Of a stretch of 63,937 bases of DNA, positions 1-63,937 are shown in pieces. The stretch lies in contig JAQBDA010000231.1 in the NCBI GenBank assembly GCA_032124675.1, positions 1 through 63,937 on the forward strand. The letters run 5' to 3'. The stretch's first letter is position 1, and each line of letters begins with the position of its first letter. Position numbers and translations under genes: made by a program. Below the pieces are notes generated by a model. It was not told the origin of the DNA and made no database searches. It saw only the letters and a list, made by a program, of their open reading frames with translations. This stretch comes from Chloroflexota bacterium. Lineage in GTDB: Bacteria > Chloroflexota > Anaerolineae > Anaerolineales > UBA4823.

Positions 1-129
1 TTCACCAATAGACGAGCTCACTCACTGCATCATATACTTGATTAGTGTTGTTTTGGTTCATACAGCCAGTGAACCTCCTTTACGAATTGAGTGCAATTGC
101 CTGGAAATATACCATAAAACATTGAATTT

Positions 130-2100
130 TCAAGTGCATCCATCTGCATAATTAAGGAACTCCAGGTTCCACAGGGAGCTCTCCGCCGAGGGGTCCGGCA
201 CCAGATTGCAGATATCCGCTCTAGCCAGGATCAGCCTGAACCTGGAATACAGTGGCAGGGAGGGCATGTCCTCACTGAAGATGACCTGGGTCTGGCGATG
301 AGCGCTCTGGTAGAGGGCATCGTCCGGCAGGGAAGTGCGCGCCTGCTGGCATGCCTGGTCATATTCCAGGCGACTGTAGCCAGGAGCATTGGCACCTCCC
401 CAGCCCTTAGGGAACTCCGGGTAAGGTCCAGGGATCTCTGCCGTAGTGAACAGCTCACAGGCAGGCTGGGGCGAAGCAGGCCAGCCATACTGTGCCAGGT
501 TGAAGCGCCGCCCGAAAACGGCTCCCTCAGGTCCAGGGGCGAACAATTCCTCTGCCGGCAAGGAGCGTACATTAACTTCTAACCCGCACAGTGCCAGATA
601 GTCGCGGATCATCCCGGCTACCAAGCTCCGTTCCGGGTTATCCAGCGCCAGCAGTTCGACCTGGAACGATGTGCCATCCAGTACACCCGGGACACCCTGC
701 GCCTGGCGCGGGGTTGCCGGGTCGTTGTCGAGGTCGACCCAGCCTGCCGCTTGCAGCATGTTCGCGCCGGCTGCCGGGTCATACGCATACCGGGGGGCAT
801 CCGGATTGAACAGCGGGTGTGCGCCGGGGATATAGCTGTGGATCACCTGCGATCCTGTCGGGGATAGCGCATCCACGATGCGCTGGCGGTCAATGCAAAG
901 TGCCACAGCCTGGCGGACTTCTTTCAAGCCGAAGAACGCCGGCAGACCGGGGTCACTGGGCAGGATGCCGAAGGCGAGCTGTTCCCAGGCAGTATCCGGT
1001 TCGTAGAATATTGTCACTTCACCCGAATCTTGTACCTGGTGCAGCCCATCCTGAGGGTAATAATCCGCCGGAGCTTCGTCTATCAAGTCGCATTCACCCG
1101 CCTGCAGCGCAGCCAGCGCTTCGACGCCGTTCGCTGGGAAGCGGAATACCAGGTGGTCAAAGTAAGGCAGCCCCTCCGTACTGCGAAAATAGGCTTCATT
1201 CTTCGTGAGCGTGATATGATCACCGGCTACCCATTCGTCAATCACATACGCTCCCCACCCGACCGGCTGCCGGGCGGACAATTCTGCCCCTTCCAGAGCC
1301 TCAGCCGGGATAGCCTGCCAGGCATGCCGCGGTAGGGGGTGGAAGAAGTTGGTCGGATAGGATGGGTCCAGGTTGCCAGGCACACCGCGCCACTCCAGGC
1401 TTCGCTCGTCCAGTGCCTTATAGGAGTCGGTATGCTGGATCAGGTCAGGGCGCACCTGGGGGAAAAGCGCCTGGGCAACTTCGAAGGAATACAGCGAATC
1501 CTGCATGGACAGAGCCGTGCCATCCGACCAGCTCAGCCCTTCCAGTAATGTGAAACGTACGGCAAGCTGGTCCATCATGACAGATTCGCTGCCAGTCTGG
1601 CTGGGAGAATAAACGGTGGCACAGGATGTCTCCCGGCAGCCGCCGGGCAAGTAGCGGACACCCTCAACGAGTGTCGTGAGCCTGCCATCCGCGTCGACGA
1701 TCAAGTCTCCTGCTCGCACCTCCACCGTTTCCAGAGAGGCATCCCCATTTTCCAGGCTAGGTATTCTCTCCAGGATCACCGGCTGGGCAGCGTAACCGAT
1801 CATATCTATTGGCCCGTCATAGACAGCCTGGCGCACGGCGCGGGCGGCGGGAGATGAGTCTGCATACAGGAACAGCGATGCAGGTTCCTGTGTCAGGCAT
1901 ACCGACAGCACCCGCGCCGGGTCTGGTTCAGGAGTCGGGGTTCGTGCGGCAGGCGAAGCGGCGACCGTTGCAGACGTCTCGATAACAGGCGCAACCCCGG
2001 GTGGCAGATCGGGCGACGGGTAATTACACCCCGCGACAATTATAATGACAGCCAGCCCTATACAGAGCAAGCCGGGCAGATTAGCTAAATTGGTTTTCAT
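130..2100 (-). CDS. Peptide/nickel ABC transporter substrate-binding lipoprotein (family 5)
   Basis: Lipobox IIVAGC, Pro/Thr linker, family-5 motifs (WSDG..L...D, WGAYVIDEWVAGDHITL, VRQAVALCIDR). Confidence 0.85.
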   Translation of the reverse strand: MKTNLANLPGLLCIGLAVIIIVAGCNYPSPDLPPGVAPVIETSATVAASPAARTPTPEPDPARVLSVCLTQEPASLFLYADSSPAARAVRQAVYDGPIDMIGYAAQPVILERIPSLENGDASLETVEVRAGDLIVDADGRLTTLVEGVRYLPGGCRETSCATVYSPSQTGSESVMMDQLAVRFTLLEGLSWSDGTALSMQDSLYSFEVAQALFPQVRPDLIQHTDSYKALDERSLEWRGVPGNLDPSYPTNFFHPLPRHAWQAIPAEALEGAELSARQPVGWGAYVIDEWVAGDHITLTKNEAYFRSTEGLPYFDHLVFRFPANGVEALAALQAGECDLIDEAPADYYPQDGLHQVQDSGEVTIFYEPDTAWEQLAFGILPSDPGLPAFFGLKEVRQAVALCIDRQRIVDALSPTGSQVIHSYIPGAHPLFNPDAPRYAYDPAAGANMLQAAGWVDLDNDPATPRQAQGVPGVLDGTSFQVELLALDNPERSLVAGMIRDYLALCGLEVNVRSLPAEELFAPGPEGAVFGRRFNLAQYGWPASPQPACELFTTAEIPGPYPEFPKGWGGANAPGYSRLEYDQACQQARTSLPDDALYQSAHRQTQVIFSEDMPSLPLYSRFRLILARADICNLVPDPSAESSLWNLEFLNYADGCT

Positions 2101-2218
2101 TCAACTGGGGAGGTATAAATAAGGACCTGGTTTGTTTCAATAACATACACAATATTGAGAGCGAGATCAACTTTGGTGTTTGTCGGGATTTAATTCCTGT
2201 CAGGTCTGGGAATTCCGT

Positions 2219-2256
2219 CTTAACCGTCTACTGCCATCTGGTAGAAGGCGGTTAAG
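2219..2256 (-). terminator. Hairpin overlapping the stop of the ECF-linked small ORF
   Basis: cttaaccgtc pairs with ggcggttaag (10 bp, one G-T); no clear U tract. Confidence 0.4.
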
Positions 2257-2518
2257 TAACACATCGGATCGGGGTGAGGGAGACATGGGCGATCCACAGC
2301 CCAGGAAGGTTGTAAAATTTCATCGCCTGGTCGACCGGGGATGGGCGTGGGATTGCCAGGTCTCGTTCTTTATATTTGGGCTTGCAGACAGGCTGCTGCT
2401 CGCGCTGAATGGATGCCGCTACCAGCAGCAGACGGGCGCGCCTGTTGGAGCGCGGCTGCTGTTCAGATACACTATTCTTCAAAGACTGTCTTATATATGC
2501 ATCCATAACATCTCTCAC
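2252..2518 (-). CDS. Small hypothetical protein following the ECF sigma factor (possible anti-sigma)
   Basis: 88-aa ORF starting 6 nt after the sigma stop, purine-rich upstream sequence; no TM segment or ZAS motif. Confidence 0.55.
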   Translation of the reverse strand: MRDVMDAYIRQSLKNSVSEQQPRSNRRARLLLVAASIQREQQPVCKPKYKERDLAIPRPSPVDQAMKFYNLPGLWIAHVSLTPIRCVT

Positions 2519-2524
2519 ACCACC

Positions 2525-3112
2525 CTAGGTGCCCTCATAATTCCAGTCGGGCAGCGAATCTTGCCCCAGACCGAGTTTGCGCTTCAGCGTCAGACGCCCG
2601 TAGTACAGCCTGGATTTGACCGTCCCGACCGGCACCTGCAGGATATCGGCGATCTCTTGAAGCGAGAGATCATTCAGGTAGTACATCACAATTACGACTC
2701 GCTGAGGCAGCGGCAAGGAAGTAACTGCTTTCTGGACCCGCTCCCACTCGTCATTACGCTCTACTGCTGCATCCGGAAGATTTTTACCCGGAACCACCAG
2801 CCAGTCGATCAGATCCTCCAACGGTCGCGGCAGCCGGCTGCGCCGCTTGACCCAATCATAAGACAAATTTGTCGTCATGCGGTAAAGCCAGGGTTCAATC
2901 GGGCGAGCCGGGTCGATATTACCCGCAAATCGGAACAACCGTAGAAATACGTCTTGCAGCAGATCATTTGCAGCTTCATTATCCCCGGTGATCACCAGCG
3001 CGGTGCGGAACACCATACGCTGGTGCAGGTCGTACAGCTCACCCAGAGCTTCCAGGCTGCCGTTTTGCAGTTTGAGGATCAAATCACTGTCATTCGCCTT
3101 CGTCATATCCAT
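2525..3112 (-). CDS. ECF-type sigma-70 factor
   Basis: Region 2 (AANDLLQDVFLRL, WLYRMTTNLSYD) and region 4 (LSLQEIADILQVPVGTVKSRL). Confidence 0.92.
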   Translation of the reverse strand: MDMTKANDSDLILKLQNGSLEALGELYDLHQRMVFRTALVITGDNEAANDLLQDVFLRLFRFAGNIDPARPIEPWLYRMTTNLSYDWVKRRSRLPRPLEDLIDWLVVPGKNLPDAAVERNDEWERVQKAVTSLPLPQRVVIVMYYLNDLSLQEIADILQVPVGTVKSRLYYGRLTLKRKLGLGQDSLPDWNYEGT

Positions 3113-3185
3113 CCACTTTTATGGCTAGCAGCTTACAGGGCATGAATTGCGCCCTGAGATAGTATTTGTCCGGTTGTTTACATCA

Positions 3186-3235
3186 TTTTACCAGTAAAAA
3201 GTGGTATTGTAAGAATCTCACAAGACCTTTGTGAG
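3186..3235 (-). promoter_or_regulatory. Candidate promoter of the ECF gene with two dyad elements
   Basis: Minus strand TGgTAAAAT extended -10 inside the dyad ttttac-ca-gtaaaa (3186-3199); second dyad ctcacaa-N5-ttgtgag (3217-3235). Confidence 0.4.
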
Positions 3236-3479
3236 GTTTCGGACACGAAAATCGAGGGTTTCTTGCCATATACCAGCGAATATTCGTGACGAAGGAGGCG
3301 GTATGCTTCAACAAAGGTCCTTCTGGCTCATTAATCGAACAGCCGCTGCTGGTTCGCAACGACCCGTTTACGGGCGTCAGCTATCAGGATGCGAAGTTGA
3401 TCCTTCCATTTGCGCCGGGCATAGGGGTAGAACGCAGGGATCAACCACAACAGGCATAAGCTGTCTGTCCCTGCTGCAT

Positions 3480-4391
3480 TCATTGATCTTCTTCTCCACT
3501 CCGCATGCGCACGTAAGATTGGTAGCGTTCCGGATGGATTTCGCCTTCAGCCAGTGCCTGGAGTACGGCACAGCCCGGTTCGTGGGTATGGGTGCAGTCG
3601 TTGAACATACAGCCCGCCACACGCTCACGCAGCTCGGGGAAATATCCGTCCAGTTCTTCTGCTTCCATATCCCATAGTGCCAGAGCTTTCAATCCAGGCG
3701 TATCAGCGATATAGCCCCCCTCTGCAAGCGGGAACATCTCCCGCACCACAGTCGTGTGCCGGCCCTTGCTTGTCGCCTGGCTGACCTCCCGTTCGCGCAG
3801 GTCCAATCCGGGCAGTATCACATTCAGCAGGCTGGATTTCCCCACTCCGGATGGCCCGGCAAACACCGACACTTTTCCAGCCAATTGCTCGCTTAGATCG
3901 TCGATCCCTACCATAGTCTTCGCACTGGTGTAAACCACAGGATAACCCACCGCCGTGTAGCGCTCGAAAAGGTCCTGGGCTGCCTCCCGGCTGACCAGGT
4001 CGACTTTATTAGCAACGACCATGGCCGGGATAACCTGCTTCTCAGCGATGACCAGGAAGCGGTCCAGCATACCGAAGCGCGGCTCTGGCTGCTGGCAGGC
4101 AAAAACGAATACTGCCTGGTCGGGGTTGGCAATGATGATCTGCTGGTATTCCCCGCTGGGGGTGGGAGCCATGCGTGAGAGCATGCGCTGGCGCGGCTCG
4201 ACACCTTCGATCATCCCCTTGCCAGGCCCCAGCTGGCTAACCTGTACCCAGTCTCCAAGCGCGGCGACATCGCCCAGGCGCGGTCCTCTCTTCAATCGAC
4301 CGCGCAGGCGAGATACCAAATCACCACCTTCCGTCCGGACGGTATAAAAACCAGATTGGGAGCGAATGATCAGACCAGGAAACGTTTTCAA
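3480..4391 (-). CDS. rsgA: Ribosome small subunit-dependent GTPase A
   Basis: Circularly permuted G motifs NKVD, GPSGVGKS, GRHTT, DTPG; Zn finger CMFNDCTHTHEPGC. Confidence 0.96.
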   Translation of the reverse strand: MKTFPGLIIRSQSGFYTVRTEGGDLVSRLRGRLKRGPRLGDVAALGDWVQVSQLGPGKGMIEGVEPRQRMLSRMAPTPSGEYQQIIIANPDQAVFVFACQQPEPRFGMLDRFLVIAEKQVIPAMVVANKVDLVSREAAQDLFERYTAVGYPVVYTSAKTMVGIDDLSEQLAGKVSVFAGPSGVGKSSLLNVILPGLDLREREVSQATSKGRHTTVVREMFPLAEGGYIADTPGLKALALWDMEAEELDGYFPELRERVAGCMFNDCTHTHEPGCAVLQALAEGEIHPERYQSYVRMRSGEEDQ

Positions 4392-4452
4392 TACTGCACT
4401 GGGTCAGGTCCTTCTACCTGCTGAAGCGGGTTGGGAGCAGGTCAATCTTCGC

Positions 4453-6705
4453 TTATGGCTCCGGGGTCGCCTCTGGCTCGGGAGTCTTCGTCACATAGAA
4501 AGTCGACTCCCACGGATACAGCTTGGCTGGCTGACCGTAGAAATACAGTTCGACCAGGCGGCGGAATATCGGTGCGGCATAATCCGAACCCTCGCCGATA
4601 TTTTCCACAACTACAACAATAGCAATATCCGGCTGGTCTGCTCGACTGGCGTCCGTGTAGCCCGCGAACCAGGCGTGTGGGTTACCCGAGCCCGATTCGG
4701 CAGTACCCGTCTTGCCATAAACCGGGATATCCAGGCCGGTAAACCGGTGCCAGGCTGTACCGTATGGATCGGTGCTGGCTACCACACCACGCATGGCTTC
4801 CTGTATCAAAGCCAGGTTTTCCGGGCTGACCGGCAGCTTACCGTACTCTTCAGGCTCGAATAGGTTCGATTCCTGCCCCTCAGGGGAAACTACACGCTCG
4901 ATCAGCTGTGGTCTGTGCAGCGTTCCACCGTTGCCGATGGCGGCAATGAACGAAGCCACCTGGAGCGGGGTCACAAGCGTCTCTCCCTGGCCTATTGCCA
5001 GGTTGGTGGCATCCACCTGACTGGCTGGGTCGGGGATATTTCCTGCCAGCTCCTCCACACCCTCGATCCCGGTCAGGCTGACGAGTCCGAATCCACGCGC
5101 CATATCCGAGATGGCTGTGGTCATATCCTGGTTATACAGGTCCAGTCCGATATGCCAGAACCAGGGGTCGCAGGAGCGGATCAATCCTTCCGGCAGGGTC
5201 AAAAGACCACTGGGGATGGTCCTGCCATCTTGAAGGTAATGCTCATATGTCCAGTCATTCAGCCTGACCCCTTCCAGCTCATCGAAGTGGTAGCCGCACT
5301 GGTAGGTAGAATCGGCGGTATAGCGCTCGCTCTCCAGGGCAGCAGCCATGGTGATGATCTTAAATACCGAACCCAGCGGGTAAACACCCTGTGTCGCCCG
5401 GTTCAGCAGCGGGTTTTCCTGGCTGGCGAATATCTCGTTGAGCAGAGTGTAATAATTGAAGTTCAATGGCTCGAAAGCGTTTGGGTCAAAATCCGGCGAT
5501 GAGACCATGGCCAGCACGCGGCCGGTGTCCCTTTCCAGCACAACAACTGCTCCGCGGAACCCTTCCATTGACTGCTGGGCTGCCAGCTGGAAATCTTTAT
5601 CCAGAGTGGTATAGATCGACTCAGAGGGTTTGGGCGAGGTCTCTGCCAGCTTGGTGACAACCTCTCCCTGGGAGTTGAGGACGCGCAACGCACCTCCGCG
5701 TGTCCCAGAGAGATATTCCTCACCCCATTTTTCCAGTCCAGCCTGCCCAACTCGCTCGTCAATGCGGTAGCCCTTGCGCAAGTAATCTTCTTCCTGTCCT
5801 TCCTGGATCTGGCTGACGTATCCGATCAGGTGAGGCGCGATGCCGCCATCGAAGTAATAGCGGGCTCTATACGGCGTGAGCATCAATCCCGCCACCTCCG
5901 AGAGATCTCCGAAATCCTCTGCCACCTCGCTCGCCGGCACTTCCCCCAACGGCACATACCAGTCGGCACCTGCCGGAACGCTCTCGTACAGTGCCTCGAT
6001 CTCCTCCTGGCGCAGCCCGGTCAGACGCTGGATAATGCCGAACAGGTCGTCTCCCTGGTCAGGGTCAGTCAAAGCCGGGCGCAGACCGATCGCAGTGGCG
6101 TCAGTCTGGGCAACCAGGGCATGACCCTTCCGGTCGTATATATTCGCCCGTGAGGGTACATAGCGCTCCATACTCAGATAATTTCCATTTGCCAGCTCTG
6201 GCATCAGCAAGGCCTGGTCCCACTGAACACGCCACTGTCCATTTTCCAGGCTCAGATTCATCACCATCTCCCGGGACAGGTCTCCCACCAGCTCACTTTC
6301 AAGGACCGTACGATAATTGACCTGGGCGCTGGTTGGACCCATCACCAGGGAGGATAAAATTTCGCTCTCGATGCGGCTGTAAGCACCCTCTGAAGCAGCA
6401 GTGCGGTAATATGTCTCGAAATCTTCGGCATTGATCGCGTCCCGGCTGATCGAGGTGAGCATAGCATACATCCTGCCGTAATCATCAGAGCTCCAGGCAT
6501 CAAGATACGCTCGTGCAGCCGTCTTAGCATCCGGCACACTGGTGGTATTCACCGTAACTGAACCCAATGTCAGGCTGGGCGAAGGTGTGCTCGTGGGTAT
6601 TTCTGTTGCGGCCGGGCTGCAGCCTACCAGACTGACCAGCGCCAGGCTGGCAAGGGTGAGGCTGAGGACCGAGATGTGAATCTTCCGAAACAGTTTATTG
6701 GGCAC
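4453..6705 (-). CDS. Class B penicillin-binding transpeptidase with NTF2-like N-terminal domain, probable lipoprotein
   Basis: SxxK (SVFK), SxN variant (SCD), KTG (GKTGT); N-terminal hydrophobic stretch ending LVGC. Confidence 0.88.
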   Translation of the reverse strand: MPNKLFRKIHISVLSLTLASLALVSLVGCSPAATEIPTSTPSPSLTLGSVTVNTTSVPDAKTAARAYLDAWSSDDYGRMYAMLTSISRDAINAEDFETYYRTAASEGAYSRIESEILSSLVMGPTSAQVNYRTVLESELVGDLSREMVMNLSLENGQWRVQWDQALLMPELANGNYLSMERYVPSRANIYDRKGHALVAQTDATAIGLRPALTDPDQGDDLFGIIQRLTGLRQEEIEALYESVPAGADWYVPLGEVPASEVAEDFGDLSEVAGLMLTPYRARYYFDGGIAPHLIGYVSQIQEGQEEDYLRKGYRIDERVGQAGLEKWGEEYLSGTRGGALRVLNSQGEVVTKLAETSPKPSESIYTTLDKDFQLAAQQSMEGFRGAVVVLERDTGRVLAMVSSPDFDPNAFEPLNFNYYTLLNEIFASQENPLLNRATQGVYPLGSVFKIITMAAALESERYTADSTYQCGYHFDELEGVRLNDWTYEHYLQDGRTIPSGLLTLPEGLIRSCDPWFWHIGLDLYNQDMTTAISDMARGFGLVSLTGIEGVEELAGNIPDPASQVDATNLAIGQGETLVTPLQVASFIAAIGNGGTLHRPQLIERVVSPEGQESNLFEPEEYGKLPVSPENLALIQEAMRGVVASTDPYGTAWHRFTGLDIPVYGKTGTAESGSGNPHAWFAGYTDASRADQPDIAIVVVVENIGEGSDYAAPIFRRLVELYFYGQPAKLYPWESTFYVTKTPEPEATPEP

Positions 6706-7348
6706 TATTTAAAACCTGATGGAATACCGGGCAGAGGTAATCCAGCTCCGACTGGCATGCAGCCGGTAAATCTACCTGCGGTGAGAACCCCAGCCGCCAC
6801 AGGGTCCGCAAGAGATGGCATAGGGGCAGCCCCATCACATTGGCGAAACATCCCTGCATTCCTTCCACCGGATAGAAGCCGGCGTGCTGGATCGCATACG
6901 CCCCGGCTTTATCCAGCGGGTCACCCGAGGCGATATATTCCAGCATCTCCCGGTCTGAATAATCCCGCATCGGAACGTCTGTGACACACAGATCTGTGAC
7001 CAACGCTCCCTCCGGCATTCGCATCACAGCCAGAGCGCTGTACACCTGGTGCACTTTTCCTCTCAATTGCCGGAGCATGGCCTCCGCTTCAGGCTCGTCG
7101 ACCGGTTTACCCAGGAGTTCATCCCCGTCAACAACGCACGTATCAGCGGCGATCACAACTGCTTCGCCGGCGATGAGGGCCGTGCTGGCACGCGCTTTGC
7201 TCTCCGCCAGGCGAAGCACATATTTATCTCCACTCTCACCCCGCTCGGGTCGTTCATCCACCTCAACCGGCAGCACAGAAAACGTCCAGCCACCGAGGGA
7301 TAACAGCTGCCTGCGGCGTGGCGAGCTGGAGGCCAGTACCAATTTCAC
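6695..7348 (-). CDS. maf: Maf-family nucleoside triphosphate pyrophosphatase
   Basis: LVLASSSPRRRQLL, IAADT, GKP, DKAGAYAIQ, NVMGLP. Confidence 0.93.
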   Translation of the reverse strand: MKLVLASSSPRRRQLLSLGGWTFSVLPVEVDERPERGESGDKYVLRLAESKARASTALIAGEAVVIAADTCVVDGDELLGKPVDEPEAEAMLRQLRGKVHQVYSALAVMRMPEGALVTDLCVTDVPMRDYSDREMLEYIASGDPLDKAGAYAIQHAGFYPVEGMQGCFANVMGLPLCHLLRTLWRLGFSPQVDLPAACQSELDYLCPVFHQVLNSAQ

Positions 7349-7363
7349 CCGCCGATTCTAACA
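7346..7363 (-). promoter_or_regulatory. Extended -10 promoter, leaderless-type, for maf
   Basis: Minus strand TGT-TAGAAT, then 6 nt, then the GTG start. Confidence 0.55.
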
Positions 7364-7469
7364 TATCTCCCTGGCTGATTCGTTAAAGGAGATGTAGAAT
7401 CAAATGACACTGCCATTAATTCAACAGGCGGGCTGACAGCTCGTGCATTATATTCCTGAGGAGGTCCAA

Positions 7470-8045
7470 GTGCAGGCACTGAAAGATCGCATCTTGTTGG
7501 AGGGGAAGAATCTTGGCAATGGGATCCTGAAAGTCGACGGCTTTGTCAACCACCAGGTTGACCCGGTCCTGATGGATGTGTGCGGGCAGGAATTAGCCCG
7601 CCGCTTCCGTGGTGTGGGGGCCACAAAAGTGCTTACAGCAGAGATATCCGGGATCGCACCAGCAGTCACCACCGCCCTGCACCTGGGTCTTCCGGTGGTC
7701 TACGCCCGCAAACACAAGCCGATCACCATGCCCGACCAGGTGTTCCTGACCCTGACTCCTTCTCACACCAAAGGCCGTACCGTTGAGCTGATCATCTCAC
7801 CCGAATACCTGGCGGGGGGTGAGCGGGTGCTGATCGTCGACGATTTCCTGGCTTCCGGCGCGACCATCCTGGGTCTGGTACGCCTGGCGCAGACTGCGGG
7901 GGCGAAAATCGTGGGCATTGGAGCGCTGATCGAGAAGAATTTCGAAGGTGGTCGTGCAGCGCTGGAACATCTCGGCATTCAGATCGAAGCGCTGGCGCGC
8001 ATTCAATCCATGCAGGGCGACGATATTTTGTTCTCTGAAGATTAG
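7470..8045 (+). CDS. xpt: Xanthine phosphoribosyltransferase
   Basis: ILKVDGFVNHQVDP, PRPP motif VLIVDDFLASG. Start moved from 7443 to the GTG at 7470, which follows a GAGGAGG SD. Confidence 0.9.
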   Translation: MQALKDRILLEGKNLGNGILKVDGFVNHQVDPVLMDVCGQELARRFRGVGATKVLTAEISGIAPAVTTALHLGLPVVYARKHKPITMPDQVFLTLTPSHTKGRTVELIISPEYLAGGERVLIVDDFLASGATILGLVRLAQTAGAKIVGIGALIEKNFEGGRAALEHLGIQIEALARIQSMQGDDILFSED

Positions 8046-8048
8046 CCT

Positions 8049-9608
8049 ATGCCCGATTCGATCGCCATCCTGGATTTCGGATCGCAGTATGGGCAGCTCA
8101 TCGCCCGTCGAGTGCGAGAAGCGGAAGTATACAGCGAGCTCTTCCCATGGGACGCACCTGCCAGCCAGGTGATGGCTCTGAGCCCGAAGGGTTTCATCCT
8201 CTCAGGCGGACCGGCGTCCGTCTACGAACCCGGCGCTCCGTACATCCCAGCCTACGTGCTGGATAGCGGCCTGCCGATACTCGGCATCTGCTACGGCATG
8301 CAGGCGATCACCCAGGCGCTAGGGGGGCGGGTCGCGCCTGCCGCAGAACGCGAGTACGGACCCGCCCATCTGGAGACCCTGCCCGCCAACCCACTGCTCA
8401 CGCCGGGCAGTCAGCGGGTATGGATGTCGCATGGTGACCGCATCGAGGTCGTTCCGCCCGGGTTCATCCCCCTGGCACAAAGTGATAACTCACCAATCGC
8501 GGCCATCGGCGACCTGCAGCGCCGGTACTACGGTTTGCAGTTCCACCCCGAAGTCCACCACACACCTGGCGGGTCAGAAATCCTGCGCCGCTATGTGGTT
8601 GATATCTGCCAGGCAATCCCTGGCTGGACGCCTGATTCGATCATCACAGAGAGCGTGGAGCGCGTGCGGAGGCAGGTTGGTAAAGATATGGTCATAGCGG
8701 CGGTCAGCGGGGGCGTGGACTCCAGCGTGGCAACCGCCATGGTGCAGCGCGCAGTGGGTGAGCAGCTTGTCGCAGTATTTGTAGATACCGGACTCCTGCG
8801 CCAGGGAGAAGTAGCCCAGGTACGCAAAGCGCTGCACGAAAACCTGGAGGTCGAGTTGGTTGTGGTGGATGCCGTTGGCGCCTTCATATCCGCCCTGAGC
8901 GGGGTGACCGACCCTGAGAGCAAGCGCCGTATTATCGGGGAACTGTTCATCCGCACTTTCGAGGCGCAAGCCAGACAGTTCGGAGAGCCGCGTTTCCTGG
9001 TGCAGGGCACGATCTACCCGGACGTGGTCGAATCCAGCGCACCCGACCGGGCGAAAGTGCACCGTATCAAGACCCACCACAATGTGGGTGGGCTGCCGGA
9101 AGAGATGCAGTTCGAGCTGGTCGAGCCGCTGCGCTATTTATTCAAGGATGAGGTACGGGGCGTGGGTGAGGCGCTGGGCTTACCCGCCAGCCTGGTGTGG
9201 CGCCAGCCGTTCCCCGGTCCGGGACTGGCCGTGCGCTGCCTGGGAGATGTGACCCAGGTGCGTCTGGATAGGCTGCGAGCAGCGGATGCTATTCTTACCA
9301 CTGAGCTTGCCTCCGCCGGGCTGCTGCGCATGGGTCACGAGGGTGACCGGCTTAGTGGTACGGCACAGGCCTTTGCAGTGCTGCTGCCTGTACGCTCGGT
9401 GGGTGTGATGGGCGATCAGCGCACTTACCAGGAAGCGGTCGTCTTGCGTGCCGTTACCACCGAAGACTTCATGACCGCCGATTGGGCGCGCCTGCCTCAC
9501 GATCTGCTGGCACGCATTGCCAACCGCATCGTCAATGAAGTGCCAGGAGTCAACCGGGTGGTCTATGATATCACCAGCAAGCCGCCCGGTACCATCGAGT
9601 GGGAATAA
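8049..9608 (+). CDS. guaA: GMP synthase (glutamine-hydrolysing)
   Basis: [36 protein letters not shown]-terminal KPPGTIEWE. Confidence 0.97.
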
Positions 9609-9628
9609 GCCCGAGTTTAGGACGAAAT

Positions 9629-11251
9629 TTACTCCCTTGCCCAATCCCAGACCCAATACAGCACAGCAGTGGCGACCCCCAAGCCGAGAGTCTTGAACAG
9701 ATCCACTACCTCCCAGGGCAGGTAAGTATATCGGCGCAGGTACCAGGGCAGGAACCAGGCCAGTATCAGAACCGAGCTGACCAGCGCCCGCCGCAGCCAG
9801 GGGTCATGCCGGGCTCTCTGGGCTGCCAGCACCCAGGCTGCCAGTGCCACCTGCAAGCCGGCAAATGCTTCCCTGTAGCGCGGGTTATCCCACTGGTCTC
9901 CGCCACCCCGGTAAGAGGCAATCAGAATACCCAGCCACACGACCAGGCTGATCCCCAGGACCAGACGGATATTCCCGGTGCCATCCTGGCTTCCGGCATC
10001 CACCCGTCGCATGGCGCGCAGCGGTGCGTAGATCAGGAAAACCAGCAGCAGCGTCCACCCGGCTGCACGCCAGATGGCAATCGCCCTCCAGATCAGGGCT
10101 CCGGTCGCATCGCTCAGCGCGGCTGGCAGGAATGGCTGGACGATCCCGTAAACCAGCAGCATGGGAGCATGTGCCCATTCCGGGGTACTGTCGAAGATCT
10201 TCTGCACCCAGCCTGAGGCGCGCTCGCTGAGGTAGGCCTGCCAATCGGCGGACTTCTTCACCCACCAGCCCACCAGCTCGACCGGATTTGACACTCCCTG
10301 CGGTGCGAAGCTGCCCCATGTGAACCACAGCCCGGCGAGGACCAATACTGCCAGCAGGGCCAATATCACCCACACCCGGCGCTGCCCCCTGAGCCCTCCC
10401 AGGAGAACGCCTGGACCTGCAGCTGCCGCCAGGATGACAAGCATCAACAGCAGCAGTCCAGCGAACGGTGGAGAGAAAGGCAGGCACAGCAGCAGTGCAG
10501 CAATGACCCAAAACAGGCTGCTCCACGAGCGTTCCTGCAGGTATTGCAAAAGGCCGTAAAACGCGGCTGCTGACAGGGTTATAGTAAAGGCTTCGCGCAT
10601 CTGTGAGCTTCCAATCAGCACCGCTTCGGGGTAGAAGACCAGCAGCCAGGCAGCGATGGCAGCCGCCTCGGCATTCCAGGCGCGCCTGGCAAACGCCCAG
10701 GTGAATAAGATTGCCAGAGATGAAAATGCGGCAGTCAGCGTGATGATCAGCAGGGGTGGGTGTGCCTCGCCCGGCAGGAAGCGGTACACAGCCGCACTCA
10801 TGAACAGCAGACCGCCGTACTGGTCATAGCGCCGGTAGCCGCCCTGAAAGGCTTTCAACAATGATTTCTCAGATTGAGAGAGGTCCCAGGCGCTACGATC
10901 CCGGTCATAGGCATCCGACATCACGTAGCCGTTCAGTTCTGCGGGAGAGCCATACCCCCAGACCGGCAGCCCAGTATGCCAGATGACTCCTATCCCCAGA
11001 CGCAGCAGGGCCGCTGCGATCAGCAATCCACCCAGCCAGCCTGGAGGAGTCTCTCTGCGCACCAACCACCATCCCACCCACAGCATTCCAGCACCCGCTG
11101 CCAGGACTGCCAGGAAAGGGAACCAGCCGGTGACGCTCATGTAACCGCTCGAGACCCAGGCCAGGCCAAATGCCAGCCCGGTCAACACAGCCAAGCAGGC
11201 TGCCAACAAGACCACCTTCGGTATGGGCTGCCTGTCCACTGGCTGACTCAC
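9629..11251 (-). CDS. Polytopic membrane protein, GT-C-like glycosyltransferase or polymerase candidate
   Basis: Many hydrophobic segments, a large loop with SDAYDRD, ArnT/PMT-like YP...S..MRE segment; lies within the glycan locus; GTGA-coupled to the upstream GT4. Confidence 0.55.
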   Translation of the reverse strand: MSQPVDRQPIPKVVLLAACLAVLTGLAFGLAWVSSGYMSVTGWFPFLAVLAAGAGMLWVGWWLVRRETPPGWLGGLLIAAALLRLGIGVIWHTGLPVWGYGSPAELNGYVMSDAYDRDRSAWDLSQSEKSLLKAFQGGYRRYDQYGGLLFMSAAVYRFLPGEAHPPLLIITLTAAFSSLAILFTWAFARRAWNAEAAAIAAWLLVFYPEAVLIGSSQMREAFTITLSAAAFYGLLQYLQERSWSSLFWVIAALLLCLPFSPPFAGLLLLMLVILAAAAGPGVLLGGLRGQRRVWVILALLAVLVLAGLWFTWGSFAPQGVSNPVELVGWWVKKSADWQAYLSERASGWVQKIFDSTPEWAHAPMLLVYGIVQPFLPAALSDATGALIWRAIAIWRAAGWTLLLVFLIYAPLRAMRRVDAGSQDGTGNIRLVLGISLVVWLGILIASYRGGGDQWDNPRYREAFAGLQVALAAWVLAAQRARHDPWLRRALVSSVLILAWFLPWYLRRYTYLPWEVVDLFKTLGLGVATAVLYWVWDWARE

Positions 11252-12414
11252 AGCATAATCCCTTCCAGTATCCGTTGAGCTCGAGATTCCCAGCTGTAAC
11301 GGTCGGCGTTCATCCGTGCCTCTCTGCCGAGGTCAGCTCGACGTTGGGCATCTTCGCTCAACCCTTGGATTGCTGTCACCCATGAGTTTGCATCATCCGG
11401 CGGCAGGAAGATGGCGAAATCCTGCTCCAGCACCTCCTTCAGAACCGGCAAATCGCTTGAGAGGATGGGCCGACCGCTCGCCATATACTCGAAGAGCTTC
11501 ATCGGGCTCAGGTAGCGGGCAATATCCCCGCCGGAAGAGGCAGCCACATGCCGCTGGTAGGGCATCAGCAGCACATCGCAGGCAGCCTGATAGACCGGCA
11601 GCTCCGCATTGGGAATAAAACCGGTCAGTATGACATTGCTCAGGCCTGCTTGCTGTGATTGCAACTGTAGTCGTTCGACATCTTGAGGCTCGCCACCAAC
11701 CAGCAAGAAGATCGCTTCCGGCAGGCCGGCAGCCATTGCGAGCATCAATTCCACCCCGCGGCCTCGATAGAGGTGCCCCGTATAACCAGCCACTATGACC
11801 TGGTCGCTCAGGCTAACTCCCAGCCCTTCCTCAATCGAACGCCGCGCCGCGTCCCTTCCCGGCAGATTGGTATAGCGTGATAAATCCACCCCATCCGGGG
11901 CAACAAGGCTGAACGGCTCATCAACGGGTGCGCTGAACTTATCTGCCAGGTCATAGAGCAGGCTGTGTGTGATCACTACCAGGCGCCGCTTCCCACGACC
12001 GCGCAGGAAAGCCCGGAACAGGAGCGGAGCCATTAATCCCTTGGGCAGATCGTGAACTTCATATATTGTGGGCACCCCCAGCATGCTGCCTATGGCAGCC
12101 GCCTGGGGCAGACGGGTGTAGAGCAGGTCAGCGTTCCAGCCGCGCGCCCAACCTACCGAGCGGAAGCCAAAATCATAGCGCCTAAGCTGCGGAATGGCAG
12201 TCAGCCAATCCACTGTAAACCGCTGCTTCAGCCCGTAGTGGTGAGCCAGCTCGCCCCATTGAGTCTCATCGACCGATCTGGCAGCACCCGCGGCGGGCAC
12301 AGCCAGACGCACCTCATGACCCAGTGCGGAGATCGCCTGGCACATCTTCATCACCTGCATGGTATTGGCACGCCGGGCCGGGATCTCACTGGGAGCGATA
12401 ACGGCAACGCGCAT
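11248..12414 (-). CDS. Glycosyltransferase family 4
   Basis: GT-B motifs (YTGHL..GRGV, SPMKLFEYMASGRPILSSD). Start moved from 12645 to the ATG at 12414, 2 nt after the flippase stop. Confidence 0.9.
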   Translation of the reverse strand: MRVAVIAPSEIPARRANTMQVMKMCQAISALGHEVRLAVPAAGAARSVDETQWGELAHHYGLKQRFTVDWLTAIPQLRRYDFGFRSVGWARGWNADLLYTRLPQAAAIGSMLGVPTIYEVHDLPKGLMAPLLFRAFLRGRGKRRLVVITHSLLYDLADKFSAPVDEPFSLVAPDGVDLSRYTNLPGRDAARRSIEEGLGVSLSDQVIVAGYTGHLYRGRGVELMLAMAAGLPEAIFLLVGGEPQDVERLQLQSQQAGLSNVILTGFIPNAELPVYQAACDVLLMPYQRHVAASSGGDIARYLSPMKLFEYMASGRPILSSDLPVLKEVLEQDFAIFLPPDDANSWVTAIQGLSEDAQRRADLGREARMNADRYSWESRAQRILEGIML

Positions 12415-12416
12415 TG

Positions 12417-13781
12417 CTACGCCTGCTCCGTCACCGGCAAGCGCGCTGCCAGGAGCAGCCTGACCTTGGCAAACGATATCAGCGAGGCAGCAATGTAAAA
12501 TGCCGATAGCAGAGCTGCACTCGCCAGATACCCGTAGCGCGGTACGAACAGCAGGATGCCAATCACCTTCGTTGCCGCCAGGATGACATTCAGTTTGGCC
12601 GGGAAATCCGGACGCCCGAGGGCCAGGAGTGCATTCCTGCGCCAATAGAAGATATTTGCAAATAGAAAGCCTGCCATCAATATCAGCAGCGCCGGATATG
12701 CCGGCAGGAACTCGGGGGTATATAAAAAGGAGATCAACGGACGGCCAAACACCCCCAAAACGAGCACTGCCGGCAGGGTATAGCTGGCTGCCAGAATCGA
12801 ACCCTGCCTCAGCACTGCGCGCAGGTCCTGCCAGTTTCCGCGCGCCGCCTGGCGGGTCAGCTCAGGATAAGTCGCCTGAGGCAGCGGGCTGACCGGCAGC
12901 TGGATGATATTTGCCAGGGAAATCGCCAGCTTGTAATACCCAGTCTCAACCGGACCGCGAAAGAAAGACACCCACAGTAGCTCGCTGTCTTTATTGATCA
13001 GGCTCAGCGAGGCGCTGATGTTGGTGTTCACTGCGAAATGCCTCATCTCACGCCATTCTGGCTTGAGGGTGGAAACCGGCGTGCGCCACCAGTCTCTCCC
13101 CCAGTTACGGTTGGCTTCCAATAATGCCCCCGAGCTGAGGCTCAATGCTCCAACGGCTTTGCCGCCCAGGTATGCGAGCAGCACCCCGACCATACCCCCA
13201 TCTGCCAGGTATACGATCGCGACCAGGCACAGCGTGACGATGCTCTGCACGAGCGAAAGGGCAGCCACATTGCGGAATCGATCGAATATTTGCAGCAGAC
13301 CCATCGAGCTCTCTGAGACCAGGTTTGCCAGCACGATCATGCCATAAAGGATAAACCAGCCTGTGGTGCTGGGGTCTTTGGCGAGGAAACGAGCTGCCAG
13401 TGGTGCGAGAGCGCAGAGCAGCCCAAACGCCAGGATGGAAGCCGCCATCTCTACCAATAAGGCGCTCTTGAATACAGTCGCTGCCCGCCTCTGGTCGCCT
13501 GCCTCGCTGTACTGGGCTACATATTTGATCACCAGCTCTCCCATGCGGAACGAGACCAGCTTGTTGATCACACTGGTAAACATGATAATCGCGCCAAGTA
13601 TGCCGTAGCTCTCTACCCCCAGCAGACGCGCGACCAGGATTCCCTGCAGCATGCTTAGGGCAGCCGACACCCCGGTCGCGCTGAACAAATACCCGGAATT
13701 CTTAACTACCCGGCGGGTCAACTCGTTTTGGAACAGGCGATGGAAAAGCCTGCGCACCCAGGAGTATATCGAGTGGATCAT
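12417..13781 (-). CDS. Wzx/MOP-family oligosaccharide flippase
   Basis: KNSGYL..A, LVARLLGVESYG, GYYKLA...P.....TYPEL pattern; many TM segments. Confidence 0.85.
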   Translation of the reverse strand: MIHSIYSWVRRLFHRLFQNELTRRVVKNSGYLFSATGVSAALSMLQGILVARLLGVESYGILGAIIMFTSVINKLVSFRMGELVIKYVAQYSEAGDQRRAATVFKSALLVEMAASILAFGLLCALAPLAARFLAKDPSTTGWFILYGMIVLANLVSESSMGLLQIFDRFRNVAALSLVQSIVTLCLVAIVYLADGGMVGVLLAYLGGKAVGALSLSSGALLEANRNWGRDWWRTPVSTLKPEWREMRHFAVNTNISASLSLINKDSELLWVSFFRGPVETGYYKLAISLANIIQLPVSPLPQATYPELTRQAARGNWQDLRAVLRQGSILAASYTLPAVLVLGVFGRPLISFLYTPEFLPAYPALLILMAGFLFANIFYWRRNALLALGRPDFPAKLNVILAATKVIGILLFVPRYGYLASAALLSAFYIAASLISFAKVRLLLAARLPVTEQA

Positions 13782-13835
13782 AGTGTGGCAGGACGGATTA
13801 GGGCGGCTTGCCGAGGTGCCTGAGCACCAGGCCGA

Positions 13836-14834
13836 TCAGCCGGTGTCAATCTGGCTGGCCCAGCTGCGTTCTTCATTGTACCAGGCTACCATCCTGGTCA
13901 TTCCTTCCAGCAGCGATACGCGCGGCTCCCAGCCCAACAGGCGTCCGGCTTTCTGGACGTCAGCCCAGTTCGCCAGCATATCAGCTGGATGTGCTGGTTG
14001 GGACACAACCCGTGCTTTTTGACCGATCAGCTCCTCCAGCATTTCAATGACCTGGTTTATCTTGACCATCTCATGTCCGCCGAGGTTGATAATCTCGTAC
14101 CCTAAGGGTCTCAAGCCAAGCACTGTGCCATTGGCAATATCGTCTACATAGGTAAACCCGCGCCTCTGTTCGCCATCTCCGTTCAATCGCAGCGCCTGCC
14201 CCTCGCTGATCCAACGGGTAAAGCGGAACATCGACATATCCGGTCGCCCGGCTGGACCATATACGGTGAAATAACGAAATATGGTCACATCCAGACCATT
14301 AAGATAGTGATAGACGTGGCAAAGCGCTTCTGCACTTTTCTTGCTGGCAGCATATGCCTGCAGGGGGTGGTCGCTGGGTGTATCTTCCGGCGTAGGCAAA
14401 GGAGCGTCATCGCCATAGACACTGGAGGTGGAGGCCAGAACGAACTTGGGCACAGCATTCCGTTTGCAGAACTCCAAGAGGTTGAGGGTTCCGGTAATAT
14501 TGGTGTCCAAGTAGACCCACGGATTCTCCACCGATTGGCGCACCCCGGCACGTGCAGCCAGGTTGATCACGGCCGAAAAGACCGGTCCGGCATCTTTCAC
14601 GCCGTAGGCATATTCCAATGAGTCAACACTTGAACGGTCGCTGATATCCAGGCGATGAAAATTGAAATTAGGCAGAGATTGCAGGCGCTGCAGGCGGTAT
14701 TCTTTCATGCGCACGTCGTAGGCATCGTTCATGTTATCGACGCCGACAACCGTATGCCCTTGCTCCACCAGCAGCTCAGCAACTCTGGAGGCAATAAAAC
14801 CGGCCGCGCCGGTCAGAAGGTAACGCGCCATCAA
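13836..14834 (-). CDS. NAD-dependent epimerase, UDP-hexuronate 4-epimerase-like
   Basis: TGAAGFIAS, NLAARAGVRQS, YAASK, FTVYGPAGRPDM. Confidence 0.88.
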   Translation of the reverse strand: MMARYLLTGAAGFIASRVAELLVEQGHTVVGVDNMNDAYDVRMKEYRLQRLQSLPNFNFHRLDISDRSSVDSLEYAYGVKDAGPVFSAVINLAARAGVRQSVENPWVYLDTNITGTLNLLEFCKRNAVPKFVLASTSSVYGDDAPLPTPEDTPSDHPLQAYAASKKSAEALCHVYHYLNGLDVTIFRYFTVYGPAGRPDMSMFRFTRWISEGQALRLNGDGEQRRGFTYVDDIANGTVLGLRPLGYEIINLGGHEMVKINQVIEMLEELIGQKARVVSQPAHPADMLANWADVQKAGRLLGWEPRVSLLEGMTRMVAWYNEERSWASQIDTG

Positions 14835-14892
14835 TTTCTCCTACCGCTGCCTAGAAAAGACTTGTTGAACGTTCGAATCACCGGTTTCATGA

Positions 14893-16218
14893 TCAGATGC
14901 GGAAGACCTTTGGATCCGCCCGACCGGCGCTGCCGAGTGCGTTTCGAGTGTCGACGATGAGTTTGGCCGCATCCTGTATCGCCGGGTAATCATAGCTGCT
15001 ATGGTCTGTCACAATAACCACACAATCTGCTTCCCGCGCGGCGGTTAACATATCTGGGGCGCTCTCCAGCCGCCACCCTTCATGATCCAGATGGGGGATA
15101 TAAGGGTCATGGTAAGAAACCCTGGCGCCTTTCTGCTTGAGCAAGCCGATCACATCCAATGCCGGCGATTCACGCAAGTCGTCGATATCCGGCTTATAAG
15201 CCACCCCCAGCACCATAATGCGGCTGCCTTTAATCGGCAGGCTGTTGTCATTCAAAACGTCCTGGATCTTGCCCACCACATAGCGCGGCATGCCGGTATT
15301 GATCTCTGATGCCAGCTCGATGAAACGAGCGGTGTAGTTCAGGGCGCGCAGCTTCCACGACAGGTACAGCGGGTCGATGGGGATGCAGTGCCCGCCCAGA
15401 CCCGGACCGGGGGTAAATTTCATAAATCCAAATGGTTTGGTCGCCGCGGCGTCGATCACCTCCCAGACGTCCACGCCCAGCCGGTCGCACATTAACGCCA
15501 TCTCGTTGACCAGACCGATGTTAATCATGCGGAATGTATTCTCCAGCAGCTTTGCCATCTCCGCCACCTCGGCAGAGGATACCGGCACGACAATCTGCAG
15601 TGCCTGAGAGTACCATTCAGTTGCCACGTCCGTGCAGTCAAGGGTGATGCCGCCGATCACCTTTGGAGTATTGAGCGTCGTCCAGTCCTGGCGACCGGGA
15701 TCGACGCGCTCTGGGGAGAACGCCAGAAAGAAATTCTCCCCGACTGTCAGTTCGTGGTTTTCCTCCAGCTTGGGAAGCAAGATCTCACGCGTTGTACCCG
15801 GATAGGTGGTTGACTCGAGCACGACGACCATATTGAGATGGATGTATTTCGCCAGCTCTTCAGCAGCACTCAGAATATAAGACAGGTCCGGATCACCTGT
15901 CTTACGTAAAGGCGTGGGCACGCAGATACTGACGGCATCCACATCCTTCAAGGCTGAGAAATCGCTGGTCGCGGTCAGCTTCCCGGAGGCTACCAGGCGC
16001 TTCACCTGCTCATCCGGTATATCCTGGATATAGCTCTGCCCGCGCATTATCGTATCGACTTTGACCGTATCCGGCTCGATGCCGGTTACGCGGAAACCCG
16101 TCTCGGCAAAAACGACTGCCAGCGGCAGACCAACATACCCAAGACCTAATACTGCCACAGAAGCAGTATGATCGCGGAACTGTTCAATTAGATTTGATTT
16201 TATAGATTGAGTGTTCAT
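14893..16218 (-). CDS. UDP-N-acetylhexosamine 6-dehydrogenase family (WecC/WbpA/TviB-like)
   Basis: GLGYVGLP, ICVPTP, LESTTYPGTT, FSPER, KLLENTFR, GPGLGGHCIPIDP. Start likely 16218 rather than 16248. Confidence 0.9.
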   Translation of the reverse strand: MNTQSIKSNLIEQFRDHTASVAVLGLGYVGLPLAVVFAETGFRVTGIEPDTVKVDTIMRGQSYIQDIPDEQVKRLVASGKLTATSDFSALKDVDAVSICVPTPLRKTGDPDLSYILSAAEELAKYIHLNMVVVLESTTYPGTTREILLPKLEENHELTVGENFFLAFSPERVDPGRQDWTTLNTPKVIGGITLDCTDVATEWYSQALQIVVPVSSAEVAEMAKLLENTFRMINIGLVNEMALMCDRLGVDVWEVIDAAATKPFGFMKFTPGPGLGGHCIPIDPLYLSWKLRALNYTARFIELASEINTGMPRYVVGKIQDVLNDNSLPIKGSRIMVLGVAYKPDIDDLRESPALDVIGLLKQKGARVSYHDPYIPHLDHEGWRLESAPDMLTAAREADCVVIVTDHSSYDYPAIQDAAKLIVDTRNALGSAGRADPKVFRI

Positions 16219-16240
16219 TGGAGACCTTTTACTCGCGGTT

Positions 16241-17131
16241 TTACCCATCGGTATATCCGTAATAATTGGATAGATCGTTCTGTATTTTATGATTCAAGCG
16301 TTGGATTTCAGCATCTGTAAGATAATCCCGATATCCCCCGACCTGCCCTTTTCTGGTTTTGTATGACTCCTGGTCCGATTTCACTGCCGGGTTGAGTATA
16401 CCATCTCGAAAACTCCCCTTCAGCTCCATCTTGCGCATGTTCTCGAAGGCTGCAAACTCAACGGCTTCATTAATAGTTTCAGCATCGATCATCGTTAATC
16501 CAAGGAAATCGAGCACCCGCCGCAGCTCGCCATACGGGTCCTGTTTCATATCCTCATAGCGCACCAGCAAGAACCCCTTCGGGATTTCACGGTTCTCCGC
16601 CCAGATATTGTAATAGCTCAAGATGGTATCGAAGCCTCCCTGCCGACGATCGATGAACTCTGATAGGTTCCCGCTGTACACAGCTTTACGAGACTCGTAA
16701 GGGTTGTCCCCGAACAGACCGCCCCTTTTCTTCATCTCGAAATAGCTGGAGACGATCACATCCCGCGGATCACGTACCAGGAAGATAATTTTTTTATGGC
16801 GAAATTTCTCTTTCGACCTTTCAAGCTCTTCCGGCTTTTTGAGCATGGGGCGGTCTTCGTGAACCACGGTGATCATCGGCAGCAGCGGGTGTGGCTTTGT
16901 ACTCCAGCGCAAGAACAAGATATCCTCATCCTGGGGAAGCTTGAAATACTGGCTGATCCCACGACCGGTCATCAACCGCAACCATGTCCGTCCGCACTTA
17001 GGATATGAAATGATATAAACATCAGTCTTGCGATGGGCATACCAGCGCCTCAGATCCCCAGGCACCAGAGATTTAGCCCGACTACGTACTACAACGGGTA
17101 ATTTAGCGTAGTATTTCCGCATTTTATTCAT
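16241..17131 (-). CDS. PAPS-dependent sulfotransferase
   Basis: 5'-PSB SYPKCGRTW, 3'-PB VRDPRDVIVSSY, VRYEDM, C-terminal RKGQVGGY. Confidence 0.88.
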   Translation of the reverse strand: MNKMRKYYAKLPVVVRSRAKSLVPGDLRRWYAHRKTDVYIISYPKCGRTWLRLMTGRGISQYFKLPQDEDILFLRWSTKPHPLLPMITVVHEDRPMLKKPEELERSKEKFRHKKIIFLVRDPRDVIVSSYFEMKKRGGLFGDNPYESRKAVYSGNLSEFIDRRQGGFDTILSYYNIWAENREIPKGFLLVRYEDMKQDPYGELRRVLDFLGLTMIDAETINEAVEFAAFENMRKMELKGSFRDGILNPAVKSDQESYKTRKGQVGGYRDYLTDAEIQRLNHKIQNDLSNYYGYTDG

Positions 17132-17172
17132 ACAGATGGGGAATTGGACAGCCGTGTACTTTCTGTAAAGGA

Positions 17173-17799
17173 TCAGAACAGGTTGAGCTGCCGAGGATTA
17201 TCTTTATCAACCGGAGCCTGTTCCTGACTGCCGGCATTCTTATCAGCCCTAGCAATTAAATCCGGTATCTTTTTGAAGTCCTCTTCGATGGTCGACATCA
17301 ACGAGCGCTGGTGCAGTCCGGCGGCGGGATGGTACATCGCCACCACCAGTCTACCTCTTACCTGCATGGCTTTCCCGTGCACATCACTGATCTTCGCATT
17401 CGGCATGAAATACATTAACGAAAAACGTCCCAGCGTAACGATAACTTTAGGGTCAATGGCTTGAATCTGCCGCTCCAGGTACTCGCTGCAGGCAGAAATT
17501 TCATCCGCCTGGGGGTCACGGTTGCCGGGTGGTCTGCACTTCACCACATTGCCGATGAACACATCCGTGCGCTGCATTCCGATCTTGGCAAGCAAATCGT
17601 CCAGAACTTTTCCGGCTGCACCGACAAACGGTCTACCCTGCTCGTTTTCGTGAAAGCCTGGTCCCTCTCCGATGAACATTATCTCCGCATTGGACGGTCC
17701 CTCGCCCGGGACAGCGTTCTTACGCGAATGGTGCAGGTCACAATTCGTGCAGCCTGAGACCTGCGTGGCGATCTTTTCCAGCTCCTGCGCGGCATTCAT
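17173..17799 (-). CDS. Uracil-DNA glycosylase family 4
   Basis: CTNC, FIGEGPG..E...GRPFVG.AG, NVVKCRPP.NRDP, HPAA. Confidence 0.93.
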   Translation of the reverse strand: MNAAQELEKIATQVSGCTNCDLHHSRKNAVPGEGPSNAEIMFIGEGPGFHENEQGRPFVGAAGKVLDDLLAKIGMQRTDVFIGNVVKCRPPGNRDPQADEISACSEYLERQIQAIDPKVIVTLGRFSLMYFMPNAKISDVHGKAMQVRGRLVVAMYHPAAGLHQRSLMSTIEEDFKKIPDLIARADKNAGSQEQAPVDKDNPRQLNLF

Positions 17800-17810
17800 A
17801 ATTAACTCCT

Positions 17811-18413
17811 CTACTCCTCTGCGGCTGCGATTGGATCAGAACCTGCCAAGCCCAGCATTGCTCTTCGCCCAACACTCTGATCCAGCCATTCGATGTAGGT
17901 CTTATCCAACCCTTCTAAAGTCATGATTAAAGCATCTTCCTGGTTATCTTTGTAGTAACGCGGGCGACGACCTACGATATTAAAACCAAAACGCTGGTAC
18001 AGCCTTTGGGCGGCGGTGTTCTGTTCTCTCACTTCCAGAGTGGCAAGACGCGCTTCAAGCCGGAAAGCCTCTCGCATCACGCTAACCATCAACCGGGTGG
18101 CAATCCCCTGACCTCGAAACTCCGGGTGGACAGCGATAGAGGCAATATGGGTTTCATCAAGGATCATCCACACTACCACGACCCCAACAATCAAGCGGCT
18201 CTCATCTGGCAGCTCTATCTCCGCCACCCTTAGAAATGAACTCTGGTTCTCCAACAGCTCGTAGCGATATGCACTTTCAGGCCAGGGCAAGGAGAAGGAC
18301 TGGCGGTCAATAGTTAGCACCTGCTCCAGGTCATCTTGCCGCATAGTACGGATATGCAGCATGGCAAAAAGCTCCTCTGGCAAGGCGGCACGGATCGAAC
18401 TGCGGGCTTTCAT
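17811..18413 (-). CDS. rimI: Ribosomal protein S18 alanine N-acetyltransferase (GNAT)
   Basis: PW, DETHIASIAV...RGQGIA, LEVR..N..AQRLY..FGF, RPRYY; ATGA-coupled to tsaB. Confidence 0.88.
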   Translation of the reverse strand: MKARSSIRAALPEELFAMLHIRTMRQDDLEQVLTIDRQSFSLPWPESAYRYELLENQSSFLRVAEIELPDESRLIVGVVVVWMILDETHIASIAVHPEFRGQGIATRLMVSVMREAFRLEARLATLEVREQNTAAQRLYQRFGFNIVGRRPRYYKDNQEDALIMTLEGLDKTYIEWLDQSVGRRAMLGLAGSDPIAAAEE

Positions 18414-19081
18414 GGCTCTGGGATGGGTGTGTTGTAGTGAAGATAGATTGGAGCGAGAGACGCAGGATCATCTATCGCACCATTCTGCAGGCGGCGCCAT
18501 GCAATTTCTGCCAGGAAGGATGGTCTGCGGATTGAGTGCGCTGGAGAGGCAAGGATGACGTTCTTTCGTTTGCGCCTCAACAGGCGCTGCTCGTCTCCGG
18601 TGAGCTCTCCGCATATCAGTGTCGGGGACTGAATCTGCTGGCTAAGTTCCGCGGCGGTCATCACTTGGGGTGGAGCCAGAGGCTTCCAGTTTTTCTTCTC
18701 CCATTTGTAGGTTCCCACAGCCAGCCGTCCGCGCCCGGTGCGCAGCAAGGCTGCCATCGGCCCTTCGCGCGGCGGCTGGGCTGCAGCAAGTACATCCAGG
18801 GAGGGAACACCAATGATGGGGATATGGTGAACATAGACCAACCCTTTTGCCAGCGACAGGCCAATTCGCAGCCCGGTAAATGAGCCCGGACCCAGCGCAA
18901 CCGCCACGCTGCTCAACTGCTCGGCAGGAACATCACACTTTGCCAGCATATCGGCAATCGCAGGAGCCAGCTCGACAGTGTGGTAGTTCTGGCTGGTCCA
19001 TAAGGTTTCGCAAAGCACCTGTGCGCCGTCATACAGCGCAATACCGACCATACGGGTGGAGGTATCCAGAGCCAACAGCAT
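18410..19081 (-). CDS. tsaB: t6A biosynthesis protein TsaB
   Basis: LALDTST, VALGPGSFTGLRIG, C-terminal PIYL. Confidence 0.93.
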   Translation of the reverse strand: MLLALDTSTRMVGIALYDGAQVLCETLWTSQNYHTVELAPAIADMLAKCDVPAEQLSSVAVALGPGSFTGLRIGLSLAKGLVYVHHIPIIGVPSLDVLAAAQPPREGPMAALLRTGRGRLAVGTYKWEKKNWKPLAPPQVMTAAELSQQIQSPTLICGELTGDEQRLLRRKRKNVILASPAHSIRRPSFLAEIAWRRLQNGAIDDPASLAPIYLHYNTPIPEP

Positions 19082-19578
19082 CAGCGCACTCCGTACACCT
19101 GTCGGCGAATATCGGTCAGCAACTCTAAGTACCGTCTCCCAACTGCTGAGAACAGCATATCACGCTGCACGTCATCGATCCAGCGCATGCTCACCCAAAG
19201 GTGCTCTTTGGGTAAGGCAGGCTGGATGCGATTTGCCCATTCGATAACCAGAGGGCTTGTGTCCAACATCATTTCCAGATCAAGCTCGACAGCTTCCATT
19301 GGCCCACCCAGGCGATAAGCATCCAGGTGGTACAGGGTCTGTTGATACGGACCGCGGTAAACATTTACCAGCACAAACGATGGGCTGGAAACTGAATCCA
19401 GCGAGCCCCACCCGGCAGCTATCCCTTGGACAAAGGTCGTTTTGCCAGCTCCCAGCTCTCCAGCCAGGCAGATCGTATCTCCCGCATGCAGCAGACCACC
19501 CAGGCGCATCCCTACCCGCCTGGTTTGTTCCGGGCTGCGGCTGATAAACTCCATCGAGTTCGCATTAAAGACAGGCAT
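19081..19578 (-). CDS. tsaE: t6A biosynthesis ATPase TsaE
   Basis: GELGAGKTT Walker A, SPSF, HLDAYRL, IEWA. Confidence 0.93.
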   Translation of the reverse strand: MPVFNANSMEFISRSPEQTRRVGMRLGGLLHAGDTICLAGELGAGKTTFVQGIAAGWGSLDSVSSPSFVLVNVYRGPYQQTLYHLDAYRLGGPMEAVELDLEMMLDTSPLVIEWANRIQPALPKEHLWVSMRWIDDVQRDMLFSAVGRRYLELLTDIRRQVYGVR

Positions 19579-19660
19579 ATCAACAAAAATTATACAGCCT
19601 AATAGCCGTTCTGTGAGAGTTTACCTGGAGCAATATCCTGCGGAAGATGGCAGAGAATAC

Positions 19661-21835
19661 TCAATTCCTGATCTCCAGCCTGGCAAGTGAGGCTGCCACA
19701 CGCTTCAGACCAATTTCCTCGAAGAAGATATCTACGATCTCATCATCATCCTGGATGCGGCTGTTGAGCACCATGCCTTCTTCCCAGACCGGATGGAAGA
19801 CACGCATCCCGGGGTGGTAGCGGCGTTCGATCAGCGGTGCTGGATCGTCCTGTGGTTTTTGCCAGCGCTCCGAGGCAGTGCTACCTACAGCTGCCCTGCC
19901 ACCCAGACGACTTACCTGTACATCATCCAGCAGATCAGCAGGGATATCGTCCAGGAAGCGGGAGGGCTCAACCGGTTCGGTATACCCATAGGAGCTGCGG
20001 CTTTGAGGATATACCAGGTACAGGCGATCTTTGGCACGCGTAATCCCCACGTAGAACAAGCGCCTTTCTTCCTGCATCTCTTCGGGTTCTTCAAATGACC
20101 GGCTGTGCGGCAGCACCCCATCGACCAGCCCGACAAGAAAAACGCTCCCAAACTCCAACCCTTTGGCAGCATGCAGTGTGAGCAGGGTTGGCACATTGGC
20201 GCTGGCCTCGATGGTATCTTGATCCGATACAAGGGCTACCCGCTCTAGGAACGCGTCCAGCCCCTGCTCCTGAAATTCTGCCGCTAACCTGCGCAGCTCG
20301 AACACATTCTCCCAGCGTTCACGACCCTCCTCACTGCCGTCATCCAGATAGGACTGGTAATCGATATCCTCCAGGATTAAATCCATCAGGACTATGGGCG
20401 GCAGCTGGTCCACTTCTTCCCGCCAGCGCCTGAGATGGGAACCAAAAGAGACCAGGACCGCGGCCGCACGAGCCGGAAAATGATCCGGTTTCACAGGTTG
20501 GTCATTATTACCCATACCCAGCAGCGCTTCCCCGGTAGATTTACCGGTTTGCTGAGCATAGGTACGCAAAGCCAATAAGGTTTTATTCCCAATCCCGCGC
20601 GCCGGGGTATTGATGATGCGCGTCAGGCTGATATCGTCATTCGGGTTGCGCACCAGACGCAAATAGGCAATCACGTCCTTGACCTCTCGCCGTCCATAGA
20701 AACGCTGTGCTCCAACCAGCTTGTAGGGCAGCCCGGCATGTAAGAATGCCTCTTCCAGCAAGCGGGATTGGGCATTGGTGCGGTACATCACTGCAAAATC
20801 ACCCGGCTGCGCCTGCCCACGCCCCACCAGATCTGCAATCGTATCCACCACATAGGAGGCTTCGAGACGATCGTCAAAAGTCTCCATCAGGATCGGGCGC
20901 CGGCCCGTCCCGCGGTCGGTGAATAATTTCTTGCGCACTCGATGCGGGTGGCGGTCGATCACCGCCATAGCGGTATCCAGGATTATCTGGGTAGAGCGGT
21001 AATTCTGTTCCAGCACGATGACCTGGGTATCAGGAAAATCCTCTTCCAACCGCAGCAGGTTGCGATAATCTGCCCCGCGCCAGCCATAGATCGATTGGTC
21101 GGTGTCCCCAACCACAAAAAAATTGCGGTGCAGCGAGACCATATGCCTGAGCAGGGTATACTGGGCCAGATTGGTATCTTGGAATTCGTCGACAAGGACG
21201 TGCTCATACCGGCGGGCGTATTTCTCGCGCACCGGGGGAGTATTTTCCAGCAGGAATGCCGTCCACAGCAGCAAATCATCGAAATCCAGTGCATTGCTCG
21301 CCAAAAGCAGCTCCTGGTAGCGGCGGTAAACCCGTGCAATTACCTCATCCCGGTAGGTCTGCACCGGGAAGTCATCGGGCAGAAGCAGTTCGTTCTTGGC
21401 ATTGGAGATCGCACCGTGCACAGCATGCGGGCGGTAGCGTTTCTCATCCAGATTAAGGTCATCCAACGCCCGGCGGACGACACTGAGCTGGTCGTCGGAA
21501 TCGAATATGACGAAGTTCGATTCAAAGGGGAGATGACCCGCCTCGCGGCGCAGGATACGCGCGCAGGTGGCATGGAACGTACCCAGGGTCAATCCATGAG
21601 TGCTCTCCCCCAGAAGCTCGGACACTCGGCTTTCCATCTCGCGGGCGGCCTTATTGGTGAATGTTACCGCCATGATCTGGTAAGGGCGCACTGCCATGGC
21701 ACCGATCAGGTATGCGATACGGTGGGTTAGCACCCTGGTTTTGCCAGAACCCGGCCCTGCCATCACCAGCACCGGTCCCAACCCGGCCATCACCGCTTGC
21801 CGCTGTGGATCGTTGAGGTCTTGAAGGAAGTCCAT
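19661..21835 (-). CDS. pcrA: UvrD/PcrA ATP-dependent DNA helicase
   Basis: AGPGSGKT, TFTNKAA, VDEFQDTN, VGD.DQSIYGWRGA, LEQNYRS, HAAKGLEF, EERRLFYVGITRA; Tudor-like C-terminus. Confidence 0.95.
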   Translation of the reverse strand: MDFLQDLNDPQRQAVMAGLGPVLVMAGPGSGKTRVLTHRIAYLIGAMAVRPYQIMAVTFTNKAAREMESRVSELLGESTHGLTLGTFHATCARILRREAGHLPFESNFVIFDSDDQLSVVRRALDDLNLDEKRYRPHAVHGAISNAKNELLLPDDFPVQTYRDEVIARVYRRYQELLLASNALDFDDLLLWTAFLLENTPPVREKYARRYEHVLVDEFQDTNLAQYTLLRHMVSLHRNFFVVGDTDQSIYGWRGADYRNLLRLEEDFPDTQVIVLEQNYRSTQIILDTAMAVIDRHPHRVRKKLFTDRGTGRRPILMETFDDRLEASYVVDTIADLVGRGQAQPGDFAVMYRTNAQSRLLEEAFLHAGLPYKLVGAQRFYGRREVKDVIAYLRLVRNPNDDISLTRIINTPARGIGNKTLLALRTYAQQTGKSTGEALLGMGNNDQPVKPDHFPARAAAVLVSFGSHLRRWREEVDQLPPIVLMDLILEDIDYQSYLDDGSEEGRERWENVFELRRLAAEFQEQGLDAFLERVALVSDQDTIEASANVPTLLTLHAAKGLEFGSVFLVGLVDGVLPHSRSFEEPEEMQEERRLFYVGITRAKDRLYLVYPQSRSSYGYTEPVEPSRFLDDIPADLLDDVQVSRLGGRAAVGSTASERWQKPQDDPAPLIERRYHPGMRVFHPVWEEGMVLNSRIQDDDEIVDIFFEEIGLKRVAASLARLEIRN

Positions 21836-21843
21836 CTCAAGCG

Positions 21844-21872
21844 ATTGTACCGTTACGCCAGATGCATGTCAA
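21844..21872 (-). promoter_or_regulatory. Sigma-70 promoter of pcrA
   Basis: Minus strand TTGACA-17-TACAAT, 8 nt before the ATG. Confidence 0.8.
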
Positions 21873-21921
21873 CTTTAAGACCAATCCCAACGCCAACCAG
21901 GCGGCTGTGGAAGATTGGCAG

Positions 21922-21950
21922 TTGCATAGACTCAACCTCTTTGCTAAAAT
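21922..21950 (+). promoter_or_regulatory. Sigma-70 promoter of holB, leaderless-type
   Basis: TTGCAT-17-TAAAAT with TG extension, 6 nt before the ATG at 21957. Confidence 0.7.
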
Positions 21951-21956
21951 TTTGTC

Positions 21957-22943
21957 ATGAACTGGGATGTGCTCGGACACGAGTGGGCCGTTGCGGCGCT
22001 TAAAGCACATATCGCCAACAACAGCTACCGGCACGCTTATCTATTCACCGGACCACAGGGGATTGGCCGGCGAACACTGGCCCTGCGCTTTGCTCAGGCG
22101 CTGAACTGCCCGCAGCCGGTCTCTCCAGGCGAGCCGTGCCGCTCCTGCCGCAGCTGTCTGCAAACAGAAAACATGCAGCACCCCGATCTAGCCATTCTGC
22201 AAGCTGAACGCATCGGCGGGGTATTAAAGGTCGACCAGGTGCGTGAGCTCCAGCACAGCCTGTCCCTGGCTCCATACCAGGCACAACACCGAATTGCCAT
22301 CCTGCTGCGCTTCGAAGAAGCGAATCCCAGCGCATCCAATGCCCTGTTAAAGACACTGGAGGAACCGCCCCGGCATGTCGTACTCATCCTGACTGCTGAG
22401 AGCGGAGAAGGATTGCTGCCGACCATCGTATCACGCTGTGAGCTGCTGCGCTTGCGTCCACTCAAGCTGGAAACGGTCCAGCATGGCCTGCAATCCCAGT
22501 GGCAGGTACCTGAGGAGCAGGCTCGCCTCCTGGCACATCTCTCCAGCGGGCGCATTGGCTACGCACTCAGCCTGTACCAGCAGTCCGAGCTTATGCAGCT
22601 GCGCCAGGAGATTCTCGACGACCACAACAGCTTGCTGTCCTCCAGCCGGGTCGAACGCTTTGCCTATGTCGAAGACCTGGCGAAAGATAGAGAACGGCTG
22701 CGCCAGGCACTGGAGATCTGGCAGTCGCTATGGAGAGATGTGTTCCTGCACGCCTCCGGCAGTGCTGCCCCGCTTGCTAACCTGGACCGGATGGAAGATA
22801 TAGATGCCTTATCCAAGAGGTTTGAGCCTCAGCATGCCTCCCGCATGGTCGCATTGCTGCAGAGGCATATCACCCTGCTGGGGACGAACGTAAACTCTCG
22901 CCTGGCTGCAGAGGTCCTCATGCTGGATCTGCCCTTTTCATAA
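21957..22943 (+). CDS. holB: DNA polymerase III delta-prime subunit
   Basis: HAYLFTGPQGIGR, Zn site C..PC..C.SC, HPD, ANPSASNALLKTLEEPP, LLPTIVSRC. Confidence 0.93.
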   Translation: MNWDVLGHEWAVAALKAHIANNSYRHAYLFTGPQGIGRRTLALRFAQALNCPQPVSPGEPCRSCRSCLQTENMQHPDLAILQAERIGGVLKVDQVRELQHSLSLAPYQAQHRIAILLRFEEANPSASNALLKTLEEPPRHVVLILTAESGEGLLPTIVSRCELLRLRPLKLETVQHGLQSQWQVPEEQARLLAHLSSGRIGYALSLYQQSELMQLRQEILDDHNSLLSSSRVERFAYVEDLAKDRERLRQALEIWQSLWRDVFLHASGSAAPLANLDRMEDIDALSKRFEPQHASRMVALLQRHITLLGTNVNSRLAAEVLMLDLPFS

Positions 22944-23043
22944 AGATCGCGCCCTGATCCGGCACTCAGTAATAGACTTGCCAATTTGAAAACCTGTGCA
23001 CCTGGCATATGTGCTATACTCTACGCCAAGAAGAGAATGCGTT

Positions 23044-25176
23044 ATGTCCATCCTTCGTAAATTTCTGCCAGACCCACCTCAGAAAAGCGAAAATCACACA
23101 ACACGCGCTTCGCTCGAACTGATGTACAACATCAGCCGGGAGCTCGCGTCTGCTCTCGACCTGCAAACCGTGCTGAATCGGGTCTTATTCCTATCGATGA
23201 AAAACGTGGGTGCCAGCAGCGGCAGCATTATCGTTCTGGATGAATATGGGCAGCCGATTGAGTCAGCGCTGGTGATTGGCGAGCGCGTCCACAAACAAAC
23301 TACCCAGCAGCTGCGGGCGACCTTCGAGCGCGGCCTGGCGGGCTGGGTGCTGCGCAACAATCAGCCTGCTCTGATCCCCGATACCAGTAAAGACGAACGC
23401 TGGCTGCACCGTCCGGACGACGATACGACCCGCACCGGTCCGAAATCGGCTGTCAGCGCCCCAATCGCTGCCCGCGAGCAGGCCATCGGGGTGATGACTC
23501 TCGTCCACCTCAACCCCAATACATTCACAGAAGAGCACCTCGCCTTGGTACAGGCAATCGCCGATCAGGCGGGTATCGCAGTGCAGAATGCACGCTTATA
23601 TGCTGAGAGCCAGCGCCAGGCACGGGTGATGACTGCCCTGGCTGAAAGCGCGGCTACCATCACCGCCACGCTCAAATTAGATGATGTACTGCAGAGAATT
23701 TTAGAGCAGATCAGCCAGGCCTTGCGGGTGGACGCCGTCTCTCTGGCTCTGCTCGACCCGAACGGCTCCGAACTGGTATTCCGCGCCTCAACTGGACCCA
23801 AGAGTTCAGAAATCATCGGTCTGCGTCTGTCCATCGGACAGGGGGTCGCGGGCTGGGTGGTGCGAGAGGAGCGCGGCGCGGTGGTGATGGAACCTGAAAA
23901 AGATCCCCGCTTCTATCCCGGCATCGACCAGCTGATCGGATTCGAGACCAAAGCGATCGCCTGCGCCCCTATTCGCTCGCGCGGCCAGGTTGTTGGCGTG
24001 CTGGAGGCACTCAACCCCCAGGGTGGCAGCTTCGATGCAGACGCATTATTGGTTCTGACCGGCATCGGCAGCCTGGCTGGTTCTGCAATCCGCCATGCAC
24101 AGCTTTTCGAGCGCATACAGGCCGTGAACCAGCGCTACCGTGAGCTGTTTGAAGACAGCATCGATTCGATATTGATTACCGATTGGGAGGGACGGATCGT
24201 AGAAGCCAACCGGCAAGCAGCTTTACTGATGGACGTCGAATCCGACAACCTGCTGGAGATGGGTATCAGCCAGTTAAGCATCGTGGAAAAAGAATTCATC
24301 GGTCCTCGCTTCTCAAATCTGACTACGGGCTCCACCGTCTCGTATGAAACAAATATCCACACCCAGTCCGATAAACACGTGCCGGTGCAGGTACATGCCC
24401 GGGAAGTCAATATCGAAGGCGTCCCACACCTGCAGTGGATATTGCGCGACATAACCGAACGCAAGAATCTGGACAATATGCGCAATGACCTGCTGGCTAT
24501 GATCTATCATGATCTCCGTTCCCCACTGGCAAATGTTGTTTCCAGCCTGGATGTCATGGAAACCTTGCTGGGAGAAGACGCAGATCAGACCATCAGCTCG
24601 CTGCTGAATATTGCCATGCGTTCCACAGAGCGCATCCAGCGTCTGACGAATTCTCTGCTGGATATCCGACGGTTGGAATCCGACCAGCCGATCGGAAACC
24701 GGGGCGCGGCATCACCAGCTCAGATGATCAGCGAAGCCATTGAGATTGTCTTGATAGCCGCCGAGAACAAAGACCAGACCGTGAGCACCCTAATAGCGGA
24801 CAATTTGCCCGATGTCTGGGTGGATGTGGATATGATCCGCCGGGTGATGATAAACTTATTAGAGAACGCAGTGAAGTACACGCCTGCGGAGAGCTCCATC
24901 ACCATCGCAGCGGAACTGCAGGATGAGGAGATCCTGGTCTGGGTGCAGGACAACGGTCCCGGAATTCCATCCGAGGATCAGGAACGCATCTTCGAGAAAT
25001 TCACCCGTCTGCACCCGGATGAGGGACCCAAAGGTCTGGGACTGGGACTCTCATTTTGCAGGCTGGCGGTCGAGAAACACGGCGGGCGAATATGGGTCGA
25101 AACACCCGAAGATGGAGGCTCTTGCTTCAAGTTCACCTTACCTGCGAGCGAATCGAAAGAGGTTCCCCGGGAATAA
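23044..25176 (+). CDS. Cytoplasmic histidine kinase, GAF-GAF-PAS-HisKA-HATPase
   Basis: Two GAF-like repeats, PAS ending DITERK, H-box HDLRSPL, NLLENAVKY, DNGPG, GLGLGL. Start likely 23044. Confidence 0.9.
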   Translation: MSILRKFLPDPPQKSENHTTRASLELMYNISRELASALDLQTVLNRVLFLSMKNVGASSGSIIVLDEYGQPIESALVIGERVHKQTTQQLRATFERGLAGWVLRNNQPALIPDTSKDERWLHRPDDDTTRTGPKSAVSAPIAAREQAIGVMTLVHLNPNTFTEEHLALVQAIADQAGIAVQNARLYAESQRQARVMTALAESAATITATLKLDDVLQRILEQISQALRVDAVSLALLDPNGSELVFRASTGPKSSEIIGLRLSIGQGVAGWVVREERGAVVMEPEKDPRFYPGIDQLIGFETKAIACAPIRSRGQVVGVLEALNPQGGSFDADALLVLTGIGSLAGSAIRHAQLFERIQAVNQRYRELFEDSIDSILITDWEGRIVEANRQAALLMDVESDNLLEMGISQLSIVEKEFIGPRFSNLTTGSTVSYETNIHTQSDKHVPVQVHAREVNIEGVPHLQWILRDITERKNLDNMRNDLLAMIYHDLRSPLANVVSSLDVMETLLGEDADQTISSLLNIAMRSTERIQRLTNSLLDIRRLESDQPIGNRGAASPAQMISEAIEIVLIAAENKDQTVSTLIADNLPDVWVDVDMIRRVMINLLENAVKYTPAESSITIAAELQDEEILVWVQDNGPGIPSEDQERIFEKFTRLHPDEGPKGLGLGLSFCRLAVEKHGGRIWVETPEDGGSCFKFTLPASESKEVPRE

Positions 25177-25195
25177 TATTGGTTAGAAAATATCG

Positions 25196-26071
25196 ATGCG
25201 ACAGATAAAAAAAGGTATTTACTACGAAGATACGTATTTGGGAGTAACGCTCGGCGCCCTGGTATTTCCACACGGCACAATCACGGTTGACGCACCATTG
25301 AGACCAGAAGACGCCCGGTCATGGCGCTCTGCCCTGATGAACTTGCGCGGCGGCACAAACCGCCTGATGATCTCCCTTGACTCCCATCTGGACAGGACCC
25401 TGGGGGCACGATCGATGGAGAGCACGATCCTCTCCCACCAAAATACCGCCCAGATCTACCGCAACCGACCATTGGTCTTCAAGGGGCAAACGGTTGAAAG
25501 CGGCGCGGAGTGGGAAACATATAACGATGTCGTCGGCACGCGCTGGGTATCGCCGGATATTACATTCACCCATCAGATGACCCTGCATTGGGGGGGTCCA
25601 GAGGTGATCATCGAACATCACCCCGGGCCAACACCGGGTTCGATATGGGTGATCATCCCGGAGGAGCAGGTGATGTACGTGGGGGATACCATTGTGCCGG
25701 ACCAGCCTCCCTTTCTAGCCAATGCTGAGATCGACGAATGGCTCGAGAATATTGAACTGCTCAATACGACTTACAAGAATTTTGTGGTTATCAGTGGGCG
25801 CGGGGGACCGATTGCAAGAGAGGAGATCCGTGCTCAGGTAAGACATTTGAAGAAGATAGCCAGGCAAATGGAGCGGCTGGCTGCAAAAAACGCCCTTCCT
25901 GAGACGACAGAAGACCTGATCCCCAAACTGCTCGGTGATTTATCCTTCCCAGAGGAATATTACGAAAAATACGCCTTACGCCTGCGGGCAGGTCTGTACC
26001 AGTACTACAGCCGCCAGTACCATCATCAGAACACGTATGATCTCAGTGAAATAGAAGAAAAACAAGAATGA
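25196..26071 (+). CDS. Metallo-beta-lactamase-fold protein with degenerate metal motif
   Basis: Fold pattern (VDAP, DSHLDR in place of HxHxDH, GPTPGS, VGDT, SGRGG). Confidence 0.6.
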   Translation: MRQIKKGIYYEDTYLGVTLGALVFPHGTITVDAPLRPEDARSWRSALMNLRGGTNRLMISLDSHLDRTLGARSMESTILSHQNTAQIYRNRPLVFKGQTVESGAEWETYNDVVGTRWVSPDITFTHQMTLHWGGPEVIIEHHPGPTPGSIWVIIPEEQVMYVGDTIVPDQPPFLANAEIDEWLENIELLNTTYKNFVVISGRGGPIAREEIRAQVRHLKKIARQMERLAAKNALPETTEDLIPKLLGDLSFPEEYYEKYALRLRAGLYQYYSRQYHHQNTYDLSEIEEKQE

Positions 26072-26130
26072 CCGGCTAGAGTGCCGGTTCGCAGGCACAA
26101 TTGGTCGTCTTTCCGGGCACTGAATCACCT

Positions 26131-27267
26131 ATGCCTACCTACCAGTATCTACCCATCTATGAATTGAGCCGGGGAGACATTGTTGAGTCTGTGCACTATG
26201 GGGCAATCGCAGTGGTGAACGCTTCAGGTGATTTGATCGCCTCATACGGTGACCCCTACACGATCACCTTCATGCGCTCGGCTGCCAAACCCCTGCAGGC
26301 CCTGCCATTCATCGAGCAGGGCGGTCCTGAGTATTACAAACTGACCTCGCGTGAGATCGCGTTGGTGTGCGCCTCCCATGCTGGCACAGACGAACACGTC
26401 GCAGTGCTGACCTCCATTCAAACCAAATCTGGCATCTCCGAATCCGATCTTCTGTGCGGGGTGCATCCGATCGCCCATAAACCAACACGAGACGCGCTCG
26501 ACCGGAGAGGCGAGACGCCTACCGTGAACCGCCACAACTGTTCCGGCAAGCACACCGGCATGCTTGCCTTTGCCAGACTGCGCGGGCAGCCTGCCCAAGA
26601 CTATATAAACCCCGATCACCCTGTCCAGCAGTCCATCACGCGAGTATTTTCTGAAATGTGCGGTCTGCCGCTGGATCGGATTGGGATCGGTATCGATGGC
26701 TGTTCCGCTCCCAATTTCGCGGTGCCGCTATACAACGCAGCCCTTGCCATCGCCCGTCTCTGCGACCCGGTCTTGTCCAACCCACCACTCCCGAACAAAA
26801 GGTCAGACGCCTGCCGAACGATTACCAATGCCATGATCGACCATGCAGATATGGTCGGAGGTCCAGACAGCTTCGATACCCACCTGATGCAAGCAGCCCA
26901 GGGCAGGCTGCTCTCGAAGGGAGGCGCTGAGGGATACCAGGTTATCGGCATCATGCCCGCAGCTTTATTTCCCGGATCACCAGGGCTGGGTGTGGCAATT
27001 AAGGTGTCAGACGGCGACTTGAAGAGCCATACCGGATCGGTCAGCAATCCAAGAGGCCAGGTCCGCCCGGCTGTGTCGATGGAAATCCTCCGTCAGCTCG
27101 GAGTGTTGGAGCCAGGTACAGCAGGAGACCTGGCTGAGTTTGGGCCTGAGTTTCCGGTTTACAATTGGCGTAAACTGCTGGCAGGCAGTGGGCGTCCCAG
27201 CTTCCAGCTCGAGATCGAGAGGAACCAATTCTCACCCGGCGAGATCCATTCTCCGGTAGAAAATTAA
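26131..27267 (+). CDS. L-asparaginase II family (Rhizobium AnsA-like)
   Basis: RSAAKP, ASHAG, HNCSGKHTGM, DGCSAP, SKGGAEG. Start likely 26131. Confidence 0.85.
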   Translation: MPTYQYLPIYELSRGDIVESVHYGAIAVVNASGDLIASYGDPYTITFMRSAAKPLQALPFIEQGGPEYYKLTSREIALVCASHAGTDEHVAVLTSIQTKSGISESDLLCGVHPIAHKPTRDALDRRGETPTVNRHNCSGKHTGMLAFARLRGQPAQDYINPDHPVQQSITRVFSEMCGLPLDRIGIGIDGCSAPNFAVPLYNAALAIARLCDPVLSNPPLPNKRSDACRTITNAMIDHADMVGGPDSFDTHLMQAAQGRLLSKGGAEGYQVIGIMPAALFPGSPGLGVAIKVSDGDLKSHTGSVSNPRGQVRPAVSMEILRQLGVLEPGTAGDLAEFGPEFPVYNWRKLLAGSGRPSFQLEIERNQFSPGEIHSPVEN

Positions 27268-27273
27268 CCCATT

Positions 27274-27945
27274 ATGGAACCCCAAGAGTTAGCATTCGCA
27301 GTTCACCAGATCCTCCTTGAGACCTATGGTGTGCCCACCTGGCGAAACCCGCTGCCGCCGCTGGATGAGTTGGTCTCCACCATCCTGTCCCAAAACACGA
27401 ATGATACCAACCGCGACCGTGCTTTTGATTCCCTGCGCGCCCGCTTCTCTACCTGGGAAGCAGTACGAGATGCAGATGAGCAAGACGTCATTGAAGCCAT
27501 CCGCCTGGCAGGTCTGGCAAACCAGAAAGGGCCGCGCATACAGGCCATCTTCAGACAGATCACTGCCGAGACGGGTGCCCTGAACATTGATTTTCTTAAT
27601 GACCTGCCTGCAGATGAAGCGGAGGCATGGCTGCTCAAGTTCAAAGGCGTCGGTCCAAAAACAGCGGCCATCGTCTTGCAGTTCTCATTGGAAAAACCTG
27701 CCTTCCCGGTGGACACCCATATTTACCGCGTCTCGGGTAGGATTGGGATGCGACCGGAAAAAATGTCCGTTGAGCAGGCACATAAACACCTGGCTGGGCT
27801 GTTCCCCGCCGAGGCATACTATACAGACCACCTTAACCTGATCCGCCTTGGGCGGGAAGTATGCCAGGCACGCAAGCCCAGGTGCCCCGACTGTCCGCTG
27901 CACGAGCTATGCGATTATTACCATGCCACCTACAAAACTGAATGA
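27274..27945 (+). CDS. nth: Endonuclease III (HhH-GPD, 4Fe-4S)
   Basis: LSQNTND, GVGPKTA, VDTH, CQARKPRCPDCPLHELC. Confidence 0.9.
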   Translation: MEPQELAFAVHQILLETYGVPTWRNPLPPLDELVSTILSQNTNDTNRDRAFDSLRARFSTWEAVRDADEQDVIEAIRLAGLANQKGPRIQAIFRQITAETGALNIDFLNDLPADEAEAWLLKFKGVGPKTAAIVLQFSLEKPAFPVDTHIYRVSGRIGMRPEKMSVEQAHKHLAGLFPAEAYYTDHLNLIRLGREVCQARKPRCPDCPLHELCDYYHATYKTE

Positions 27946-27946
27946 T

Positions 27947-28840
27947 ATGACCAATCAGCCAAACTCAAAAGAGCACATCCAGAAGACTCTAACAGAACTC
28001 AACGCTCGCCTTTTCGACCTGGCGGCTTCCGCGCTGCCGCAGGAATCCGAAAGCACCTTGCAGGAGGTCATGCGATTGGTGGAGCAGTTGTCCATCCAGA
28101 TCTCCTCCAGCCAGGATAAATTTCAGCAGGATTTGCAGCAGGTGGAGCAGGAGAGGAACAATTATATATCGGTAGTGACCCACGAGCTGCGGCTGCCGAT
28201 GACTTCGATAAAAGGCTACACCGATCTGCTCCGCCAGGGCGTGGTGGGACCCCTAAATGAACAGCAGTTCAGTTTCCTGGATACGATCCGCAGCAATGTG
28301 GATCGCATGTCAGCGCTCCTATCCGACCTATCAGATATCTCTCGAATCAACACCGGGCGGATGGTGCTTGATATCAAGGCTCTGGAGATCGAGAAGGCTC
28401 TGAATGAGGTCCTGCAGAGCTTAAAACCTGCCTGGGCAAAGAAAAAACAGCAGGTCGAGGCAGACCTACCGGCAGGTCTGCCACCCGTCGCGGCAGACTA
28501 CAACCGGCTGCCCCAGGTGATGACTAATTTACTGCGCAATGCGATAATGTATACGCCGGAGGGTGGTAAGGTAACTATACAAGCCAAAACCGAGGGTGAA
28601 CAGCTGCGGATCGAGGTGGTCGATAACGGGATCGGGATGAAGAGTGAGGATCAGGCCAGGCTGTTCAGCCCGTTCTTCCGTTCCGATGATACTTATGTGC
28701 GCGATCAGCCTGGATGGGGGACCAGCCTGCATGTATCCTCGAAGCTGGTTCAGATCATGGGTGGTTCCATTGGAATGTATAGCCAGGCGGATTCTGGCTG
28801 CGTTTTCTGGTTCTCACTGCCCCTGTATGGTGATGGTTGA
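27947..28840 (+). CDS. Histidine kinase with only a coiled-coil N-terminus
   Basis: THELRLPMTSIKG, NLLRNAIMY, DNGIGM, FFRS; atypical G2 box PGWGTSL. Start likely 27947. Confidence 0.85.
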   Translation: MTNQPNSKEHIQKTLTELNARLFDLAASALPQESESTLQEVMRLVEQLSIQISSSQDKFQQDLQQVEQERNNYISVVTHELRLPMTSIKGYTDLLRQGVVGPLNEQQFSFLDTIRSNVDRMSALLSDLSDISRINTGRMVLDIKALEIEKALNEVLQSLKPAWAKKKQQVEADLPAGLPPVAADYNRLPQVMTNLLRNAIMYTPEGGKVTIQAKTEGEQLRIEVVDNGIGMKSEDQARLFSPFFRSDDTYVRDQPGWGTSLHVSSKLVQIMGGSIGMYSQADSGCVFWFSLPLYGDG

Positions 28841-28928
28841 GCAGTGTTCTGCGTAGCTGTTCGGAATCCGATCCAGGGCATACTCCGATGAAGGGTGAGC
28901 ATAAGATATTCAGCTTGTGGAGAGGAGT

Positions 28929-29537
28929 ATGAAAACTCGCAAAGATGGAAAGCGGCATAGGCTGCTTTTATACCGCCGGACGATGGACCGGCTGTGGATC
29001 GCCACATTAATCCTTGGACTGCTCCTCGGAGCGATCTGGCTGTGGTTTTGGGTCAGCGACACCCCCATTCTCGACCCGGGAAATGAGATCTGGCTGCTCG
29101 CCGGGTCGGCCGTTTCCCTTGGCTTTACGTTATTTGCTTTCATATCGCGGCAGGCGGCTTATGTCCAACCGCGCCTGGATCATCTGCGGCTTGTGACACC
29201 CTTCCTGCGTTTGAGCATTTCATACAAGCGCATCCGCAATGTCCATCCAGCGGCTTTCCAGCAGCTTTTCCCTCCCGGCAAGGCAAGCTGGGCACAGCGC
29301 AGCCTGCTGGACCCATTCTATGGTCGCACAGTAGTGGTGGTCGAGCTTACTTCGTACCCATTGTCACCTTTTTTACTGCGGCTTTTCCTTTCCCCGCAGA
29401 TGTTCTCTCCCCAATCCTCGGGTTTTGTGTTCGTCGTTCCGGACTGGATGGCGTTCTCAACCGAGGTCGATTCATTCCGCACTTCCTGGATGCAGGCTCG
29501 CAAACGCCGTAGTTCCAAGCGCTCAAGAGGCTGGTAA
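28929..29537 (+). CDS. Hypothetical membrane protein (two TM segments plus soluble domain)
   Basis: GAGGAG SD before the ATG at 28929; two hydrophobic segments. Confidence 0.7.
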   Translation: MKTRKDGKRHRLLLYRRTMDRLWIATLILGLLLGAIWLWFWVSDTPILDPGNEIWLLAGSAVSLGFTLFAFISRQAAYVQPRLDHLRLVTPFLRLSISYKRIRNVHPAAFQQLFPPGKASWAQRSLLDPFYGRTVVVVELTSYPLSPFLLRLFLSPQMFSPQSSGFVFVVPDWMAFSTEVDSFRTSWMQARKRRSSKRSRGW

Positions 29538-29550
29538 GCCCGGAAGGTTG

Positions 29551-30189
29551 TCAGCCCAATCTGAAGCTGCGGCGATGCTCAGGGCACGCCCCCTGCCTGC
29601 GCAGTGCTTCCCGGTGCTTGGCAGTCCCGTACCCTTTGTGCTCTGAAAATTCGTACCCGGGGTATCTGTTCTCCAGCTGGCACATCATCGCATCCCGCGC
29701 TGTCTTGGCAAATATTGATGCAGCGGCAATGCTCAACGACCGCTGATCGCCTTTGACTATCGATGTATACGGTACCGCTATTCCCGGCAGCTTGAGATAA
29801 TCGACCAATATATGGTCGGGCCGGACTCTCAGGCGATGGACAGCTCGTCTCACTGCCAGCTGCACAGCCGGGACAATACCCAAAGAATCGATTTCGGAGT
29901 GTGTGGCTAATCCCACTTCCCACGCCAGCGCAATCCCCTTCAATCGTCCCGCCCAGCTCGCTCGCTGCGCGGGAGCCAGCCTTTTGGAGTCATCGACCCC
30001 ATCCAGCAGACCCGCCAGGGAAGGTTCGGCGGGCAAAATAACCGCCGCGGCAGTCACCGGACCGGCCAGTGCTCCTCGCCCCGCCTCATCCACTCCGACC
30101 ACATTGTGGAGGCCTTGCTCCCACAACATGGATTCAAGGCTGAAGTCGGGTTTGAAGGGCAGATCAGCTGGATCAAAACTGGTTGGCAT
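29551..30189 (-). CDS. rnhB: Ribonuclease HII
   Basis: GVDEAGRGALAGPV, DDSK, KGD..SLSIAAASI.AK..RD, HKGYGT..H. Confidence 0.95.
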   Translation of the reverse strand: MPTSFDPADLPFKPDFSLESMLWEQGLHNVVGVDEAGRGALAGPVTAAAVILPAEPSLAGLLDGVDDSKRLAPAQRASWAGRLKGIALAWEVGLATHSEIDSLGIVPAVQLAVRRAVHRLRVRPDHILVDYLKLPGIAVPYTSIVKGDQRSLSIAAASIFAKTARDAMMCQLENRYPGYEFSEHKGYGTAKHREALRRQGACPEHRRSFRLG

Positions 30190-30916
30190 GAACCATATCA
30201 TATAAGCCGCGGAGAGCGTTTATCCGGATCGTAAATAGATCCAATGCCATACGCAGTGAATCCTTCAGAACGCTCACCTTGCTCTCCGGATTGAAGTACC
30301 AGGGAATCGGCAGCTCGATAATCTTATAACCCCTCATTTTGGCAACAAACAATACCTCAACATCAAACGACCAACCCTTGATCATTTGCAGCTGGAAAAG
30401 TTCTTCTGCCACACCTGCCCGGAAGCATTTAAATCCGCACTGTGTATCGTGCAAGCCTGGCAGCGCGAACAGCCGGATCAGGCCATTAAATATCCGCCCC
30501 ACAAAATGGCGGTAATAAGGCTCGTCATACCTAACGGCACCGGCTGCTTCGCGAGAGGCGATCGCAATATCGAAGCCAGACAGCTCTGGTGGGAGAAACC
30601 GGTTGATCTCGCTCACCGGCATGGAGAAATCTGCATCACACATGAAGCGATATTCGCCCTTGGCTGCAAGCATGCCCTGCTGAACCGCGATCCCCTTACC
30701 GCGCTCCTCCACCTGCAGCACGCGCAGCTGAGGGTGTAATCGCGCGTACTGCTCGGCAATCTCCAGGGTTCGGTCCTGGCTGCCGTTCTCGACAAAGAGG
30801 ACCTCTGTCTGATATGGCTGTTCGTGCAGGAATGAAACTACCTTCTCTATCGTCTTTGGAAGGCGCGTTTCTTCATTGAAAACGGGGATAATGATCGAGA
30901 GGAAGATGGAAGACAA
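30173..30916 (-). CDS. GT2 glycosyltransferase, dolichyl/undecaprenyl-phosphate glucosyltransferase-like
   Basis: LSIIIPVFNE, GKG.AV..G, DAD, DTQCGFK, WSFDVE. Confidence 0.88.
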   Translation of the reverse strand: MSSIFLSIIIPVFNEETRLPKTIEKVVSFLHEQPYQTEVLFVENGSQDRTLEIAEQYARLHPQLRVLQVEERGKGIAVQQGMLAAKGEYRFMCDADFSMPVSEINRFLPPELSGFDIAIASREAAGAVRYDEPYYRHFVGRIFNGLIRLFALPGLHDTQCGFKCFRAGVAEELFQLQMIKGWSFDVEVLFVAKMRGYKIIELPIPWYFNPESKVSVLKDSLRMALDLFTIRINALRGLYDMVHANQF

Positions 30917-30940
30917 TGGAGATCTGACCTATTCTGAGAC

Positions 30941-31771
30941 TCAAGCCGCGAAAAAGATATAAATCACGAAGGCTGCCAGGATGATGATATTGATCAATAT
31001 AAGCCCTCCTAAGATCATCCACTGCCGCGAGGAGAATGGCAGCCTCTCCACATTGGAAAAGGTGCTGTCGATGCGCTCGAACTGAGCAGCCGCCGAATCG
31101 ATCCTATCTTGCGCCCGGGCCTGGCTGGTGATGGAAAATTCATCCTGCTCACCGGTTACAGTGTCCAACGAATCGTTATCAGGTACAGTAAACAGATCCA
31201 CAATTTTCTGTACCTGCTCATTAGCGTACAAAACCCGGCTCTGCACGATCCCTGCTATGAAACGATCCAGAGCGTCGATAAGCACGATGCGGACGATCGG
31301 ACGGACGGTCTCGATATGAATACCCGGATTGGTGAAAACCAACACAGGCTCGATCTGCACCTGTCTCTCTCCATGGGAAGCCAAAAAGTCTGTTATTGCC
31401 CTTGACATGCTTTCGGTGCTCGTCAGCAGGTTATCGTCAGCCGGCTTGTAGGTGTGTTTACGATCGTCGATGATCTCCCAGCTATCACCCTTGGCCCGAA
31501 ATACACCACGCAGCATGCTGGAATTTAACACCCAGATTCCGGCTGGCCCAACCAGTACCAGAGGTACGTATGTTTCTGATCCTGCCAGCCGAAAATTACG
31601 CAGCATAAAGTATTTGTTTGACACAATACGCTGAAACGCTGCAATCACCATTTCCTGCGCTTCTGCATCCTGAGACGCTCCGCGCCCTACTCTTAATGAA
31701 CCCCAGATCTTACCTCGCGATTTTGACTGTCCATCTTGACTTTGGACCTCAGTACAGTCGATAACATTCAT
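30941..31771 (-). CDS. NERD-like (nuclease-related) domain protein with C-terminal TM anchor
   Basis: LVLVGPAGIWVL resembles the NERD core; hydrophobic C-terminus WMILGGLILINIIILAAFVIYIFF. Confidence 0.55.
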   Translation of the reverse strand: MNVIDCTEVQSQDGQSKSRGKIWGSLRVGRGASQDAEAQEMVIAAFQRIVSNKYFMLRNFRLAGSETYVPLVLVGPAGIWVLNSSMLRGVFRAKGDSWEIIDDRKHTYKPADDNLLTSTESMSRAITDFLASHGERQVQIEPVLVFTNPGIHIETVRPIVRIVLIDALDRFIAGIVQSRVLYANEQVQKIVDLFTVPDNDSLDTVTGEQDEFSITSQARAQDRIDSAAAQFERIDSTFSNVERLPFSSRQWMILGGLILINIIILAAFVIYIFFAA

Positions 31772-31807
31772 ACTTGCACCTCGATATAATCTATCCTCCG
31801 ATACAGA

Positions 31808-32578
31808 TCATGCTGCCTGGCTCTCTATCGGATCCATATAGGCCCGCATAAGGCGCAGATTTTCTTCGATTAATGATTTCCGGTAATAATTCAACAGTTC
31901 ATCAGGCAAGCGAGAAAACACTTCGTCATTCATCCGTTCACCGGATCCGAGCAGGTGGTAGTACTCGTCTGGAGAGATTCCCTGCCGGGCAGCGAAGACT
32001 TCCACGGTCTGAACCCTGGCACCGGGACGAAGCTGTTCTGCCAGGTAATCACGCCAGTGATATAGATAAGTATCCGCCACGAACGGCAGCCAGTTGAACG
32101 GGTATGCATGCGTGATGCTCGCCGCCGTGCCGTTTGTCAGGTTGGGCAAGATCTCCTGATCCAGATATGAGCGCAGGACATTATGGAGATACAGCCGTCT
32201 GGAGAACGTCTCCCAGCCAGCCCTTTTGCCGAACACCGGCAGGAAGATATCCCTTACCCACAACCAGTCTGCCTGCAGGTGACACAGGTAGCCGGCGATA
32301 AACGCTGCTTGTGAAGGAGGCATCTTACCCGGGTGAGAGAGTCCTGCGTGGCGCCGGACGAGCAGCGCCCAGGGTGGTGCTGCATTTTTCCTCAGAGGGA
32401 CTTCGAAAAAATGCGTCTCCTGGCGCGCCTGGTTAGAGACTGTCTGGACATCAGGTGCCGTATTCCCAAACAGAAAGGCAGAACGCTCACGATTTATCAG
32501 CGCACCAACTTCAGCCGGCAGCTGTGGATGCTCCAGGAGTTCCTTAGCCACGCTTAGATGGTAGAAGGGCGTTGGCAT
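31808..32578 (-). CDS. Zinc-dependent phospholipase C family protein
   Basis: N-terminal MPTPFYH, G..APD, GYLCHLQAD, HNVLRSYLD metal-ligand pattern. Confidence 0.7.
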   Translation of the reverse strand: MPTPFYHLSVAKELLEHPQLPAEVGALINRERSAFLFGNTAPDVQTVSNQARQETHFFEVPLRKNAAPPWALLVRRHAGLSHPGKMPPSQAAFIAGYLCHLQADWLWVRDIFLPVFGKRAGWETFSRRLYLHNVLRSYLDQEILPNLTNGTAASITHAYPFNWLPFVADTYLYHWRDYLAEQLRPGARVQTVEVFAARQGISPDEYYHLLGSGERMNDEVFSRLPDELLNYYRKSLIEENLRLMRAYMDPIESQAA

Positions 32579-32667
32579 ATATTTTATTATACGCCAGTAA
32601 CTTGATTTGAGATTTAGACCTAAGAAAAGCGCGAGGAATGAGTAAACCAGACAAGCCGGCGCGGCTG

Positions 32668-32979
32668 TTAGATGACAGGCACTCCTTCGAGCCAGTCCTG
32701 CTCAGCCTTGGATTGACCCACGACCAGTGCATCCCTCCCGCCGAAATCGACCACACGCAGCGGCTGTGTTACCTCAAACGTGCTGGCTTCCCTCGGGACC
32801 CGTTTGCCAACCATGAAATTCTTCCCCGTCTTAAGCCGCGCGATCAGGGCTTCTCGCTCGATCAGCAGATGGTCAGAGAAGGTCGGACCGCGGCGTTCAT
32901 ACGCACGCACCCAATCCACCTCTCCATTGGGTTTATAATGAACAGCCTCAACGACGCCATCAAATTTATTCTTTGCCAT
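32668..32979 (-). CDS. Hypothetical protein, 103 aa
   Basis: GGGAGG SD before the ATG at 32979 (ORF track starts at 33054). Confidence 0.65.
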   Translation of the reverse strand: MAKNKFDGVVEAVHYKPNGEVDWVRAYERRGPTFSDHLLIEREALIARLKTGKNFMVGKRVPREASTFEVTQPLRVVDFGGRDALVVGQSKAEQDWLEGVPVI

Positions 32980-33062
32980 TGTGCTGCCTCCCAACTGATA
33001 TTGGTATTTTGGATTCTTGTAGTGTTGGGAATATTCGCTGCATACTTCAAGCAATTTACGAT

Positions 33063-33139
33063 TGGTCGGGGCGGGCGGACTTGAACCGCCGACCCCCGCG
33101 TCCCAAACGCGGTGCGCTACCGGTCTGCGCTACGCCCCG
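33063..33139 (-). tRNA. tRNA-Pro (anticodon TGG)
   Basis: 77-nt cloverleaf: acceptor CGGGGCG/CGCCCCG, anticodon arm CCGCG-TTTGGGA-CGCGG, T-loop GTTCAAGTC, encoded 3' CCA. Confidence 0.97.
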
Positions 33140-33148
33140 AGCGCAATG

Positions 33149-33178
33149 AGTATAATGCGTATTAGGCAGGATCGTCAA
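33149..33178 (-). promoter_or_regulatory. Promoter of tRNA-Pro
   Basis: Minus strand TTGACG-18-TATACT, 9 nt before the mature tRNA. Confidence 0.65.
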
Positions 33179-33209
33179 GTAGTAGAAATCTACCTGGAGG
33201 ATATCCCCT

Positions 33210-33947
33210 TTGCTCCCCTCACTCTATCACGCCCATAACAGTATCCATTCAGACGATCTCCCTTTTTGGCTCGAGCTTGCTGAACGCCAGGGTGGTCCCA
33301 TCCTCGAGCTGGGCTGCGGGACGGGCCGTGTGCTCTCTCATCTGTCAGCAGTGAGTGGAGGCCTAATCGGTTTGGATCATGACCGCGCTATGTTGAAGTT
33401 CCTCGCCGACAACGCGGCTGTATCGGCGCCGTCGAAGACACCCATCTTCCAGGCGGATTTCACCAAATTCCACCTGGGGATCCGTTTTAACCTCATTATT
33501 CTGGCATGCAATACATACAGCACACTCACTGCCGACCTCAGGCAAGGACTTCTGGAAAGAGTGGCTTTCCACCTCCACCCGGGTGGGATGTTCGCTGCCA
33601 GCATGCCCAACCCAATACTCCTGGGAAAGCTGCCCCGCCAGGCAGAGCTTGAGGTGGAAGATGTTTTTCCACACCCTGAGCACGGGGAGCCAGTACAGGT
33701 GAGCAGCGCATGGGTACGCTCAAACAGACAGATGACCATTACCTGGCTGTACGACTGCTTGCTGGCAGATGGCAGCGTGGAGCGGATTCAATACCAGGTC
33801 CTGCAAAATATTATCCCGGTCGATACCATCATTGATGAATTCCATTCCGCAGGTTTGAGGGTAATAGGAAGATATGGAGACTTCGACGGTTCAGCATTCA
33901 CCGACGAAAGCGCTGATCTAATCCTGGTTTCTAAGGAGGGGGGATAG
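33210..33947 (+). CDS. Class I SAM-dependent methyltransferase
   Basis: ILELGCGTGR, IGLDHD, QADF; GGAGG SD before the TTG start. Confidence 0.88.
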   Translation: MLPSLYHAHNSIHSDDLPFWLELAERQGGPILELGCGTGRVLSHLSAVSGGLIGLDHDRAMLKFLADNAAVSAPSKTPIFQADFTKFHLGIRFNLIILACNTYSTLTADLRQGLLERVAFHLHPGGMFAASMPNPILLGKLPRQAELEVEDVFPHPEHGEPVQVSSAWVRSNRQMTITWLYDCLLADGSVERIQYQVLQNIIPVDTIIDEFHSAGLRVIGRYGDFDGSAFTDESADLILVSKEGG

Positions 33948-33994
33948 CAGCTTTGGTAAGTAAGCCACCAGTGCCGCATAGGTGGGTATAATTA

Positions 33995-34029
33995 TGATCG
34001 GGAGGCAGGGCAACCCTGCCTCCCGATCA
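33995..34029. terminator. Perfect hairpin between convergent genes
   Basis: tgatcgggaggcaggg-caa-ccctgcctcccgatca (16-bp arms). Confidence 0.65.
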
Positions 34030-34067
34030 CTCAACTCACCGCTGCGTATGCAATGATCAATGAAACT

Positions 34068-35171
34068 TCAATAACGCAGCAGACCGCCGATTCCGTCATA
34101 ATCCCCCAGTGTGATCTCGTCATGGATAACTTCGACTTCTCCACCCGACTGCATCACTGTCCTCACCGATAATTCAATGACATCTAGAATCTGGTCGAAC
34201 GCGCCATCACAATATGGGCACGATGGCAGCTCACGGGTTGTAACGAAACCACATCCCTGGCATCTGCTGCCCGGAGTGCGCAGTCCATCGCGGATCACCA
34301 GTGTCTGGATGCGACCTTCATGCAGTGCACCGAGCGTGTCTTCCAGGCCTGCAACCCCGCCGCGCCCCTTGGCGGCTCCGGTGATCACAGCCTCAACCAC
34401 CCGGGCTTTCCGGTGCTCTTCCGCCTCTGAGCTAACCTGCATCGCCCGCTCCAATACTTCCGTATGACTGGCAGTCATGCTCATCGGAAATGTACCAACC
34501 ACCAGACTCTGCCAGGATTTTGACAGTTGGGCAAGGAATGGGCTCACATTATCTTCCGTACCACCGATCAGGATCCGCCGAACATTATTCTCTGTGAAGA
34601 ATCGACCTGCAAATTCAGCCGATTCCTTGAAATTTCTCTCCGCTGCTTCTTCGACATAATTAGTCTTGCCGGCAACCCCACCGCGCCGGCCCTGCGCCTG
34701 TGAGCCTCCACCCCGCTTGGTGTGGCGGATCTCCTCACCGATCACTCCATCCTGTTCTTGGAGCTCACCAAGATGGAAATAGAATAATCGCGCTCCCTGT
34801 TTATCCACCAGGGCAACACCATATCCACCGTAAGAATCGAGCAGATCGGCCAGCGGCTTCACATATGGGCGATCTGCGATCCGCACCCGGCTGCGGACAG
34901 GCACGGCCAGGGGATAATGTCGAAAAAAGTTTTCATCTGAACAAGAAAAAATCACCACGCTGCGACCCGACCAGTCGAATTCATGATCGAAATAACGCTC
35001 CACTGTTGTAACATCCTCCGGAAGATCCACCTCCTTAAGCATGCTTCGCAGGCGGAGTTTGAGGGTATCAGAGCTGCCCTCTGCGGGTTCAGTATTGAGA
35101 TAAACACTGAGCACCGGGGATTTGCCCTTATAACCCAACAGTTCCCTAAGGTCTTTCTCAGTCAACATCAC
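34068..35171 (-). CDS. Bacterial eRF1/aRF1-like release-factor family protein (baeRF-type) with Zn ribbon
   Basis: N-terminal VLSVYLN, central loop HTKRGGGSQAQGRR, C-terminal L7Ae-like region with CQGC..CPYC and GGIGGLLRY-like end (DGIGGLLRY). Confidence 0.75.
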   Translation of the reverse strand: MMLTEKDLRELLGYKGKSPVLSVYLNTEPAEGSSDTLKLRLRSMLKEVDLPEDVTTVERYFDHEFDWSGRSVVIFSCSDENFFRHYPLAVPVRSRVRIADRPYVKPLADLLDSYGGYGVALVDKQGARLFYFHLGELQEQDGVIGEEIRHTKRGGGSQAQGRRGGVAGKTNYVEEAAERNFKESAEFAGRFFTENNVRRILIGGTEDNVSPFLAQLSKSWQSLVVGTFPMSMTASHTEVLERAMQVSSEAEEHRKARVVEAVITGAAKGRGGVAGLEDTLGALHEGRIQTLVIRDGLRTPGSRCQGCGFVTTRELPSCPYCDGAFDQILDVIELSVRTVMQSGGEVEVIHDEITLGDYDGIGGLLRY

Positions 35172-35297
35172 TGCCTCCTGTTTGTGAAAATCGGTCTGTA
35201 AATGTGGTTCAATTGAACGCTGTCCAACCAGTCAGGGCCTGAGTCCTGGATAAGCTAGCTGCGCGAGAAATGCCAATGATTGACCAGACTCAAGGAG

Positions 35298-36248
35298 TCA
35301 GCCCAACTGCTTCAGTTTTTCGAATAACTCTCGCTGTTGTGTGGACAATTTATTTGGAACCTTCACTTTTACTCTCGCGTAAAGGTCCCCGCGTTGCTCA
35401 GGGGTCTTGATATGGGGCATCCCTTGCCCAGCCAGTCGTATTGTCTGCCCTGGCTGAGTACCGGGTGGGATGGTCAGCACTACATTCCCGGTCAGCGTGC
35501 GCATGGTTACTTCACCACCCAGTACAGCAGTGAATAAATCTACTGGCAGATCAGAATAAATGTCGCTCCCTTTCCGTTCATATCCCGGTGCATCGGCGAC
35601 TTTGATCACCAGATACAGATCACTCTTCGCACCGTTTGGGTTCGACACAGCACTCGGCACCCTGACTTTTGTGCCGGTTCGAGCACCGCGCGGAATTTTT
35701 ATCTCCAGCCGGCGACCATCCACCTCAATACGGCGCGTGGTGCCATGAAACGATTCCTGCAGGCTGATCTCTACACTGTGCTGGACGGCCTGGGCTGGGA
35801 CCCGCCTGCGCGTTTGTCCCGTCCCGCCTCTGCCAAATTCAATGTCTGGCATCCCAGCCATGCCGCCAAATATACGCCGGAAGAAGTCCGAAAAGTCTCC
35901 CAGACCTCCCCCAAACAGGTCTTCGACGTTACCTACATCAACCCGGACATTGCCGCTCCCAGGCGTAGTGGTAAACCAATCCTCCCAGTTGAAGCCTCCC
36001 GGGCTGCCGCCGCGTTGCTGCCAGGTATTGTACGAATCCCCTAACTGGTCGTAGCGAGACCTTTTCTTAGTGTCTCCTAATACCTGATAGGCTTCATTTA
36101 TTTCTTTAAATTTTTCTTCTGCCTGGTTGTCACCAGGGTTGTGATCGGGATGGAATTTCAAAGCCAGCTTGCGGTAGGCTCGCTTGATCTCATCTTCCTT
36201 GGCTTTGCGATCGACACCCAGGATCTTGTAATAATCTTTATATTCCAT
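35298..36248 (-). CDS. Class B J-domain chaperone (CbpA/DnaJ-like, no Zn finger)
   Basis: [12 protein letters not shown] motif, G/F-rich region, DnaJ C-terminal domain (RGDLYA). Start likely 36248. Confidence 0.9.
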
Positions 36249-36257
36249 ATCACTTAG

Positions 36258-36287
36258 ATTGTATGCGCATCCGGTATCCAGAGTCAA
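36258..36287 (-). promoter_or_regulatory. Sigma-70 promoter of the J-protein gene
   Basis: Minus strand TTGACT-18-TACAAT, 9 nt before the ATG. Confidence 0.65.
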
Positions 36288-36462
36288 GCACCTTTTACCA
36301 GTTTTTATATAACTCTTATAGGATCGATGCAGTTATATGGGTATAGGAGTTGTTTGATCAGGTGACACCTGCTCTAACACCCCTGTAATACCATAAATGC
36401 GCAGCCTGAGTCTTATTCATTTTGTAGGTTCTTAACAGATTAAATCATGCTATGATTGGGTC

Positions 36463-37638
36463 ATGTCCCCAGAGCAAGAGCGCATTTTGGTCGTCGAAAG
36501 CGATCCCGCGAACAGCGAGCTGATCGCCCGGCAAACACTGCGCCCCATGGGCTATAAAGTTCAAGTGGTGCGCGCGGCGGGTGAAGCTATTCAGCAAGCG
36601 ATCACTTTCAGCCCGGATATTATCATTGCCAACCTTCATTTACCGGATTTGAGCGGCAAAGATCTATTGGTGGCCTTGACATCTCAGGGCATCGCTGTCC
36701 CTGTGATCGCGATCGCGAATCGAGGTTCTGAATATGACCTGGTTCAGGCTTTCCGTCTAGGGGCATCCGACTTCCTTATCTCCCCAATCCGGGAAGCCGA
36801 AGTGATATCAGCGGTCGAAAGAGTCCTGAAACAGATGCGCGCTCGCCGTGAGCGTGAGCGCCTGGAGAAACAGCTCAACCAGACTAATCAAGAGCTCCAG
36901 CAGAGGGTGCGAGAACTGACCACTATCTACTCAATCGGGAAGGCTGTCACATCGATCACGGACCAACCACTGTTGTTCGATAGGATTGTCGAGGGGGCAG
37001 TTTATATCACTGGCGCGGATTGCGGCTGGCTTCTGCTGCGCCAGGAGAACACGGACAGCTTCACGCTCAGCGCCCAGTTAAATCTCCCTGACCAATATGC
37101 TGAAAAATTGAACCAGCCGTGGGATGATGGGATCAGCGGCCTGGTTTCGCTTTCCGGTGAATCCTTATCCATCCACGGAGAGCCATTGAAGAGGTTTAAG
37201 ATCTCTCGCCTGGCACGAGCGCTCCTGGTCATACCGATAAAAGCGAAGAAAGAGGTCATCGGCTTGCTCGTGGTGGCAAGGACAACCCCCAGACCATTTG
37301 GCCCAAGCAATCAGGCGTTATTGGAAGCGGTAGCCGATTATGCCTCGATTTCACTGGTGAATGCCCGGTTGTTCCGTGCCATTGAAGAGCGCGCCCTCAG
37401 CCTGCAAAAATCCGCTGAAGCTGCGCAAGCGACAGCAGTCTTTCGGGATGCAGCCTTCCGGAAAACACAGCTGCAGCTGGAAGAGCCACTGCAGAGTGCA
37501 TTACACACGATCAAAGAATTACTGGTGGGCGAGAACAGTCGTTTGAATACCACACAGAAAACCCTGCTGAAATCTACGCAGGAAAATTTATCTTATGCAT
37601 TAAAAGAATTGGGAAAGTCACTCGAAACAGGCAAGTGA
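36463..37638 (+). CDS. Atypical receiver plus GAF domain protein
   Basis: REC fold with IIANLHLPD (Asp to Asn), coiled coil, GAF domain, His-less DHp-like tail; TGcTATGAT 6 nt before the ATG. Confidence 0.82.
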   Translation: MSPEQERILVVESDPANSELIARQTLRPMGYKVQVVRAAGEAIQQAITFSPDIIIANLHLPDLSGKDLLVALTSQGIAVPVIAIANRGSEYDLVQAFRLGASDFLISPIREAEVISAVERVLKQMRARRERERLEKQLNQTNQELQQRVRELTTIYSIGKAVTSITDQPLLFDRIVEGAVYITGADCGWLLLRQENTDSFTLSAQLNLPDQYAEKLNQPWDDGISGLVSLSGESLSIHGEPLKRFKISRLARALLVIPIKAKKEVIGLLVVARTTPRPFGPSNQALLEAVADYASISLVNARLFRAIEERALSLQKSAEAAQATAVFRDAAFRKTQLQLEEPLQSALHTIKELLVGENSRLNTTQKTLLKSTQENLSYALKELGKSLETGK

Positions 37639-37673
37639 ACACAACTCTATCACCTCACTCACACATTATCTGA

Positions 37674-39599
37674 ATGCCTAACGAACAAATCTTCATCATC
37701 CTCTCAAATTCACAAACCAGCCGTCTGCTCGAGGAAACAATCCTGGTTCCGCATGGATATCGGGTCACTCAAATAAGGGAGGCGGAAACTCTGGAACTAT
37801 TGCTGGACTCCCAACCACCGGATCTGATCATTCTGGAAGACAAGATTGCGGACGGCAGCGGTCTGGAACTCGCCGCAGGTCTGCAGGAACGCCACCCTCT
37901 CCTGCCGCTCATCCTGGTATCCGATCCATATTCGGAAGCTCTATTGCTGCAAGCCTTGCGCAGCGGGATATGGGATTATCTATTCCCGCCATTCGATGCC
38001 GGCGATGTGCTTGGGGCAGTGGAGGGCACACTGCAGAGGCAGAAACGGATATCAAGCCTGGTTCAAGAGACCGGAGACCAGACCCCAGGGATGGTGCCTC
38101 AGCGGGTCAAGAACCTTGAAGCACTGCAGCAGATCGGGCGCCAAGTAACCTCTATCCTGGACCTGGATAACGTCCTTGCCGCAGTTGTGGATGCGGCAGT
38201 CGATATAACGGGTGCAGAAGAAGGCAGCCTGCTGCTGGTAGATGAGAACAGCGGCGAGCTGTATATGCGTGCGGCACGCAATTTCCATGAAGATTTTGTG
38301 CGTAAATTCCGCCTACCTATCGAAGACACGCTGCCTGGTGAAGTACTGCGCACCGGACAGCCCCTGCTGATCAACACCGCCACACCCAAGAAAATCAAAA
38401 CCTCCTATTTAGTCCATACGCTGATGTACGTACCCATGACAATCGGGGACCGGGTAGTCGGCGTGCTGGGCGTTGATAATCGCCGCAGCGGTCAACCTTT
38501 CTCCAGCTACCACCTCGAAATGATGCACGCATTGGCTGATTATGCTGCGATTGCCGTCGAGAACGCCCGGCTGTTCGCAGATTCCGAGGTCGAGCGGGAA
38601 AAATACGAAACACTGCTGAGCAGCGTACAGGACAGCATCATCATCCTCGACCAGGATAACCGGGTCTTGTTGGTGAACCCCGCTGCACGCGCGGTCCTGG
38701 AATTGGAAGGAGAGAGGGTTGAATACCGGCCTTACAAAGATGTGATCCACCACCCGGATTTGATCGAGCTGCTTGCTGATAGAGAGACCAGCCATCCATA
38801 CCGGGGTGAGGTTGCACTTGAAGATGGGCGGGTGCTCAGCGCGCAGGTTACACCCATTCCTGAGATGGGTATTGCAGTGGTCATGCAGGATATCACCTAC
38901 CTGAAGGAGCTGGATCGCATAAAAACCGATTTTGTCAATACGATCTCGCATGATCTGCGCTCACCGCTGACCGCCATCCAGGGATATATCGAACTGGTGC
39001 GCCGGGTGGGACCGCTCAACGAACAGCAGTTGGAATTCACCCGCCGCATTCAGTCCAGCGTCCAAAATATAACCACCCTGATCAATGACCTGCTGGAGCT
39101 CGGGCGCATAGAAGCCGGGTTCGACGCGCGGAAAGAGGTTATCCCATTGTCCGCCGTAATCCGCTATGCAGTCGAGAGCATGCAGGGTCAGGCTGCTGAA
39201 AAAGAACAAACCCTGGAGCTAGAACTACCGGAAGCGCTGCCCCACGTACTGGGCAACCCGCTCTACCTGCGGCAAATGTTCACCAACTTAATCGAAAATG
39301 CGCTGCAGTATTCGACGTCTAAAGGGCAGGTTAAACTGCGTGCACAGGCCAGGGATGCCCAGGTGATTGTTCAGATCACCGATACCGGTATAGGGGTACC
39401 GCTTGCCGACCAGCCTTATATTTTCGATAAGTTCTACAGGGGGAGCAATTTGCCACCCGATTCCCAGGGAACCGGATTAGGATTGGCGATCGTAAAGATC
39501 ATCGTTGAAAACCACCGCGGCCGGATATGGATCGAATCGGTTCCCGGAAAAGGTTCCACCTTCACCATTATCCTGCCCACGATCGATCAAGAGCTGTGA
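37674..39599 (+). CDS. Hybrid kinase: atypical REC-GAF-PAS-HisKA-HATPase
   Basis: DLIILEDK receiver, GAF, PAS ending QDIT, SHDLRSPLT, NLIENALQY, DTGIG, GTGLGL. Confidence 0.9.
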   Translation: MPNEQIFIILSNSQTSRLLEETILVPHGYRVTQIREAETLELLLDSQPPDLIILEDKIADGSGLELAAGLQERHPLLPLILVSDPYSEALLLQALRSGIWDYLFPPFDAGDVLGAVEGTLQRQKRISSLVQETGDQTPGMVPQRVKNLEALQQIGRQVTSILDLDNVLAAVVDAAVDITGAEEGSLLLVDENSGELYMRAARNFHEDFVRKFRLPIEDTLPGEVLRTGQPLLINTATPKKIKTSYLVHTLMYVPMTIGDRVVGVLGVDNRRSGQPFSSYHLEMMHALADYAAIAVENARLFADSEVEREKYETLLSSVQDSIIILDQDNRVLLVNPAARAVLELEGERVEYRPYKDVIHHPDLIELLADRETSHPYRGEVALEDGRVLSAQVTPIPEMGIAVVMQDITYLKELDRIKTDFVNTISHDLRSPLTAIQGYIELVRRVGPLNEQQLEFTRRIQSSVQNITTLINDLLELGRIEAGFDARKEVIPLSAVIRYAVESMQGQAAEKEQTLELELPEALPHVLGNPLYLRQMFTNLIENALQYSTSKGQVKLRAQARDAQVIVQITDTGIGVPLADQPYIFDKFYRGSNLPPDSQGTGLGLAIVKIIVENHRGRIWIESVPGKGSTFTIILPTIDQEL

Positions 39600-39703
39600 C
39601 CTCTCCTTAAAGTCGCCTCCGCCGGGGCGGTGAGGGTGTTGCCCAGCGGAGGCTTTCGCCAAAGGAGGAAACAGCGATGAACATGAAGAGAGAAGTAATT
39701 CGT

Positions 39704-39750
39704 ATCCCGTTATCTGGTTAATATCATACCGGAGAACGGGATTTTCGTTT
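39704..39750 (+). terminator. Intrinsic terminator-like hairpin
   Basis: atcccgtt/aacgggat and tctggt/accgga stems followed by tttcgttt. Confidence 0.55.
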
Positions 39751-39869
39751 ATTGTCGAAGATCATGAGTTACGCGTGATTATTCTCACAAATATTTGTGA
39801 CAAAGCGTCTCTCAATTAGTGATACCTGTAGTTACAGGTTGTCAATATTCGAAGTGCATCCTGAGGTAT

Positions 39870-42677
39870 TTATCGCTTTGCGACCCAACCTGCGACCAGC
39901 TTGGTGATTTCCGCCGCCAATGACGGCACGAACAACAGCGGCATTATAAATCGCCACTGGCTCCAGCCGAGAGGTATTGTATTGAAGATGGGGTTCAGAA
40001 AGGGTATATAGATGACTGCCAGCAGCAACACTAAAGAGGTAAGGACTGCATAATTCATCCATTTATTTCCGAACACCCCTATTTTCAAGATCGGATAGTG
40101 CTCCGACCTGGCTGTGTATGCCCGCAATAACTCGGAAAACGAAAGGGTAACGAATGCCATCGTCTCAGCAAATTCCGGCTGCCCCGGGTACAGCCGCAAG
40201 CCGGTGAAATATGCATATAATGTCACGAGGGTGATCGCAATAGTCTGAACGGCAATGCCAACCTGCATGAAGCGATTGATAATCGGCTCAGAAGCTGGGC
40301 GTGGAGGGTAGTCCATGATGTCCGGATCGCCTTTTTCTGTGCCCAAAGCCAGTGCTGGGGCGCCATCGGTCAGCAAGTTCAGCCATAACAGCTGGATAGC
40401 CGTGAGTGGAGAGCGGCGGGTGAACAACGTGCCAAAGAAGATGATTGCGATCTCAGCCAGGTTGCAGGATAGCAAGTAGTACACGAATTTGCGGATATTG
40501 CTGTAGATCACACGCCCCTGCTCGACAGCAGAAACGATGCTGGCATAGTTATCATCTGTCAGCACCATGTCCGCGCTTTCCTTGGCGACATCGGTGCCGG
40601 TAATACCCATCGCCACCCCGATATCCGCCCGTTTGATCGAAGGGGCATCGTTAACCCCATCCCCGGTCATGGCGACCACTTCCCCGTTGGCTCGCAGCGC
40701 CTCGACGATCCGCAGCTTGTGCTCAGGCGAGACGCGGGCAAACACATCCGCGGTCTTAACCTCGCGCTGCAAGGTCGCATCATCCATCCCCGCCAACTCA
40801 CTGCTGGTGAGCACTTGATGCCCGGGCTGCAGCAGACCGATCGATTCCGCGATGGCGCGGGCAGTTTTCGGATAATCACCGGTGATCATAATCGTGCGGA
40901 TACCGGCTGCACGTGCCTTCTCCAGGGCAGCCGGCACTTCAGCCCTCGGCGGGTCGATCATACCAACCAGACCGACAAATGTCAGGTCTTCCTCCAGGAT
41001 ATCTGGAGTGATCTCGGACGGTTCTTCAGGCAGCACCCGGTATGCCATCCCCAAAACGCGCAAAGCATCCTGGGTCATGGTATCGTTCGCTTGAAGAATG
41101 CGCATGCGCTGGCTCTCGTCCAGCGGAATGGCATGATCATCCATCCGCTGGTAATGCGTGCAGCGCTCCAAGACCAAGTCGGGCGCTCCCTTGACAGTGA
41201 TGACATATCCTTTGAGTCTACTGTTCTGGTCGCTGAATGGCGAAATATCCTCAGATTTCGGATACTCAAGCACATGTATCGTGATCATCCGTTTGCGCGC
41301 AGAGTCGAAGGGCACCTCCTGGACACGCGGGTACGCAGCGTTCAAATCACGAATCTCTGCCCCGGCCTTTGCCGCAGCGACCAGCAGCGCACCTTCGGTG
41401 GGGTCCCCGACCATTCGATAAGCTTCTTTGCCGTTGGTAGAACCGGCAATCTCCAGTTCAGAGTCATTGTTCAACGCGGCAACCCATAACGTGGTTAAGA
41501 TCGCCTGGTAATCGATAAGTTTGATCGGGGTCTCGTTGACTATAAATTCCCCATAAGGCTCGTAACCGCTGCCTGTGATCGAGACGAACTCACCATCCGC
41601 CCAGAGACGAGTAGCAGTCATCTCGTTTTGGGTAAGGGTACCGGTTTTGTCGGAGCAGATCATACTGGCTGATCCCAGGGTCTCCACAGAAGACAGCCGC
41701 CGGATCAGAGCATGGCGTTTGATCATCTCCCGCATGCCCAGCGCCAGGCTGATCGTTACAATCGCCGGCAATCCCTCCGGCACAGCTGCGATAGCCAGAC
41801 TGACCGCGATGATAAACATATCCAGCGGGTCAGAGCCCTGCAGCAAGCCTACAACGAAAACCAGACCGCAAACAACCAAGGCGGCCCATCCAAGTGTCTT
41901 ACCCAGGCGATCCAGGCGGCGCTGCAGCGGAGTGGGTTCATTCTGAACGGATTGGAGCATCTCCGCGATGATCCCGATCTGGGTGTACATACCGGTCGCC
42001 ACGACCAGCCCGCGGCCGCGGCCGTAATTTACGATCGTACCCATAAAGGCGGTGTTCTTGCGATCGCCCAGAGGGATATCCGATTCGAGTGTGGCTGAGG
42101 CGTCCTTCTGCACGGGTACCGATTCGCCGGTCAGGGCAGCCTCCTCAACCCGTAAATTTATCGCCTCCAGCAAACGGATGTCTGCCGGCACATAATTGCC
42201 CGCTTCCAGCAGCACCAGATCTCCGGGGACAAGCTCGCTGGCAGGCACCATCTGGCGAGAACCATCTCGCAATACGTGCGCTTCGGGAGCCGCCAGCTTT
42301 CTCAAAGCTGCCAGCGCTTGCTCGGCACGCCGCTCCTGGAAGACGCCCAGAGCTGCGTTCAAGATCACAATAGCCATGATCGCTGCAGCTTCGAAGTAAT
42401 CCCCTAACAGGGCGGAGATTACCGCCGCAACGATCAGCAGTATGACGACGAAGTTGTTGAATTGCTCCCACAACATCTGCCAGAAAGTTGTCGGAGGCGC
42501 TTCTTTCAATTCGTTATGACCAAATTCTTCCAGGCGTCTGGCAGCCTCCAGCATGGTCAACCCCCCTTCCGGCGGGGCATCGAGCTGGCGTAATACATCA
42601 TCTTTATTCACAGCATGCCAGGCATCTGGGCCGGTTTTTGCCGTAAAGAACTGCGGGGAAAACTTTTTCGTTGCCAT
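39870..42677 (-). CDS. P2A-type (SERCA-like) cation-transporting P-type ATPase, probably Ca2+
   Basis: TGES, VPEGL, DKTGTLTQN, KGAPD, DPPR, TGD, GDGVND, QLLWLNLLTDG. Start likely 42677. Confidence 0.93.
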   Translation of the reverse strand: MATKKFSPQFFTAKTGPDAWHAVNKDDVLRQLDAPPEGGLTMLEAARRLEEFGHNELKEAPPTTFWQMLWEQFNNFVVILLIVAAVISALLGDYFEAAAIMAIVILNAALGVFQERRAEQALAALRKLAAPEAHVLRDGSRQMVPASELVPGDLVLLEAGNYVPADIRLLEAINLRVEEAALTGESVPVQKDASATLESDIPLGDRKNTAFMGTIVNYGRGRGLVVATGMYTQIGIIAEMLQSVQNEPTPLQRRLDRLGKTLGWAALVVCGLVFVVGLLQGSDPLDMFIIAVSLAIAAVPEGLPAIVTISLALGMREMIKRHALIRRLSSVETLGSASMICSDKTGTLTQNEMTATRLWADGEFVSITGSGYEPYGEFIVNETPIKLIDYQAILTTLWVAALNNDSELEIAGSTNGKEAYRMVGDPTEGALLVAAAKAGAEIRDLNAAYPRVQEVPFDSARKRMITIHVLEYPKSEDISPFSDQNSRLKGYVITVKGAPDLVLERCTHYQRMDDHAIPLDESQRMRILQANDTMTQDALRVLGMAYRVLPEEPSEITPDILEEDLTFVGLVGMIDPPRAEVPAALEKARAAGIRTIMITGDYPKTARAIAESIGLLQPGHQVLTSSELAGMDDATLQREVKTADVFARVSPEHKLRIVEALRANGEVVAMTGDGVNDAPSIKRADIGVAMGITGTDVAKESADMVLTDDNYASIVSAVEQGRVIYSNIRKFVYYLLSCNLAEIAIIFFGTLFTRRSPLTAIQLLWLNLLTDGAPALALGTEKGDPDIMDYPPRPASEPIINRFMQVGIAVQTIAITLVTLYAYFTGLRLYPGQPEFAETMAFVTLSFSELLRAYTARSEHYPILKIGVFGNKWMNYAVLTSLVLLLAVIYIPFLNPIFNTIPLGWSQWRFIMPLLFVPSLAAEITKLVAGWVAKR

Positions 42678-42784
42678 ATTCTCCAATACCATCCAGGCCA
42701 ATAAGCCTGTTTACAAACAGGCGGGCATCGAGATTTGTCGGATTATAACATTTCGTGAAATTTACCTCATATCACTCGCAGCAA

Positions 42785-42813
42785 TTGCACCCCTGTAGAT
42801 CGCATTGTATAAT
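42785..42813 (+). promoter_or_regulatory. Sigma-70 promoter of icd
   Basis: TTGCAC-17-TATAAT about 90 nt upstream of the ATG. Confidence 0.7.
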
Positions 42814-42904
42814 CAACCCGGACTGCTATCATTCGCAGCTGGCCGGGGATTCGTACTGACCTCTCTGCCGCTGATTTGCAAGTACTTTTCCAAGGGAGCG
42901 TAAT

Positions 42905-44209
42905 ATGAGCTATCAAAGCATACAGGTTCCACCAGATGGGGGGAAAATATCAATAGATAATGGAGTGCTGCAGGTTCCGGATAATCCGGTAATCCCGTTC
43001 GTCGAAGGCGATGGCACCGGTAGGGACATCTGGCGGGCATCGGTGCGCGTCTTCGATGCCGCAGTAGACAAAGCTTATGCCGGAGAGCGAAAAATCCACT
43101 GGATGGAGGTGTTGGCAGGAGAGAAAGCCTACAACAGCTTGAATTCATGGCTGCCAGATGAGACCGTACGGGCATTTCGTGAATTCCTGGTCGGGATTAA
43201 AGGACCCCTGACGACACCCATTGGTGGCGGCATCCGTTCCCTCAATGTCGCCTTGCGAAAAGCGCTCGACCTGTACGTGTGCCAGCGCCCGGTTCGCTAT
43301 TTCAACGGTGTCCCTTCCCCTGTAAAACACCCAGAGTATGTGGATATGGTCGTCTTTCGCGAGAACACTGAAGATATCTACGCAGGGATTGAATTCGAAG
43401 ACGGTACCCCAGGAAATCTGCGCTTTCAAGAGCTAATGCGAGAGAACTTCCCCCAGGAGTATGCAAAGATCCGCTTTCCAGACAGCACCGGGTTCGGGGT
43501 CAAACCGGTTTCACGGGAAGGCACTTACCGGCTGGTGCGCGCGGCTATCCAGTGGTCTCTGGATAGCCAGCGCCATAGTGTAACGCTGGTACATAAAGGT
43601 AATATTATGAAGTACACCGAAGGATCCTTCCGCAACTGGGGGTACGAGCTGGCAGAAGCAGAGTTTGGCGATCGAGTCTACACCTGGTCGCAGTGGGAAC
43701 GCACCAAATCAGACCAGGGTGAAGCTGCTGCCAATGCCGAACAGGACAATGCTCTAAAAGCCGGCAGATTGCTGGTCAAGGATGTAATCGCCGATATCGT
43801 ATTCCAGCAAACCATCACCCGAGCGCGCGAGTTCGATGTACTGGCGACCATGAATCTCAATGGCGATTATCTATCCGATGCCCTGGCAGCCCAGGTGGGC
43901 GGGATCGGGATCGCTCCGGGCGGGAATATCAACTACACCAGCGGGCATGCGGTATTCGAAGCCACGCACGGTACTGCTCCTAAATATGCCGACAAAGACG
44001 TGGTCAATCCCGGCTCAGTCATCCTTTCCGGAGAGATGATGCTGCGCTATATGGGCTGGCACGAAGCTGCCGAACGCATCATCAAAGGCATGGAGGGCGC
44101 AGTCGCCGCCAAAACTGTCACTTACGACTTCCACCGCCTGATGGAGAATGCCGTGCTGCTGAAATGTTCCGAGTTCGGCGATGCGGTCATTGCTCATATG
44201 GATGGTTGA
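42905..44209 (+). CDS. icd: NADP-dependent isocitrate dehydrogenase (E. coli-type)
   Basis: [42 protein letters not shown] (KY suggests NADP), VTYDFHR. Confidence 0.95.
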
Positions 44210-44237
44210 TCCTACTGCCTGGTTTGTATATCGGATG

Positions 44238-44265
44238 GGGGTGCTGGGATTCGGCACCCCTTTTT
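44238..44265 (+). terminator. Intrinsic terminator of icd
   Basis: ggggtgc/gcacccc stem followed by TTTTT. Confidence 0.8.
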
Positions 44266-44282
44266 AGTTGATATTTGCCGCA

Positions 44283-45593
44283 ATGCCCGATACAGGTCCG
44301 CTGACAGAACTGGTCGAAATCCCTTATGGTGACACCCTGCTCAAGGTGGATGTCCCCCGCAGGTGGTTGGGAGAAATGGTACAGCCGCCGGTAATATCTC
44401 CGATGGGTGAGCCCGACCATCTGATCCATAAGGCCCTCAACAATCCTATTGACACCCCCAGGATAGAACAGATCGCCAAACCGGGGCAGCAAGTCGCCAT
44501 CCTGGTGGATGATCACACTCGCAAGACACCTGCCCGGCGTATGCTCTACCAGCTGCTGGAACGGCTGGAGTCGGCCGGCATCCGGGAGAGGGAAATCTGC
44601 ATCGTGCTGGCATTAGGCAGTCACCGGGCGATGAACGCCTGTGAAGTGGAGGACAAGCTCGGGGAAGAGATCGCCAGCCGTTATGAGATTGTCAACACTC
44701 CCGGTTCGGATCGAGCTGAATTCCGGCATCTTGGCACAGCTTCCAGCAATATCCCGGTATGGATACATCACCGGGTAACTGATGCTGACATACGTATCGG
44801 GTTGGGGATGATCACCCCTCATATGGATGCCGGGTTCAGCGGGGGTGCCAAGATCGTCCTGCCGGGAGTGTGCAATGACCTGACAGTGAACGCCTTTCAC
44901 GTCCGCTCTGCATATCTGACGGGCAACCCTCTGGGGGATGCCAATGCCCCACTGCGTCGCGATCTCGAAAGTGCCGTCGCTGAGCTGGCTCCTCTGGACT
45001 TCATCCTCAATGCAATCCCAACCTTGCACGACGAGACCTACACATGTGTTGCCGGTCATCCGGTCAAAGCGCATCGTGTCGGGGCGGTTTATGCCCGGAA
45101 GGTATTCCAAGCATCTGCCAGAAAGAAGTACCCAATAGTGGTCGCTGGATGCTATCCCTATGAGCATGACCTGTGGCAGAGCATGAAAGGGATGTGGTGC
45201 AGCGACCTGCTCACCGCAGATGGCGGCAGTCTGGTGCTGCTGACCACAGCCAAAGAAGGTACACGGGCGACACCCAATCTCCCCGGGTACATCGGCATGG
45301 ATCCGGAGAGCCTGCTGGCCGACCTCGCATCAGGCAGCGCAGTGGATCAGAAATCAGCAGCTACCGGGGTCATGGTGGGGCGCATGAAGCAGCGCATCAA
45401 TATTTCACTGGTATCCGGCGGGTTAAACCGAACCGATGCACGTTCCATGGGGTTAACATACTTTAAATCTGTTGAAGAAGCCCTGGAACAAGCCGCAGGA
45501 AGGCTGCAGCCAGCCGACCTACAAGGATCCATTGGATTTATCCCGTATGCTGGACTTGTTCTCCCGCTGGTAGACTCTCGCAGCCTGTCGTAG
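44283..45593 (+). CDS. LarA-family (nickel-pincer nucleotide-dependent) racemase/epimerase
   Basis: DDHTR, LGSHR, PHMDAGFSGGAK, a His after the GGAK region (AFH) and LWQSMK match the LarA active-site pattern. Start 44268 or 44283. Confidence 0.85.
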   Translation: MPDTGPLTELVEIPYGDTLLKVDVPRRWLGEMVQPPVISPMGEPDHLIHKALNNPIDTPRIEQIAKPGQQVAILVDDHTRKTPARRMLYQLLERLESAGIREREICIVLALGSHRAMNACEVEDKLGEEIASRYEIVNTPGSDRAEFRHLGTASSNIPVWIHHRVTDADIRIGLGMITPHMDAGFSGGAKIVLPGVCNDLTVNAFHVRSAYLTGNPLGDANAPLRRDLESAVAELAPLDFILNAIPTLHDETYTCVAGHPVKAHRVGAVYARKVFQASARKKYPIVVAGCYPYEHDLWQSMKGMWCSDLLTADGGSLVLLTTAKEGTRATPNLPGYIGMDPESLLADLASGSAVDQKSAATGVMVGRMKQRINISLVSGGLNRTDARSMGLTYFKSVEEALEQAAGRLQPADLQGSIGFIPYAGLVLPLVDSRSLS

Positions 45594-45744
45594 ATTATCC
45601 CTCAACGCTTACAAGGGTAATATTCGGCACAGAAACTGGATTTGATCCCAGGAGCGAGGACAATTTAAGCTCGAATCTAAGATCAACTGAAAAACCGGCT
45701 GCGGAATCAGGAACAGGAGGTAGCTTATACGAATATAATAACTA

Positions 45745-45789
45745 TTGACATCGACCTTGCTTAAAACTACCTTTATAAATTGTTACAAT
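45745..45789 (+). promoter_or_regulatory. Candidate promoter and operator of the amino-acid ABC operon
   Basis: TTGACA-17-TACCTT followed by the dyad attgt-t-acaat (45779-45789). Confidence 0.35.
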
Positions 45790-45790
45790 A

Positions 45791-46606
45791 ATGGAGAAGA
45801 AGCTCATGAAACACAAACAATATCTTATTATCGCCGTTCTGCTCATGACACTGCTGTTATCTGCCTGTGCATCGAACACGGGGTCCTCGGATGAAGGATA
45901 CCTAGGAACAATTAAAGAGCGTGGCAAACTGGTGGTCGGCACCTCGGCCGACTATCCGCCCTATGAGTCTGTGAACGAGGCGGGCGAATTCGCCGGTTAC
46001 GACATGGACTTGATCCGCGAGATTGGCAAACGGATGGGTGTGGAAGTCGAGATCAAGGATATGGCATTCGATGCCTTGATCGCCGCAGTACAGGAGAAGA
46101 AGGTCGATGTCGTCATCGCCGCGATGCAGTCCTCACCGGAACGGGATGAGAAAGTAGATTTCACAATCCCCTACCACTATCAGAAGGACGCCTTCCTGGT
46201 TGCTGCCGATTCAACCATCGTCCTCAACAAAGCCATGGACGCAGCCGGTCACAGCATCGGTGTGCAAACCGGCACCATCCAAGAGCAGTGGACGCTGGAT
46301 AACCTGGTACCTGCCGGCACGAGCGAAGATCAGGTCTTCCGCTATGAACGCGTCGATCAGGGGGCGCTGGATGTGAAAGCCGGGCGGGTCGACCTGCTGT
46401 TCATCAACGCCGACCCTGCCGCGGAGCTCGCCGCCGAACTGGGTATCAAGGTTGCCCTGGTTACCGACGAGACCGTGATCGGTGGACAATCCATCGCTCT
46501 GCCAGAAGGCGAGAAGCAGCTGCAGGATGAACTCAACCGCATCCTGGGAGAGATGGAAAGTGATGGAACTCTGCAGCAGCTGCTGGAAACATGGGGCATA
46601 CCTTAA
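45791..46606 (+). CDS. Polar amino-acid ABC transporter substrate-binding lipoprotein
   Basis: Lipobox LLSAC, VGTSADYPPYE, FDALIAAV, GVQTGT. Confidence 0.9.
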   Translation: MEKKLMKHKQYLIIAVLLMTLLLSACASNTGSSDEGYLGTIKERGKLVVGTSADYPPYESVNEAGEFAGYDMDLIREIGKRMGVEVEIKDMAFDALIAAVQEKKVDVVIAAMQSSPERDEKVDFTIPYHYQKDAFLVAADSTIVLNKAMDAAGHSIGVQTGTIQEQWTLDNLVPAGTSEDQVFRYERVDQGALDVKAGRVDLLFINADPAAELAAELGIKVALVTDETVIGGQSIALPEGEKQLQDELNRILGEMESDGTLQQLLETWGIP

Positions 46607-46617
46607 CCTATATCTGG

Positions 46618-46659
46618 GGAGCATCTTGCCGGATGGGTCGGTAAGATGCTCCGTTTTCT
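46618..46659 (+). terminator. Intra-operon hairpin after the SBP gene
   Basis: ggagcatcttgcc/ggtaagatgctcc stem followed by gttttct; the usual position for a partial terminator or stabiliser. Confidence 0.65.
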
Positions 46660-46673
46660 GACCGGCTGAACCG

Positions 46674-47324
46674 ATGGGTTTCTTACAAGATCTGCTGCGC
46701 CTTTTCCCTTATCTGCTGACCGGTATCGGGATCACGATTGGTGTAACGGTCATCGCATTAACCACCGGATTCACGCTGGGCGTGCTGTTGGCGACCTTAC
46801 GGGTCTACGGTGGTCCAGCCTCGCGCTGGTTTGCTGCAACATACAGCCTGATCATCCGTGCGGTCCCGGTCATCGTCGTGATCTTCATCCTGTTTTTTGT
46901 CATAGCTCGATTTGTAGACCTATCACCATTCCTTTCCGGTTCCATCGCGCTGGGTCTTGCCAGCGGGGCATATCAATCGGAGGTCTTCCGGGGAGCGATC
47001 CTCTCCGTTCCCGGGGGGCAGATGATGGCCGCGCGTGCGATCGGGATGAGCAGGAGTAAAGCAATCCGCTATATCGTCCTGCCGCAGGCCATGCGCCTGG
47101 CGATCCCTCCCTGGTCTAATGAAGCTGCCATCGTCCTCAAAGACTCCTCCCTGGTGTATGTGATCGGGGTGGCAGAAATCCTGCGCCGCGCCGAATATGT
47201 AAGCGCCCGTACGCTGCAGCCATTCCTCGCCTTCGGTGCTGCCGCTGTGATCTATTTTGCCCTGACCTTCATTACCAACCGCGTCCTGGACTACCTCGAG
47301 CGGCGCTACAAAATCCTGATGTGA
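46674..47324 (+). CDS. Amino-acid ABC permease
   Basis: IRAVP, EAA loop [30 protein letters not shown]. Confidence 0.92.
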
Positions 47325-48106
47325 CGGAGCAGCCCATGAGCGAGCAAACCATCCTGCGCATCGAAAACCTGCATAAAGCCTTCCAAAATACGGAAGTGAT
47401 CAAGGGCATCTCTTTTGAAATCCAGGAGAGAGAAGTGGTCGTCATCATCGGACCCAGCGGCACCGGTAAAAGTACCCTGCTGCGCTGCATTAACCTGCTG
47501 ACCCGACCGGATATGGGCCGCATCTGGCTCGAGGACCTGGAGATTACCGCCCCAAACACCAAAGTCGACCAGGTCAGGCAGCACATCGGCATGGTCTTCC
47601 AGGATTTCAACCTCTTCAATCACCTGACCGCACTGCAGAACGTAACCATCGGGATGACCAAAGTGCTGAAGATGAAACCTGACGAGGCGCACCAGAAAGG
47701 TATGTGGGAGCTTGAGCGGGTGGGGCTGGTGGACAAAGCAGAATCGTACCCTGCCCAGCTCTCTGGGGGTCAAAAACAGCGCGTGGCCATCGCCCGCGCT
47801 CTGGGTATGAATCCATCCGTCATGCTCTTCGACGAGCCTACATCGGCTCTCGACCCCGAGCTGATCGGAGAAGTGCTGAACGTTATGCAGAAGCTGGCGG
47901 AGGAAGGCATGACTATGCTGGTCGTCACCCACGAGATGGGGTTCGCACGGGAAGTCTCCGATCGCATCATATTCATGGAAAACGGTGATATCGTCGAGCA
48001 GGGACCCCCGAAGAAGCTATTTTACAATCCGGAATTCGAGCGCACGCGGGACTTCCTGTGGAAGATAACTGAACTGTACGGAAAACAAGAACCAGGAGAG
48101 GCTTGA
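47321..48106 (+). CDS. Amino-acid ABC ATP-binding protein (GlnQ-like)
   Basis: [37 protein letters not shown]. Confidence 0.94.
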
Positions 48107-48792
48107 GCATGCTCGATAGCCTGGTTATCTACCTTCAGCGTATTGGACCAGACCTTCTGCAAGGGGTGATTCTCACCCTGGAGCTTACTGTGGTCGCCCT
48201 GGCAGTGGGGCTGTTGTTCGGGCTGCCGGCGGCGCTGGCGCGAGTCTATGGCGGCAGAGGGCCGCGAAGCATTGCCCTGGCATATATCGAAATATTCCGC
48301 GGCACTCCCTTGCTGGTACAGCTTTTCATTGTGTATTACGGCCTGCCCGACCTGGGTCTGACCTTCTCCCGTATGGCTGCCGCGTTCATCACCTTGGGTA
48401 TGAACAGCGGTGCGTACCAGGCCGAATATTTTCGCGGAGCGATCCAGGCGGTGGGCAGCGGGCAAATGGTTGCTGCCCGGGCAATCGGTATGTCACAGAT
48501 GCAGGCAATCCGCTATATTGTCCTGCCTCAGGCGCTGCGGCTGGCTCTACCTGCCTGGTCTAATGAAGCAGTCTCGATGATAAAATACACCGCGGTCGTC
48601 TTTCTGATCGCCGTCCCAGACCTGATGGGCAAGGCGAAAATTTTGGCAGGACGCTACTTCAATCCAATCGAGATCTATCTTACCGTAGCATTGATTTATA
48701 TCGTCCTGGTTGCAGCTGCGACCTGGATCGTACGCACTGTGGAGATCAAAATGCAGACACCGGGGTTGGAACTGGAAGTCGAAAGGCATTGA
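48103..48792 (+). CDS. Amino-acid ABC permease
   Basis: [18 protein letters not shown]...GQ..AARAIGM. Confidence 0.92.
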
Positions 48793-51389
48793 TGCTGGAT
48801 CGAGAGACAAAGCGGGCGTTGGAAGTCGGCTTCCAACCCGGGCAGATATTGACCAGCCCGGCGCAAACTGCTGCCTACCAGCTCGACGCGGGCATGGAGA
48901 GACATATACCCGACGGTGTGGTCCTGCCCGAAAATGCCGCTCAGGTATCGATGCTCGCCCGCTGGGCTGCCCAGCATGGGATATCACTGACCGCCCGCGG
49001 CGCCGGCACCAGCTTCACCGGTGGCTCGATCGCCGCTCCAGGTGGCGTGATTGTCAGCTTTGCCCGGATGAAAGAGATCGTGGAGGTGAACGAGACTAAC
49101 CGGCAGGCTGTTGTCCAGCCGGGGGTTATCACGAATGTGCTGCAGAGATATATCCTGCCGCTGAACCTAGTTTATCCTCCCGACCCGGCCAGCCACTCGG
49201 TATGCACGCTGGGCGGCAACATCGCTGAGAACGCCGGCGGCCCGCACTGCTTGAAGTATGGGGTTACAGGCAACTACGTGCTTGGATTGCAGACCGTCCT
49301 CGCCGGCGGGCAGGTTGTGTCTTTGGGAGGCAAGGCTCTGGACCCGCCCGAATATGATTTCACCAGCCTGGTCACCGGGTCAGAGGGCACTCTGGTGCTG
49401 GTCACTGCTGCTACGCTGCTGCTGCGGCGCCCATTTCAAGGCGTACAGGCTCTCACCGCCAGCTATACCACTGTGGCACAGGCTGGTATGGCCGTCTCGG
49501 CGGTGATTGCGGCAGGTCTCATCCCGGCTACTATCGAGCTGATGGATAACGGCATGATCAACATCGTCGAAGATTATCTGAACGCAGGCTTCCCCCGGGA
49601 AGCCGGGGCAATGCTGATCATCGACGTGGATGGCTATCCCGAAAGCCTGGACGCACAGCTGTCGCAGGTCGCGGATATACTGAGAAAATTCCAGCCAATC
49701 GAGGTCAAGACCGCCCGCACAACCCAGGAGCGCGAGTTGTTGTGGAGGGGCAGGCGCAGCGCGGCCGGAGCGATTTCACGCATCAGCCCAAACGAGCTGC
49801 TGGTAGACGTGAGCGTACCGCGCTCCCTGCTGGCTGAAACGATCCTGGCAATCAACCAGATCGGGCAGAAGCACAGCTTCCGGGTATGCTATCTGGCGCA
49901 TGCCGGGGATGGCAATCTCCACCCCAACCTGCTGTGCGACTTTTCGAAGCAGGGAGAAAGGGAAAGGGCACTGCTCGCAGGGGGCGAAATCCTGCACCAC
50001 TGCGCCCAGATCGGCGGCTCGATCAGCGGCGAGCACGGGGTCGGCCTGGAGAAGCGCGATTATCTGAATACGATGTATGCTCCAGGTGAGATCGATGCGA
50101 TGTTAGAGATCAAGCAGGTATTCGATCCACAGAACCTGCTGAACCCCGGCAAGATATTCCCGGTCGATCACAAGCCGGACAGAGAATCATTCACCCGACG
50201 CGCCAGCCTCCCCGGCACGTATTTCCAACCCGCCAGCCCTGTGGAAGCCGCCGATGGTCTGCGCGCCCTGCAGGCTGCAGGTACACCGACCAATATCACC
50301 GGTGGTCGTACCCACTGGCGGGGCGACCCGCCCCAGGGGACTGTGCTTTCCTCCGCCGGTATGCACGGCATCCAAAAAATATCCGCTGACGATCTGTATG
50401 TCACTGCCCGCGGCGGCACATCGCTTGCAGAGCTTCAACAGGTACTTGCAGAACGAGGGTTCTGGATTCCTGTACACAGTGGTCAATCTGAGAGCACTTT
50501 GGGCGGCGCGCTGGCTGCTAACGCCAATGGCCCTCTGCGTGCCTTATATGGCGGGCTGCGCGACCAACTTCTGGCTGTCGAAGTGGTCCTGGCGGACGGG
50601 CGGCTGATGCGCTTTGGGAAGCCGCTGGTCAAAGATGTAGCCGGCTACAACCTCAGCAAACTTCAGGTTGGTGCCTACGGTACTCTCGGACTGATTACTG
50701 AAGCTACAATGAAGCTGGTTCCGCTGCCAGGTGCCCGCCGAAGTCTGATCGCTTCCGTGCCAGATTTGGAGCAGGGTTTACGCTGGGGTTATGAGGCGCT
50801 GCGGCAGGCCATTACCTGCTCCGGGATCGTGCTGGTGTCGAACCCAATCGGAAACAACAGCCTTCCAGGTATCACTCTGGTCTGTACTTCTGAAGGACAT
50901 CCGCTGGATGTCACAGCAGAAATGAATAGCTTATCAAACATATTGACCCGGTGCGGCGCAGACGTGCAGAGAGAGACCGTCAAGACCAGCGCAGCCCAGC
51001 AGTGGGAGGAGCAGTTTAAACATGCCGAGTTTGTCGCACGCGCAGCCGTTCCGCCTGAAAACCTGAGTGGCATGTGCGCGCTTCTATCGACTCACGACCT
51101 GCCATTTGTCATGGATATCACCAACGGTATGCTGGCAGTGACCAGTTCGACGGCCGCTTCTGGCGAGCTTCTCAACAGTTTACGAGCGAGTACTGAGCCG
51201 CACGGGTATGCCCTGATGGCGGCTGGCCCCAGGTCGCTGCTGGGCGAAGTCGACCTATGGGGTAGGCCGCGCCAAAGCCATGAGCTGATGGGCAGGCTCA
51301 AACTGCGCTGGGACCCTGCCGACATTCTCAACCGCGGAGAGTTCATCTCTCCACTATTCCCACGCAGCAAAACGCTGCAAGTGGCATGA
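48789..51389 (+). CDS. Fused FAD-linked 2-hydroxyacid oxidase subunits (GlcD-like plus GlcE-like)
   Basis: First half: RGAGT..GG, PPDPAS, TLGGN.AENAGG, HAGDGNLH, GEHGVG, LLNPGKIF. Second half: KDVAGYNLSKL..GAYGTLG, WDPADILN. Confidence 0.88.
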   Translation: MMLDRETKRALEVGFQPGQILTSPAQTAAYQLDAGMERHIPDGVVLPENAAQVSMLARWAAQHGISLTARGAGTSFTGGSIAAPGGVIVSFARMKEIVEVNETNRQAVVQPGVITNVLQRYILPLNLVYPPDPASHSVCTLGGNIAENAGGPHCLKYGVTGNYVLGLQTVLAGGQVVSLGGKALDPPEYDFTSLVTGSEGTLVLVTAATLLLRRPFQGVQALTASYTTVAQAGMAVSAVIAAGLIPATIELMDNGMINIVEDYLNAGFPREAGAMLIIDVDGYPESLDAQLSQVADILRKFQPIEVKTARTTQERELLWRGRRSAAGAISRISPNELLVDVSVPRSLLAETILAINQIGQKHSFRVCYLAHAGDGNLHPNLLCDFSKQGERERALLAGGEILHHCAQIGGSISGEHGVGLEKRDYLNTMYAPGEIDAMLEIKQVFDPQNLLNPGKIFPVDHKPDRESFTRRASLPGTYFQPASPVEAADGLRALQAAGTPTNITGGRTHWRGDPPQGTVLSSAGMHGIQKISADDLYVTARGGTSLAELQQVLAERGFWIPVHSGQSESTLGGALAANANGPLRALYGGLRDQLLAVEVVLADGRLMRFGKPLVKDVAGYNLSKLQVGAYGTLGLITEATMKLVPLPGARRSLIASVPDLEQGLRWGYEALRQAITCSGIVLVSNPIGNNSLPGITLVCTSEGHPLDVTAEMNSLSNILTRCGADVQRETVKTSAAQQWEEQFKHAEFVARAAVPPENLSGMCALLSTHDLPFVMDITNGMLAVTSSTAASGELLNSLRASTEPHGYALMAAGPRSLLGEVDLWGRPRQSHELMGRLKLRWDPADILNRGEFISPLFPRSKTLQVA

Positions 51390-51399
51390 GGAAAAGTAT

Positions 51400-52719
51400 A
51401 TGAATGAGGCATACGAATTTGCAGATACTACTCGTTGGGCATCGAGCGTCCTGATGCCCAGTTTTTCCGCCGACTGGCCCCTGCTGCCGGTCGAGCGTGC
51501 AGAAGGTGCGTATCTCTACACTACAAATGGGAAACGCTACCTAGACTTCACTTCCGGCATCGCGGTCACCAATGTCGGGCACGGTCACCCGAAAGTTCTG
51601 GCGGCTGCCAGGGAACAGATGGAAAAATTCTCCCACAGCGCGGTTGGCATCACGCTGCACGAACCGCTCTTACAGCTCACACAGGCATTGACCGAGGTGA
51701 TGCCCTCCGGCATGGATATGTATTTCTTCGGCAATAGTGGAGCCGAAGCAGTAGAAGGAGCGTTGAAGCTGGCACGCTACGTTACCGGTCGTCCGGGTAT
51801 CATTGCATTCGAAGGCGGCTTTCACGGGCGCACCTACGGGGCTGCATCGGTTACATCTGTCAAGTCGAAATACCGCGATCATTACGAGCCGTTCGTCCCG
51901 GGCGTGTATTTTGCACCCTACGCCTACCCCTACCGCTGCCCCTGGGGAGATGATGAAGGATCGACAATCGCCTGGAGTATCGCAGGCATCGAGACCATCT
52001 TTGATCGACTGATACCGCCTACACAGGTCGCGGCAATGCTGGTCGAGCCTGTGCAGGGAGAAGGGGGTTATGTGATACCTCCAGCCGGCTTCCTGCATGC
52101 CCTGCGCCGCATCTGCGATGAGCATAATATTTTGCTGATCCTGGATGAAGTCCAGACCGGTTTTGGGCGGACGGGCGAGATGTTCGCAGCCCAGGTAGTC
52201 GATGTCCGCCCGGATATCATGGCAATTGCCAAAGGCATCGCCAATGGGTTCCCTCTCAGCGCTACTGCAGCCAGCCATGAGTTAATGAGCCTCTGGAAGC
52301 CAGGCGCTCACGGGACTACCTACGGCGGGAACCCGATTGCCTGCGCCGCTGCTCTGGCGACCCTGGAAGTGATCCGGGAGGAGAATCTTCTGGAGAACTG
52401 CCGTATAATGGGAGTGAAACTGCTGCGGGGTATGCAGCAGTTCAAGGAGCAGTATGACTTCATCGGAGATGTGCGCGGACTCGGGCTGATGTTGGCGATG
52501 GAGATGGTCGTGCCTGGGGGTAAATCCCCCAATCCTGAAGCAGCAACTGCCGTCCTGAACAACTGCCTGGAAGGCGGTCTGGTCGGCTATATGGCCGGAC
52601 TGCATGGGCAGGTAGTGCGGCTGATCCCACCCCTGAATGTCAGCGAAGAACAAGTAGGAGAAGCGCTGCGCATCCTGGCGGGAAGTCTGGCGGAATACAA
52701 TCAAGTAATTGCAGGCTAG
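51400..52719 (+). CDS. Class III PLP aminotransferase (GabT-like)
   Basis: YLDFTSGI, SGAEAVEGA, FHGRT, EPVQGEGG, DEVQTGFGRTG, AKG, GTTYGGNP. Confidence 0.92.
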   Translation: MNEAYEFADTTRWASSVLMPSFSADWPLLPVERAEGAYLYTTNGKRYLDFTSGIAVTNVGHGHPKVLAAAREQMEKFSHSAVGITLHEPLLQLTQALTEVMPSGMDMYFFGNSGAEAVEGALKLARYVTGRPGIIAFEGGFHGRTYGAASVTSVKSKYRDHYEPFVPGVYFAPYAYPYRCPWGDDEGSTIAWSIAGIETIFDRLIPPTQVAAMLVEPVQGEGGYVIPPAGFLHALRRICDEHNILLILDEVQTGFGRTGEMFAAQVVDVRPDIMAIAKGIANGFPLSATAASHELMSLWKPGAHGTTYGGNPIACAAALATLEVIREENLLENCRIMGVKLLRGMQQFKEQYDFIGDVRGLGLMLAMEMVVPGGKSPNPEAATAVLNNCLEGGLVGYMAGLHGQVVRLIPPLNVSEEQVGEALRILAGSLAEYNQVIAG

Positions 52720-52733
52720 ATGAGGAGCGACCC

Positions 52734-53360
52734 ATGCCAGTAAAGATCCTGATAGTAGATGATCACAGCGTAGTGCGCCAGGGATTGAGGATGTTCCTCT
52801 CACTCGACGCAGACCTGGAGGTGGTTGGGGAGGCCAGCAACGGTCAGGAAGCGATCGAGATGGTCGAAAAGCTCAATCCCGACGTGGTTCTGATGGACCT
52901 GCTGATGCCGGTGATGGACGGCATCACAGCCACCCAGATCATACGCAGGGATTTCAGCCACAGCGAAGTGGTCGCTCTGACCAGCGTATTGGAAGACGCT
53001 TCGGTGGTCAACGCGGTGCGCGCCGGCGCAATCGGCTATCTGCTCAAAGACACGCAGGCCGACGAACTATGCCGGGCGATCAAAGCCGCAGCAGCGGGAC
53101 AGGTGCAGCTTTCCCCTAGAGCTGCGGAGCGTCTGATGCGCGAGATCCGCGCTCCCGAAAGCCCGGAGAAGCTCACCGAGCGTGAGACTGATGTGCTGCG
53201 TCTGTTGGCATCCGGTATGGCGAACAAAGAGATCGCCCTCGAGATGCACATCAGCGAAACCACAGTCAAGACCCATGTCAGCAACATCCTGATGAAATTA
53301 GGTGTCCCCAGCCGCACGCAGGCAGCGCTGTACGCCGTCCGGATTGGCCTGGTCTCATAG
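52734..53360 (+). CDS. NarL/LuxR-family response regulator
   Basis: VDDH, DVVLMDLLMP, GYLLKD, LTERE..VL.L...G..NKEIA..ISETTVKTHV. Confidence 0.95.
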   Translation: MPVKILIVDDHSVVRQGLRMFLSLDADLEVVGEASNGQEAIEMVEKLNPDVVLMDLLMPVMDGITATQIIRRDFSHSEVVALTSVLEDASVVNAVRAGAIGYLLKDTQADELCRAIKAAAAGQVQLSPRAAERLMREIRAPESPEKLTERETDVLRLLASGMANKEIALEMHISETTVKTHVSNILMKLGVPSRTQAALYAVRIGLVS

Positions 53361-53396
53361 TAATTTCGTCTTAAAAAATATCGAGTCCTAAACCAG

Positions 53397-53422
53397 GCGG
53401 CGCAGACCATGGTCTGCGCCGC
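53397..53422. repeat. Perfect 26-bp palindrome
   Basis: gcggcgcagacca|tggtctgcgccgc with no spacer, 36 nt after the regulator stop. Confidence 0.85.
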
Positions 53423-53598
53423 TAATTGTATCAATCTTCACGCACAAACAACACCTGAACTTCTTCTGTCATTATCCCGAACTGACGTATTCTCCTACGA
53501 AAGGATGAGATTGAATCGTACCCGGGCGGGATACCTGGAACTAAAATAGCCGTTATGATATGTATAAGTGCTCCCGCTGGGAGACCGGGAATATATCT

Positions 53599-55077
53599 AT
53601 GCATACCAATCGACATCGAATCACACTTTTTATATTCTTTTTTGGTCTTTCTATGATCAGCTGCAACCTGCTGGCTCAACAGCCGCTCCCGCAGAACAGC
53701 GTGGACGCCCTGTACACCCAGGCAGCTCAAACGGTTCAGGCACAACTAACCCAGCAAGCCATCAGTACTCAAGCCGTGCAGATAACCGGTTCGTCGGATA
53801 ATCCGCTTTCTGCTGCAACCCTTACGGCTATCCCAACCCTGCCGCAAGATCTCAAACCGACAGCCACGCCGACCGTCATGCCATCTGCAACAGCAACACT
53901 ACCCCTCCCAACGCCTCTGCCACCCACCGCTACAAGCGCGCCAGTCCTGTGTGACCAAGCCGGGTTCATCAAGGATGTAACCATTGCAGACGGCACATCA
54001 TTCTCACCAGCTGCCGAGTTCACCAAGGTCTGGCGGTTGAGAAATATAGGATCATGTACCTGGAATTCGAGTTATTCGCTTGTATATGTCAGTGGTGAGA
54101 GAATGCGCGTCTCCAAATCAATCCCTCTTGCAGGAAATGTGCGCCCTGGAGAGGCGGTTGACATCGCCGTCGATCTGCTGGCACCCCCCGATCAAGGCCG
54201 TTACCGCGGCTACTGGATGCTGTCCAATGCCGATGGGGAGATTTTTGGGATCGGTAAAGAGGCCGATAAATCCTTCTGGGTCGAAATTCGGGTGACCTCA
54301 CCAAACCAGCGCTTTGCTTATGATTTCGCTATCAATATGTGCACAGCCACCTGGCGCAGCAGCTCGAACAGCCTGAGCTGTCCTGGTGATCCGACCAGCA
54401 AGGATGGCTCTGTGGTGCTGCTCGAGCGACCAGAGCTGGAAAATGGTCGCAGAGAAGACGAATCCACACTATGGAGCAGACCAGAATCTACCCGTGATGG
54501 CTGGATCCAGGGGGTTTACCCGCCTTACAAAGTCCGGGCCGGAGATCACTTCCTGTCAGAAGTTGGCTGCCTGGCAGATAACGAGGGCTGTGAAGTCGTG
54601 TTCGCGTTGGATTACCAGGTTTCCGGCGGATCTGTGAAGAACCTGGGTGAGTGGTATGAGATCTCTGATGGAGCTACAACCGATATCGATATAGATCTAT
54701 CCGGACTGGAGGGAAAAACCATCCAGTTCATCCTCAGCGTAACCAATTACGGAAAACCAAGCCAAGCGAATCCATTCTGGCTGGTACCTGCTGTGCGTCA
54801 GAACCAGCCTGCGCCAACGCAGGAGGTTTACGCCCCAGTGATTGAGTCTGCCCGGCGCAGGCTAGCAGAGGACTTGAACCTCGACATCAACGAGATTAAA
54901 GTGGTCAGCTTCGAGCTGGCCGAATGGCAGGACAGCTGCCTGGGAGTTAAACTGCCCGACGAGATCTGCAGTGAGGACGAAATACCGGGCTACAAGATAA
55001 ATATGAACACTTCCAAAAAGGCATACGAAGCGCATACCAATATGGATGCCAGCATCGTCTACTGGTTCGAACTGTAG
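53599..55077 (+). CDS. Multi-domain lipoprotein with an NBR1-type Ig-like (FW) domain
   Basis: Lipobox SMISC, Pro/Thr linker, FIKDVTIADG....FTKVWRLRN.G.CTW pattern; C-terminal WQDSCLG...C...PGY domain. Start likely 53599. Confidence 0.75.
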   Translation: MHTNRHRITLFIFFFGLSMISCNLLAQQPLPQNSVDALYTQAAQTVQAQLTQQAISTQAVQITGSSDNPLSAATLTAIPTLPQDLKPTATPTVMPSATATLPLPTPLPPTATSAPVLCDQAGFIKDVTIADGTSFSPAAEFTKVWRLRNIGSCTWNSSYSLVYVSGERMRVSKSIPLAGNVRPGEAVDIAVDLLAPPDQGRYRGYWMLSNADGEIFGIGKEADKSFWVEIRVTSPNQRFAYDFAINMCTATWRSSSNSLSCPGDPTSKDGSVVLLERPELENGRREDESTLWSRPESTRDGWIQGVYPPYKVRAGDHFLSEVGCLADNEGCEVVFALDYQVSGGSVKNLGEWYEISDGATTDIDIDLSGLEGKTIQFILSVTNYGKPSQANPFWLVPAVRQNQPAPTQEVYAPVIESARRRLAEDLNLDINEIKVVSFELAEWQDSCLGVKLPDEICSEDEIPGYKINMNTSKKAYEAHTNMDASIVYWFEL

Positions 55078-55165
55078 CCTGAAGTTTGTGAATTGCCACC
55101 GGCAGCCTGTTGTGATCCCCAAAGGGTCATTAAGGTATAATAGCCATCAGAGAAAGGAGAAAACG

Positions 55166-55774
55166 ATGTTCTCGAATATCTCAATTAACCGCACCAGAAA
55201 GATCGCAAAGCTGTTTGGCCTGCTAATGGTAGCTGCTCTCCTGGCGGCTTCAATACCGCAGATGGCTTACGCAGCACCTGCACCTGCTGTAACAGTGACA
55301 TGTGCAAGATACCACAATGTGGTGTCAGGGGATACAATCTCCGCCCTCTCGGTGACATATGACATCTCGGTCGCCGAGCTGGCTGCAGCCAATGACCTCA
55401 AAGAGCCCTATACACTTCTCATCGGTCAGCGCCTGTGCATCCCCGGTAGTACAACCACATCCAGCGGCAGCACATCGACCTCAACCAGCTCAAGTTCTTC
55501 AGCTCCGGTCATCGCCGTCGAGCGGGATGGAAAATTCCTGGTGATCAACGTTGCAAACTTCCCCAAAAAGGGCAACTATTATGTTAAGATCAAGAAGGGT
55601 CATTGGGGCACCGATACCCCCTGGTACAAGATTGGCATCTTCCGCACCAAGAAAAACACGGACGTAACCCGTTCTTTCAGGCTGCCCAGCAACTTCTTTG
55701 ACCCCTCATTGATTACAGTTTGTTTGAAGAACGCCAAGACGGATGGCGTCACCTGCGTGCCCCACTGGGAGTAA
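55166..55774 (+). CDS. Secreted LysM-domain protein
   Basis: AAAGGAG SD, signal peptide ending AYA, LysM (HNVVSGDTISAL..YDISVAELAAAN.L......GQRL.IP), Ser/Thr linker. Confidence 0.85.
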   Translation: MFSNISINRTRKIAKLFGLLMVAALLAASIPQMAYAAPAPAVTVTCARYHNVVSGDTISALSVTYDISVAELAAANDLKEPYTLLIGQRLCIPGSTTTSSGSTSTSTSSSSSAPVIAVERDGKFLVINVANFPKKGNYYVKIKKGHWGTDTPWYKIGIFRTKKNTDVTRSFRLPSNFFDPSLITVCLKNAKTDGVTCVPHWE

Positions 55775-55850
55775 GGGTCAGCAAGGAAGACAATAGCATC
55801 CATTGACAAAAATGGGCTCCGTGGAGGATACAGCCATGGAGCCCTGGTAT

Positions 55851-57977
55851 TTAAGCTGGAAGAGGCACGCTGGCGAAGATGCGGGTGCCATTCTGCGGCC
55901 TGCTTTCAACCAGCAGCTCTCCTCCAAGTTCTTCAATCCGCTCACGCATGGTGTGCAGCCCAAAATGACCGGGGTAGTCCTGACTTGTATCGAAGCCGGC
56001 GCCATCATCTTTTACTTCCATGCGGATCGTTCCATTGAGGCATGCCAGACTCACGGTCACATGGCTGGCGCGAGCATGCTTGACGATATTATTCAACGCC
56101 TCCTGTGCTACCCGGTACAGCGACTCTTTCATCCGTAAAGGGATCGGGGGCTCCTCGCACAAATCCAGGTTTACCTCGATCTGGTGGCGGGCGGAAATCG
56201 CCTCGGCGCGCTTGTTCAAGGCAGCTACCAGACCCTCCGAATCGAGCGATTCGGGCCGCAGCTCGAAGATCAACGCCCGCATCTCAGCCAGCCCTGCTTC
56301 GGCCAGTGAGAGCACATAATCCAGCGGACTGGCGAGCTGGTCGATCTCCGTCTCCGGGCGATCTACAAGGGTTCGGGCTGTGCGTGCCCCCAAGGCAATC
56401 CCATACAATGCCTGTGAGACAGAGTCGTGCAGTTCTCTCGCCAGGCGCTGCCGCTCTTCTAATGCTGCCAGGGTCTGGGCGCGTTCGTAGAGGCGGGCAT
56501 TTTCGATGGCAACCGCTGCCTGGTTGGCAAACGCCAGCACTAACTGTGCATTTTGGTGGGTGAATTGATCTGGCTGATCGTGATCTACCCGCAGAATACC
56601 GATGATTCGCTCTTTGACCATCAGGGGTACTCCCAGCCAGGAGCGCACATAGTCCAGGGTCTCGCCAATATCACCAGCACGGTGGAATTCGATCTCTTCT
56701 GAATCGACCCCTGCATCCCTGATATCGGCGTAGATCACAGCGTTCCGCGTGCGCATCACCTTCCGGTAGCCCGAAGGCTGCCTGACCGGTATGCGCATGC
56801 TCAGGACCAACTCCCGGTTTGCCGGTCCCACATAGTCCATAAATACGAAATATCCATCATCAATCGTGGCAATACCTGCACCGGTATAGTCCAGCACAGT
56901 CTTTAGCTGGCCAAGCACGAGCTCGAGCAGCGGTCTCAGCTCCAGGGTGGAGGCAACATTGCGACCTAATTCCAACAACGCAGCGATCTCCCGGGTTCGC
57001 TCCGCCACACGCTGTTCCAGCAACTGGTAGGCCTGTTCTAGCTCTTCATTGACCTGCGAAATCTCACTCGTCCGCTGGCGGACAGATACTGCAAGCTGAG
57101 ACTGGCGGTTGACCGATAAGTACACAAGGCTGGCAATCAGCAGGACGATGGTCAGCAGCCCGGCTTGGAAGATCAGCAGATCACTGCGAATGGCTGCATA
57201 CCAGCCCCCTTTCGGCACACCCGCCAGGACCCAGATACCGTCTGGCAGGTTAATCCGCTGGGCGAGCGGGTTAGCCCGGGTGACTTCTTCCGAGCCGTAG
57301 AATATCTGCCCGGATTGATCCTGCAAGACCAGATCATATTCCTCCGCGCGCGTTCCGACACCTGCCAGTTCCAGGATGGGACGCAGGTCTATCACCAAGG
57401 TCACCAGCCCCCAGTACCGGTCGCCCTGGTAGACTGCCCTGCGAGCGATCACTCCGATCCCGCTGTCCGCCAGCTCGGTAGGCCCGCTCAAGACAATCTG
57501 TCGCGTTTCGATGGCACGCTCAACATCAGCCTGCACGCCCGGGCGTGGATCATTCAGCGGGTCGTAGCCAACAACCCGCACATTGTCTTCGATCGGGTAA
57601 ACATAATAGACCACCCCTCCTGGGGCAACCGCGATGGTGCGGATTCCGCTCGTACTGCTGTAAACACCCGCGGCAAAAAGCTCGAAATTATTACCGAAAT
57701 TCTCGTCCTGGATCACCACCTGAGAGAAGGCGTACAGTCCATCCAGCAAGGAGATACGGCGGTTCAGGGCTGCCGACAGCGCACTGGCACGCAGGGACAC
57801 CAGGTCTGCGGCGCGGGATTGAGCTTCATTCAGCAGACGTGACTCATACCAGCGGCTGGCAAGCCACCACGCGGGGAGCATTATCGCCAGTGCCAGCAGT
57901 GTAGCCAGCAAAGCGCCTACGATAGGGCGCTGCAGCCAGCTCCGCAGGCGCTGGATGAGTGACAATCTCTGATTCAT
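55851..57977 (-). CDS. Membrane sensor kinase, CHASE-like plus GAF plus HisKA_3 (NarX/NarQ-type core)
   Basis: Two TM segments flanking an extracytoplasmic domain, GAF, EERQRLARELHDSVSQ, QEALNNIVKHA, DDGAGF, GHFGL. Confidence 0.9.
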   Translation of the reverse strand: MNQRLSLIQRLRSWLQRPIVGALLATLLALAIMLPAWWLASRWYESRLLNEAQSRAADLVSLRASALSAALNRRISLLDGLYAFSQVVIQDENFGNNFELFAAGVYSSTSGIRTIAVAPGGVVYYVYPIEDNVRVVGYDPLNDPRPGVQADVERAIETRQIVLSGPTELADSGIGVIARRAVYQGDRYWGLVTLVIDLRPILELAGVGTRAEEYDLVLQDQSGQIFYGSEEVTRANPLAQRINLPDGIWVLAGVPKGGWYAAIRSDLLIFQAGLLTIVLLIASLVYLSVNRQSQLAVSVRQRTSEISQVNEELEQAYQLLEQRVAERTREIAALLELGRNVASTLELRPLLELVLGQLKTVLDYTGAGIATIDDGYFVFMDYVGPANRELVLSMRIPVRQPSGYRKVMRTRNAVIYADIRDAGVDSEEIEFHRAGDIGETLDYVRSWLGVPLMVKERIIGILRVDHDQPDQFTHQNAQLVLAFANQAAVAIENARLYERAQTLAALEERQRLARELHDSVSQALYGIALGARTARTLVDRPETEIDQLASPLDYVLSLAEAGLAEMRALIFELRPESLDSEGLVAALNKRAEAISARHQIEVNLDLCEEPPIPLRMKESLYRVAQEALNNIVKHARASHVTVSLACLNGTIRMEVKDDGAGFDTSQDYPGHFGLHTMRERIEELGGELLVESRPQNGTRIFASVPLPA

Positions 57978-58187
57978 AGATCACGTCCCAGCAGTTTAAT
58001 CGCTGATCATGTCCATTATACAAAAATTTGGAGGAATATGTTGACGAACCCGATCCTTATGGAATTGCCTTGGGAAAAAGATCACAGACGGAAATCCTGA
58101 GGTACAATCATCGCAAATAGAAAGATGATATTTAAAACCATGGCACTGGGGGGAGCCTGGAATCAATTCGATATAAGGAGATATTCA

Positions 58188-58655
58188 ATGAAAGGCAATG
58201 ATAAGGTCATCGCATGTTTAAACGACCTGCTGTCAGACGAACTGACAGCGATCAACCAGTACATGGTACACTCCGAAATGTGCGCCAACTGGGGGTACGA
58301 AAAGCTGCACCAGATCACCGAACAGCGGGCTATCCAGGAGATGAAGCATGCTGAGATGCACATTGCTCGGATCATCTTCCTGGAGAGCACTCCGGTAGTC
58401 AATCAATACAAGAAAATCACCATCGGCAAAGACGTGACCGCGCAATTACAAGGTGACCTCGACGCCGAAACCGAGGCTGTCAAAGTATACAATGATGGCA
58501 TTCGTCTGGCAGTCGAAGCCGGTGATAACGGCACCCGCGAGATGCTCGAGGCCGTCCTCAAAGATGAGGAAGGTCACCTGGACTGGCTCGAGGCTCAGCT
58601 CGACCAGATCAGCCAGATGGGCATCCAGAACTACCTTACCGAACAGCTCGGTTAA
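58188..58655 (+). CDS. bfr: Bacterioferritin
   Basis: AAGGAG SD; ELTAINQY, EMKHA (heme Met), DEEGHLDWLE ferroxidase ligands. Confidence 0.95.
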   Translation: MKGNDKVIACLNDLLSDELTAINQYMVHSEMCANWGYEKLHQITEQRAIQEMKHAEMHIARIIFLESTPVVNQYKKITIGKDVTAQLQGDLDAETEAVKVYNDGIRLAVEAGDNGTREMLEAVLKDEEGHLDWLEAQLDQISQMGIQNYLTEQLG

Positions 58656-58700
58656 AGGCGATTAAAACGCTATCCTGAAAACGAACATTTTGGGGAGTAC

Positions 58701-58734
58701 AAACAGGGCCACCTCAAACGAGGTGGTCCTGTTT
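58701..58734. terminator. Bidirectional terminator between bfr and the TspO-like gene
   Basis: aaacagggccacctc-aaac-gaggtggtcctgttt: 15-bp stem with one G-T and A/T ends. Confidence 0.8.
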
Positions 58735-58744
58735 ATGCCAACGG

Positions 58745-59524
58745 TCAGCCTGCAGGAGCCGGCGCCGGAGCCCGTCTGCGGTGATAAATAACACCGGCAA
58801 TCAGCAAGACCACCACAGCTCCGGAGGCGACCCATGCAGCCGCTGCCACGCTCGGGGTACCGGCATGCTTGACCGCGATGCCCACGAACGCCCAGATGAT
58901 GACCAGAAGGTAAGCTGCATCGCCTCGGGTGAACGCTATCAGCCCTGCGATAACAGTACTTGCAGCCAGCATGATCGCCGTCCAGATCTCATCACCGATC
59001 CCCCACCCGCTCCAGTTCAGATAGCTCAGCAAAGATGTAGCGTTGGCGATGGTCGCCACCGTTATCCAGCCCAGATAAATGCTGAAAGGGACATCCACCA
59101 GCCATTTCTCAGCCCTGGGCACCTCCACCAGACCGATCCCCAGGCGCAGGTAAATAGCGATCAACAGCCCCAACAAGACGACCATTACCACCAATGTCAG
59201 CGGGAATATGTTGTAATGCCATAGGAACAACCAGACGATATTGGCAAGGCAGCTCAGGATGAACAGCACATCGATGCTTGCCAGGCGGGGATTGGTGCGC
59301 TGAGCAGGCAGCACCTGGTAAACCGAGTAAAGGATCAACCCGAGATAGATCACCCCCCATATAGAAAAGACATATCCCGCAGGCACAAAGTAGACCGGAA
59401 AGCGATCCGAAATCTCACCGGTCATCTGTCCATTCAATGGCAAGGCATTTGCCAGCCCATTTATAGCAATGGTAGCCATCACGGCCAATATAACGAGCAT
59501 CTGTACGGTGACACTTCGCTTCAT
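58745..59524 (-). CDS. Tryptophan-rich sensory (TspO/MBR-related) membrane protein
   Basis: PAGYVFSIWGVIY, NIVWLFLW, PFSIYLGWITVATIAN; multiple TM segments; GGAGG SD. Confidence 0.78.
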   Translation of the reverse strand: MKRSVTVQMLVILAVMATIAINGLANALPLNGQMTGEISDRFPVYFVPAGYVFSIWGVIYLGLILYSVYQVLPAQRTNPRLASIDVLFILSCLANIVWLFLWHYNIFPLTLVVMVVLLGLLIAIYLRLGIGLVEVPRAEKWLVDVPFSIYLGWITVATIANATSLLSYLNWSGWGIGDEIWTAIMLAASTVIAGLIAFTRGDAAYLLVIIWAFVGIAVKHAGTPSVAAAAWVASGAVVVLLIAGVIYHRRRAPAPAPAG

Positions 59525-59643
59525 TTTGAAACCTCCATATTAATGCTTCGAACAGAAATTAAGCGGATGAGTGATAGTGGTGAACATCTAGGCGGGTAAC
59601 TCCCTCCAATGTTTTCAGGACATCTGCATGAATCCTGGGCTTG

Positions 59644-60204
59644 TTACTCTACAAGATGGGCGGCGGCATCGCGTGAATGGACTACCTTCCCATACGTGCC
59701 ATCCAACGCTGCCAGAAATGACCGGTGGACAAAATCCGCAGTAACCTGCTGCCCCTCAAACTGGAGGTCCCGTGTTGCACAGGCGTCCCCGGCGATAAGA
59801 CATTCGAAACCCAGATCATTAGCTGCGCGTACAGTGGCATCGACACACATATGGGTCATCATACCGCAGACCAGCAGCCGGGCAACCTGGCTGCCGTGCA
59901 GGTGCTCCAGCAAATGGGTTTCCCGGAAGCTATTCGGGAAGTGTTTTTGGATCACGGTTTCGCTTTCCCGCGGTTGTATCGATGGGTGAACCTCAACCCC
60001 CGGCGTTCCCGGTTGGAAGAAAGCTGCTCCAACCTGGGTGGCGATGTGCTGGACAAAGACCACCGGCTGTTGGGTCTGCCGGAAATAATCCAGGAGATAT
60101 CCGGCTTGCTGGCTGGCTTCAAGGCTACCGACAAGTTCCATTTTCCCGCCCGGAAAATAGTCGTTCTGGATATCAACCAGCAAGAGTGCGGTTTTCTTCG
60201 TCAT
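59644..60204 (-). CDS. Cysteine hydrolase (isochorismatase family)
   Basis: ALLLVDIQNDYF, KHFPNSF, GMMTHMCVDAT. Start likely 60204. Confidence 0.9.
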   Translation of the reverse strand: MTKKTALLLVDIQNDYFPGGKMELVGSLEASQQAGYLLDYFRQTQQPVVFVQHIATQVGAAFFQPGTPGVEVHPSIQPRESETVIQKHFPNSFRETHLLEHLHGSQVARLLVCGMMTHMCVDATVRAANDLGFECLIAGDACATRDLQFEGQQVTADFVHRSFLAALDGTYGKVVHSRDAAAHLVE

Positions 60205-60361
60205 CGAGCACCTTTCAATTACGGGATATCGATTGACACCGTTCAAGCAGGATCAATCGCTGATTTAAGGTTAGCGTTATAATCTTACCATCCATTCAGT
60301 GGACACTATACCCTGCTCTCGTTTCCGGCCCACCCAGCCAATACTGCTACGGATATGACCC

Positions 60362-61585
60362 ATGATCACCCCAGAAAAAATCGACGAATGGATCAAAGAA
60401 GCCGCAGAGCGACCTGAATCTGCGTCCATGATCATCCAGCACCTCGCAAAGCGGCTGCGCTATCTGGCGCAGCGCAATGAAGAACTGCACAATGAGAACA
60501 TCGCCCTGATGTCCGGTGAACGGGTTGAGGAGTACGAACGCCGTATCACTCATCTGGAATACCAGCTCGACCTTCTTAAGCGCAGGCTCAGCGCTGAGAT
60601 AACGCTGCCGGATGCCGCAGGTGATCCTTATCAAATCGAAGCTTCCCGGCCAACCAAAACCAGCAGCATACTGGTGTATGACCATCTAGGTCATATCCTC
60701 CGCCTCCCGGTCAACCTGGAGGAGATGGAAAGCGGCGCTATGCTATCCTACATCCAGACCGATATTGCCCGCAGGCAGGAGCCACCCGGGATGCTGGCTC
60801 TGCTTTCGTCCGATGAGCTGCTGCTGGTGTTCAATTCTGGGCGGGTCGCGGCGCTTCCTGTGGAGGAGATAGCCGCCTCCCCGGCAGGCGGACAGCTAAC
60901 CCTGGACCAGGCACCCATCCCGGATGAGCCGCGCGGTATCGAACGTCTGGCATGCCTGGTGCCGATTGCCAGGCTGCCCCTGATCGATTCGATTATTCAG
61001 GTCAGCCGCAAGGCTTATGCCAAGAAAATTGGGTCCTCGATGATCGAAACGATCCTGGCAAACCAGTATATCGGTTCCGGGGTAAATTTACCTGCCGACC
61101 AGACTTTAAATGTCATCCTGTGTGGAAACGCGGACCAGCTTATCCTGGTCAGCCGAATGGGATATCTCTTACGCATCGAAGCCCGGCATGTATCACATTC
61201 TATCGAGGCTGCGATGCGCTTAGGAAAAACCGATCACCTCGTCTCGGGGTTCCTGATCTATCCTCAACAATCGGTTCTGGTAGCTACACAAACCGGGAAG
61301 CTGATCCATCGTGCGGAGGACAGCTTCGAGGTCAGCACTACTGCCCACACCAAAGGCTTGCCCGTGGTTTCAAAATCCCGCCGTGAGCAGGGCGTGCGGG
61401 TTGTCGGCGCGGCGGCGGTCAGCGAGGATGACTGGGGTGCTGCTCTGCATAAGGATGGGACGATCACACTGCACTCTATGACAGACTTATTTGCCAGCGG
61501 GACGATCCCTGTGGATAGCGAACTGCTGGTATTCACCCGCCTGCCGCTCCCCAGGGCTGAGGTGCGTACCACCGGTGAGGGCTGA
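60362..61585 (+). CDS. Coiled coil plus stand-alone gyrase/topo IV C-terminal beta-pinwheel-like repeats
   Basis: Six repeats of about 50 aa with a hydrophobic strand followed by a Gly turn (SILVYDHLG, ELLLVFNSG, SIIQVSRKA, QLILVSRMG, SVLVATQTG, WGAALHKDG); no topoisomerase catalytic core. Confidence 0.7.
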   Translation: MITPEKIDEWIKEAAERPESASMIIQHLAKRLRYLAQRNEELHNENIALMSGERVEEYERRITHLEYQLDLLKRRLSAEITLPDAAGDPYQIEASRPTKTSSILVYDHLGHILRLPVNLEEMESGAMLSYIQTDIARRQEPPGMLALLSSDELLLVFNSGRVAALPVEEIAASPAGGQLTLDQAPIPDEPRGIERLACLVPIARLPLIDSIIQVSRKAYAKKIGSSMIETILANQYIGSGVNLPADQTLNVILCGNADQLILVSRMGYLLRIEARHVSHSIEAAMRLGKTDHLVSGFLIYPQQSVLVATQTGKLIHRAEDSFEVSTTAHTKGLPVVSKSRREQGVRVVGAAAVSEDDWGAALHKDGTITLHSMTDLFASGTIPVDSELLVFTRLPLPRAEVRTTGEG

Positions 61586-62926
61586 GTGGGATTGAATATC
61601 GGCCTGGACTTCGGTACATCCAATTCCGGCGTGGCGGTCAGCGATGGCGAACGGGTGAAGCTGCTCGCCATCGACCAGCAGAATATGCTGCCCGAGGTGG
61701 TGAAATCCATCCTGTATATCGATCGCAGCCACCGCTGCACCATCGGGCAGGAAGCCATCGAGTTGTACTACCGGCATAACGTCAACCGCCTGCGCCGCTA
61801 CGTGAAGAAGCGGGCAGGCGAGCTGGATTTTCGCGGCGCTGAGATGTACTACGTGCGAGATGTCTATGTTTACGTGGACGAGCTCAAGCCGGGACGGCTG
61901 CTGCAGTACCTGAAAACCACGCTGCGTGAGCCCAGTGGACCCAACGGCTATGCGGGCACGCAGGTCTTCGATCGCTATTACGAAGTGACCGACTTGATCG
62001 GAGCCTATCTGCAGGAGCTGAGGAAACGCGCCGAAACGCTGCTGGGGGAACCGGTCAGTGGGGCAACCCTTGGCAGACCAGTGAAATTTTCAGACGACCC
62101 GCTGGCAGACCGTCATGCGGAAGAGACGCTGCGCCAGGCTGCGCTCCAGGCAGGGTTTACACGGGTGGATTTCGAGCTTGAACCGGTGGCAGCAGCACTG
62201 TACTACGAGAAGACGCTGGATCGTCCGCAGAATGCCCTAATCTTCGACTTCGGCGGTGGCACGCTGGATATCGCCATCATGCACCTGGGGGACCCTGCAG
62301 GACGTCGCGTCTACGCCAGCGGCGGGATCGGCATCGCCGGCAGCGACTTCGACCGGACGATCATCCAGAAGCGCCTGCTGACCCACTTTGGCCAAGGAGA
62401 GGTGCACCACCAGCCAGAACTCCTTGATCTGATCCAGGCTGTGCCAGATTGGGTTGCCCTGCCTGAAATGAGCACACCTCTCACCCGCCAAAACCTGGAG
62501 ACCGCCATCCAGAACGGCATCGCCCCAGCCAGGCTAAGCGCATTGATAGCATTGATATTCAACGACCTGGCGTTCTCATTCTACAACCAGGTCGAAGCAG
62601 CTAAAATCGCCCTATCGGAGCGTGGAACAGCAGTCATCAAGCTGCAGAACCAGGGTATCGATCTTTGGGAGCTGTACACACGGGCTCAGTTCGAGGCGGA
62701 TATCTACGAGCAGCGGGTGGAAATTCAGAAAGTGCTGCTGGAGACAGTAGCCGCTTCCGGGCTGGAACCAGACCAGATCACAGCAGTTGTCCGGACCGGT
62801 GGGTCGTCCAATATCCCGGTGTTCAGTGCCATGCTGGGTGAAATCTTCGGTCCCGAGCGGGTGATTGCATCGAACACATTCAGCAGCGTGGTCTCCGGGC
62901 TGGCGATCCGCGCTGGCAGCAGATAA
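61586..62926 (+). CDS. Hsp70-family ATPase lacking the substrate-binding domain (YegD-like)
   Basis: GLDFGTSNS, EPVAAA, DFGGGTLD, GSDFDR, TGGSSNIP; ends after the NBD. Confidence 0.88.
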   Translation: MGLNIGLDFGTSNSGVAVSDGERVKLLAIDQQNMLPEVVKSILYIDRSHRCTIGQEAIELYYRHNVNRLRRYVKKRAGELDFRGAEMYYVRDVYVYVDELKPGRLLQYLKTTLREPSGPNGYAGTQVFDRYYEVTDLIGAYLQELRKRAETLLGEPVSGATLGRPVKFSDDPLADRHAEETLRQAALQAGFTRVDFELEPVAAALYYEKTLDRPQNALIFDFGGGTLDIAIMHLGDPAGRRVYASGGIGIAGSDFDRTIIQKRLLTHFGQGEVHHQPELLDLIQAVPDWVALPEMSTPLTRQNLETAIQNGIAPARLSALIALIFNDLAFSFYNQVEAAKIALSERGTAVIKLQNQGIDLWELYTRAQFEADIYEQRVEIQKVLLETVAASGLEPDQITAVVRTGGSSNIPVFSAMLGEIFGPERVIASNTFSSVVSGLAIRAGSR

Positions 62927-62991
62927 GACTTTCGACGAAGCCCATAGCTCTTGCTTACAGAACTGAGTGCTTGCGTTACATGTCTCAGCCT

Positions 62992-63627
62992 TCAAGTACT
63001 TACAATTCTTGCAGCAACCCCCGAATAAAGTGCAGCCACACCAAAGAGCATGATCACCACCCCGGAAATCCGGTTGACCCACAGCAAGAGACCTGGTCGC
63101 ATTTTCTGGCCAAATAAACCCACCCCGGCGCTCAGGATGAACCACCACAGCGCAGAGCCAAGGAATACTCCAACCACAATCAATATGGCGGAAAGCAAAT
63201 CCCGGCTCTCCGCCACCAGCCCCAGACCGGTGAAGACTGCTGCAAATGCGATGATCGTGACCGGGTTGGTCAAAGTTAGGAAGAAAGTCGACAGATACGC
63301 GCTGACCAGGCTCTCATTTTTCAGCTCACCATCCTCAACCTGTGGTCTGCTGACCAGGGTGCGGTAGCCCAGGTAAAGCAGGTACAGCCCGCCAACGACC
63401 TTCAGCACGTCCTGGTAGCCGATCAGAAAACCGGCAATGAAGCTCAGCCCGAAAGCTGCGATTGCCCCGTAAACAGAATCGGCGCTAGCTGCCCCCAACC
63501 CAGACACCAGCCCGGCAGCCCGCCCGTACGCCAGCGTGCGCCGGATGCACAGCACACCGATCGGCCCCACCGGCGCGGCGATGGAAAAGCCGATCACCAG
63601 GCCGCGTAAGAAAAGGCCAGCATCCAT
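62992..63627 (-). CDS. LysE-family translocator
   Basis: IAAPVGPIGVLC, G...GLGAA.AD, TLTNPVTI. Start likely 63627. Confidence 0.9.
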   Translation of the reverse strand: MDAGLFLRGLVIGFSIAAPVGPIGVLCIRRTLAYGRAAGLVSGLGAASADSVYGAIAAFGLSFIAGFLIGYQDVLKVVGGLYLLYLGYRTLVSRPQVEDGELKNESLVSAYLSTFFLTLTNPVTIIAFAAVFTGLGLVAESRDLLSAILIVVGVFLGSALWWFILSAGVGLFGQKMRPGLLLWVNRISGVVIMLFGVAALYSGVAARIVST

Positions 63628-63637
63628 ATACCCACCA

Positions 63638-63937
63638 CTAACGATCACCGGTCCGTTGCCCGACTAGCGTGAACAGGCTGTCCTCGGGCTTCACGGGATC
63701 GAAGCTGAACCTGCTGTACGTGACCACATCTCTTAACCCAGCCTGCTCAAATAGCGATCGCGCCTGCCGCTGGGTATATGAGCGCGTGGCAGGTGAGCGG
63801 TGGTGAAGCTCCTCCGCCAACACCACGCCGTCCAGTATCACCTGGTACAGGTCTTCGGTGTGCTCGCACGCCGTCTCCGGCTCATAGCGGGAGCGCGCCA
63901 CCCGGCGGATGACCGCCCCATCCTGGGGGCGTTCTTC
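63638..63937 (-). CDS. Partial CDS open to the window edge, probably a SAM-methyltransferase C-terminus
   Basis: The frame stays open from 63937 (EERPQDGAVIRRV...). The tail LFEQAGLRDVVTY resembles class I methyltransferase C-termini. Confidence 0.5.
   Translation of the reverse strand, partial: EERPQDGAVIRRVARSRYEPETACEHTEDLYQVILDGVVLAEELHHRSPATRSYTQRQARSLFEQAGLRDVVTYSRFSFDPVKPEDSLFTLVGQRTGDR

Follow-up and report, generated by a model that had tools for sequence, protein, structure and literature searches.

A conserved envelope-glycan operon of Anaerolineae with a lineage-specific sulfotransferase and a predicted route to a short sulfated surface glycan

Described systems for sulfated or uronate-containing surface glycans

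Sulfated polysaccharides have been claimed as a product of cyanobacteria only (PMC8205485); sulfated LPS and KPS of rhizobia are known (PMC5498481). Halobacterium salinarum builds a tetrasaccharide on dolichol phosphate with the glycosyltransferases Agl25-28, and Agl30/Agl31 sulfate its uronates; Agl29 is the flippase, and transfer of the glycan to an envelope protein falls to AglB, a GT-C enzyme (PMC11980604). This sulfated uronate N-glycan route appears, on the best reading, to be the closest working analogue of the locus described here, which was found in DNA of an uncultured sediment bacterium (Chloroflexota, Anaerolineae) at positions 9629-17131 on the minus strand of the window, the whole stretch of 63,937 nt analysed. 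The features in common would be a short uronate-rich lipid-linked glycan, a dedicated sulfotransferase, a flippase and transfer by a GT-C, and AglB is the top structural match of the GT-C of the locus. The Halobacterium system is, however, archaeal and dolichol-based, and the 540-aa GT-C lacks the large soluble C-terminal peptide-binding domain of AglB.

The Clr-regulated cluster on pSymB of S. meliloti encodes the putative sulfotransferases SMb21237, SMb21243 and SMb21249, and a sulfated surface polysaccharide was predicted by its authors (PMC5498481). A sulfotransferase homolog on pSymB is 30% identical over 86% of its length, the dehydrogenase there is 45% identical to that of the operon, and GT4s and a MOP-type flippase lie within about 20 kb. 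Judged by its neighbours alone, this homolog would be SMb21249. The S. meliloti cluster differs in its large size and its site on an accessory replicon; it includes a primer, a chain-length determinant and a Wzy-like protein but lacks a GT-C. The xss cluster for synechan in Synechocystis PCC 6803 likewise places sulfotransferases in a Wzx-type glycan cluster, although 8 GTs contribute to its product, a polymer of Wzx/Wzy/PCP/OPX type (PMC8205485), and the cluster has neither a uronate module nor a GT-C. A search of plasmids at E <= 1e-5 gave no sulfotransferase match on pSYSM.

The first-pass annotation had compared the dehydrogenase and epimerase with TviB and TviC of Vi antigen synthesis, a UDP-GlcNAc 6-dehydrogenase and a UDP-GlcNAcA 4-epimerase. 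The two-step logic stands, as the operon pair would likewise oxidise C6 and then epimerise C4 to give a galacturonate-type nucleotide sugar; the match at the level of equivalogs does not, the scores being far below cut-off (TviB 197.5 against 592, TviC 85.8 against 760) and the operon epimerase belonging to the UDP-GlcA 4-epimerase family. Vi antigen is moreover exported by an ABC transporter. In periplasmic uronate transfer of the Rhizobium RgtA-E/ArnT type and in the mycobacterial lipoglycan route from PimA to GT-C enzymes, a GT-C at the outer face is supplied with a nucleotide uronate or with a lipid intermediate made by a GT4. Both routes employ a polyprenyl-phosphate sugar synthase of the GT2 family, which is absent from this operon, and neither includes sulfation.

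Organisation of the locus and its predicted products

The locus consists of six close-set genes in the same direction, at positions that agree with the first-pass annotation. Its six gene identities were all borne out, five by profile matches and the GT-C by fold, and so was the tight packing on one strand: the sulfotransferase and dehydrogenase genes overlap by 8 nt and the GT4 and GT-C genes by 4 nt (GTGA), the gap between flippase and GT4 is 2 nt, and the remaining gaps are 41-58 nt. The GT4 starts at the ATG 2 nt past the flippase stop, the start of a 465-aa ORF not being the true one. Upstream and co-directional lies the housekeeping run UDG4-rimI-tsaB-tsaE-uvrD (17173..21835, minus strand), whose family-4 UDG matches TIGR00758 at 200 bits. 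Transcript depth is flat over the operon, and since it is equally flat across a convergent gene junction, DNA carry-over is possible and the transcript evidence is ambiguous. The balance tips towards the six genes forming a single operon, whose products would attach a sulfated acidic sugar to the envelope via a lipid carrier.

The PAPS-type sulfotransferase (296 aa, 16241..17131) matches PF00685 at 105.2 bits (cut-off 22) over residues 36-288. The motifs that define PAPS sulfotransferases, PKxGxTW, RxxxDxxxS and a catalytic His, were all found, and the 5'-PSB loop PK45CGRTW, His91, the 3'-PB motif R120DPRDVIVS128 and K258-x-R260 are kept in at least 90-95% of 53 homologs. A basic N-terminal extension of 37 residues is conserved; in each copy linked to the operon its net charge lies between +3 and +9. 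The protein is cytosolic-SULT-like, its nearest solved relatives being plant and animal cytosolic SULTs and the glycopeptide sulfotransferases Teg12 and StaL, enzymes that work on small molecules. A carbohydrate is a candidate acceptor, on which genomic context alone bears.

The nucleotide-sugar 6-dehydrogenase (451 aa, 14893..16248) matches TIGR03026 at 443 bits and carries the motif GLGGHCIPIDP with Cys288. It scored below every equivalog cut-off, including those of WecC (268.9 against 459) and TuaD (176 against 700) as well as TviB, and its best PDB matches were UDP-ManNAc dehydrogenases (4r16 and Cap5O, ~229 bits), UDP-glucose dehydrogenases reaching ~150. The enzyme is the third nucleotide-sugar 6-dehydrogenase paralog of the genome. 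Assignment as a UDP-glucose 6-dehydrogenase was rejected on the TuaD score, on GGHCIPID in place of GGxCFxKD and on a better paralog on contig C315, which is TuaD-like at 553 bits with the motif GGSCFPKD; assignment as WecC was rejected on the WecC score and on a better WecC-like paralog (452.8 bits) adjoining WecB on contig C93. With these closer paralogs elsewhere, the operon enzyme proved distinct from the canonical UDP-glucose dehydrogenase and WecC of the genome, in support of the first-pass annotation, and from its sequence it is a probable UDP-HexNAc 6-dehydrogenase.

The epimerase (332 aa, 13836..14834), an SDR protein of the UGAepi family of UDP-uronate 4-epimerases, matches PF01370 at 179 bits and has the SDR motifs G9AAGFI (GxxGxxG) and Y161/K165 (YxxxK). 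Its best PDB matches were 5u4q (260 bits), the B. cereus UDP-GlcA 4-epimerase 6zl6 (182 bits) and MoeE5, with WbpP and WbgU at ~108. Residues T136, S137, S138, T190, R197, Y161 and K165 align with T126, S127, S128, T178, R185, Y149 and K153 of BcUGAepi, for which the carboxylate-binding and catalytic residues have been described (PMC12338863). All carboxylate-binding residues are thus conserved, which upholds its earlier description as uronate-type, and a TviC/WbpP type was rejected on the TviC score and on the far closer relation to UDP-GlcA 4-epimerases. The hints to the sugar class conflict, the dehydrogenase being of HexNAc type and the epimerase of GlcA type.

The MOP/PST-family (Wzx-like) flippase (454 aa, 12417..13781) matches PF01943 at 91.9 bits and PF13440 at 60 bits, with weak matches to MatE and MurJ. 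At least nine hydrophobic segments were seen in a hydropathy scan, and no solved relative was detectable by sequence. The retaining GT4 glycosyltransferase (388 aa, 11248..12414) matches PF13692 and PF00534 at about 60 bits, and PimA/PimB-type phosphatidylinositol mannosyltransferases are its sole full-length solved relatives (E ~1e-7); TuaH and TuaC were matched weakly.

The last gene (9629..11251) encodes a stand-alone polytopic membrane protein of 540 aa, for which no Pfam match was obtained even at E <= 1 and none in a profile search of PDB sequences, although some homologs with 50-78% identity bear PF13231 (PMT_2). Its AlphaFold2 model (pLDDT 78.9, pTM 0.83) has no soluble domain. The top Foldseek matches were AglB, STT3, PglB, PMT, ArnT, ALG9/12 and Emb, all at probability 1.0 and with TM-scores of 0.39-0.44, which are moderate and do not indicate subfamily or acceptor. 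The best 27 matches were all GT-C (probability 0.91-1.0, TM-scores 0.31-0.44), as were about 35 of the 50 listed, and on the model the protein is assigned to the class A GT-C fold. Residues D113, D118 and D143, invariant in 13 orthologs, lie in the first large loop (99-165), after the third helix, which is predicted to face outward.

Conservation among relatives and supply of PAPS

Of 137 family genomes, 127 encode the GT-C; it also occurs in 8/9 sampled genomes from sister families within the order, and in 0/291 genomes of other orders. The gene order without the sulfotransferase is kept in 9/10 sampled relatives, the tenth locus being incomplete, and in every relative the operon again comes after uvrD-tsaE-tsaB-rimI-UDG (synteny kept in L002-L020, L034 and L062-L070). 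The cassette from dehydrogenase to GT-C is a core operon set among housekeeping genes and kept throughout the order. The sulfotransferase was inserted later, as a lineage-specific gain limited to one subclade within a single family, and is present in 30/137 family genomes and 11/55 genera. Gene order with the sulfotransferase recurs in 19 other species-level genomes, in which protein identity has fallen to 47-93%; such an arrangement is very unlikely to be due to chance. Core-operon status and the later gain of the sulfotransferase were both absent from the first-pass annotation.

That annotation had named a missing PAPS pathway and lost synteny with the glycan genes as outcomes that would speak against it. 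The genome was found to encode a PAPS synthase, a 591-aa PUA_2/ATP-sulfurylase/APS-kinase fusion (Sat-CysC, contig C315), and APS kinase is present in 29 of the 30 sulfotransferase-positive genomes. The sulfotransferase stays with the glycan genes in relatives, in two architectures. Sulfated bacterial glycans are considered rare, and here sulfation is tied to a conserved core operon of a widespread sediment lineage and not to a variable capsule island. The stand-alone 540-aa GT-C and the order-wide operon represent undescribed envelope biology of Chloroflexota. With about 30 genomes having the sulfotransferase against about 100 whose operons are otherwise identical but lack it, a natural comparison is offered for what sulfation may add, such as charge, metal binding, salinity tolerance or phage evasion.

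Proposed pathway and competing explanations

We infer the substrates, the order of steps and the acceptors of the sulfate and of the finished glycan as follows. The dehydrogenase would oxidise a UDP-hexose at C6, with UDP-GlcNAc the likeliest substrate and UDP-Glc a less likely one, and inversion at C4 by the epimerase would give UDP-GalNAcA (or UDP-GalA). The PimA-like GT4 may then place the uronate on a lipid-linked acceptor at the inner membrane face, primed by a phosphoglycosyltransferase encoded elsewhere. No initiating phosphoglycosyltransferase was found among the six products and 15 flanking ORFs scanned; a genome scan gave 4 Bac_transf and 3 Glycos_transf_4 matches on other contigs as candidate primers. 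With the operon having no primer, the carrier could be Und-PP, Und-P or a membrane lipid. O-sulfation of the lipid-linked sugar would take place in the cytoplasm, by the soluble, N-terminally basic sulfotransferase and with PAPS from Sat-CysC; the product would cross the membrane by the MOP flippase, and the GT-C would hand the short glycan over from its carrier to an acceptor in the envelope, such as a protein, wall polymer or lipoglycan. All of these steps except sulfation would make up the order-wide core system, and sulfation would be the later add-on. Being compact, the six-gene set would lend itself to rebuilding a sulfated uronate glycan in a heterologous host.

The product is probably a short sulfated surface glycan and not a glycosaminoglycan-like polymer. 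The first-pass annotation had proposed such a polymer, for which no support was obtained: within the operon there is no polymerase or co-polymerase, no exporter or primer and no GT2 synthase of GAG type, and the last of the six genes encodes a GT-C. Glycosaminoglycan synthesis was rejected since it needs a GT2/GT45-type GAG synthase and the only cytoplasmic GT of the operon is one GT4. A long anionic wall or capsular chain of sulfated teichuronic-acid or EPS type, polymerised outside the membrane with the GT-C as polymerase and/or ligase, is an unlikely product. The MOP flippase (PF01943) and a polytopic outer-face enzyme do amount to a minimal Wzx/Wzy logic, the GT4 weakly resembles TuaH and TuaC, extra genes in some relatives encode a second GT-C, GT2s or polytopic proteins lacking assignment, and the genome invests in sulfated glycans, with a second locus of 3 sulfotransferases and the PAPS synthase. 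However, no Wzy polymerase or O-antigen ligase protein, co-polymerase or exporter was found among the six products, nor any Wzy polymerase, co-polymerase or exporter among the 15 flanking ORFs scanned, and the operon has no chain-length regulator; a single GT4 allows a one-sugar extension at most, the GT-C resembles class-A transferases (OST, PMT, ArnT, ALG) and not SEDS/Wzy-like folds, and the fixed housekeeping site is unlike variable capsule or O-antigen islands. There is a small chance that the cassette makes an undescribed, near-essential anionic envelope component, a uronate lipoglycan or wall glycopolymer with the role of teichoic/teichuronic acid in these filamentous bacteria, whose negative charge was raised in the subclade that recruited the sulfotransferase. 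If true, this would be the first sulfated core-envelope polymer in bacteria beyond cyanobacterial EPS and rhizobial LPS/KPS.

Less probable is a sulfated glycolipid or lipoglycan, in which the GT4 would glycosylate a phospholipid or diacylglycerol, the sulfotransferase would turn it into a sulfoglycolipid, the flippase would expose it and the GT-C would extend it with polyprenyl-phosphate sugars, as from PIM to LM/LAM. The missing primer would then be expected, the solved relatives of the GT4 are PimA/PimB only, the basic sulfotransferase N-terminus suits a membrane surface, and some relatives have GT2s alongside the GT-C whose size matches polyprenyl-phosphate sugar synthases. Yet no GT2 adjoins the GT-C in the host genome, the likeness to PimA is weak and generic for GT4, and MOP flippases are chiefly known to carry substrates linked to polyprenyl-PP. 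It is more doubtful still that the sulfotransferase is unrelated to the operon, sulfating a small metabolite or a nucleotide sugar of another pathway after landing in a permissive gap between UDG and dehydrogenase. Its cytosolic-SULT-like subgroup, its absence from about 80% of genomes with the operon, its GC of 0.487 against about 0.55-0.62 in the neighbours and six further Sulfotransfer_1 genes elsewhere in the genome would fit this. Against it, the stop overlaps the dehydrogenase start, the gene is intact next to the operon in 28/30 genomes down to 55% identity, and a second, divergent copy is found inverted between GT-C and GT4 of the same operon in two loci (L025, L034). Independent pairings with a GT4, GT-C or dehydrogenase also occur in three other phyla, and again argue for a role with the glycan genes: in Planctomycetaceae a homolog overlaps a PMT-type GT-C, in Embleya one comes right after a GT4 with 35% identity to the operon GT4, and the pSymB homolog of S. 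meliloti shares a surface-polysaccharide cluster with a dehydrogenase. The natural-product-like cluster around the Embleya homolog and the small-molecule substrates of the nearest solved relatives, in turn, count against the proposed pathway. The next closest homologs outside Anaerolineae are cyanobacterial, at 45-50% identity.

The operon and its conservation in Anaerolineales

Six co-directional genes occupy positions 9629-17131 on the minus strand and encode a sulfotransferase (16241-17131; PF00685, 105 bits), a nucleotide-sugar dehydrogenase (14893-16248; TIGR03026, 443 bits), an SDR epimerase (13836-14834; PF01370, 179 bits), an MOP/PST flippase (12417-13781; PF01943, 92 bits), a GT4 glycosyltransferase (11248-12414; Pfam GT4 families, about 60 bits) and a polytopic protein of 540 residues (9629-11251) without a sequence-family match, referred to as GT-C. 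The sulfotransferase and dehydrogenase genes overlap by 8 nt and those of the GT4 and the membrane protein by 4 nt; flippase and GT4 are separated by 2 nt and the other gaps are 41-58 nt. Coordinates, family scores and junctions thus confirm the six tightly packed genes reported in the first-pass annotation. The GT4 start was placed at the ATG at 12414, and that of a longer 465-aa reading frame was rejected. UDG4-rimI-tsaB-tsaE-uvrD lie upstream in the same run, and the 3′ end of the operon is convergent with guaA. The other neighbours scanned, a PBP2-type transpeptidase, Maf, RsgA, a sigma factor and sensor kinases, are housekeeping or regulatory genes unconnected with glycan synthesis. A 750-aa class-B penicillin-binding protein with an N-terminal MecA_N/NTF2-like domain is encoded at 4453-6705 (minus strand), next to Maf and near the envelope operon.

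The host is an Anaerolineae-type Chloroflexota MAG of 4.85 Mb and 92% completeness, whose sequence was met again in metagenomes of marine, estuarine and aquatic sediment. Predicted promoter and terminator sites were no more numerous than in shuffled sequence. Estuary metatranscriptome contigs, 95-99% identical, cross the dehydrogenase-epimerase and flippase-GT4 junctions; transcription is inseparable from DNA carry-over here, since depth is even along the operon and continues over the convergent guaA/GT-C junction.

The order uvrD-tsaE-tsaB-rimI-UDG-sulfotransferase-dehydrogenase-epimerase-flippase-GT4-GT-C is held in 19 species-level genomes, as far as their contigs reach, at protein identities of 47-93%. 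GT-C is present in 127 of the 137 genomes of the GTDB family UBA4823 (45/46 of those of high quality) and, at 35-44% identity, in 8 of 9 sampled sister-family genomes of the order, where an adjoining GT4 was confirmed in 2 of 5 loci examined; all 291 genomes belonging to other orders of the class lack it. The sulfotransferase ortholog, in contrast, was found in only 30/137 family genomes, belonging to 11 of 55 genera, and nine of ten sampled relatives lacking it have UDG followed directly by the dehydrogenase, the tenth locus (L061) being cut short. From these distributions and the synteny, the cassette therefore belongs to the core envelope functions of the order, and the sulfotransferase is a later decoration. 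What makes this locus stand out is that a sulfotransferase has been recruited into a core envelope-glycan operon that ends in a GT-C and is found order-wide, and Chloroflexota is, to our knowledge, a phylum without described sulfated glycans.

Presence of the sulfotransferase is phylogenetically clustered: a five-marker tree requires at least two changes, and none of 500 shuffles attained this value. The gene is low in GC (0.487; GC3 0.58), which prompted consideration of recent horizontal transfer; this was rejected and the low GC is not taken to mark a recent event, given vertical retention of the gene across 11 genera. Two of the 30 orthologs (G433:C14:34569-35447 and G313:C11:41967-42752) each carry one in-frame TAA, the result of incipient gene loss or else of an error in assembly. 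A second GT4 stands between the flippase and the conserved GT4 in five of the ten sampled sulfotransferase-negative relatives (L061-L064 and L066; for example L063 9785-10942) and is absent from all 19 loci that have the sulfotransferase at the operon head and extend this far. A sugar branch may have been swapped for sulfate, but L065 and L067 carry neither of the two genes.

The sulfotransferase, its donor and its recurrent partners

The sulfotransferase has all the elements of a PAPS-dependent enzyme, namely the 5′-phosphosulfate loop PK45CGRTW, His91, the 3′-phosphate motif R120DPRD..S128 and the K258-x-R260 block, kept in at least 90-95% of 53 homologs. Among solved structures it is closest to cytosolic SULTs of plants and animals and to the glycopeptide sulfotransferases Teg12/14 and StaL, and because of this a sugar acceptor does not follow from the sequence alone. 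An N-terminal extension of 37 residues with a net charge of +3 to +9 is common to the operon-linked enzymes and would suit work at the membrane surface. For donor supply, the genome encodes on contig C315 a 591-aa PUA_2/ATP-sulfurylase/APS-kinase fusion (Sat-CysC PAPS synthase). APS kinase was found in 29 of the 30 sulfotransferase-positive genomes, the lone exception being only 53% complete, and also in 72/107 of the negative ones.

Related sulfotransferases adjoin glycan genes in several other settings. Two relatives (L025 and L034) carry a divergent copy (42-45% identity), inverted, between GT-C and GT4 of the same operon. These copies form a separate clade with Planctomycetota sequences (SH-aLRT 92); independent acquisition was tested, and a single Anaerolineae clade was not rejected (AU test, p = 0.136). 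In this lineage (L034 1-9929, L025 66-4720) GT-C is followed by a GDP-mannose 4,6-dehydratase, a GT2 and a further GT4, and the same dehydratase and GT2 lie downstream of GT-C in sister families (L080, L083). An asparagine-synthase-like amidotransferase, of a type often tied to uronamide formation, is additionally encoded in L034. In a Planctomycetaceae MAG (L026) a 46% identical homolog (9902-10783) begins 4 nt before the stop of a 720-aa PMT/PMT_2 GT-C protein (7743-9905), an independent sulfotransferase-GT-C coupling in another phylum. A 30% identical homolog on S. meliloti pSymB belongs to a Clr-regulated cluster putatively for a sulfated polysaccharide (PMC5498481), together with a dehydrogenase 45% identical to that of the window, GT4s and an MOP flippase. 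In Embleya sp. NBC_00896 (L086, NZ_CP108777.1, approximately 934.9-951.6 kb) a GT4 (6790-7926; 35% identical to that of the window) is directly followed by a sulfotransferase (8001-8732; 41.5% identical). YcaO, methyltransferase and PhyH-dioxygenase genes surround this pair, the locus resembles a natural-product pathway, and its product may be a glycosylated and sulfated peptide; Embleya is a cultured actinomycete and may serve as a tractable model for the GT4-sulfotransferase pair. Most of the distant homologs (cyanobacteria, Sumerlaeota and Pirellulales) are without the operon partners and sit in multi-sulfotransferase arrays, as in cyanobacteria, or in mixed contexts. The Synechocystis xss sulfotransferases were unmatched in a plasmid search.

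Sugar-nucleotide enzymes and the GT-C protein

The dehydrogenase carries the motif GLGGHCIPIDP with Cys288 and scored below every NCBIfam equivalog cut-off (WecC 269/459, archaeal ManNAc dehydrogenase 283/750, TviB 198/592, TuaD 176/700). Its best matches are the UDP-ManNAc dehydrogenases 4r16 and Cap5O at about 229 bits, with UDP-glucose dehydrogenases at about 150 bits. Since a TuaD-like UDP-glucose dehydrogenase (contig C315; 553 bits, GGSCFPKD) and a WecC-like enzyme adjoining WecB (contig C93; 453 bits) exist elsewhere in the genome, the window enzyme would have a third specificity and is, tentatively and most economically, read as a UDP-GlcNAc or UDP-GalNAc 6-dehydrogenase. The epimerase matched 5u4q (260 bits), the B. 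cereus UDP-GlcA 4-epimerase BcUGAepi (182 bits) and MoeE5, with WbpP/WbgU at about 108 bits, and its residues T136, S137, S138, T190, R197, Y161 and K165 all correspond in the alignment to carboxylate-binding or catalytic residues of BcUGAepi (PMC12338863). These matches bear out its earlier designation as uronate-type and place it, as judged by homology, in the UDP-glucuronate 4-epimerase family, an assignment that does not distinguish 2-OH from 2-NAc substrates.

Neither Pfam nor NCBIfam matched the window GT-C, and the profile of its orthologs matched no PDB sequence even at E ≤ 10, so that its identity is known only through fold comparison. In an AlphaFold2 model from 13 orthologs (pLDDT 78.9, pTM 0.83) it is predicted to be all-helical without a soluble domain. 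The best 27 structural matches to this model were all GT-C enzymes (probability 0.91-1.0), including AglB, STT3, PglB, PMT, ArnT, ALG9/12 and Emb/Aft, at TM-scores of 0.31-0.44 that, being moderate, reveal neither subfamily nor acceptor. PF13231 (PMT_2) is present in some homologs of 50-78% identity, and the first large loop has three aspartates (D113, D118 and D143) that are invariant in the 13 orthologs. Fold, PMT_2 homologs and aspartates together point to an outer-face transferase, of predicted topology, that would use a lipid-phosphate-linked donor. An unannotated 486-aa polytopic protein precedes GT-C in distant relatives (L070 10766-12226). Neither this protein nor a 692-aa one of L006 matched the GT-C profile significantly in hhalign; the former shares with GT-C only a short DNPR(F/Y) motif, which lies at an equivalent place close to the C-terminus of both (hhalign probability 0.3, non-significant).

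The probable product

The first-pass annotation proposed a sulfated, glycosaminoglycan-like aminuronate polymer from a Wzx-type locus, a reading that is partly supported. Its uronate-type epimerase has been upheld, a genome without a PAPS pathway, which it named as a refutation, is not what was found, and the long polymer has become less likely. A rival reading in which the operon makes an extracellular polymer has to do with six genes that include no Wzy-like polymerase, co-polymerase, exporter or GAG-type synthase. With its one GT4 and a GT-C as the last gene, the operon more likely yields a short glycan that is transferred en bloc, the alternative being a single uronate put on a carrier-bound primer. 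An initiating phosphoglycosyltransferase is likewise absent from the six genes, although other contigs carry four Bac_transf and three Glycos_transf_4 genes. A further rival, a PimA-style sulfoglycolipid or lipoglycan, draws on the GT4, for which PimA and PimB are the only solved relatives that match over the full length. The sulfotransferase might also be a coincidental neighbour of the operon; its recurrent pairings in other loci favour, short of proof, an acceptor sugar produced by the partner GT4.

For the short glycan transferred en bloc, the closest working analogue is the N-glycan route of Halobacterium salinarum. In that archaeon Agl30 and Agl31 sulfate uronates of a dolichol-phosphate-linked tetrasaccharide, Agl29 is the flippase and the GT-C enzyme AglB passes the glycan to proteins (PMC11980604).

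Outside the window, the same genome holds a second, larger glycan locus on contig C315 (approximately 2-26 kb; L077, L078), with three more sulfotransferases among a total of seven Sulfotransfer_1 genes in the genome. It also encodes a GT2, a PMT_2-type GT-C, a Capsule_synth protein, the Sat-CysC PAPS synthase and a NeuB-type nonulosonate synthase fused to a TIM-barrel domain, and a canonical UDP-glucose dehydrogenase is found about 40 kb past it.

Follow-up and report, generated by a model that had tools for sequence, protein, structure and literature searches.

Why should a Shine-Dalgarno (SD) sequence, a start codon and a terminator-like hairpin follow one another on a strand on which no gene comes next? 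The question is raised by the region downstream of a sensor kinase gene in the window (the whole stretch of 63,937 nucleotides of Anaerolineales DNA that was analysed), where an earlier reading, made from the letters of this DNA and hereafter called the sequence-only reading, had recognised a leader-peptide geometry with no gene to lead into. The individual features are found where that reading had placed them: behind the TGA stop codon of the kinase (39597-39599, plus strand; read directly), ctcctt (39603-08) is able to pair with aaggag (39662-67) in a long hairpin whose stem is formed by GCCTCCGCCGGG (39615-26) and CCCAGCGGAGGC (39642-53); the SD sequence AAAGGAGG lies 8 nt ahead of an ATG at 39677; the open reading frame (ORF) that begins there, MNMKREVIRIPLSG, closes with a TAA at 39719-21, contained in the loop of a second hairpin made of ATCCCGTT (39704-11) and AACGGGAT (39735-42) and followed by TTTCGTTTATT; and the next gene, encoding a P-type ATPase, lies on the minus strand (39870-42701), no plus-strand gene following the element. 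The comparison with shuffled controls also turned out as the sequence-only reading required, 164 nt of the plus strand folding at -61.2 kcal/mol (z = -3.6; 0/200 shuffles as stable); the minus-strand fold is at least as good (z = -4.7). The element is nevertheless most likely the gene for an undescribed regulatory small RNA (sRNA) of about 110 nt, predicted on the minus strand and conserved across Anaerolineales, the "SD", the "ATG" and the "long hairpin" being most likely elements of this sRNA that were read from the wrong strand.

The block extending from about 39607 to 39803 occurs only once in its own genome, as it does in nearly all relatives, and the identity of its DNA in other genera amounts to 80-94% for positions 39607-39690, compared to 68-75% for the kinase coding sequence. 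The covariance model R1 scores 87 bits in the window, on the minus strand; within the family, 21 of 25 genomes give one strong match each (79-97 bits), and strong matches are also found in the Anaerolineales families f3, f6, f8, f9, f12, f15 and f16. A 24-nt core is carried by more than 119 metagenome-assembled genomes (MAGs) of Anaerolineales/Chloroflexota, the invariance of this core among loci L017-L135 being given by construction, since these were collected by exact match. Homology search combined with covariation analysis, one of the checks proposed by the sequence-only reading, gave order-wide homologues and compensatory changes in the hairpin called P1 below; because order-wide conservation is accompanied by compensatory base changes, the element stands far beyond chance, and the region 39607-39803 is almost certainly a conserved functional non-coding element. 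Another proposed check, Infernal against Rfam, assigns it to no family, in the window or in six homologues: with Rfam 15 (cmscan, 4227 families, both strands) no match was obtained at E <= 10 in the segment 38500-41000, none to the element at gathering score in the whole window, and none at E <= 1 in the six homologous loci. Weak matches to mir-230, on a genus-specific hairpin, and to COG3860 RNA, within the kinase gene, are far under the gathering score and were put down to chance. Single-copy, order-wide conservation was the ground on which the housekeeping RNAs (6S, SRP, RNase P and tmRNA) were considered; they were discarded, having no Rfam match and neither a rod-like nor an otherwise fitting fold. 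Homologues outside the order were not accepted either, the covariance-model scores of 16-23 bits being unreliable; one group of these matches is the antisense of a true start region, that of a gene for a 310-aa membrane protein, and another is a plain terminator.

The strand on which the RNA is made can be judged from the hairpin P1 (39615..39653, minus strand), a predicted terminator with a 12-bp GC-rich stem (39615-26 with 39642-53), the minus-strand loop CCCUCACCGC and the tail GACUUUAAGG (39614->39605). Changes on both sides are observed in 11 of its 12 pairs, 96-97% of the cells are paired, and 0/500 shuffles match this covariation. When P1 is read on the minus strand, 39 G.U/U.G wobbles are counted; the A.C/C.A cells, which a plus-strand RNA would read as wobbles, number 6. 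The 10 nt past P1 on the minus strand contain a mean of 5 U (background, 25%), with at least 4 U in 89% of the loci, in a tail of otherwise variable sequence, while the plus-strand side carries an invariant UUUCGCC; in the window itself the tail is weak, having three U only. Taken with the promoter elements described below, the asymmetry of the wobbles and the U-rich tail place the functional RNA on the minus strand with high probability. A second hairpin, P2, points the same way (minus -6.24 vs plus -5.56 kcal/mol; G.U per sequence 0.90 vs 0.41), the difference having a paired p = 0.002 that ignores phylogeny; over the whole region, the minimum free energies do not decide between the two strands, apart from this small minus-strand advantage in P2. 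Against the minus strand counts the ability of RTCAY-N9-GTGAT, in the upstream part of the block, to fold, when read from the plus strand, into a hairpin with G.U pairs, and a plus-strand transcript may run through this part. As to the pairings that had been attributed to the plus strand, all are present in the window, but those of ctcctt with aaggag and of gggcgg with ttgccc, as well as the "terminator" hairpin, are limited to its genus; relatives have a simple stem of 11-12 bp in place of the long hairpin.

The predicted sRNA (about 109 nt; 39607..39715, minus strand; 5'-AGAUAACGGGAUACGAAUUACUUCUCUCUUCAUGUUCAUCGCUGUUUCCUCCUUUGGCGAAAGCCUCCGCUGGGCAACACCCUCACCGCCCCGGCGGAGGCGACUUUAA-3') has its 5' end placed at about 39715 because of a -10 box with a conserved Y-R start 7 nt downstream, and its 3' end at about 39607 because of P1 and the U-rich tail; from 5' to 3' it would consist of a variable 5' hairpin, the conserved hairpin UCGCUG[UUUCCUCCUU]UGGCGA and the terminator. 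The conserved hairpin, here called the seed (39656..39677, minus strand), was recognised by its sequence conservation, being identical in nearly all of the family-f1 loci obtained by similarity; its stem is invariant across loci, and the pairing is a predicted one. The loop (39662-39671) is similar to the anti-Shine-Dalgarno CCUCC and its complement on the plus strand is the SD AAAGGAGG; given the minus-strand placement, what the sequence-only reading took for a "sequestered SD" is an anti-SD-like loop seen in its complement. Likewise, the ATG (39677-79) is the complement of a CAU that precedes UCGCUG, only its A overlapping the first U of the stem. In families f15 and f16 only (U)CUCCUCCUUUGGCGA, about 15 nt, is retained from the seed hairpin. 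The variable 5' region (39680..39712, minus strand) carries a conserved ACGGGA motif followed by P2, which is found in most relatives with differing sequences (UCAGGA/UCCUGA, UCAAGA/UCUUGA, CAGAAAA/UUUUCUG) and has a C/U-rich 3' side, CUUCUCUCUUC in the window and CUCUCCUGAUG in most relatives. C/U-rich motifs, resembling the 3' end of 16S rRNA, thus occur in up to three places, namely the 3' side of P2, the 10-nt loop UUUCCUCCUU and the terminator loop CCUCACC; order-wide retention is limited to the 10-nt loop, the 5' motif being variable and the terminator-loop motif missing in several f15 loci.

Upstream of the predicted start the minus strand carries the -10 box TATGAT (39723..39728, read 39728->39723), an instance of the near-invariant TAtnAT, whose columns in 114 loci have T 113, A 114, T 79 or A 26, N, A 102 and T 113; if the hexamer is read on the plus strand, its first T is retained in just 52%. 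A conserved C-A-G follows 7 nt past the box, predicting a start at about 39715, where Y is found in 80% and R in 71% of the loci. Farther upstream there is a conserved promoter block of fixed spacing (39751..39803, minus strand), recognised by constant spacings between variable spacers: it begins with TTGTCACA (39803-39796) and, after a spacer, continues with TTGTGA-N6-TCAC (palindrome core 39775-39788, extended to 39790 by the TT of TTGTGA), N9, RTGAY (39761-65), ctt and TGACAAT (39751-58), and between TGACAAT and the -10 box there are 22 nt, or 24 nt when counted from the TTGACA core of the former. The spacings of 9 and 5 nt are constant in 73-74 of 74 loci, the sequences of the spacers vary, and the same layout recurs in another family (L150). 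The flanking half-sites do not form a hairpin of the minus-strand RNA, because pairing there would give A.C mismatches. No -35 box is found at normal distance in this block, the TTGACA-like TGACAAT being, at 24 nt from the -10 box, too far for sigma-70, and an ordinary -35 box is ruled out by this spacing; a sigma-54 promoter was rejected as well, there being no GG-N10-GC pattern. The palindrome has the TGTGA-N6-TCACA core common to CRP/FNR and Rex operators, and the genome has a gene for a Rex homologue. Transcription would begin at about 39715, at a promoter whose -10 box is strong and which lacks a normally spaced -35, and would end at the GC-rich hairpin 39615-39653 with its U-rich tail; the absence of a normal -35, together with the conserved upstream half-sites including the palindrome, makes it probable that the promoter depends on, or is gated by, a regulator, which may be of the CRP/FNR or the Rex type. 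Of the hallmarks of an sRNA gene in general, a promoter and an intrinsic terminator of its own are predicted for this element, and conservation apart from its neighbours is observed, those on the promoter side differing between loci.

An independent minus-strand gene for a trans-acting sRNA of about 110 nt with its own promoter is the reading that we favour, at a probability of roughly 0.6. Its most likely action would be pairing with several mRNAs at their GGAGG ribosome-binding sites, in some cases also at the start codon, so as to block the initiation of translation or alter mRNA stability; the chances that the sRNA acts through ribosome-binding sites seem about even. The duplex energy of the seed with start regions is modestly better than that of shuffled seeds (mean -18.0 vs -14.9 to -16.5 kcal/mol), and no mRNA with long complementarity to the seed was found in the genome, which is 92% complete. 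Two matches were considered and set aside: one of 16 nt in C78, which lies inside a coding region, and one of 13 nt at the start region of C385, encoding a 159-aa Rieske-like protein with a Tat signal; matches of this length are as numerous as chance would give.

That a specific target was not found fits a different role for the same minus-strand RNA, namely that of a decoy or sponge, either an abundant mimic of the 16S 3' tail competing globally for SD sequences or a ligand titrating a protein that binds C/U-rich RNA or the 16S 3' end. In family f1 the conserved stretch (about 26 nt) exceeds typical seeds and the stem is invariant, which suggests recognition of sequence rather than of shape, and up to three C/U-rich motifs are present per molecule. 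On the other hand, the other families retain only about 15 nt (CUCCUCCUUUGGCGA), an ordinary seed size, there is no sign of high abundance, and the known RNAs of like layout (RoxS/RsaE and the cuckoo sRNAs, discussed below) act on particular mRNAs; such a role appears unlikely, though it is the best placed of the alternatives.

The genes surrounding the element bear on a further alternative. The ORF of the window's kinase cluster (REC-GAF-PAS) is the longest on that side in 71/109 loci, where it converges on the element and usually ends close to it (median about 40 nt), a linkage that is left unaccounted for by the independent-sRNA model; antitermination of the ANTAR type by the neighbouring REC-GAF protein was dismissed, no ANTAR domain being detected in it even at E <= 10. 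It could be argued that the RNA is mainly a cis-antisense partner of this convergent operon, whose transcripts would cross the sRNA gene and stop, in this genus, at 39704-39753, their 3' UTR being a perfect complement of the sRNA, with mutual control through RNase III cleavage, sponging or transcriptional interference. Indeed, no separate terminator is found in the window from the stop codon (39599) to P1, and beyond the sRNA gene lies a plus-strand terminator-like hairpin, the "terminator" of the sequence-only reading (ATCCCGTT...AACGGGAT with a T-rich tail; 39704..39753), which spans the -10 box and start site of the sRNA and may be able to terminate kinase transcripts after an antisense crossing of the sRNA gene. 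This hairpin, however, is limited to the genus, being present in the window and its close relatives (L003/L036, L005/L096) and absent from other genera, and RNAalifold found no conserved pairing across 39704-39742. Moreover, the kinase is absent from this place in about a third of the loci, L008 and L012, which have a plus-strand neighbour, possess a terminator hairpin of their own ahead of P1, and the best conserved part is the anti-SD-like loop, needless for a purely cis-acting antisense RNA. Metatranscriptome contigs cover the locus, namely X17 (39459-39814), which links the kinase 3' end to 39814 and thereby favours a crossing transcript, and X20, and the core of relatives turns up in over 15 RNA runs, sampled from soil, wetland, sediment and seawater; these RNA-run (Logan) contigs are undirected, of low depth, often extend well past the predicted ends and may include DNA carry-over. 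One RNA-run contig ends in adapter. On balance, a mainly cis-antisense function is improbable.

Still less credit can be given to a functional RNA on the plus strand, that is, a 3'-UTR or attenuator-like element behind the kinase with a sequestered SD and a translated mini-ORF, despite an ATG with a consensus SD 8 nt ahead of it in 108/110 exact-match loci, a position right after the kinase stop that is the commonest arrangement, the fold z-score of -3.6 and half-sites (RTCAY/GUGAU) that would pair with G.U. The 14-codon ORF (39677..39721, plus strand) is judged not to be a gene, its length not being conserved: from this ATG, ORFs of 2 to 80 codons are read across 110 homologous loci, the ATG is missing in two, and conservation is confined to the first few codons, which overlap the conserved RNA, and the proposal of a small-peptide gene is not supported. 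In f15 and f16 the ATG is absent and the CU-rich core (CUCCUCCUUUGGCGA) and the hairpin are retained; the loss of the ATG while the element stays, the variable ORF and the genus-specific overlapping terminator speak alike against a leader peptide or attenuator. A type I toxin-antitoxin-like locus had been offered with the reservation that the peptide is not hydrophobic, and rightly so, the peptides of relatives (MSIRRVS, MSNF, MNEGIAPHS...) being neither hydrophobic nor conserved; with no such peptide the proposal itself is unsupported. Nor does the element look like a leader stranded by rearrangement: where a neighbour could be called, the about 0.9 kb on that side has its longest ORF on the opposite strand in 108/111 loci, and the missing downstream gene is therefore the rule rather than the result of a rearrangement. 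On the plus strand, P1 would have to hold 39 A.C/C.A mismatches at the minus-strand wobbles, and no role would be left for the TAtnAT box, the U tail or the upstream block of fixed spacing. The known leader-peptide attenuators (trp, his, pheA) do resemble the locus in its plus-strand SD, its short ORF and the T-run hairpin that overlaps the ORF end, but the locus has no conserved ORF, regulatory codons, conserved alternative pairing or downstream gene, its hairpin is genus-specific and the strand evidence is opposite. What survives of the sequence-only reading is its suggestion of an unknown riboregulator, correct in kind and unsupported in strand and mechanism. The weakest alternative, a DNA-level block combining a bidirectional terminator with regulator sites for the neighbouring genes and making no RNA of its own, would suit the position between convergent genes in most loci and the palindromic half-sites of fixed spacing, but the promoter-side flanking genes differ between loci (at least 5 families) and neither a conserved 15-26-nt single-stranded loop and stem adjacent to the terminator nor a canonical -10 box at fixed distance would be needed, which leaves it hardly any probability.

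Among known systems, the independent sRNA can be compared to the cuckoo/alpha-r14 sRNAs of Alphaproteobacteria (CcsR1-4, NfeR1), whose hairpin loops show the anti-SD CCUCCUCCC, which presumably mask ribosome-binding sites in a number of mRNAs, acting on particular mRNAs, and of which a genome usually has several copies, in tandem or dispersed. An anti-Shine-Dalgarno motif in a hairpin loop is found here as well, but in a single-copy element without Rfam match, of unrelated lineage and fold. A likeness in design is also shown by RoxS/RsaE of Bacillales (RF01820), the product of a single-copy gene in an order-level clade, about 100 nt long, with hairpins, an intrinsic terminator and several C-rich motifs in loops or single strands, whose pairing with G-rich SDs blocks initiation; exposed C-rich regions and a terminator of this type are present here (the UUUCCUCCUU loop, the CCUCACC loop, the CU-rich arm of P2 and the U-rich tail), a likeness of design and not of membership. 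RoxS is repressed by Rex and acts on particular mRNAs (PMC5419742), and the element has a TGTGA-N6-TCAC palindrome in its promoter block and a Rex homologue encoded in its genome. It differs from RoxS/RsaE in having no sequence or structure match to RF01820 (cmscan), in its motif (CCUCC within UUUCCUCCUU, instead of CCCC), in its phylum, Chloroflexota, and in the position of the palindrome, about 65 nt upstream of the predicted start. With the 3'-UTR-derived or convergent antisense sRNAs (excludon-like) it shares the tail-to-tail arrangement with a gene whose transcript possibly overlaps it, but it has a conserved promoter block of its own, and the kinase is absent in about a third of the loci.

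No regulatory sRNA described for Chloroflexota was found in searches of the literature or in Rfam 15. Anaerolineales rank with the most common bacterial inhabitants of anaerobic digesters, activated sludge and sediments, and the element offers a well-defined candidate, namely a single-copy RNA gene found throughout the order, with a predicted promoter, terminator and anti-Shine-Dalgarno loop, which may be used for RNA family databases and for the annotation of hundreds of MAGs. It also illustrates that a perfect SD and ATG without a conserved ORF can be the antisense image of an anti-SD sRNA, and it would add, after Bacillales and Alphaproteobacteria, an independent case of the design in which a C-rich loop faces the ribosome-binding site. 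A bolder and quite doubtful proposal joins the sRNA to the convergent GAF-sensor kinase operon in a single regulatory unit. Kinase transcripts would run on across the sRNA gene, and their 3' UTR, with its SD-ATG look-alike, would be a perfect "anti-sRNA" that soaks up or destroys the sRNA; the sRNA, controlled by redox (Rex-type) or in the CRP/FNR manner, would be a global anti-Shine-Dalgarno regulator of translation in Anaerolineales; if this were true, a signalling operon would set the level of a global translation regulator by means of its untranslated tail.

The spacer downstream of the REC-GAF-PAS histidine kinase gene (37674-39599, plus strand, Pfam; stop TGA at 39597-99) almost certainly harbours a conserved functional non-coding element. 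In a comparison of a 501-nt query (kinase 3' end plus spacer) with 40 relatives, the stretch ~39607-39690 retained 80-94% identity in the order's other genera and families, as against only 68-75% in the kinase coding part; by reading the loci, the conserved block extends from TTAAA (39607) to about GTGACAA (39803). In its own genome the element is single copy, and its 24-nt core, TTCGCCAAAGGAGGAAACAGCGAT, is matched exactly in more than 119 contigs among the matches listed, with one match per contig and labels that are mostly Anaerolineales, Anaerolineae or Chloroflexota. In the loci collected by this exact match (L017-L135) the invariance of the core is by construction; the similarity search and the covariance model of the element (R1) are the two sets independent of that scan. 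Within the window's own family (f1), R1 finds one match of 79-97 bits in 21 of 25 genomes, the core being nearly identical there, while the four genomes with no match comprise three MAGs 53-89% complete and one (G012) that is 95% complete. Scores of 38-87 bits were obtained in families f3, f6, f8, f9, f12, f15 and f16; in f15 and f16 only (U)CUCCUCCUUUGGCGA, the GC-rich hairpin and the tail are retained. Matches beyond the order (16-23 bits) proved untrustworthy, one group being an ordinary terminator and another the antisense of a genuine start region, that of a 310-aa membrane-protein gene. This gene, in another Chloroflexota family (L155 1566-2498, minus strand, genome G149), has the start region TTCGCCAGACAAAGGAGGAGAAACAGCGATGGAG, nearly identical to the window's core as read on the plus strand, TTCGCCAAAGGAGGAAACAGCGATGA; the likeness may be a chance resemblance to an ideal start region, or may hint at what the seed of the RNA evolved against.

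The RNA is probably transcribed from the minus strand (probability about 0.85 on comparative grounds), because the wobble pairs and U tail of the terminator, the promoter-like signals upstream, the folding of the 5' hairpin and the persistence of features across families all favour that direction. In the stem of the GC-rich terminator hairpin (P1), compensatory changes occur at 11 of the 12 pairs and pairing is kept in 96-97% of cells, values attained by none of 500 shuffles (slid controls, 35-56%); its non-Watson-Crick cells include 39 G.U/U.G on the minus strand and only 6 A.C/C.A, which are the plus-strand wobbles. Immediately after P1 the minus strand has a U-rich tail whose sequence varies (a mean of 5 U in 10 nt, where the background is 25%, and at least 4 U in 89% of loci), the plus strand an invariant UUUCGCC. 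Folded as minus-strand RNA, the variable 5' hairpin (P2) has a somewhat lower energy than as plus-strand RNA (-6.24 versus -5.56 kcal/mol) and contains more G.U pairs per sequence (0.90 versus 0.41; paired p = 0.002, uncorrected for relatedness). The terminator and the CU-rich loop are retained in all families; the ATG on the opposite strand is not. Contigs from public RNA runs, undirected and of low depth, cover 39459-39814 (X17) and 39300-40003 (X20), and the relatives' core is present in many metatranscriptomes, in undirected contigs that often extend beyond the predicted ends and in which DNA carry-over is possible.

The predicted minus-strand RNA, of ~110 nt, would start at ~39715 with the A of a conserved CAG and continue with the motif ACGGGA and P2 (39712-39680), whose 3' arm is C/U-rich; there follow an invariant hairpin, predicted to pair, UCGCUG[UUUCCUCCUU]UGGCGA (39677-39656), an AA spacer (39655-39654), P1 (39653-39615) with the loop CCCUCACCGC, and the tail GACUUUAA, reaching ~39607. 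CUCC-type motifs stand at up to three places of the RNA in f1; order-wide only the 10-nt loop motif is retained, the motif in the P2 arm being variable and that in the terminator loop being absent from several f15 loci, a family with an additional CUCCUC immediately before the loop.

Upstream, on the minus strand, a hexamer at a fixed place reads T113 A114 T79/A26 N A102 T113 over 114 loci, conserved in the manner of a -10 box; when the hexamer is read on the plus strand, its first T is retained in only 52%. The pyrimidine-purine step of the CAG lies 7 nt downstream of the box, and no -35 box was found at a workable distance in this promoter. Further upstream lies a block with the layout TTGTGA-N6-TCAC, N9, RTGAY, ctt, TGACAAT, separated by 22 nt from the -10 box, a layout found in f15 as well (L150); since its spacings of 9 and 5 nt are constant in 73-74 of 74 loci and the spacer sequences are variable, it appears to be promoter/operator-like rather than an RNA helix, and its flanking half-sites, read as minus-strand RNA, form A.C mismatches. 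The block includes a TGTGA-N6-TCAC core, common to the operators of CRP/FNR and Rex; a homologue of Rex-type redox-sensing repressors is encoded elsewhere in the genome (C106 5702-5845, plus strand; 216-aa frame, 67.8 bits to PF06971), where TGTGA-N6-TCACA occurs at 10 sites against about 3.5 expected. Two perfect TGTGAA-N4-TTCACA sites are found at C50:6852 and C227:446.

The main model leaves the linkage of the element to kinases unexplained, and a cis-antisense role was therefore considered, in which kinase transcripts may carry the full complement of the RNA. Of 109 loci, 72 have a member of the window's kinase cluster as their longest ORF on the terminator side, and in all but one of these (71) that ORF is convergent, its end usually lying a short distance from the element (median ~40 nt); the Pfam domain check covers the window's own kinase alone. 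In the window there is no terminator between the kinase stop and P1, and beyond the sRNA gene the plus strand has a hairpin with a T-run that is specific to the genus, so that such transcripts may extend across the gene. As a general role, however, this is countered by the third of loci that have no kinase and by the separate terminator before P1 in some loci. At 21 other loci the terminator side carries a co-directional ORF of ~320 aa at 130-310 nt, one representative of which is read, from its sequence alone, as a putative DnaJ/CbpA-type gene; promoter-side co-directional neighbours vary between loci and include a GAF histidine kinase, endonuclease III, asparaginase II, a small membrane protein and the ATPase. 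In many relatives (e.g., L025) cytoplasmic GAF-type sensor kinases stand on both sides of the sRNA gene: on the promoter side a GAF-HisKA-HATPase kinase (about 610 aa, 38 loci), on the terminator side (36463-39599, plus strand, in the window) the convergent REC-GAF-PAS-HisKA-HATPase gene and, before it, a REC-GAF protein with no output domain. No DNA-binding partner was found near the bracketing kinases.

The sequence-only reading had instead described a plus-strand, attenuator-like cassette, and its parts are all present: ctcctt (39603-08) can pair with aaggag (39662-67), GCCTCCGCCGGG (39615-26) pairs with CCCAGCGGAGGC (39642-53), AAAGGAGG lies 8 nt upstream of the ATG at 39677 that opens the ORF MNMKREVIRIPLSG (stop 39719-21), and TTTCGTTTATT comes after a second hairpin (39704-11 with 39735-42). 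On the plus strand the 164-nt stretch folds better than shuffled controls (-61.2 kcal/mol, z = -3.6, none of 200 shuffles as stable); the minus strand does at least as well (z = -4.7). The view of the locus as a riboregulator is supported in kind, with the strand probably reversed: the supposed SD is the complement of the sRNA loop, and the ATG that of a CAU before the stem, only its A overlapping the stem's first U. Attenuation is not supported: both the outer pairing of ctcctt with aaggag and the hairpin that overlaps the end of the ORF are limited to the window's genus, and at 108 of 111 loci the longest ORF within 900 nt 'downstream' is a minus-strand one; the absence of a plus-strand gene, correctly noted for the window, where a minus-strand P-type cation ATPase gene (39870-42701) comes next, is therefore the normal state. 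A leader peptide or small-peptide gene is not supported either, the ORF ranging from 2 to 80 codons (median 16.5; 110 loci) with nothing common beyond the first codons, ATA replacing ATG in two of the 110 loci, and the complement of the conserved RNA in f15 and f16 being entirely devoid of the ATG. A type I toxin-antitoxin locus is not supported. A small perfect palindrome, ACCTGTAGTTACAGGT (39824-39839), stands between the sRNA promoter block and the ATPase stop (39870); it is retained within the genus (L003, L004) and may be the ATPase terminator, although it has no U-run after it on the minus strand; a 76-codon ORF in another frame (39832-40062, minus strand), overlapping the ATPase 3' end and with no Pfam match, is most likely a chance frame.

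The minus-strand sRNA would pair with GGAGG-containing start regions of several mRNAs, a mode of action proposed because its design matches that of C-rich sRNAs covering ribosome-binding sites; by this analogy, the odds that it acts by occluding such sites are about even. Predicted duplexes with 7,580 candidate start regions are only modestly more stable (mean -18.0 kcal/mol) than those formed by three shuffled seeds (-14.9 to -16.5), and no site of long complementarity was found in the 92%-complete genome. At C385, about 2615-2655 (plus strand), the gene for a 159-aa protein that carries a twin-arginine signal (MSDEQPVSRRNFMG...) and looks Rieske-like by eye has, in its start region, a run of 13 bases complementary to loop and stem of the sRNA (GCCAAAGGAGGAA), and AUGAG in addition; since chance would give about two 13-mers of this kind, it is no more than a candidate target.

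The cuckoo/alpha-r14 RNAs of Alphaproteobacteria have loops with CCUCCUCCC, a design which the element shares although it does not match their model. The same is true of RoxS/RsaE of Bacillales, a Rex-repressed RNA with four C-rich regions that binds SD sequences and blocks initiation (PMC5419742): the design is shared, the covariance model is not matched. More generally, no Rfam 15 family matches the window element or six homologous loci on either strand; a hit to the COG3860 RNA inside the kinase coding sequence (39324-39412, minus strand; 21.5 bits, E = 0.058) falls below the gathering score of 42.5 and is probably due to chance. Literature searches yielded no such RNA for Chloroflexota. 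The element is thus viewed as a new family within a known kind of regulator, and, for an order that is widespread and little studied, as a clean and testable candidate to be its first conserved regulatory sRNA.

Follow-up and report, generated by a model that had tools for sequence, protein, structure and literature searches.

What could join a LarA-type nickel-pincer racemase homologue, a polar amino acid importer, a GlcD-GlcE fusion flavoprotein and a class III aminotransferase in a single gene cluster? The question is posed by positions 44,283 to 52,719 of a contig from a sediment Chloroflexota bacterium (JAQBDA010000231.1; 63,937 nucleotides, hereafter the window), for which a sequence-only reading had proposed a candidate undescribed catabolic pathway. 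The recurring linkage of these genes in related loci supports a coherent module of this kind, centred on a LarA homologue that is as yet uncharacterized. As to what the module does, we tentatively suggest, at a probability of about 40%, that the operon imports a 2-hydroxy acid with a cationic, arginine-like side chain and converts it in a route ending in an amino acid. The substrate that we would guess first, relying on signature positions and on sequence alignment with a single solved arginine binder, is argininate (2-hydroxy-5-guanidinopentanoate) or a closely similar guanidino or amino compound. A hydroxy-to-amino acid route of this kind is so far undescribed.

Results

Open reading frames and domain searches place all genes of the cluster where they had been reported, with intact motifs and on the plus strand, as are the other features of the window given here; one correction concerns the transporter, whose genes run in the order binding protein, permease, ATPase, permease. 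Upstream, a terminator-like hairpin with an 11-bp stem followed by a T run (44,237-44,261) lies between icd (42,905-44,209; NF005425, 675 bits, above cut-off) and the LarA gene (44,283-45,593). An AT-rich spacer of 197 nt, which contains a promoter-like site (TTAAAA-17-TACAAT with an extended TG, 45,761-45,789; consensus match only), then leads to the gene for a lipoprotein-type SBP_bac_3 substrate-binding protein (45,791 or 45,806 to 46,606; domain match), for which the ATG at 45,806 is the likelier start. A long hairpin with a 15-bp stem (46,618-46,652) follows immediately 3' of this gene, in a location that would be typical of an intra-operon stabilizer or attenuator. The genes for permease 1 (46,674-47,324; BPD_transp_1, 72 bits), the ATPase (47,321-48,106; ABC_tran, 126 bits) and permease 2 (48,103-48,792; domain match) overlap successively by 4 nt. 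The proposed coupling of the importer to the fusion gene (48,792-51,389; 866 aa, domain matches and motifs) through a TGATG overlap can be read directly in the sequence at 48,790-48,794, where the permease 2 stop codon (48,790-48,792) runs into the ATG of the fusion (48,792-48,794). The aminotransferase gene (51,400-52,719; Aminotran_3, 434 bits) completes the set.

The same four components, a LarA of this clade, a polar amino acid ABC transporter, a D-2-hydroxyacid dehydrogenase and a transaminase, recur in about 30 related loci of Chloroflexota and Deltaproteobacteria. Among roughly 29 loci with this LarA clade, the ABC set is adjacent in about 17, a 2-hydroxyacid dehydrogenase in about 18 and an aminotransferase in about 20, and a search begun from the binding protein instead of LarA recovers the same neighbours. 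Gene order is shuffled between loci and partners are swapped for non-orthologous types: the dehydrogenase may be a GlcD-GlcE fusion, a 980-aa YdiJ-like protein (FAD, Fe-S and CCG domains), GlcD with GlcF, or an NAD-dependent D-2-hydroxyacid dehydrogenase, and the aminotransferase is of class III in Chloroflexota and of class I/II in Deltaproteobacteria. Because the linkage spans two phyla with shuffled order, chance is excluded; the co-occurrence lies far beyond it, and the cluster is a real functional unit. The synteny comparison thus finds LarA linked to transporter, dehydrogenase and transaminase in relatives, where an unlinked LarA gene would have spoken against the pathway. In L072, the transporter, dehydrogenase and transaminase genes occur with no LarA within 9 kb. 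Some clade members reside elsewhere, next to a Ni-type ECF transporter and an NAD dehydrogenase, or next to an Opp-type ABC transporter, a URO-D gene and an arginase gene, so that the clade may cover several related substrates. In one subclade (L034, L035 and L037), an arginase-family gene adjoins LarA, and L034 has, in addition, genes of the agmatine or arginine deiminase type and genes for a carbamoyltransferase and a CN-hydrolase.

The LarA homologue has the fold, the domains and the catalytic and cofactor residues of the superfamily of NPN-dependent 2-hydroxyacid racemases and epimerases (Desguin 2020, PMC7583248; Urdiain-Arraiza 2024, PMC11770544). It matches PF09861 (Lar_N) with 189 bits (cut-off 23.3) and PF21113 (LarA_C) with 24.0 bits, slightly below the cut-off of 25, and aligns over its full length to 6d6z, 9eia and 5huq. 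Alignment bears out the reported integrity of its active site: equivalents of D72, R75, H108, H174, K184, H200, Q295 and K298 of L. plantarum LarA, where H108 and H174 are the catalytic histidines and K184 and H200 the NPN and Ni ligands, are all present, and the catalytic and cofactor residues are kept in 49 of 49 aligned clade members as well. The cofactor genes larB, larC and larE had been noted as missing from the window, and their absence from the whole genome would have counted against the proposed pathway; a profile search found them together on another contig of the same genome (C191:1146-3409+), each above its NCBIfam cut-off (LarE 330, LarB 277.6 and LarC 190.8 bits).

Placed among the characterized clades, the protein belongs to none of them. 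Its clade is monophyletic (support 100/99) and lies outside the LAR, SAR, MAR, HGR and HHR groups in the tree, with about 30% identity to any characterized member; the nearest solved one is the malate racemase Mar2 (PDB 6d6z). The best NCBIfam equivalog, the LarAH6 malate racemase model, gives 279 bits against a cut-off of 500, and in the comparison with malate racemase (LarAH5/6), lactate racemase, LarAH10, 2-hydroxyglutarate racemase and gluconate 2-epimerase the further scores likewise fall under their cut-offs (233/460, 222/462 and 213/540). At L. plantarum positions 174-176 the window protein reads H-M-D, with W294, A358 and T359 in addition. The resulting signature at 175, 176, 358 and 359 (M,D,A,T) fits none of the LAR (F,F,W,E/Q/T), SAR, MAR (x,x,H/Q,K), HGR (Y,F,H/Q,T), GntE (E,V,A,H) or HHR (F/Y at 358) patterns. 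The two residues after the second catalytic histidine contact the substituent on the substrate C-alpha (PMC11851776), and the second of them is an invariant Asp/Glu in this clade; D76, adjoining the D72/R75 motif, is a second family-specific acid. An invariant acid in the side-chain pocket would fit a substrate that combines a 2-hydroxy acid with a nitrogenous cationic group, in line with the nitrogen-bearing 2-hydroxy acid that the sequence-only reading had proposed. In the literature searched, we found no LarA reported to use a 2-hydroxy acid that is cationic or bears nitrogen, and GlcD-type (COG0277) or Fe-S (COG0247) dehydrogenase neighbours are already on record for several LarA groups.

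The importer is, as had been described, a complete one of the polar amino acid type, with an SBP_bac_3 receptor, two permeases carrying the HEQRo three-TM domain (TIGR01726, 73.9 and 104.6 bits for permeases 1 and 2; cut-off 42.2) and one ABC ATPase, whose closest families, TcyN, GlnQ and EhuA, all score below their cut-offs. The receptor shows 35-40% identity to arginine-binding proteins (ArtJ and Thermotoga maritima ArgBP, PDB 4PSH/6SVF), and the published substrate contacts of the latter (PMC4022495), whose numbering is used here, served to map its site. The contacts to the guanidinium group (Asp37, Glu42, Gln142), the aromatic sandwich (Phe38/Phe76) and the carboxylate (Arg101) are identical or conservatively replaced. 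By contrast, the site for the alpha-amino group is altered: of the canonical set (Arg101, Ser/Thr96, Asp183), Arg101 is there, Thr96 is replaced by Gln and Asp183, the partner of the alpha-ammonium, by Asn, and a new Asp/Glu occurs at 185. All of the 120 closest homologues have Gln96, and 108 of them have a residue other than Asp at position 183, the alternatives to Asn being Ile, Val, Leu and Gln, whereas two paralogues in the same genome combine the same side-chain site with Ser96 and Asp183. Loci that retain Asp183 (L020, L026, L027 and L070) lack a contiguous LarA and dehydrogenase, and loci with a non-Asp residue have both. The receptor thus appears to be derived from an arginine binder and, with the Asp that pairs with the alpha-ammonium lost, would be expected to favour a head group with a hydroxy (or oxo) function at C-alpha; Asn183 and Gln96 would equally suit a 2-oxo or N-substituted arginine derivative. 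A receptor for standard amino acids only would have weakened the case for a hydroxy acid pathway, and this protein does not have the standard alpha-amino-acid site. Its arginine-type guanidino site also points away from 4-amino-2-hydroxybutyrate and isoserine, two substrates suggested earlier.

In the fusion protein, the N-terminal half is the catalytic one, with the metal-binding and catalytic motifs HAGDGNLH and SGEHGVG, both of which are missing from the GlcE-like FAD domain in the C-terminal half. Its RGRR, HAGDGNLH and SGEHGVG motifs align to R347, H398/H405 and E442/H443 of mouse LDHD, and the protein has the generic attributes of VAO/PCMH D-2-hydroxyacid dehydrogenases, namely FAD_binding_4 and FAD-oxidase_C domains, His/His/Glu ligands, a catalytic His and a carboxylate-binding Arg; by analogy, specificity for the D-isomer is expected. 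Domain architecture, metal ligands and substrate Arg are shared with GlcDEF, D-lactate dehydrogenase (LctD, LDHD) and D-2-hydroxyglutarate dehydrogenase, but GlcD and GlcE form a single chain here and the side-chain subsite is unlike that of all three. It comprises Ala, Leu and Asn at the positions of Trp351, Ser365 and Ile407 in mouse LDHD and of Thr390, Lys401 and Asn443 in D-2-hydroxyglutarate dehydrogenase, and would thus be roomy and polar, without a Lys for a distal carboxylate; the alignment identified no acidic residue in it. Glycolate oxidase, with its small, hydrophobic subsite (Phe341/Tyr351 of E. coli GlcD), was rejected as an assignment: the GlcD and GlcE models score below their cut-offs (554.1 against 567.9 and 169.8 against 284), the locus has no GlcF, and Ala takes the place of Phe341. 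Since a canonical glcD-glcE-glcF set lies elsewhere in the genome (C145:4992-8721), the fusion is not its glycolate oxidase. In L036, a GlcF-like gene lies ahead of the fusion gene.

The aminotransferase is assigned by its sequence to the class III, fold type I PLP enzymes. It passes the broad subfamily model PRK08117 (599.8 bits; cut-off 574), and its closest PDB match is PuuE (6wj8). GabT itself was rejected, with TIGR00700 at 403.5 bits against 506.65 and the remaining GabT models further under their cut-offs. Alignment to PuuE shows that the GabT-type residues are kept, namely the Ile of GIAV, the Arg of HGRT, the Glu of QGEGG and the C-terminal Arg; these are typical of omega-aminotransferases and count against transamination at C2. 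Methylarginines and homoarginine are transaminated at their alpha-amino group by the class III enzyme AGXT2; we know of no bacterial class III arginine alpha-transaminase. The GabT-like nature of the gene, as reported earlier, is thus confirmed, and its role in removing an omega-amino group is left unsecured, given that no aldehyde dehydrogenase is conserved in the at least 13 transporter-linked loci and that a class I/II enzyme takes its place in Deltaproteobacteria.

Discussion

It is tempting to arrange these components into a pathway. The lipoprotein receptor and its ABC transporter would import the 2-hydroxy acid, whose L and D forms would then be interconverted through transient hydride transfer by LarA, loaded with NPN by way of LarB, LarC and LarE; the invariant Asp/Glu, two residues past the second catalytic His, would hold the positive side chain. 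The flavoprotein would oxidize the D form to the 2-oxo acid in an FAD-dependent step, and the aminotransferase, with glutamate as donor, could convert the 2-oxo acid to arginine or an analogue that enters normal metabolism. By virtue of the racemase, such a route would be stereo-convergent, making both enantiomers usable with one D-specific dehydrogenase. The more specific idea, that this is the first NPN racemase acting on a guanidino 2-hydroxy acid, within the first dedicated microbial salvage of both argininate enantiomers to arginine via 2-oxoarginine, and served by a former arginine binder in which a single Asp was replaced, strikes us as rather doubtful. No microbial argininate pathway was found in the literature searched, and argininate is not, to our knowledge, an abundant environmental metabolite.

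Two known systems offer points of comparison. The arginine transaminase pathway of Pseudomonas aeruginosa runs via 2-ketoarginine and includes arginase-family guanidino-acid hydrolases and GabT-type enzymes. In the proposed route, 2-oxoarginine would be a common intermediate, linked to arginine by a PLP transaminase, and both of these gene kinds adjoin LarA members of the window clade. However, entry would be from a 2-hydroxy acid, via racemase and flavoprotein, rather than from arginine; the window contains no 2-ketoarginine decarboxylase or guanidinobutyrase gene, and the genome no arginase-family gene. The second system is LarA group 9, with members (by locus tag) in Clostridium botulinum and Halanaerobium hydrogeniformans and no assigned function, for which a polar amino acid ABC transporter is listed in 80% and a COG0075 aminotransferase in 90% of cases (Desguin 2020, PMC7583248, Table S1). 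The C. botulinum members also carry a loop acid after the catalytic His (H-D-M), one residue earlier than in the window clade, whereas Halanaerobium Halsa_0022 has H-P-L. Group 9 nevertheless forms a separate lineage, which in the tree clusters with groups 8 and 10, its aminotransferase is of class V, and its listed neighbours include no flavoprotein dehydrogenase. A similar module seems to have arisen independently in the two cases.

A live rival, which we judge unlikely and which is the version of the sequence-only reading, has as its substrate a 2-hydroxy acid with an omega-amino group (5-amino-2-hydroxyvalerate, 6-amino-2-hydroxyhexanoate or 4-amino-2-hydroxybutyrate, for instance), from which LarA and the flavoprotein would make the 2-oxo acid and the class III enzyme would move the terminal amine onto 2-oxoglutarate; the amino-oxo acid may also cyclize to 1-pyrroline- or 1-piperideine-2-carboxylate. 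All GabT substrate residues of the PuuE-like transaminase agree with this reading, the acidic LarA pocket residue suits a primary ammonium as well as a guanidinium group, and the arginase-family gene missing from the window's own genome is in keeping with it. So are, in the LarA/GlcF/GlcDE cluster of L036, an aldehyde:ferredoxin oxidoreductase gene next to the class III gene and, ahead of the transporter in L013 and L016, a gene of the ornithine cyclodeaminase/mu-crystallin family, which includes Pyr2C/Pip2C reductases. It sits poorly, however, with the want of a conserved aldehyde dehydrogenase, with the Deltaproteobacterial class I/II aminotransferases, members of a family acting on alpha-amino groups, and with the rarity of amino-hydroxy acids as natural products. 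The receptor, moreover, has the Ser35/Asp37/Glu42/Gln142 site of the arginine-specific Thermotoga protein, whereas binders of lysine, ornithine and histidine have Asp35.

A substrate that is neutral and polar, the 2-hydroxy counterpart of glutamine, asparagine, citrulline, serine, homoserine or threonine (2-hydroxyglutaramate, glycerate or 2,4-dihydroxybutyrate, for example), appears quite improbable. The LarA Asp/Glu would then accept a hydrogen bond from an amide, ureido or hydroxyl group, like the loop Glu of gluconate 2-epimerases, and the loop acid, Trp294 and Ala358 are indeed shared by the window LarA and the gluconate epimerase groups. In the dehydrogenase subsite, the Asn is well suited to polar groups, the transporter subunits score near the GlnPQ and Ehu families, and the PDB entry that the binding protein matches best is AncQR, deposited as an ancestral Gln/Arg binder. 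Yet Asp37 and Glu42 are strictly kept in the side-chain site of the receptor, the Thermotoga protein with the same site does not bind glutamine (PMC4022495), and the arginase-family and deiminase neighbours in the sister subclade indicate guanidino compounds.

Very improbable is a route through 2-hydroxyglutarate, as once suggested, or a set of unrelated neighbours of icd (a malate, lactate or 2-hydroxyglutarate racemase, a standard amino acid importer, a glycolate oxidase and a GABA transaminase), for even if malate racemases are the nearest solved and curated LarA relatives, GlcD and GabT models the top named matches, YdiJ-like dehydrogenases stand-ins for the fusion in L008 and L016, and icd a supplier of 2-oxoglutarate, all equivalog scores fall under their cut-offs, the LarA pocket has an acidic, not a basic, residue in place of the H/Q-K (malate) and Y-F-H/Q-T (2-hydroxyglutarate) signatures, the GlcD domain has Leu at Lys401 of D-2-hydroxyglutarate dehydrogenase and Ala at Phe341 of E. 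coli GlcD, the genome encodes canonical glcDEF and a separate, malate-racemase-like LarA with a GPHK motif elsewhere, and the linkage across two phyla excludes chance.

The adjacency to icd noted earlier is real; it is conserved in close relatives only, so the icd neighbourhood is probably incidental. At the other end, the gene for a NarL/LuxR-type response regulator (52,734-53,360; domain match) begins 14 nt downstream of the aminotransferase gene and stays with the cluster only in close relatives (L006 and L069); its product is a possible regulator outside the conserved core. The cluster genes are transcribed: in an estuary metatranscriptome, contigs with 97-99% identity account for most of the cluster, one bridging the junction of permease 2 and dehydrogenase and one (44,020-44,812) running through the terminator-like hairpin between icd and the LarA gene.

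Results

The genes of the cluster are encoded on the forward strand in the order LarA homologue (44283-45593), family-3 solute-binding protein (starting at 45791 or, likelier, 45806 and ending at 46606), permease 1 (46674-47324), ABC ATPase (47321-48106), permease 2 (48103-48792), an 866-residue GlcD-GlcE fusion (48792-51389) and a class III aminotransferase (51400-52719). The sequence-only reading had described these genes accurately, as judged by ORF and domain scans, including the TGATG in which the permease 2 stop codon meets the fusion ATG. The importer is complete as it had proposed, with its internal gene order corrected to binding protein, permease, ATPase, permease; 4-nt overlaps join permease 1 to the ATPase and the ATPase to permease 2. 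Ahead of the binding-protein gene, an AT-rich spacer of 197 nt contains a promoter-like site (consensus match only); a 15-bp hairpin follows the gene, and its product starts with a lipoprotein signal (MKHKQYLIIAVLLMTLLLSAC), as expected for a monoderm. An Rfam scan of positions 42700-53700 (E<=1) returned no match, indicating that this interval contains no guanidine or amino-acid riboswitch. Upstream, also on the forward strand, lies icd, encoding an NADP-dependent isocitrate dehydrogenase (42905-44209; above cut-off), with a strong hairpin at its 3' end; its adjacency was dropped as a meaningful feature, being kept only in close relatives. Downstream, a NarL-type response regulator gene (52734-53360, forward strand) is followed by genes for a 505-residue N_BRCA1_IG (Ig-like) protein and an overlapping 242-residue LysM protein (53560-55774); homologues of the former also come after the cluster in two related loci (L006, L069).

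The genes for synthesis of the nickel-pincer cofactor, which the sequence-only reading had noted as absent from the window, are present in the same genome assembly (4.85 Mb, 92% complete), where larE, larB and larC lie together on one contig (C191), each scoring above its curated cut-off. The genome encodes two LarA homologues, the one in the window and a second (C235:32-1340) whose H-Q-F loop and G-P-H-K motif form a malate-racemase signature, so that at least two LarA enzymes draw on the cofactor genes in this organism. It also contains a canonical, unfused glcD-glcE-glcF set (C145:4992-8721), whose GlcD shares 40% identity with the N-terminal part of the fusion; the window fusion is therefore a paralogue rather than the genome's glycolate oxidase.

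When 185,579 species genomes were searched by pattern, 25 loci were returned, mostly from Chloroflexota (Anaerolineae, Caldilineaceae) and Deltaproteobacteria (Syntrophobacter, Desulfobacteraceae, Desulfovibrio). Layouts in relatives were established by tblastn with the window proteins, ORF clustering, Pfam/NCBIfam scans and contig look-ups with precomputed Pfam annotation. L006 shares the window order, icd included. L012 and L015 insert a MOSC gene between LarA and the binding protein, with the fusion and aminotransferase again at the end. LarA and the aminotransferase follow the transporter in L008, L013 and L016, succeeded in L008 and L016 by a 980-residue FAD, Fe-S and CCG (YdiJ-like) dehydrogenase, and also in L014, where a further gene, the fusion and an NAD-dependent D-2-hydroxyacid dehydrogenase come next. 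In L017, the fusion precedes the transporter and aminotransferase, with LarA 2.4 kb upstream. L031 comprises the binding protein, a permease, a permease fused to LarA, and the GlcD-GlcE fusion. The deltaproteobacterial loci L019, L021, L024, L025 and L071 consist of a class I/II aminotransferase, binding protein, permease, ATPase, permease, LarA, GlcD and GlcF, and L022 of LarA, GlcD and GlcF. In L009, L032 and L033, a nickel-type ECF transporter, LarA, the NAD-dependent dehydrogenase and a class III aminotransferase are combined, with an HpaB/AbfD-like protein, an SDR and a 2-oxoacid:ferredoxin oxidoreductase further downstream in L032 and L033, whereas L036 has the order AFOR, class III aminotransferase, NAD-dependent dehydrogenase, GlcF, GlcD-GlcE fusion, LarA. 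LarA, transporter, dehydrogenase and transaminase are thus linked in relatives from two phyla. The recurrence of these four functions in shuffled order, even where dehydrogenase and transaminase are exchanged for non-orthologous types, provides strong evidence for a single pathway leading from an L-2-hydroxy acid via its D-enantiomer and the 2-oxo acid to an amino acid, or in the reverse direction with the NAD enzyme.

Four further loci were reached from the binding-protein side. L069 has the window synteny with a transposon inserted after LarA, and L071 is of the deltaproteobacterial type, with LarA, GlcD and GlcF; L072 contains the transporter, fusion and aminotransferase with no LarA within 9 kb, and L070 pairs an Asp183-type receptor with a class III aminotransferase only, lacking both dehydrogenase and LarA. 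In L069, two DDE transposases and an integrase (3567-7054) directly follow LarA, whose match stops at residue 395, so that the gene looks truncated. A derived subclade (L034, L035, L037, L010) carries an Opp-type ABC set, a URO-D family gene and an arginase-family gene alongside LarA, and L034 adds PAD_porph, ADI/DDAH, carbamoyltransferase and CN-hydrolase genes, a neighbourhood of guanidino-compound metabolism.

Several peculiarities of individual loci may be recorded here. On the strand opposite LarA, L035 and L036 encode an MttB-family methyltransferase, corrinoid-binding proteins, a URO-D family protein and pterin-binding proteins, which hints at a link to the demethylation of methylated amines or guanidines. 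Upstream of LarA, L009, L011, L032 and L033 encode a CbiQ-type ECF component, a double ABC ATPase and an unannotated 381-residue protein; this set is similar to the nickel ECF system in the lar operon of Lactiplantibacillus and probably supplies nickel for the cofactor. The permease 2-LarA fusion of L031 (9001-11028), a locus without an ABC ATPase gene, was called as one 675-residue protein and may be real or an assembly or frameshift artefact. In L006, an Anaerolineaceae MAG locus and the closest syntenic relative, flanking and transporter genes are 76-89% identical to those of the window, as against only 55% for LarA and 62% for the fusion, so that these two substrate-handling enzymes either diverged much faster than their neighbours or were exchanged.

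By model score, the class III aminotransferase can be assigned to no family narrower than the broad PRK08117 subfamily; it shares about 45% identity with PuuE/GabT and is likewise near to archaeal class III amino-acid racemases. It probably acts on the 2-oxo product, at C2: an aldehyde dehydrogenase is not conserved in the cluster, the deltaproteobacterial loci use a class I/II enzyme, and in operons where an Asp183-type receptor serves the amino acid itself, the same class III enzyme is present. Moreover, the class III enzyme AGXT2 transaminates the alpha-amino group of arginine derivatives. An omega-aminotransferase role may apply instead, since the GabT substrate residues are retained, L036 has an AFOR neighbour and L013 and L016 contain a cyclodeaminase/mu-crystallin gene. 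An arginase-family gene, searched for as a test of a downstream route resembling that of arginine transaminase, was not found in the organism's own genome. Elsewhere in this genome (C168:46310-50012), an ornithine cyclodeaminase/mu-crystallin homologue followed by two class III aminotransferase paralogues forms a small nitrogen-metabolism cluster.

The window LarA matches L. plantarum LarA at all catalytic and cofactor residues and scores far below every NCBIfam LarA equivalog cut-off, the best being that of the LarAH6 malate racemase (279 vs 500). In a maximum-likelihood tree including representatives of Desguin groups 1-4 and 6-11 (PMC7583248 supplement), Mar2 and the Isosphaera enzyme, it forms one clade with 45 relatives (support 100/99), set on a long branch outside all characterised LarA groups, with an archaeal pair as sister and malate-racemase-like proteins next. 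Among 201 genomes sampled from its class, taken as Anaerolineae, 24 gave apparent matches at E<=1e-90, yet true members were confined to two, the organism itself and one other, the remaining matches being other LarA homologues with 29-35% identity; the clade is therefore rare and patchy in this class. LarA specificity is determined by positions 175, 176, 358 and 359 (L. plantarum numbering), with a pattern for each activity (PMC11770544), and in crystal structures the two residues after the second catalytic His contact the C-alpha substituent (PMC11851776). The clade has M/L, an invariant acid (D/E), A (S/T/V) and T/A at these four positions, and Trp replaces Tyr294. Its H-M/L-D/E-K signature is absent from the stored part of the 354-sequence Desguin dataset. 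A screen for clade-specific conserved residues identified D76, which corresponds to LarA Ser71 and adjoins the D72/R75 motif, as well as R171, F205, N215, D/E308 and Y336. The acidic pocket predicted for the side chain points to a substituent that is cationic or donates hydrogen bonds, and speaks against malate or 2-hydroxyglutarate.

The N-terminal half of the fusion is most similar to a deposited glycolate oxidase (9qgz) and LctD, and shares the Arg, His, His, Glu and His residues of the mouse LDHD catalytic subsite (PMC10589216). Its side-chain subsite carries Ala in place of Trp351 (LDHD), Thr390 (D2HGDH) or Phe341 (E. coli GlcD), Leu in place of Ser365 (LDHD) or Lys401 (D2HGDH), and Asn in place of Ile407 (LDHD), as in D2HGDH (Asn443), giving a predicted pocket that is larger, partly polar and devoid of a Lys for a distal carboxylate. 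A route through 2-hydroxyglutarate, which the sequence-only reading had considered, is disfavoured by this missing Lys and by the acidic LarA pocket. The C-terminal half, a GlcE-like FAD domain, lacks catalytic motifs. GlcF was not found in the window locus; a GlcF-like gene directly precedes the fusion in L036, and the organism's own genome has such genes elsewhere.

The nearest solved relatives of the binding protein are the arginine binders AncQR, Caldanaerobacter 4YMX and Thermotoga ArgBP. In ArgBP, Arg101 contacts the carboxylate, Asp183 the alpha-nitrogen, Phe38 and Phe76 the aliphatic portion, and Asp37, Glu42 and Gln142 the guanidinium group (PMC4022495). With this numbering transferred exactly (checked at Gly52, Gly94, Met95, Gln116 and Thr146) and an alignment that is ungapped from the GR(V/A)D anchor to position 183, the LarA-linked binding proteins retain Asp37, Tyr38, Glu42, Phe76, Arg101 and Gln142, but residue 96 is Gln, residue 183 Asn (or Ile/Leu) and residue 185 Asp/Glu. 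Two paralogues from the same genome (C237, C71; 36% identity) serve as an internal control, sharing the side-chain site but carrying Ser96 and Asp183. Gln96 is invariant among the 120 closest database homologues, in which residue 183 is Asn (88), Ile/Val/Leu/Gln/Gly (20) or Asp (12). The receptors of the deltaproteobacterial loci L024 and L071 belong to this Gln96 family, with Ile (L024) or Gln (P0233 of L071) at position 183, and among the distantly related ones Ser replaces Asp in L021 and L025, with Asp retained in L019. As in L070, the receptors of L020, L026 and L027 are of the Asp183 type, with no contiguous LarA and no dehydrogenase. In this small sample, compared without regard to kinship, receptors lacking the ammonium-pairing Asp co-occur with hydroxy-acid enzymes, whereas Asp receptors do not. 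The simplest reading of these residues would be a ligand whose side chain is of the arginine type and whose C-alpha bears a group other than an amine; given the racemase and dehydrogenase in the cluster, it would be a 2-hydroxy acid. D-arginine, with Asp185 taking over the ammonium contact, was dropped as the main reading, since neither LarA nor GlcD-type enzymes are known to act on amino acids.

Discussion

Collectively, our findings make it likely that the cluster represents one functional module for a nitrogen-bearing 2-hydroxy acid. The undescribed pathway proposed from the sequence alone gains support from the recurrent linkage in shuffled order; literature searches retrieved no description of a LarA/aminotransferase/ABC cluster, the LarA clade, the operon or a microbial argininate route. 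The nitrogen-bearing substrate it envisaged stands as well, narrowed by the arginine-type receptor site to a basic, probably guanidino, 2-hydroxy acid. The full mechanism, in which an arginine-like hydroxy acid would be imported, racemised, oxidised and transaminated, has a probability of roughly 0.4 in our estimation; argininate specifically is our best guess, albeit a doubtful one.

The enzyme families involved are all known already, and LarA genes with a GlcD-type neighbour have been recorded before. Desguin group 9, to which no function is assigned, resembles the present system in that a polar amino-acid ABC transporter and an aminotransferase adjoin its LarA and that the same loop contains an acid in the C. 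botulinum members; however, its LarA lineage is unrelated to the window clade. About half of the LarA superfamily is without an assigned substrate, and to our knowledge the members with known activity all use 2-hydroxy acids that are uncharged, hydroxylated or acidic. Tuning of the clade to a basic, nitrogen-bearing side chain would thus widen the known chemistry of the nickel-pincer cofactor. The operon provides a test set of receptor, racemase, dehydrogenase and transaminase that makes the function of the clade directly testable. Its receptor may be a natural case of an amino-acid binder that came to prefer a hydroxy acid through a change of one or two residues, of use in biosensor design, and a stereo-convergent cascade turning hydroxy acids into amino acids would be of biocatalytic interest.

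Judging from this module, sediment Chloroflexota and sulfate reducers may scavenge the hydroxy-acid analogues of amino acids, a poorly charted share of the pool of necromass and fermentation products. Marine and estuarine sediment metagenomes hold more than 90% of the sampled words of the stretch, and an estuary metatranscriptome holds 56%. Metatranscriptome contigs with 97-99% identity match icd and its junction with LarA, the binding protein, the ATPase, the dehydrogenase together with its junction to permease 2, and the transaminase; they probably reflect transcription, although DNA carry-over may contribute. As a minor point, one review retrieved in the literature search for argininate conflates argininic acid with arginine.
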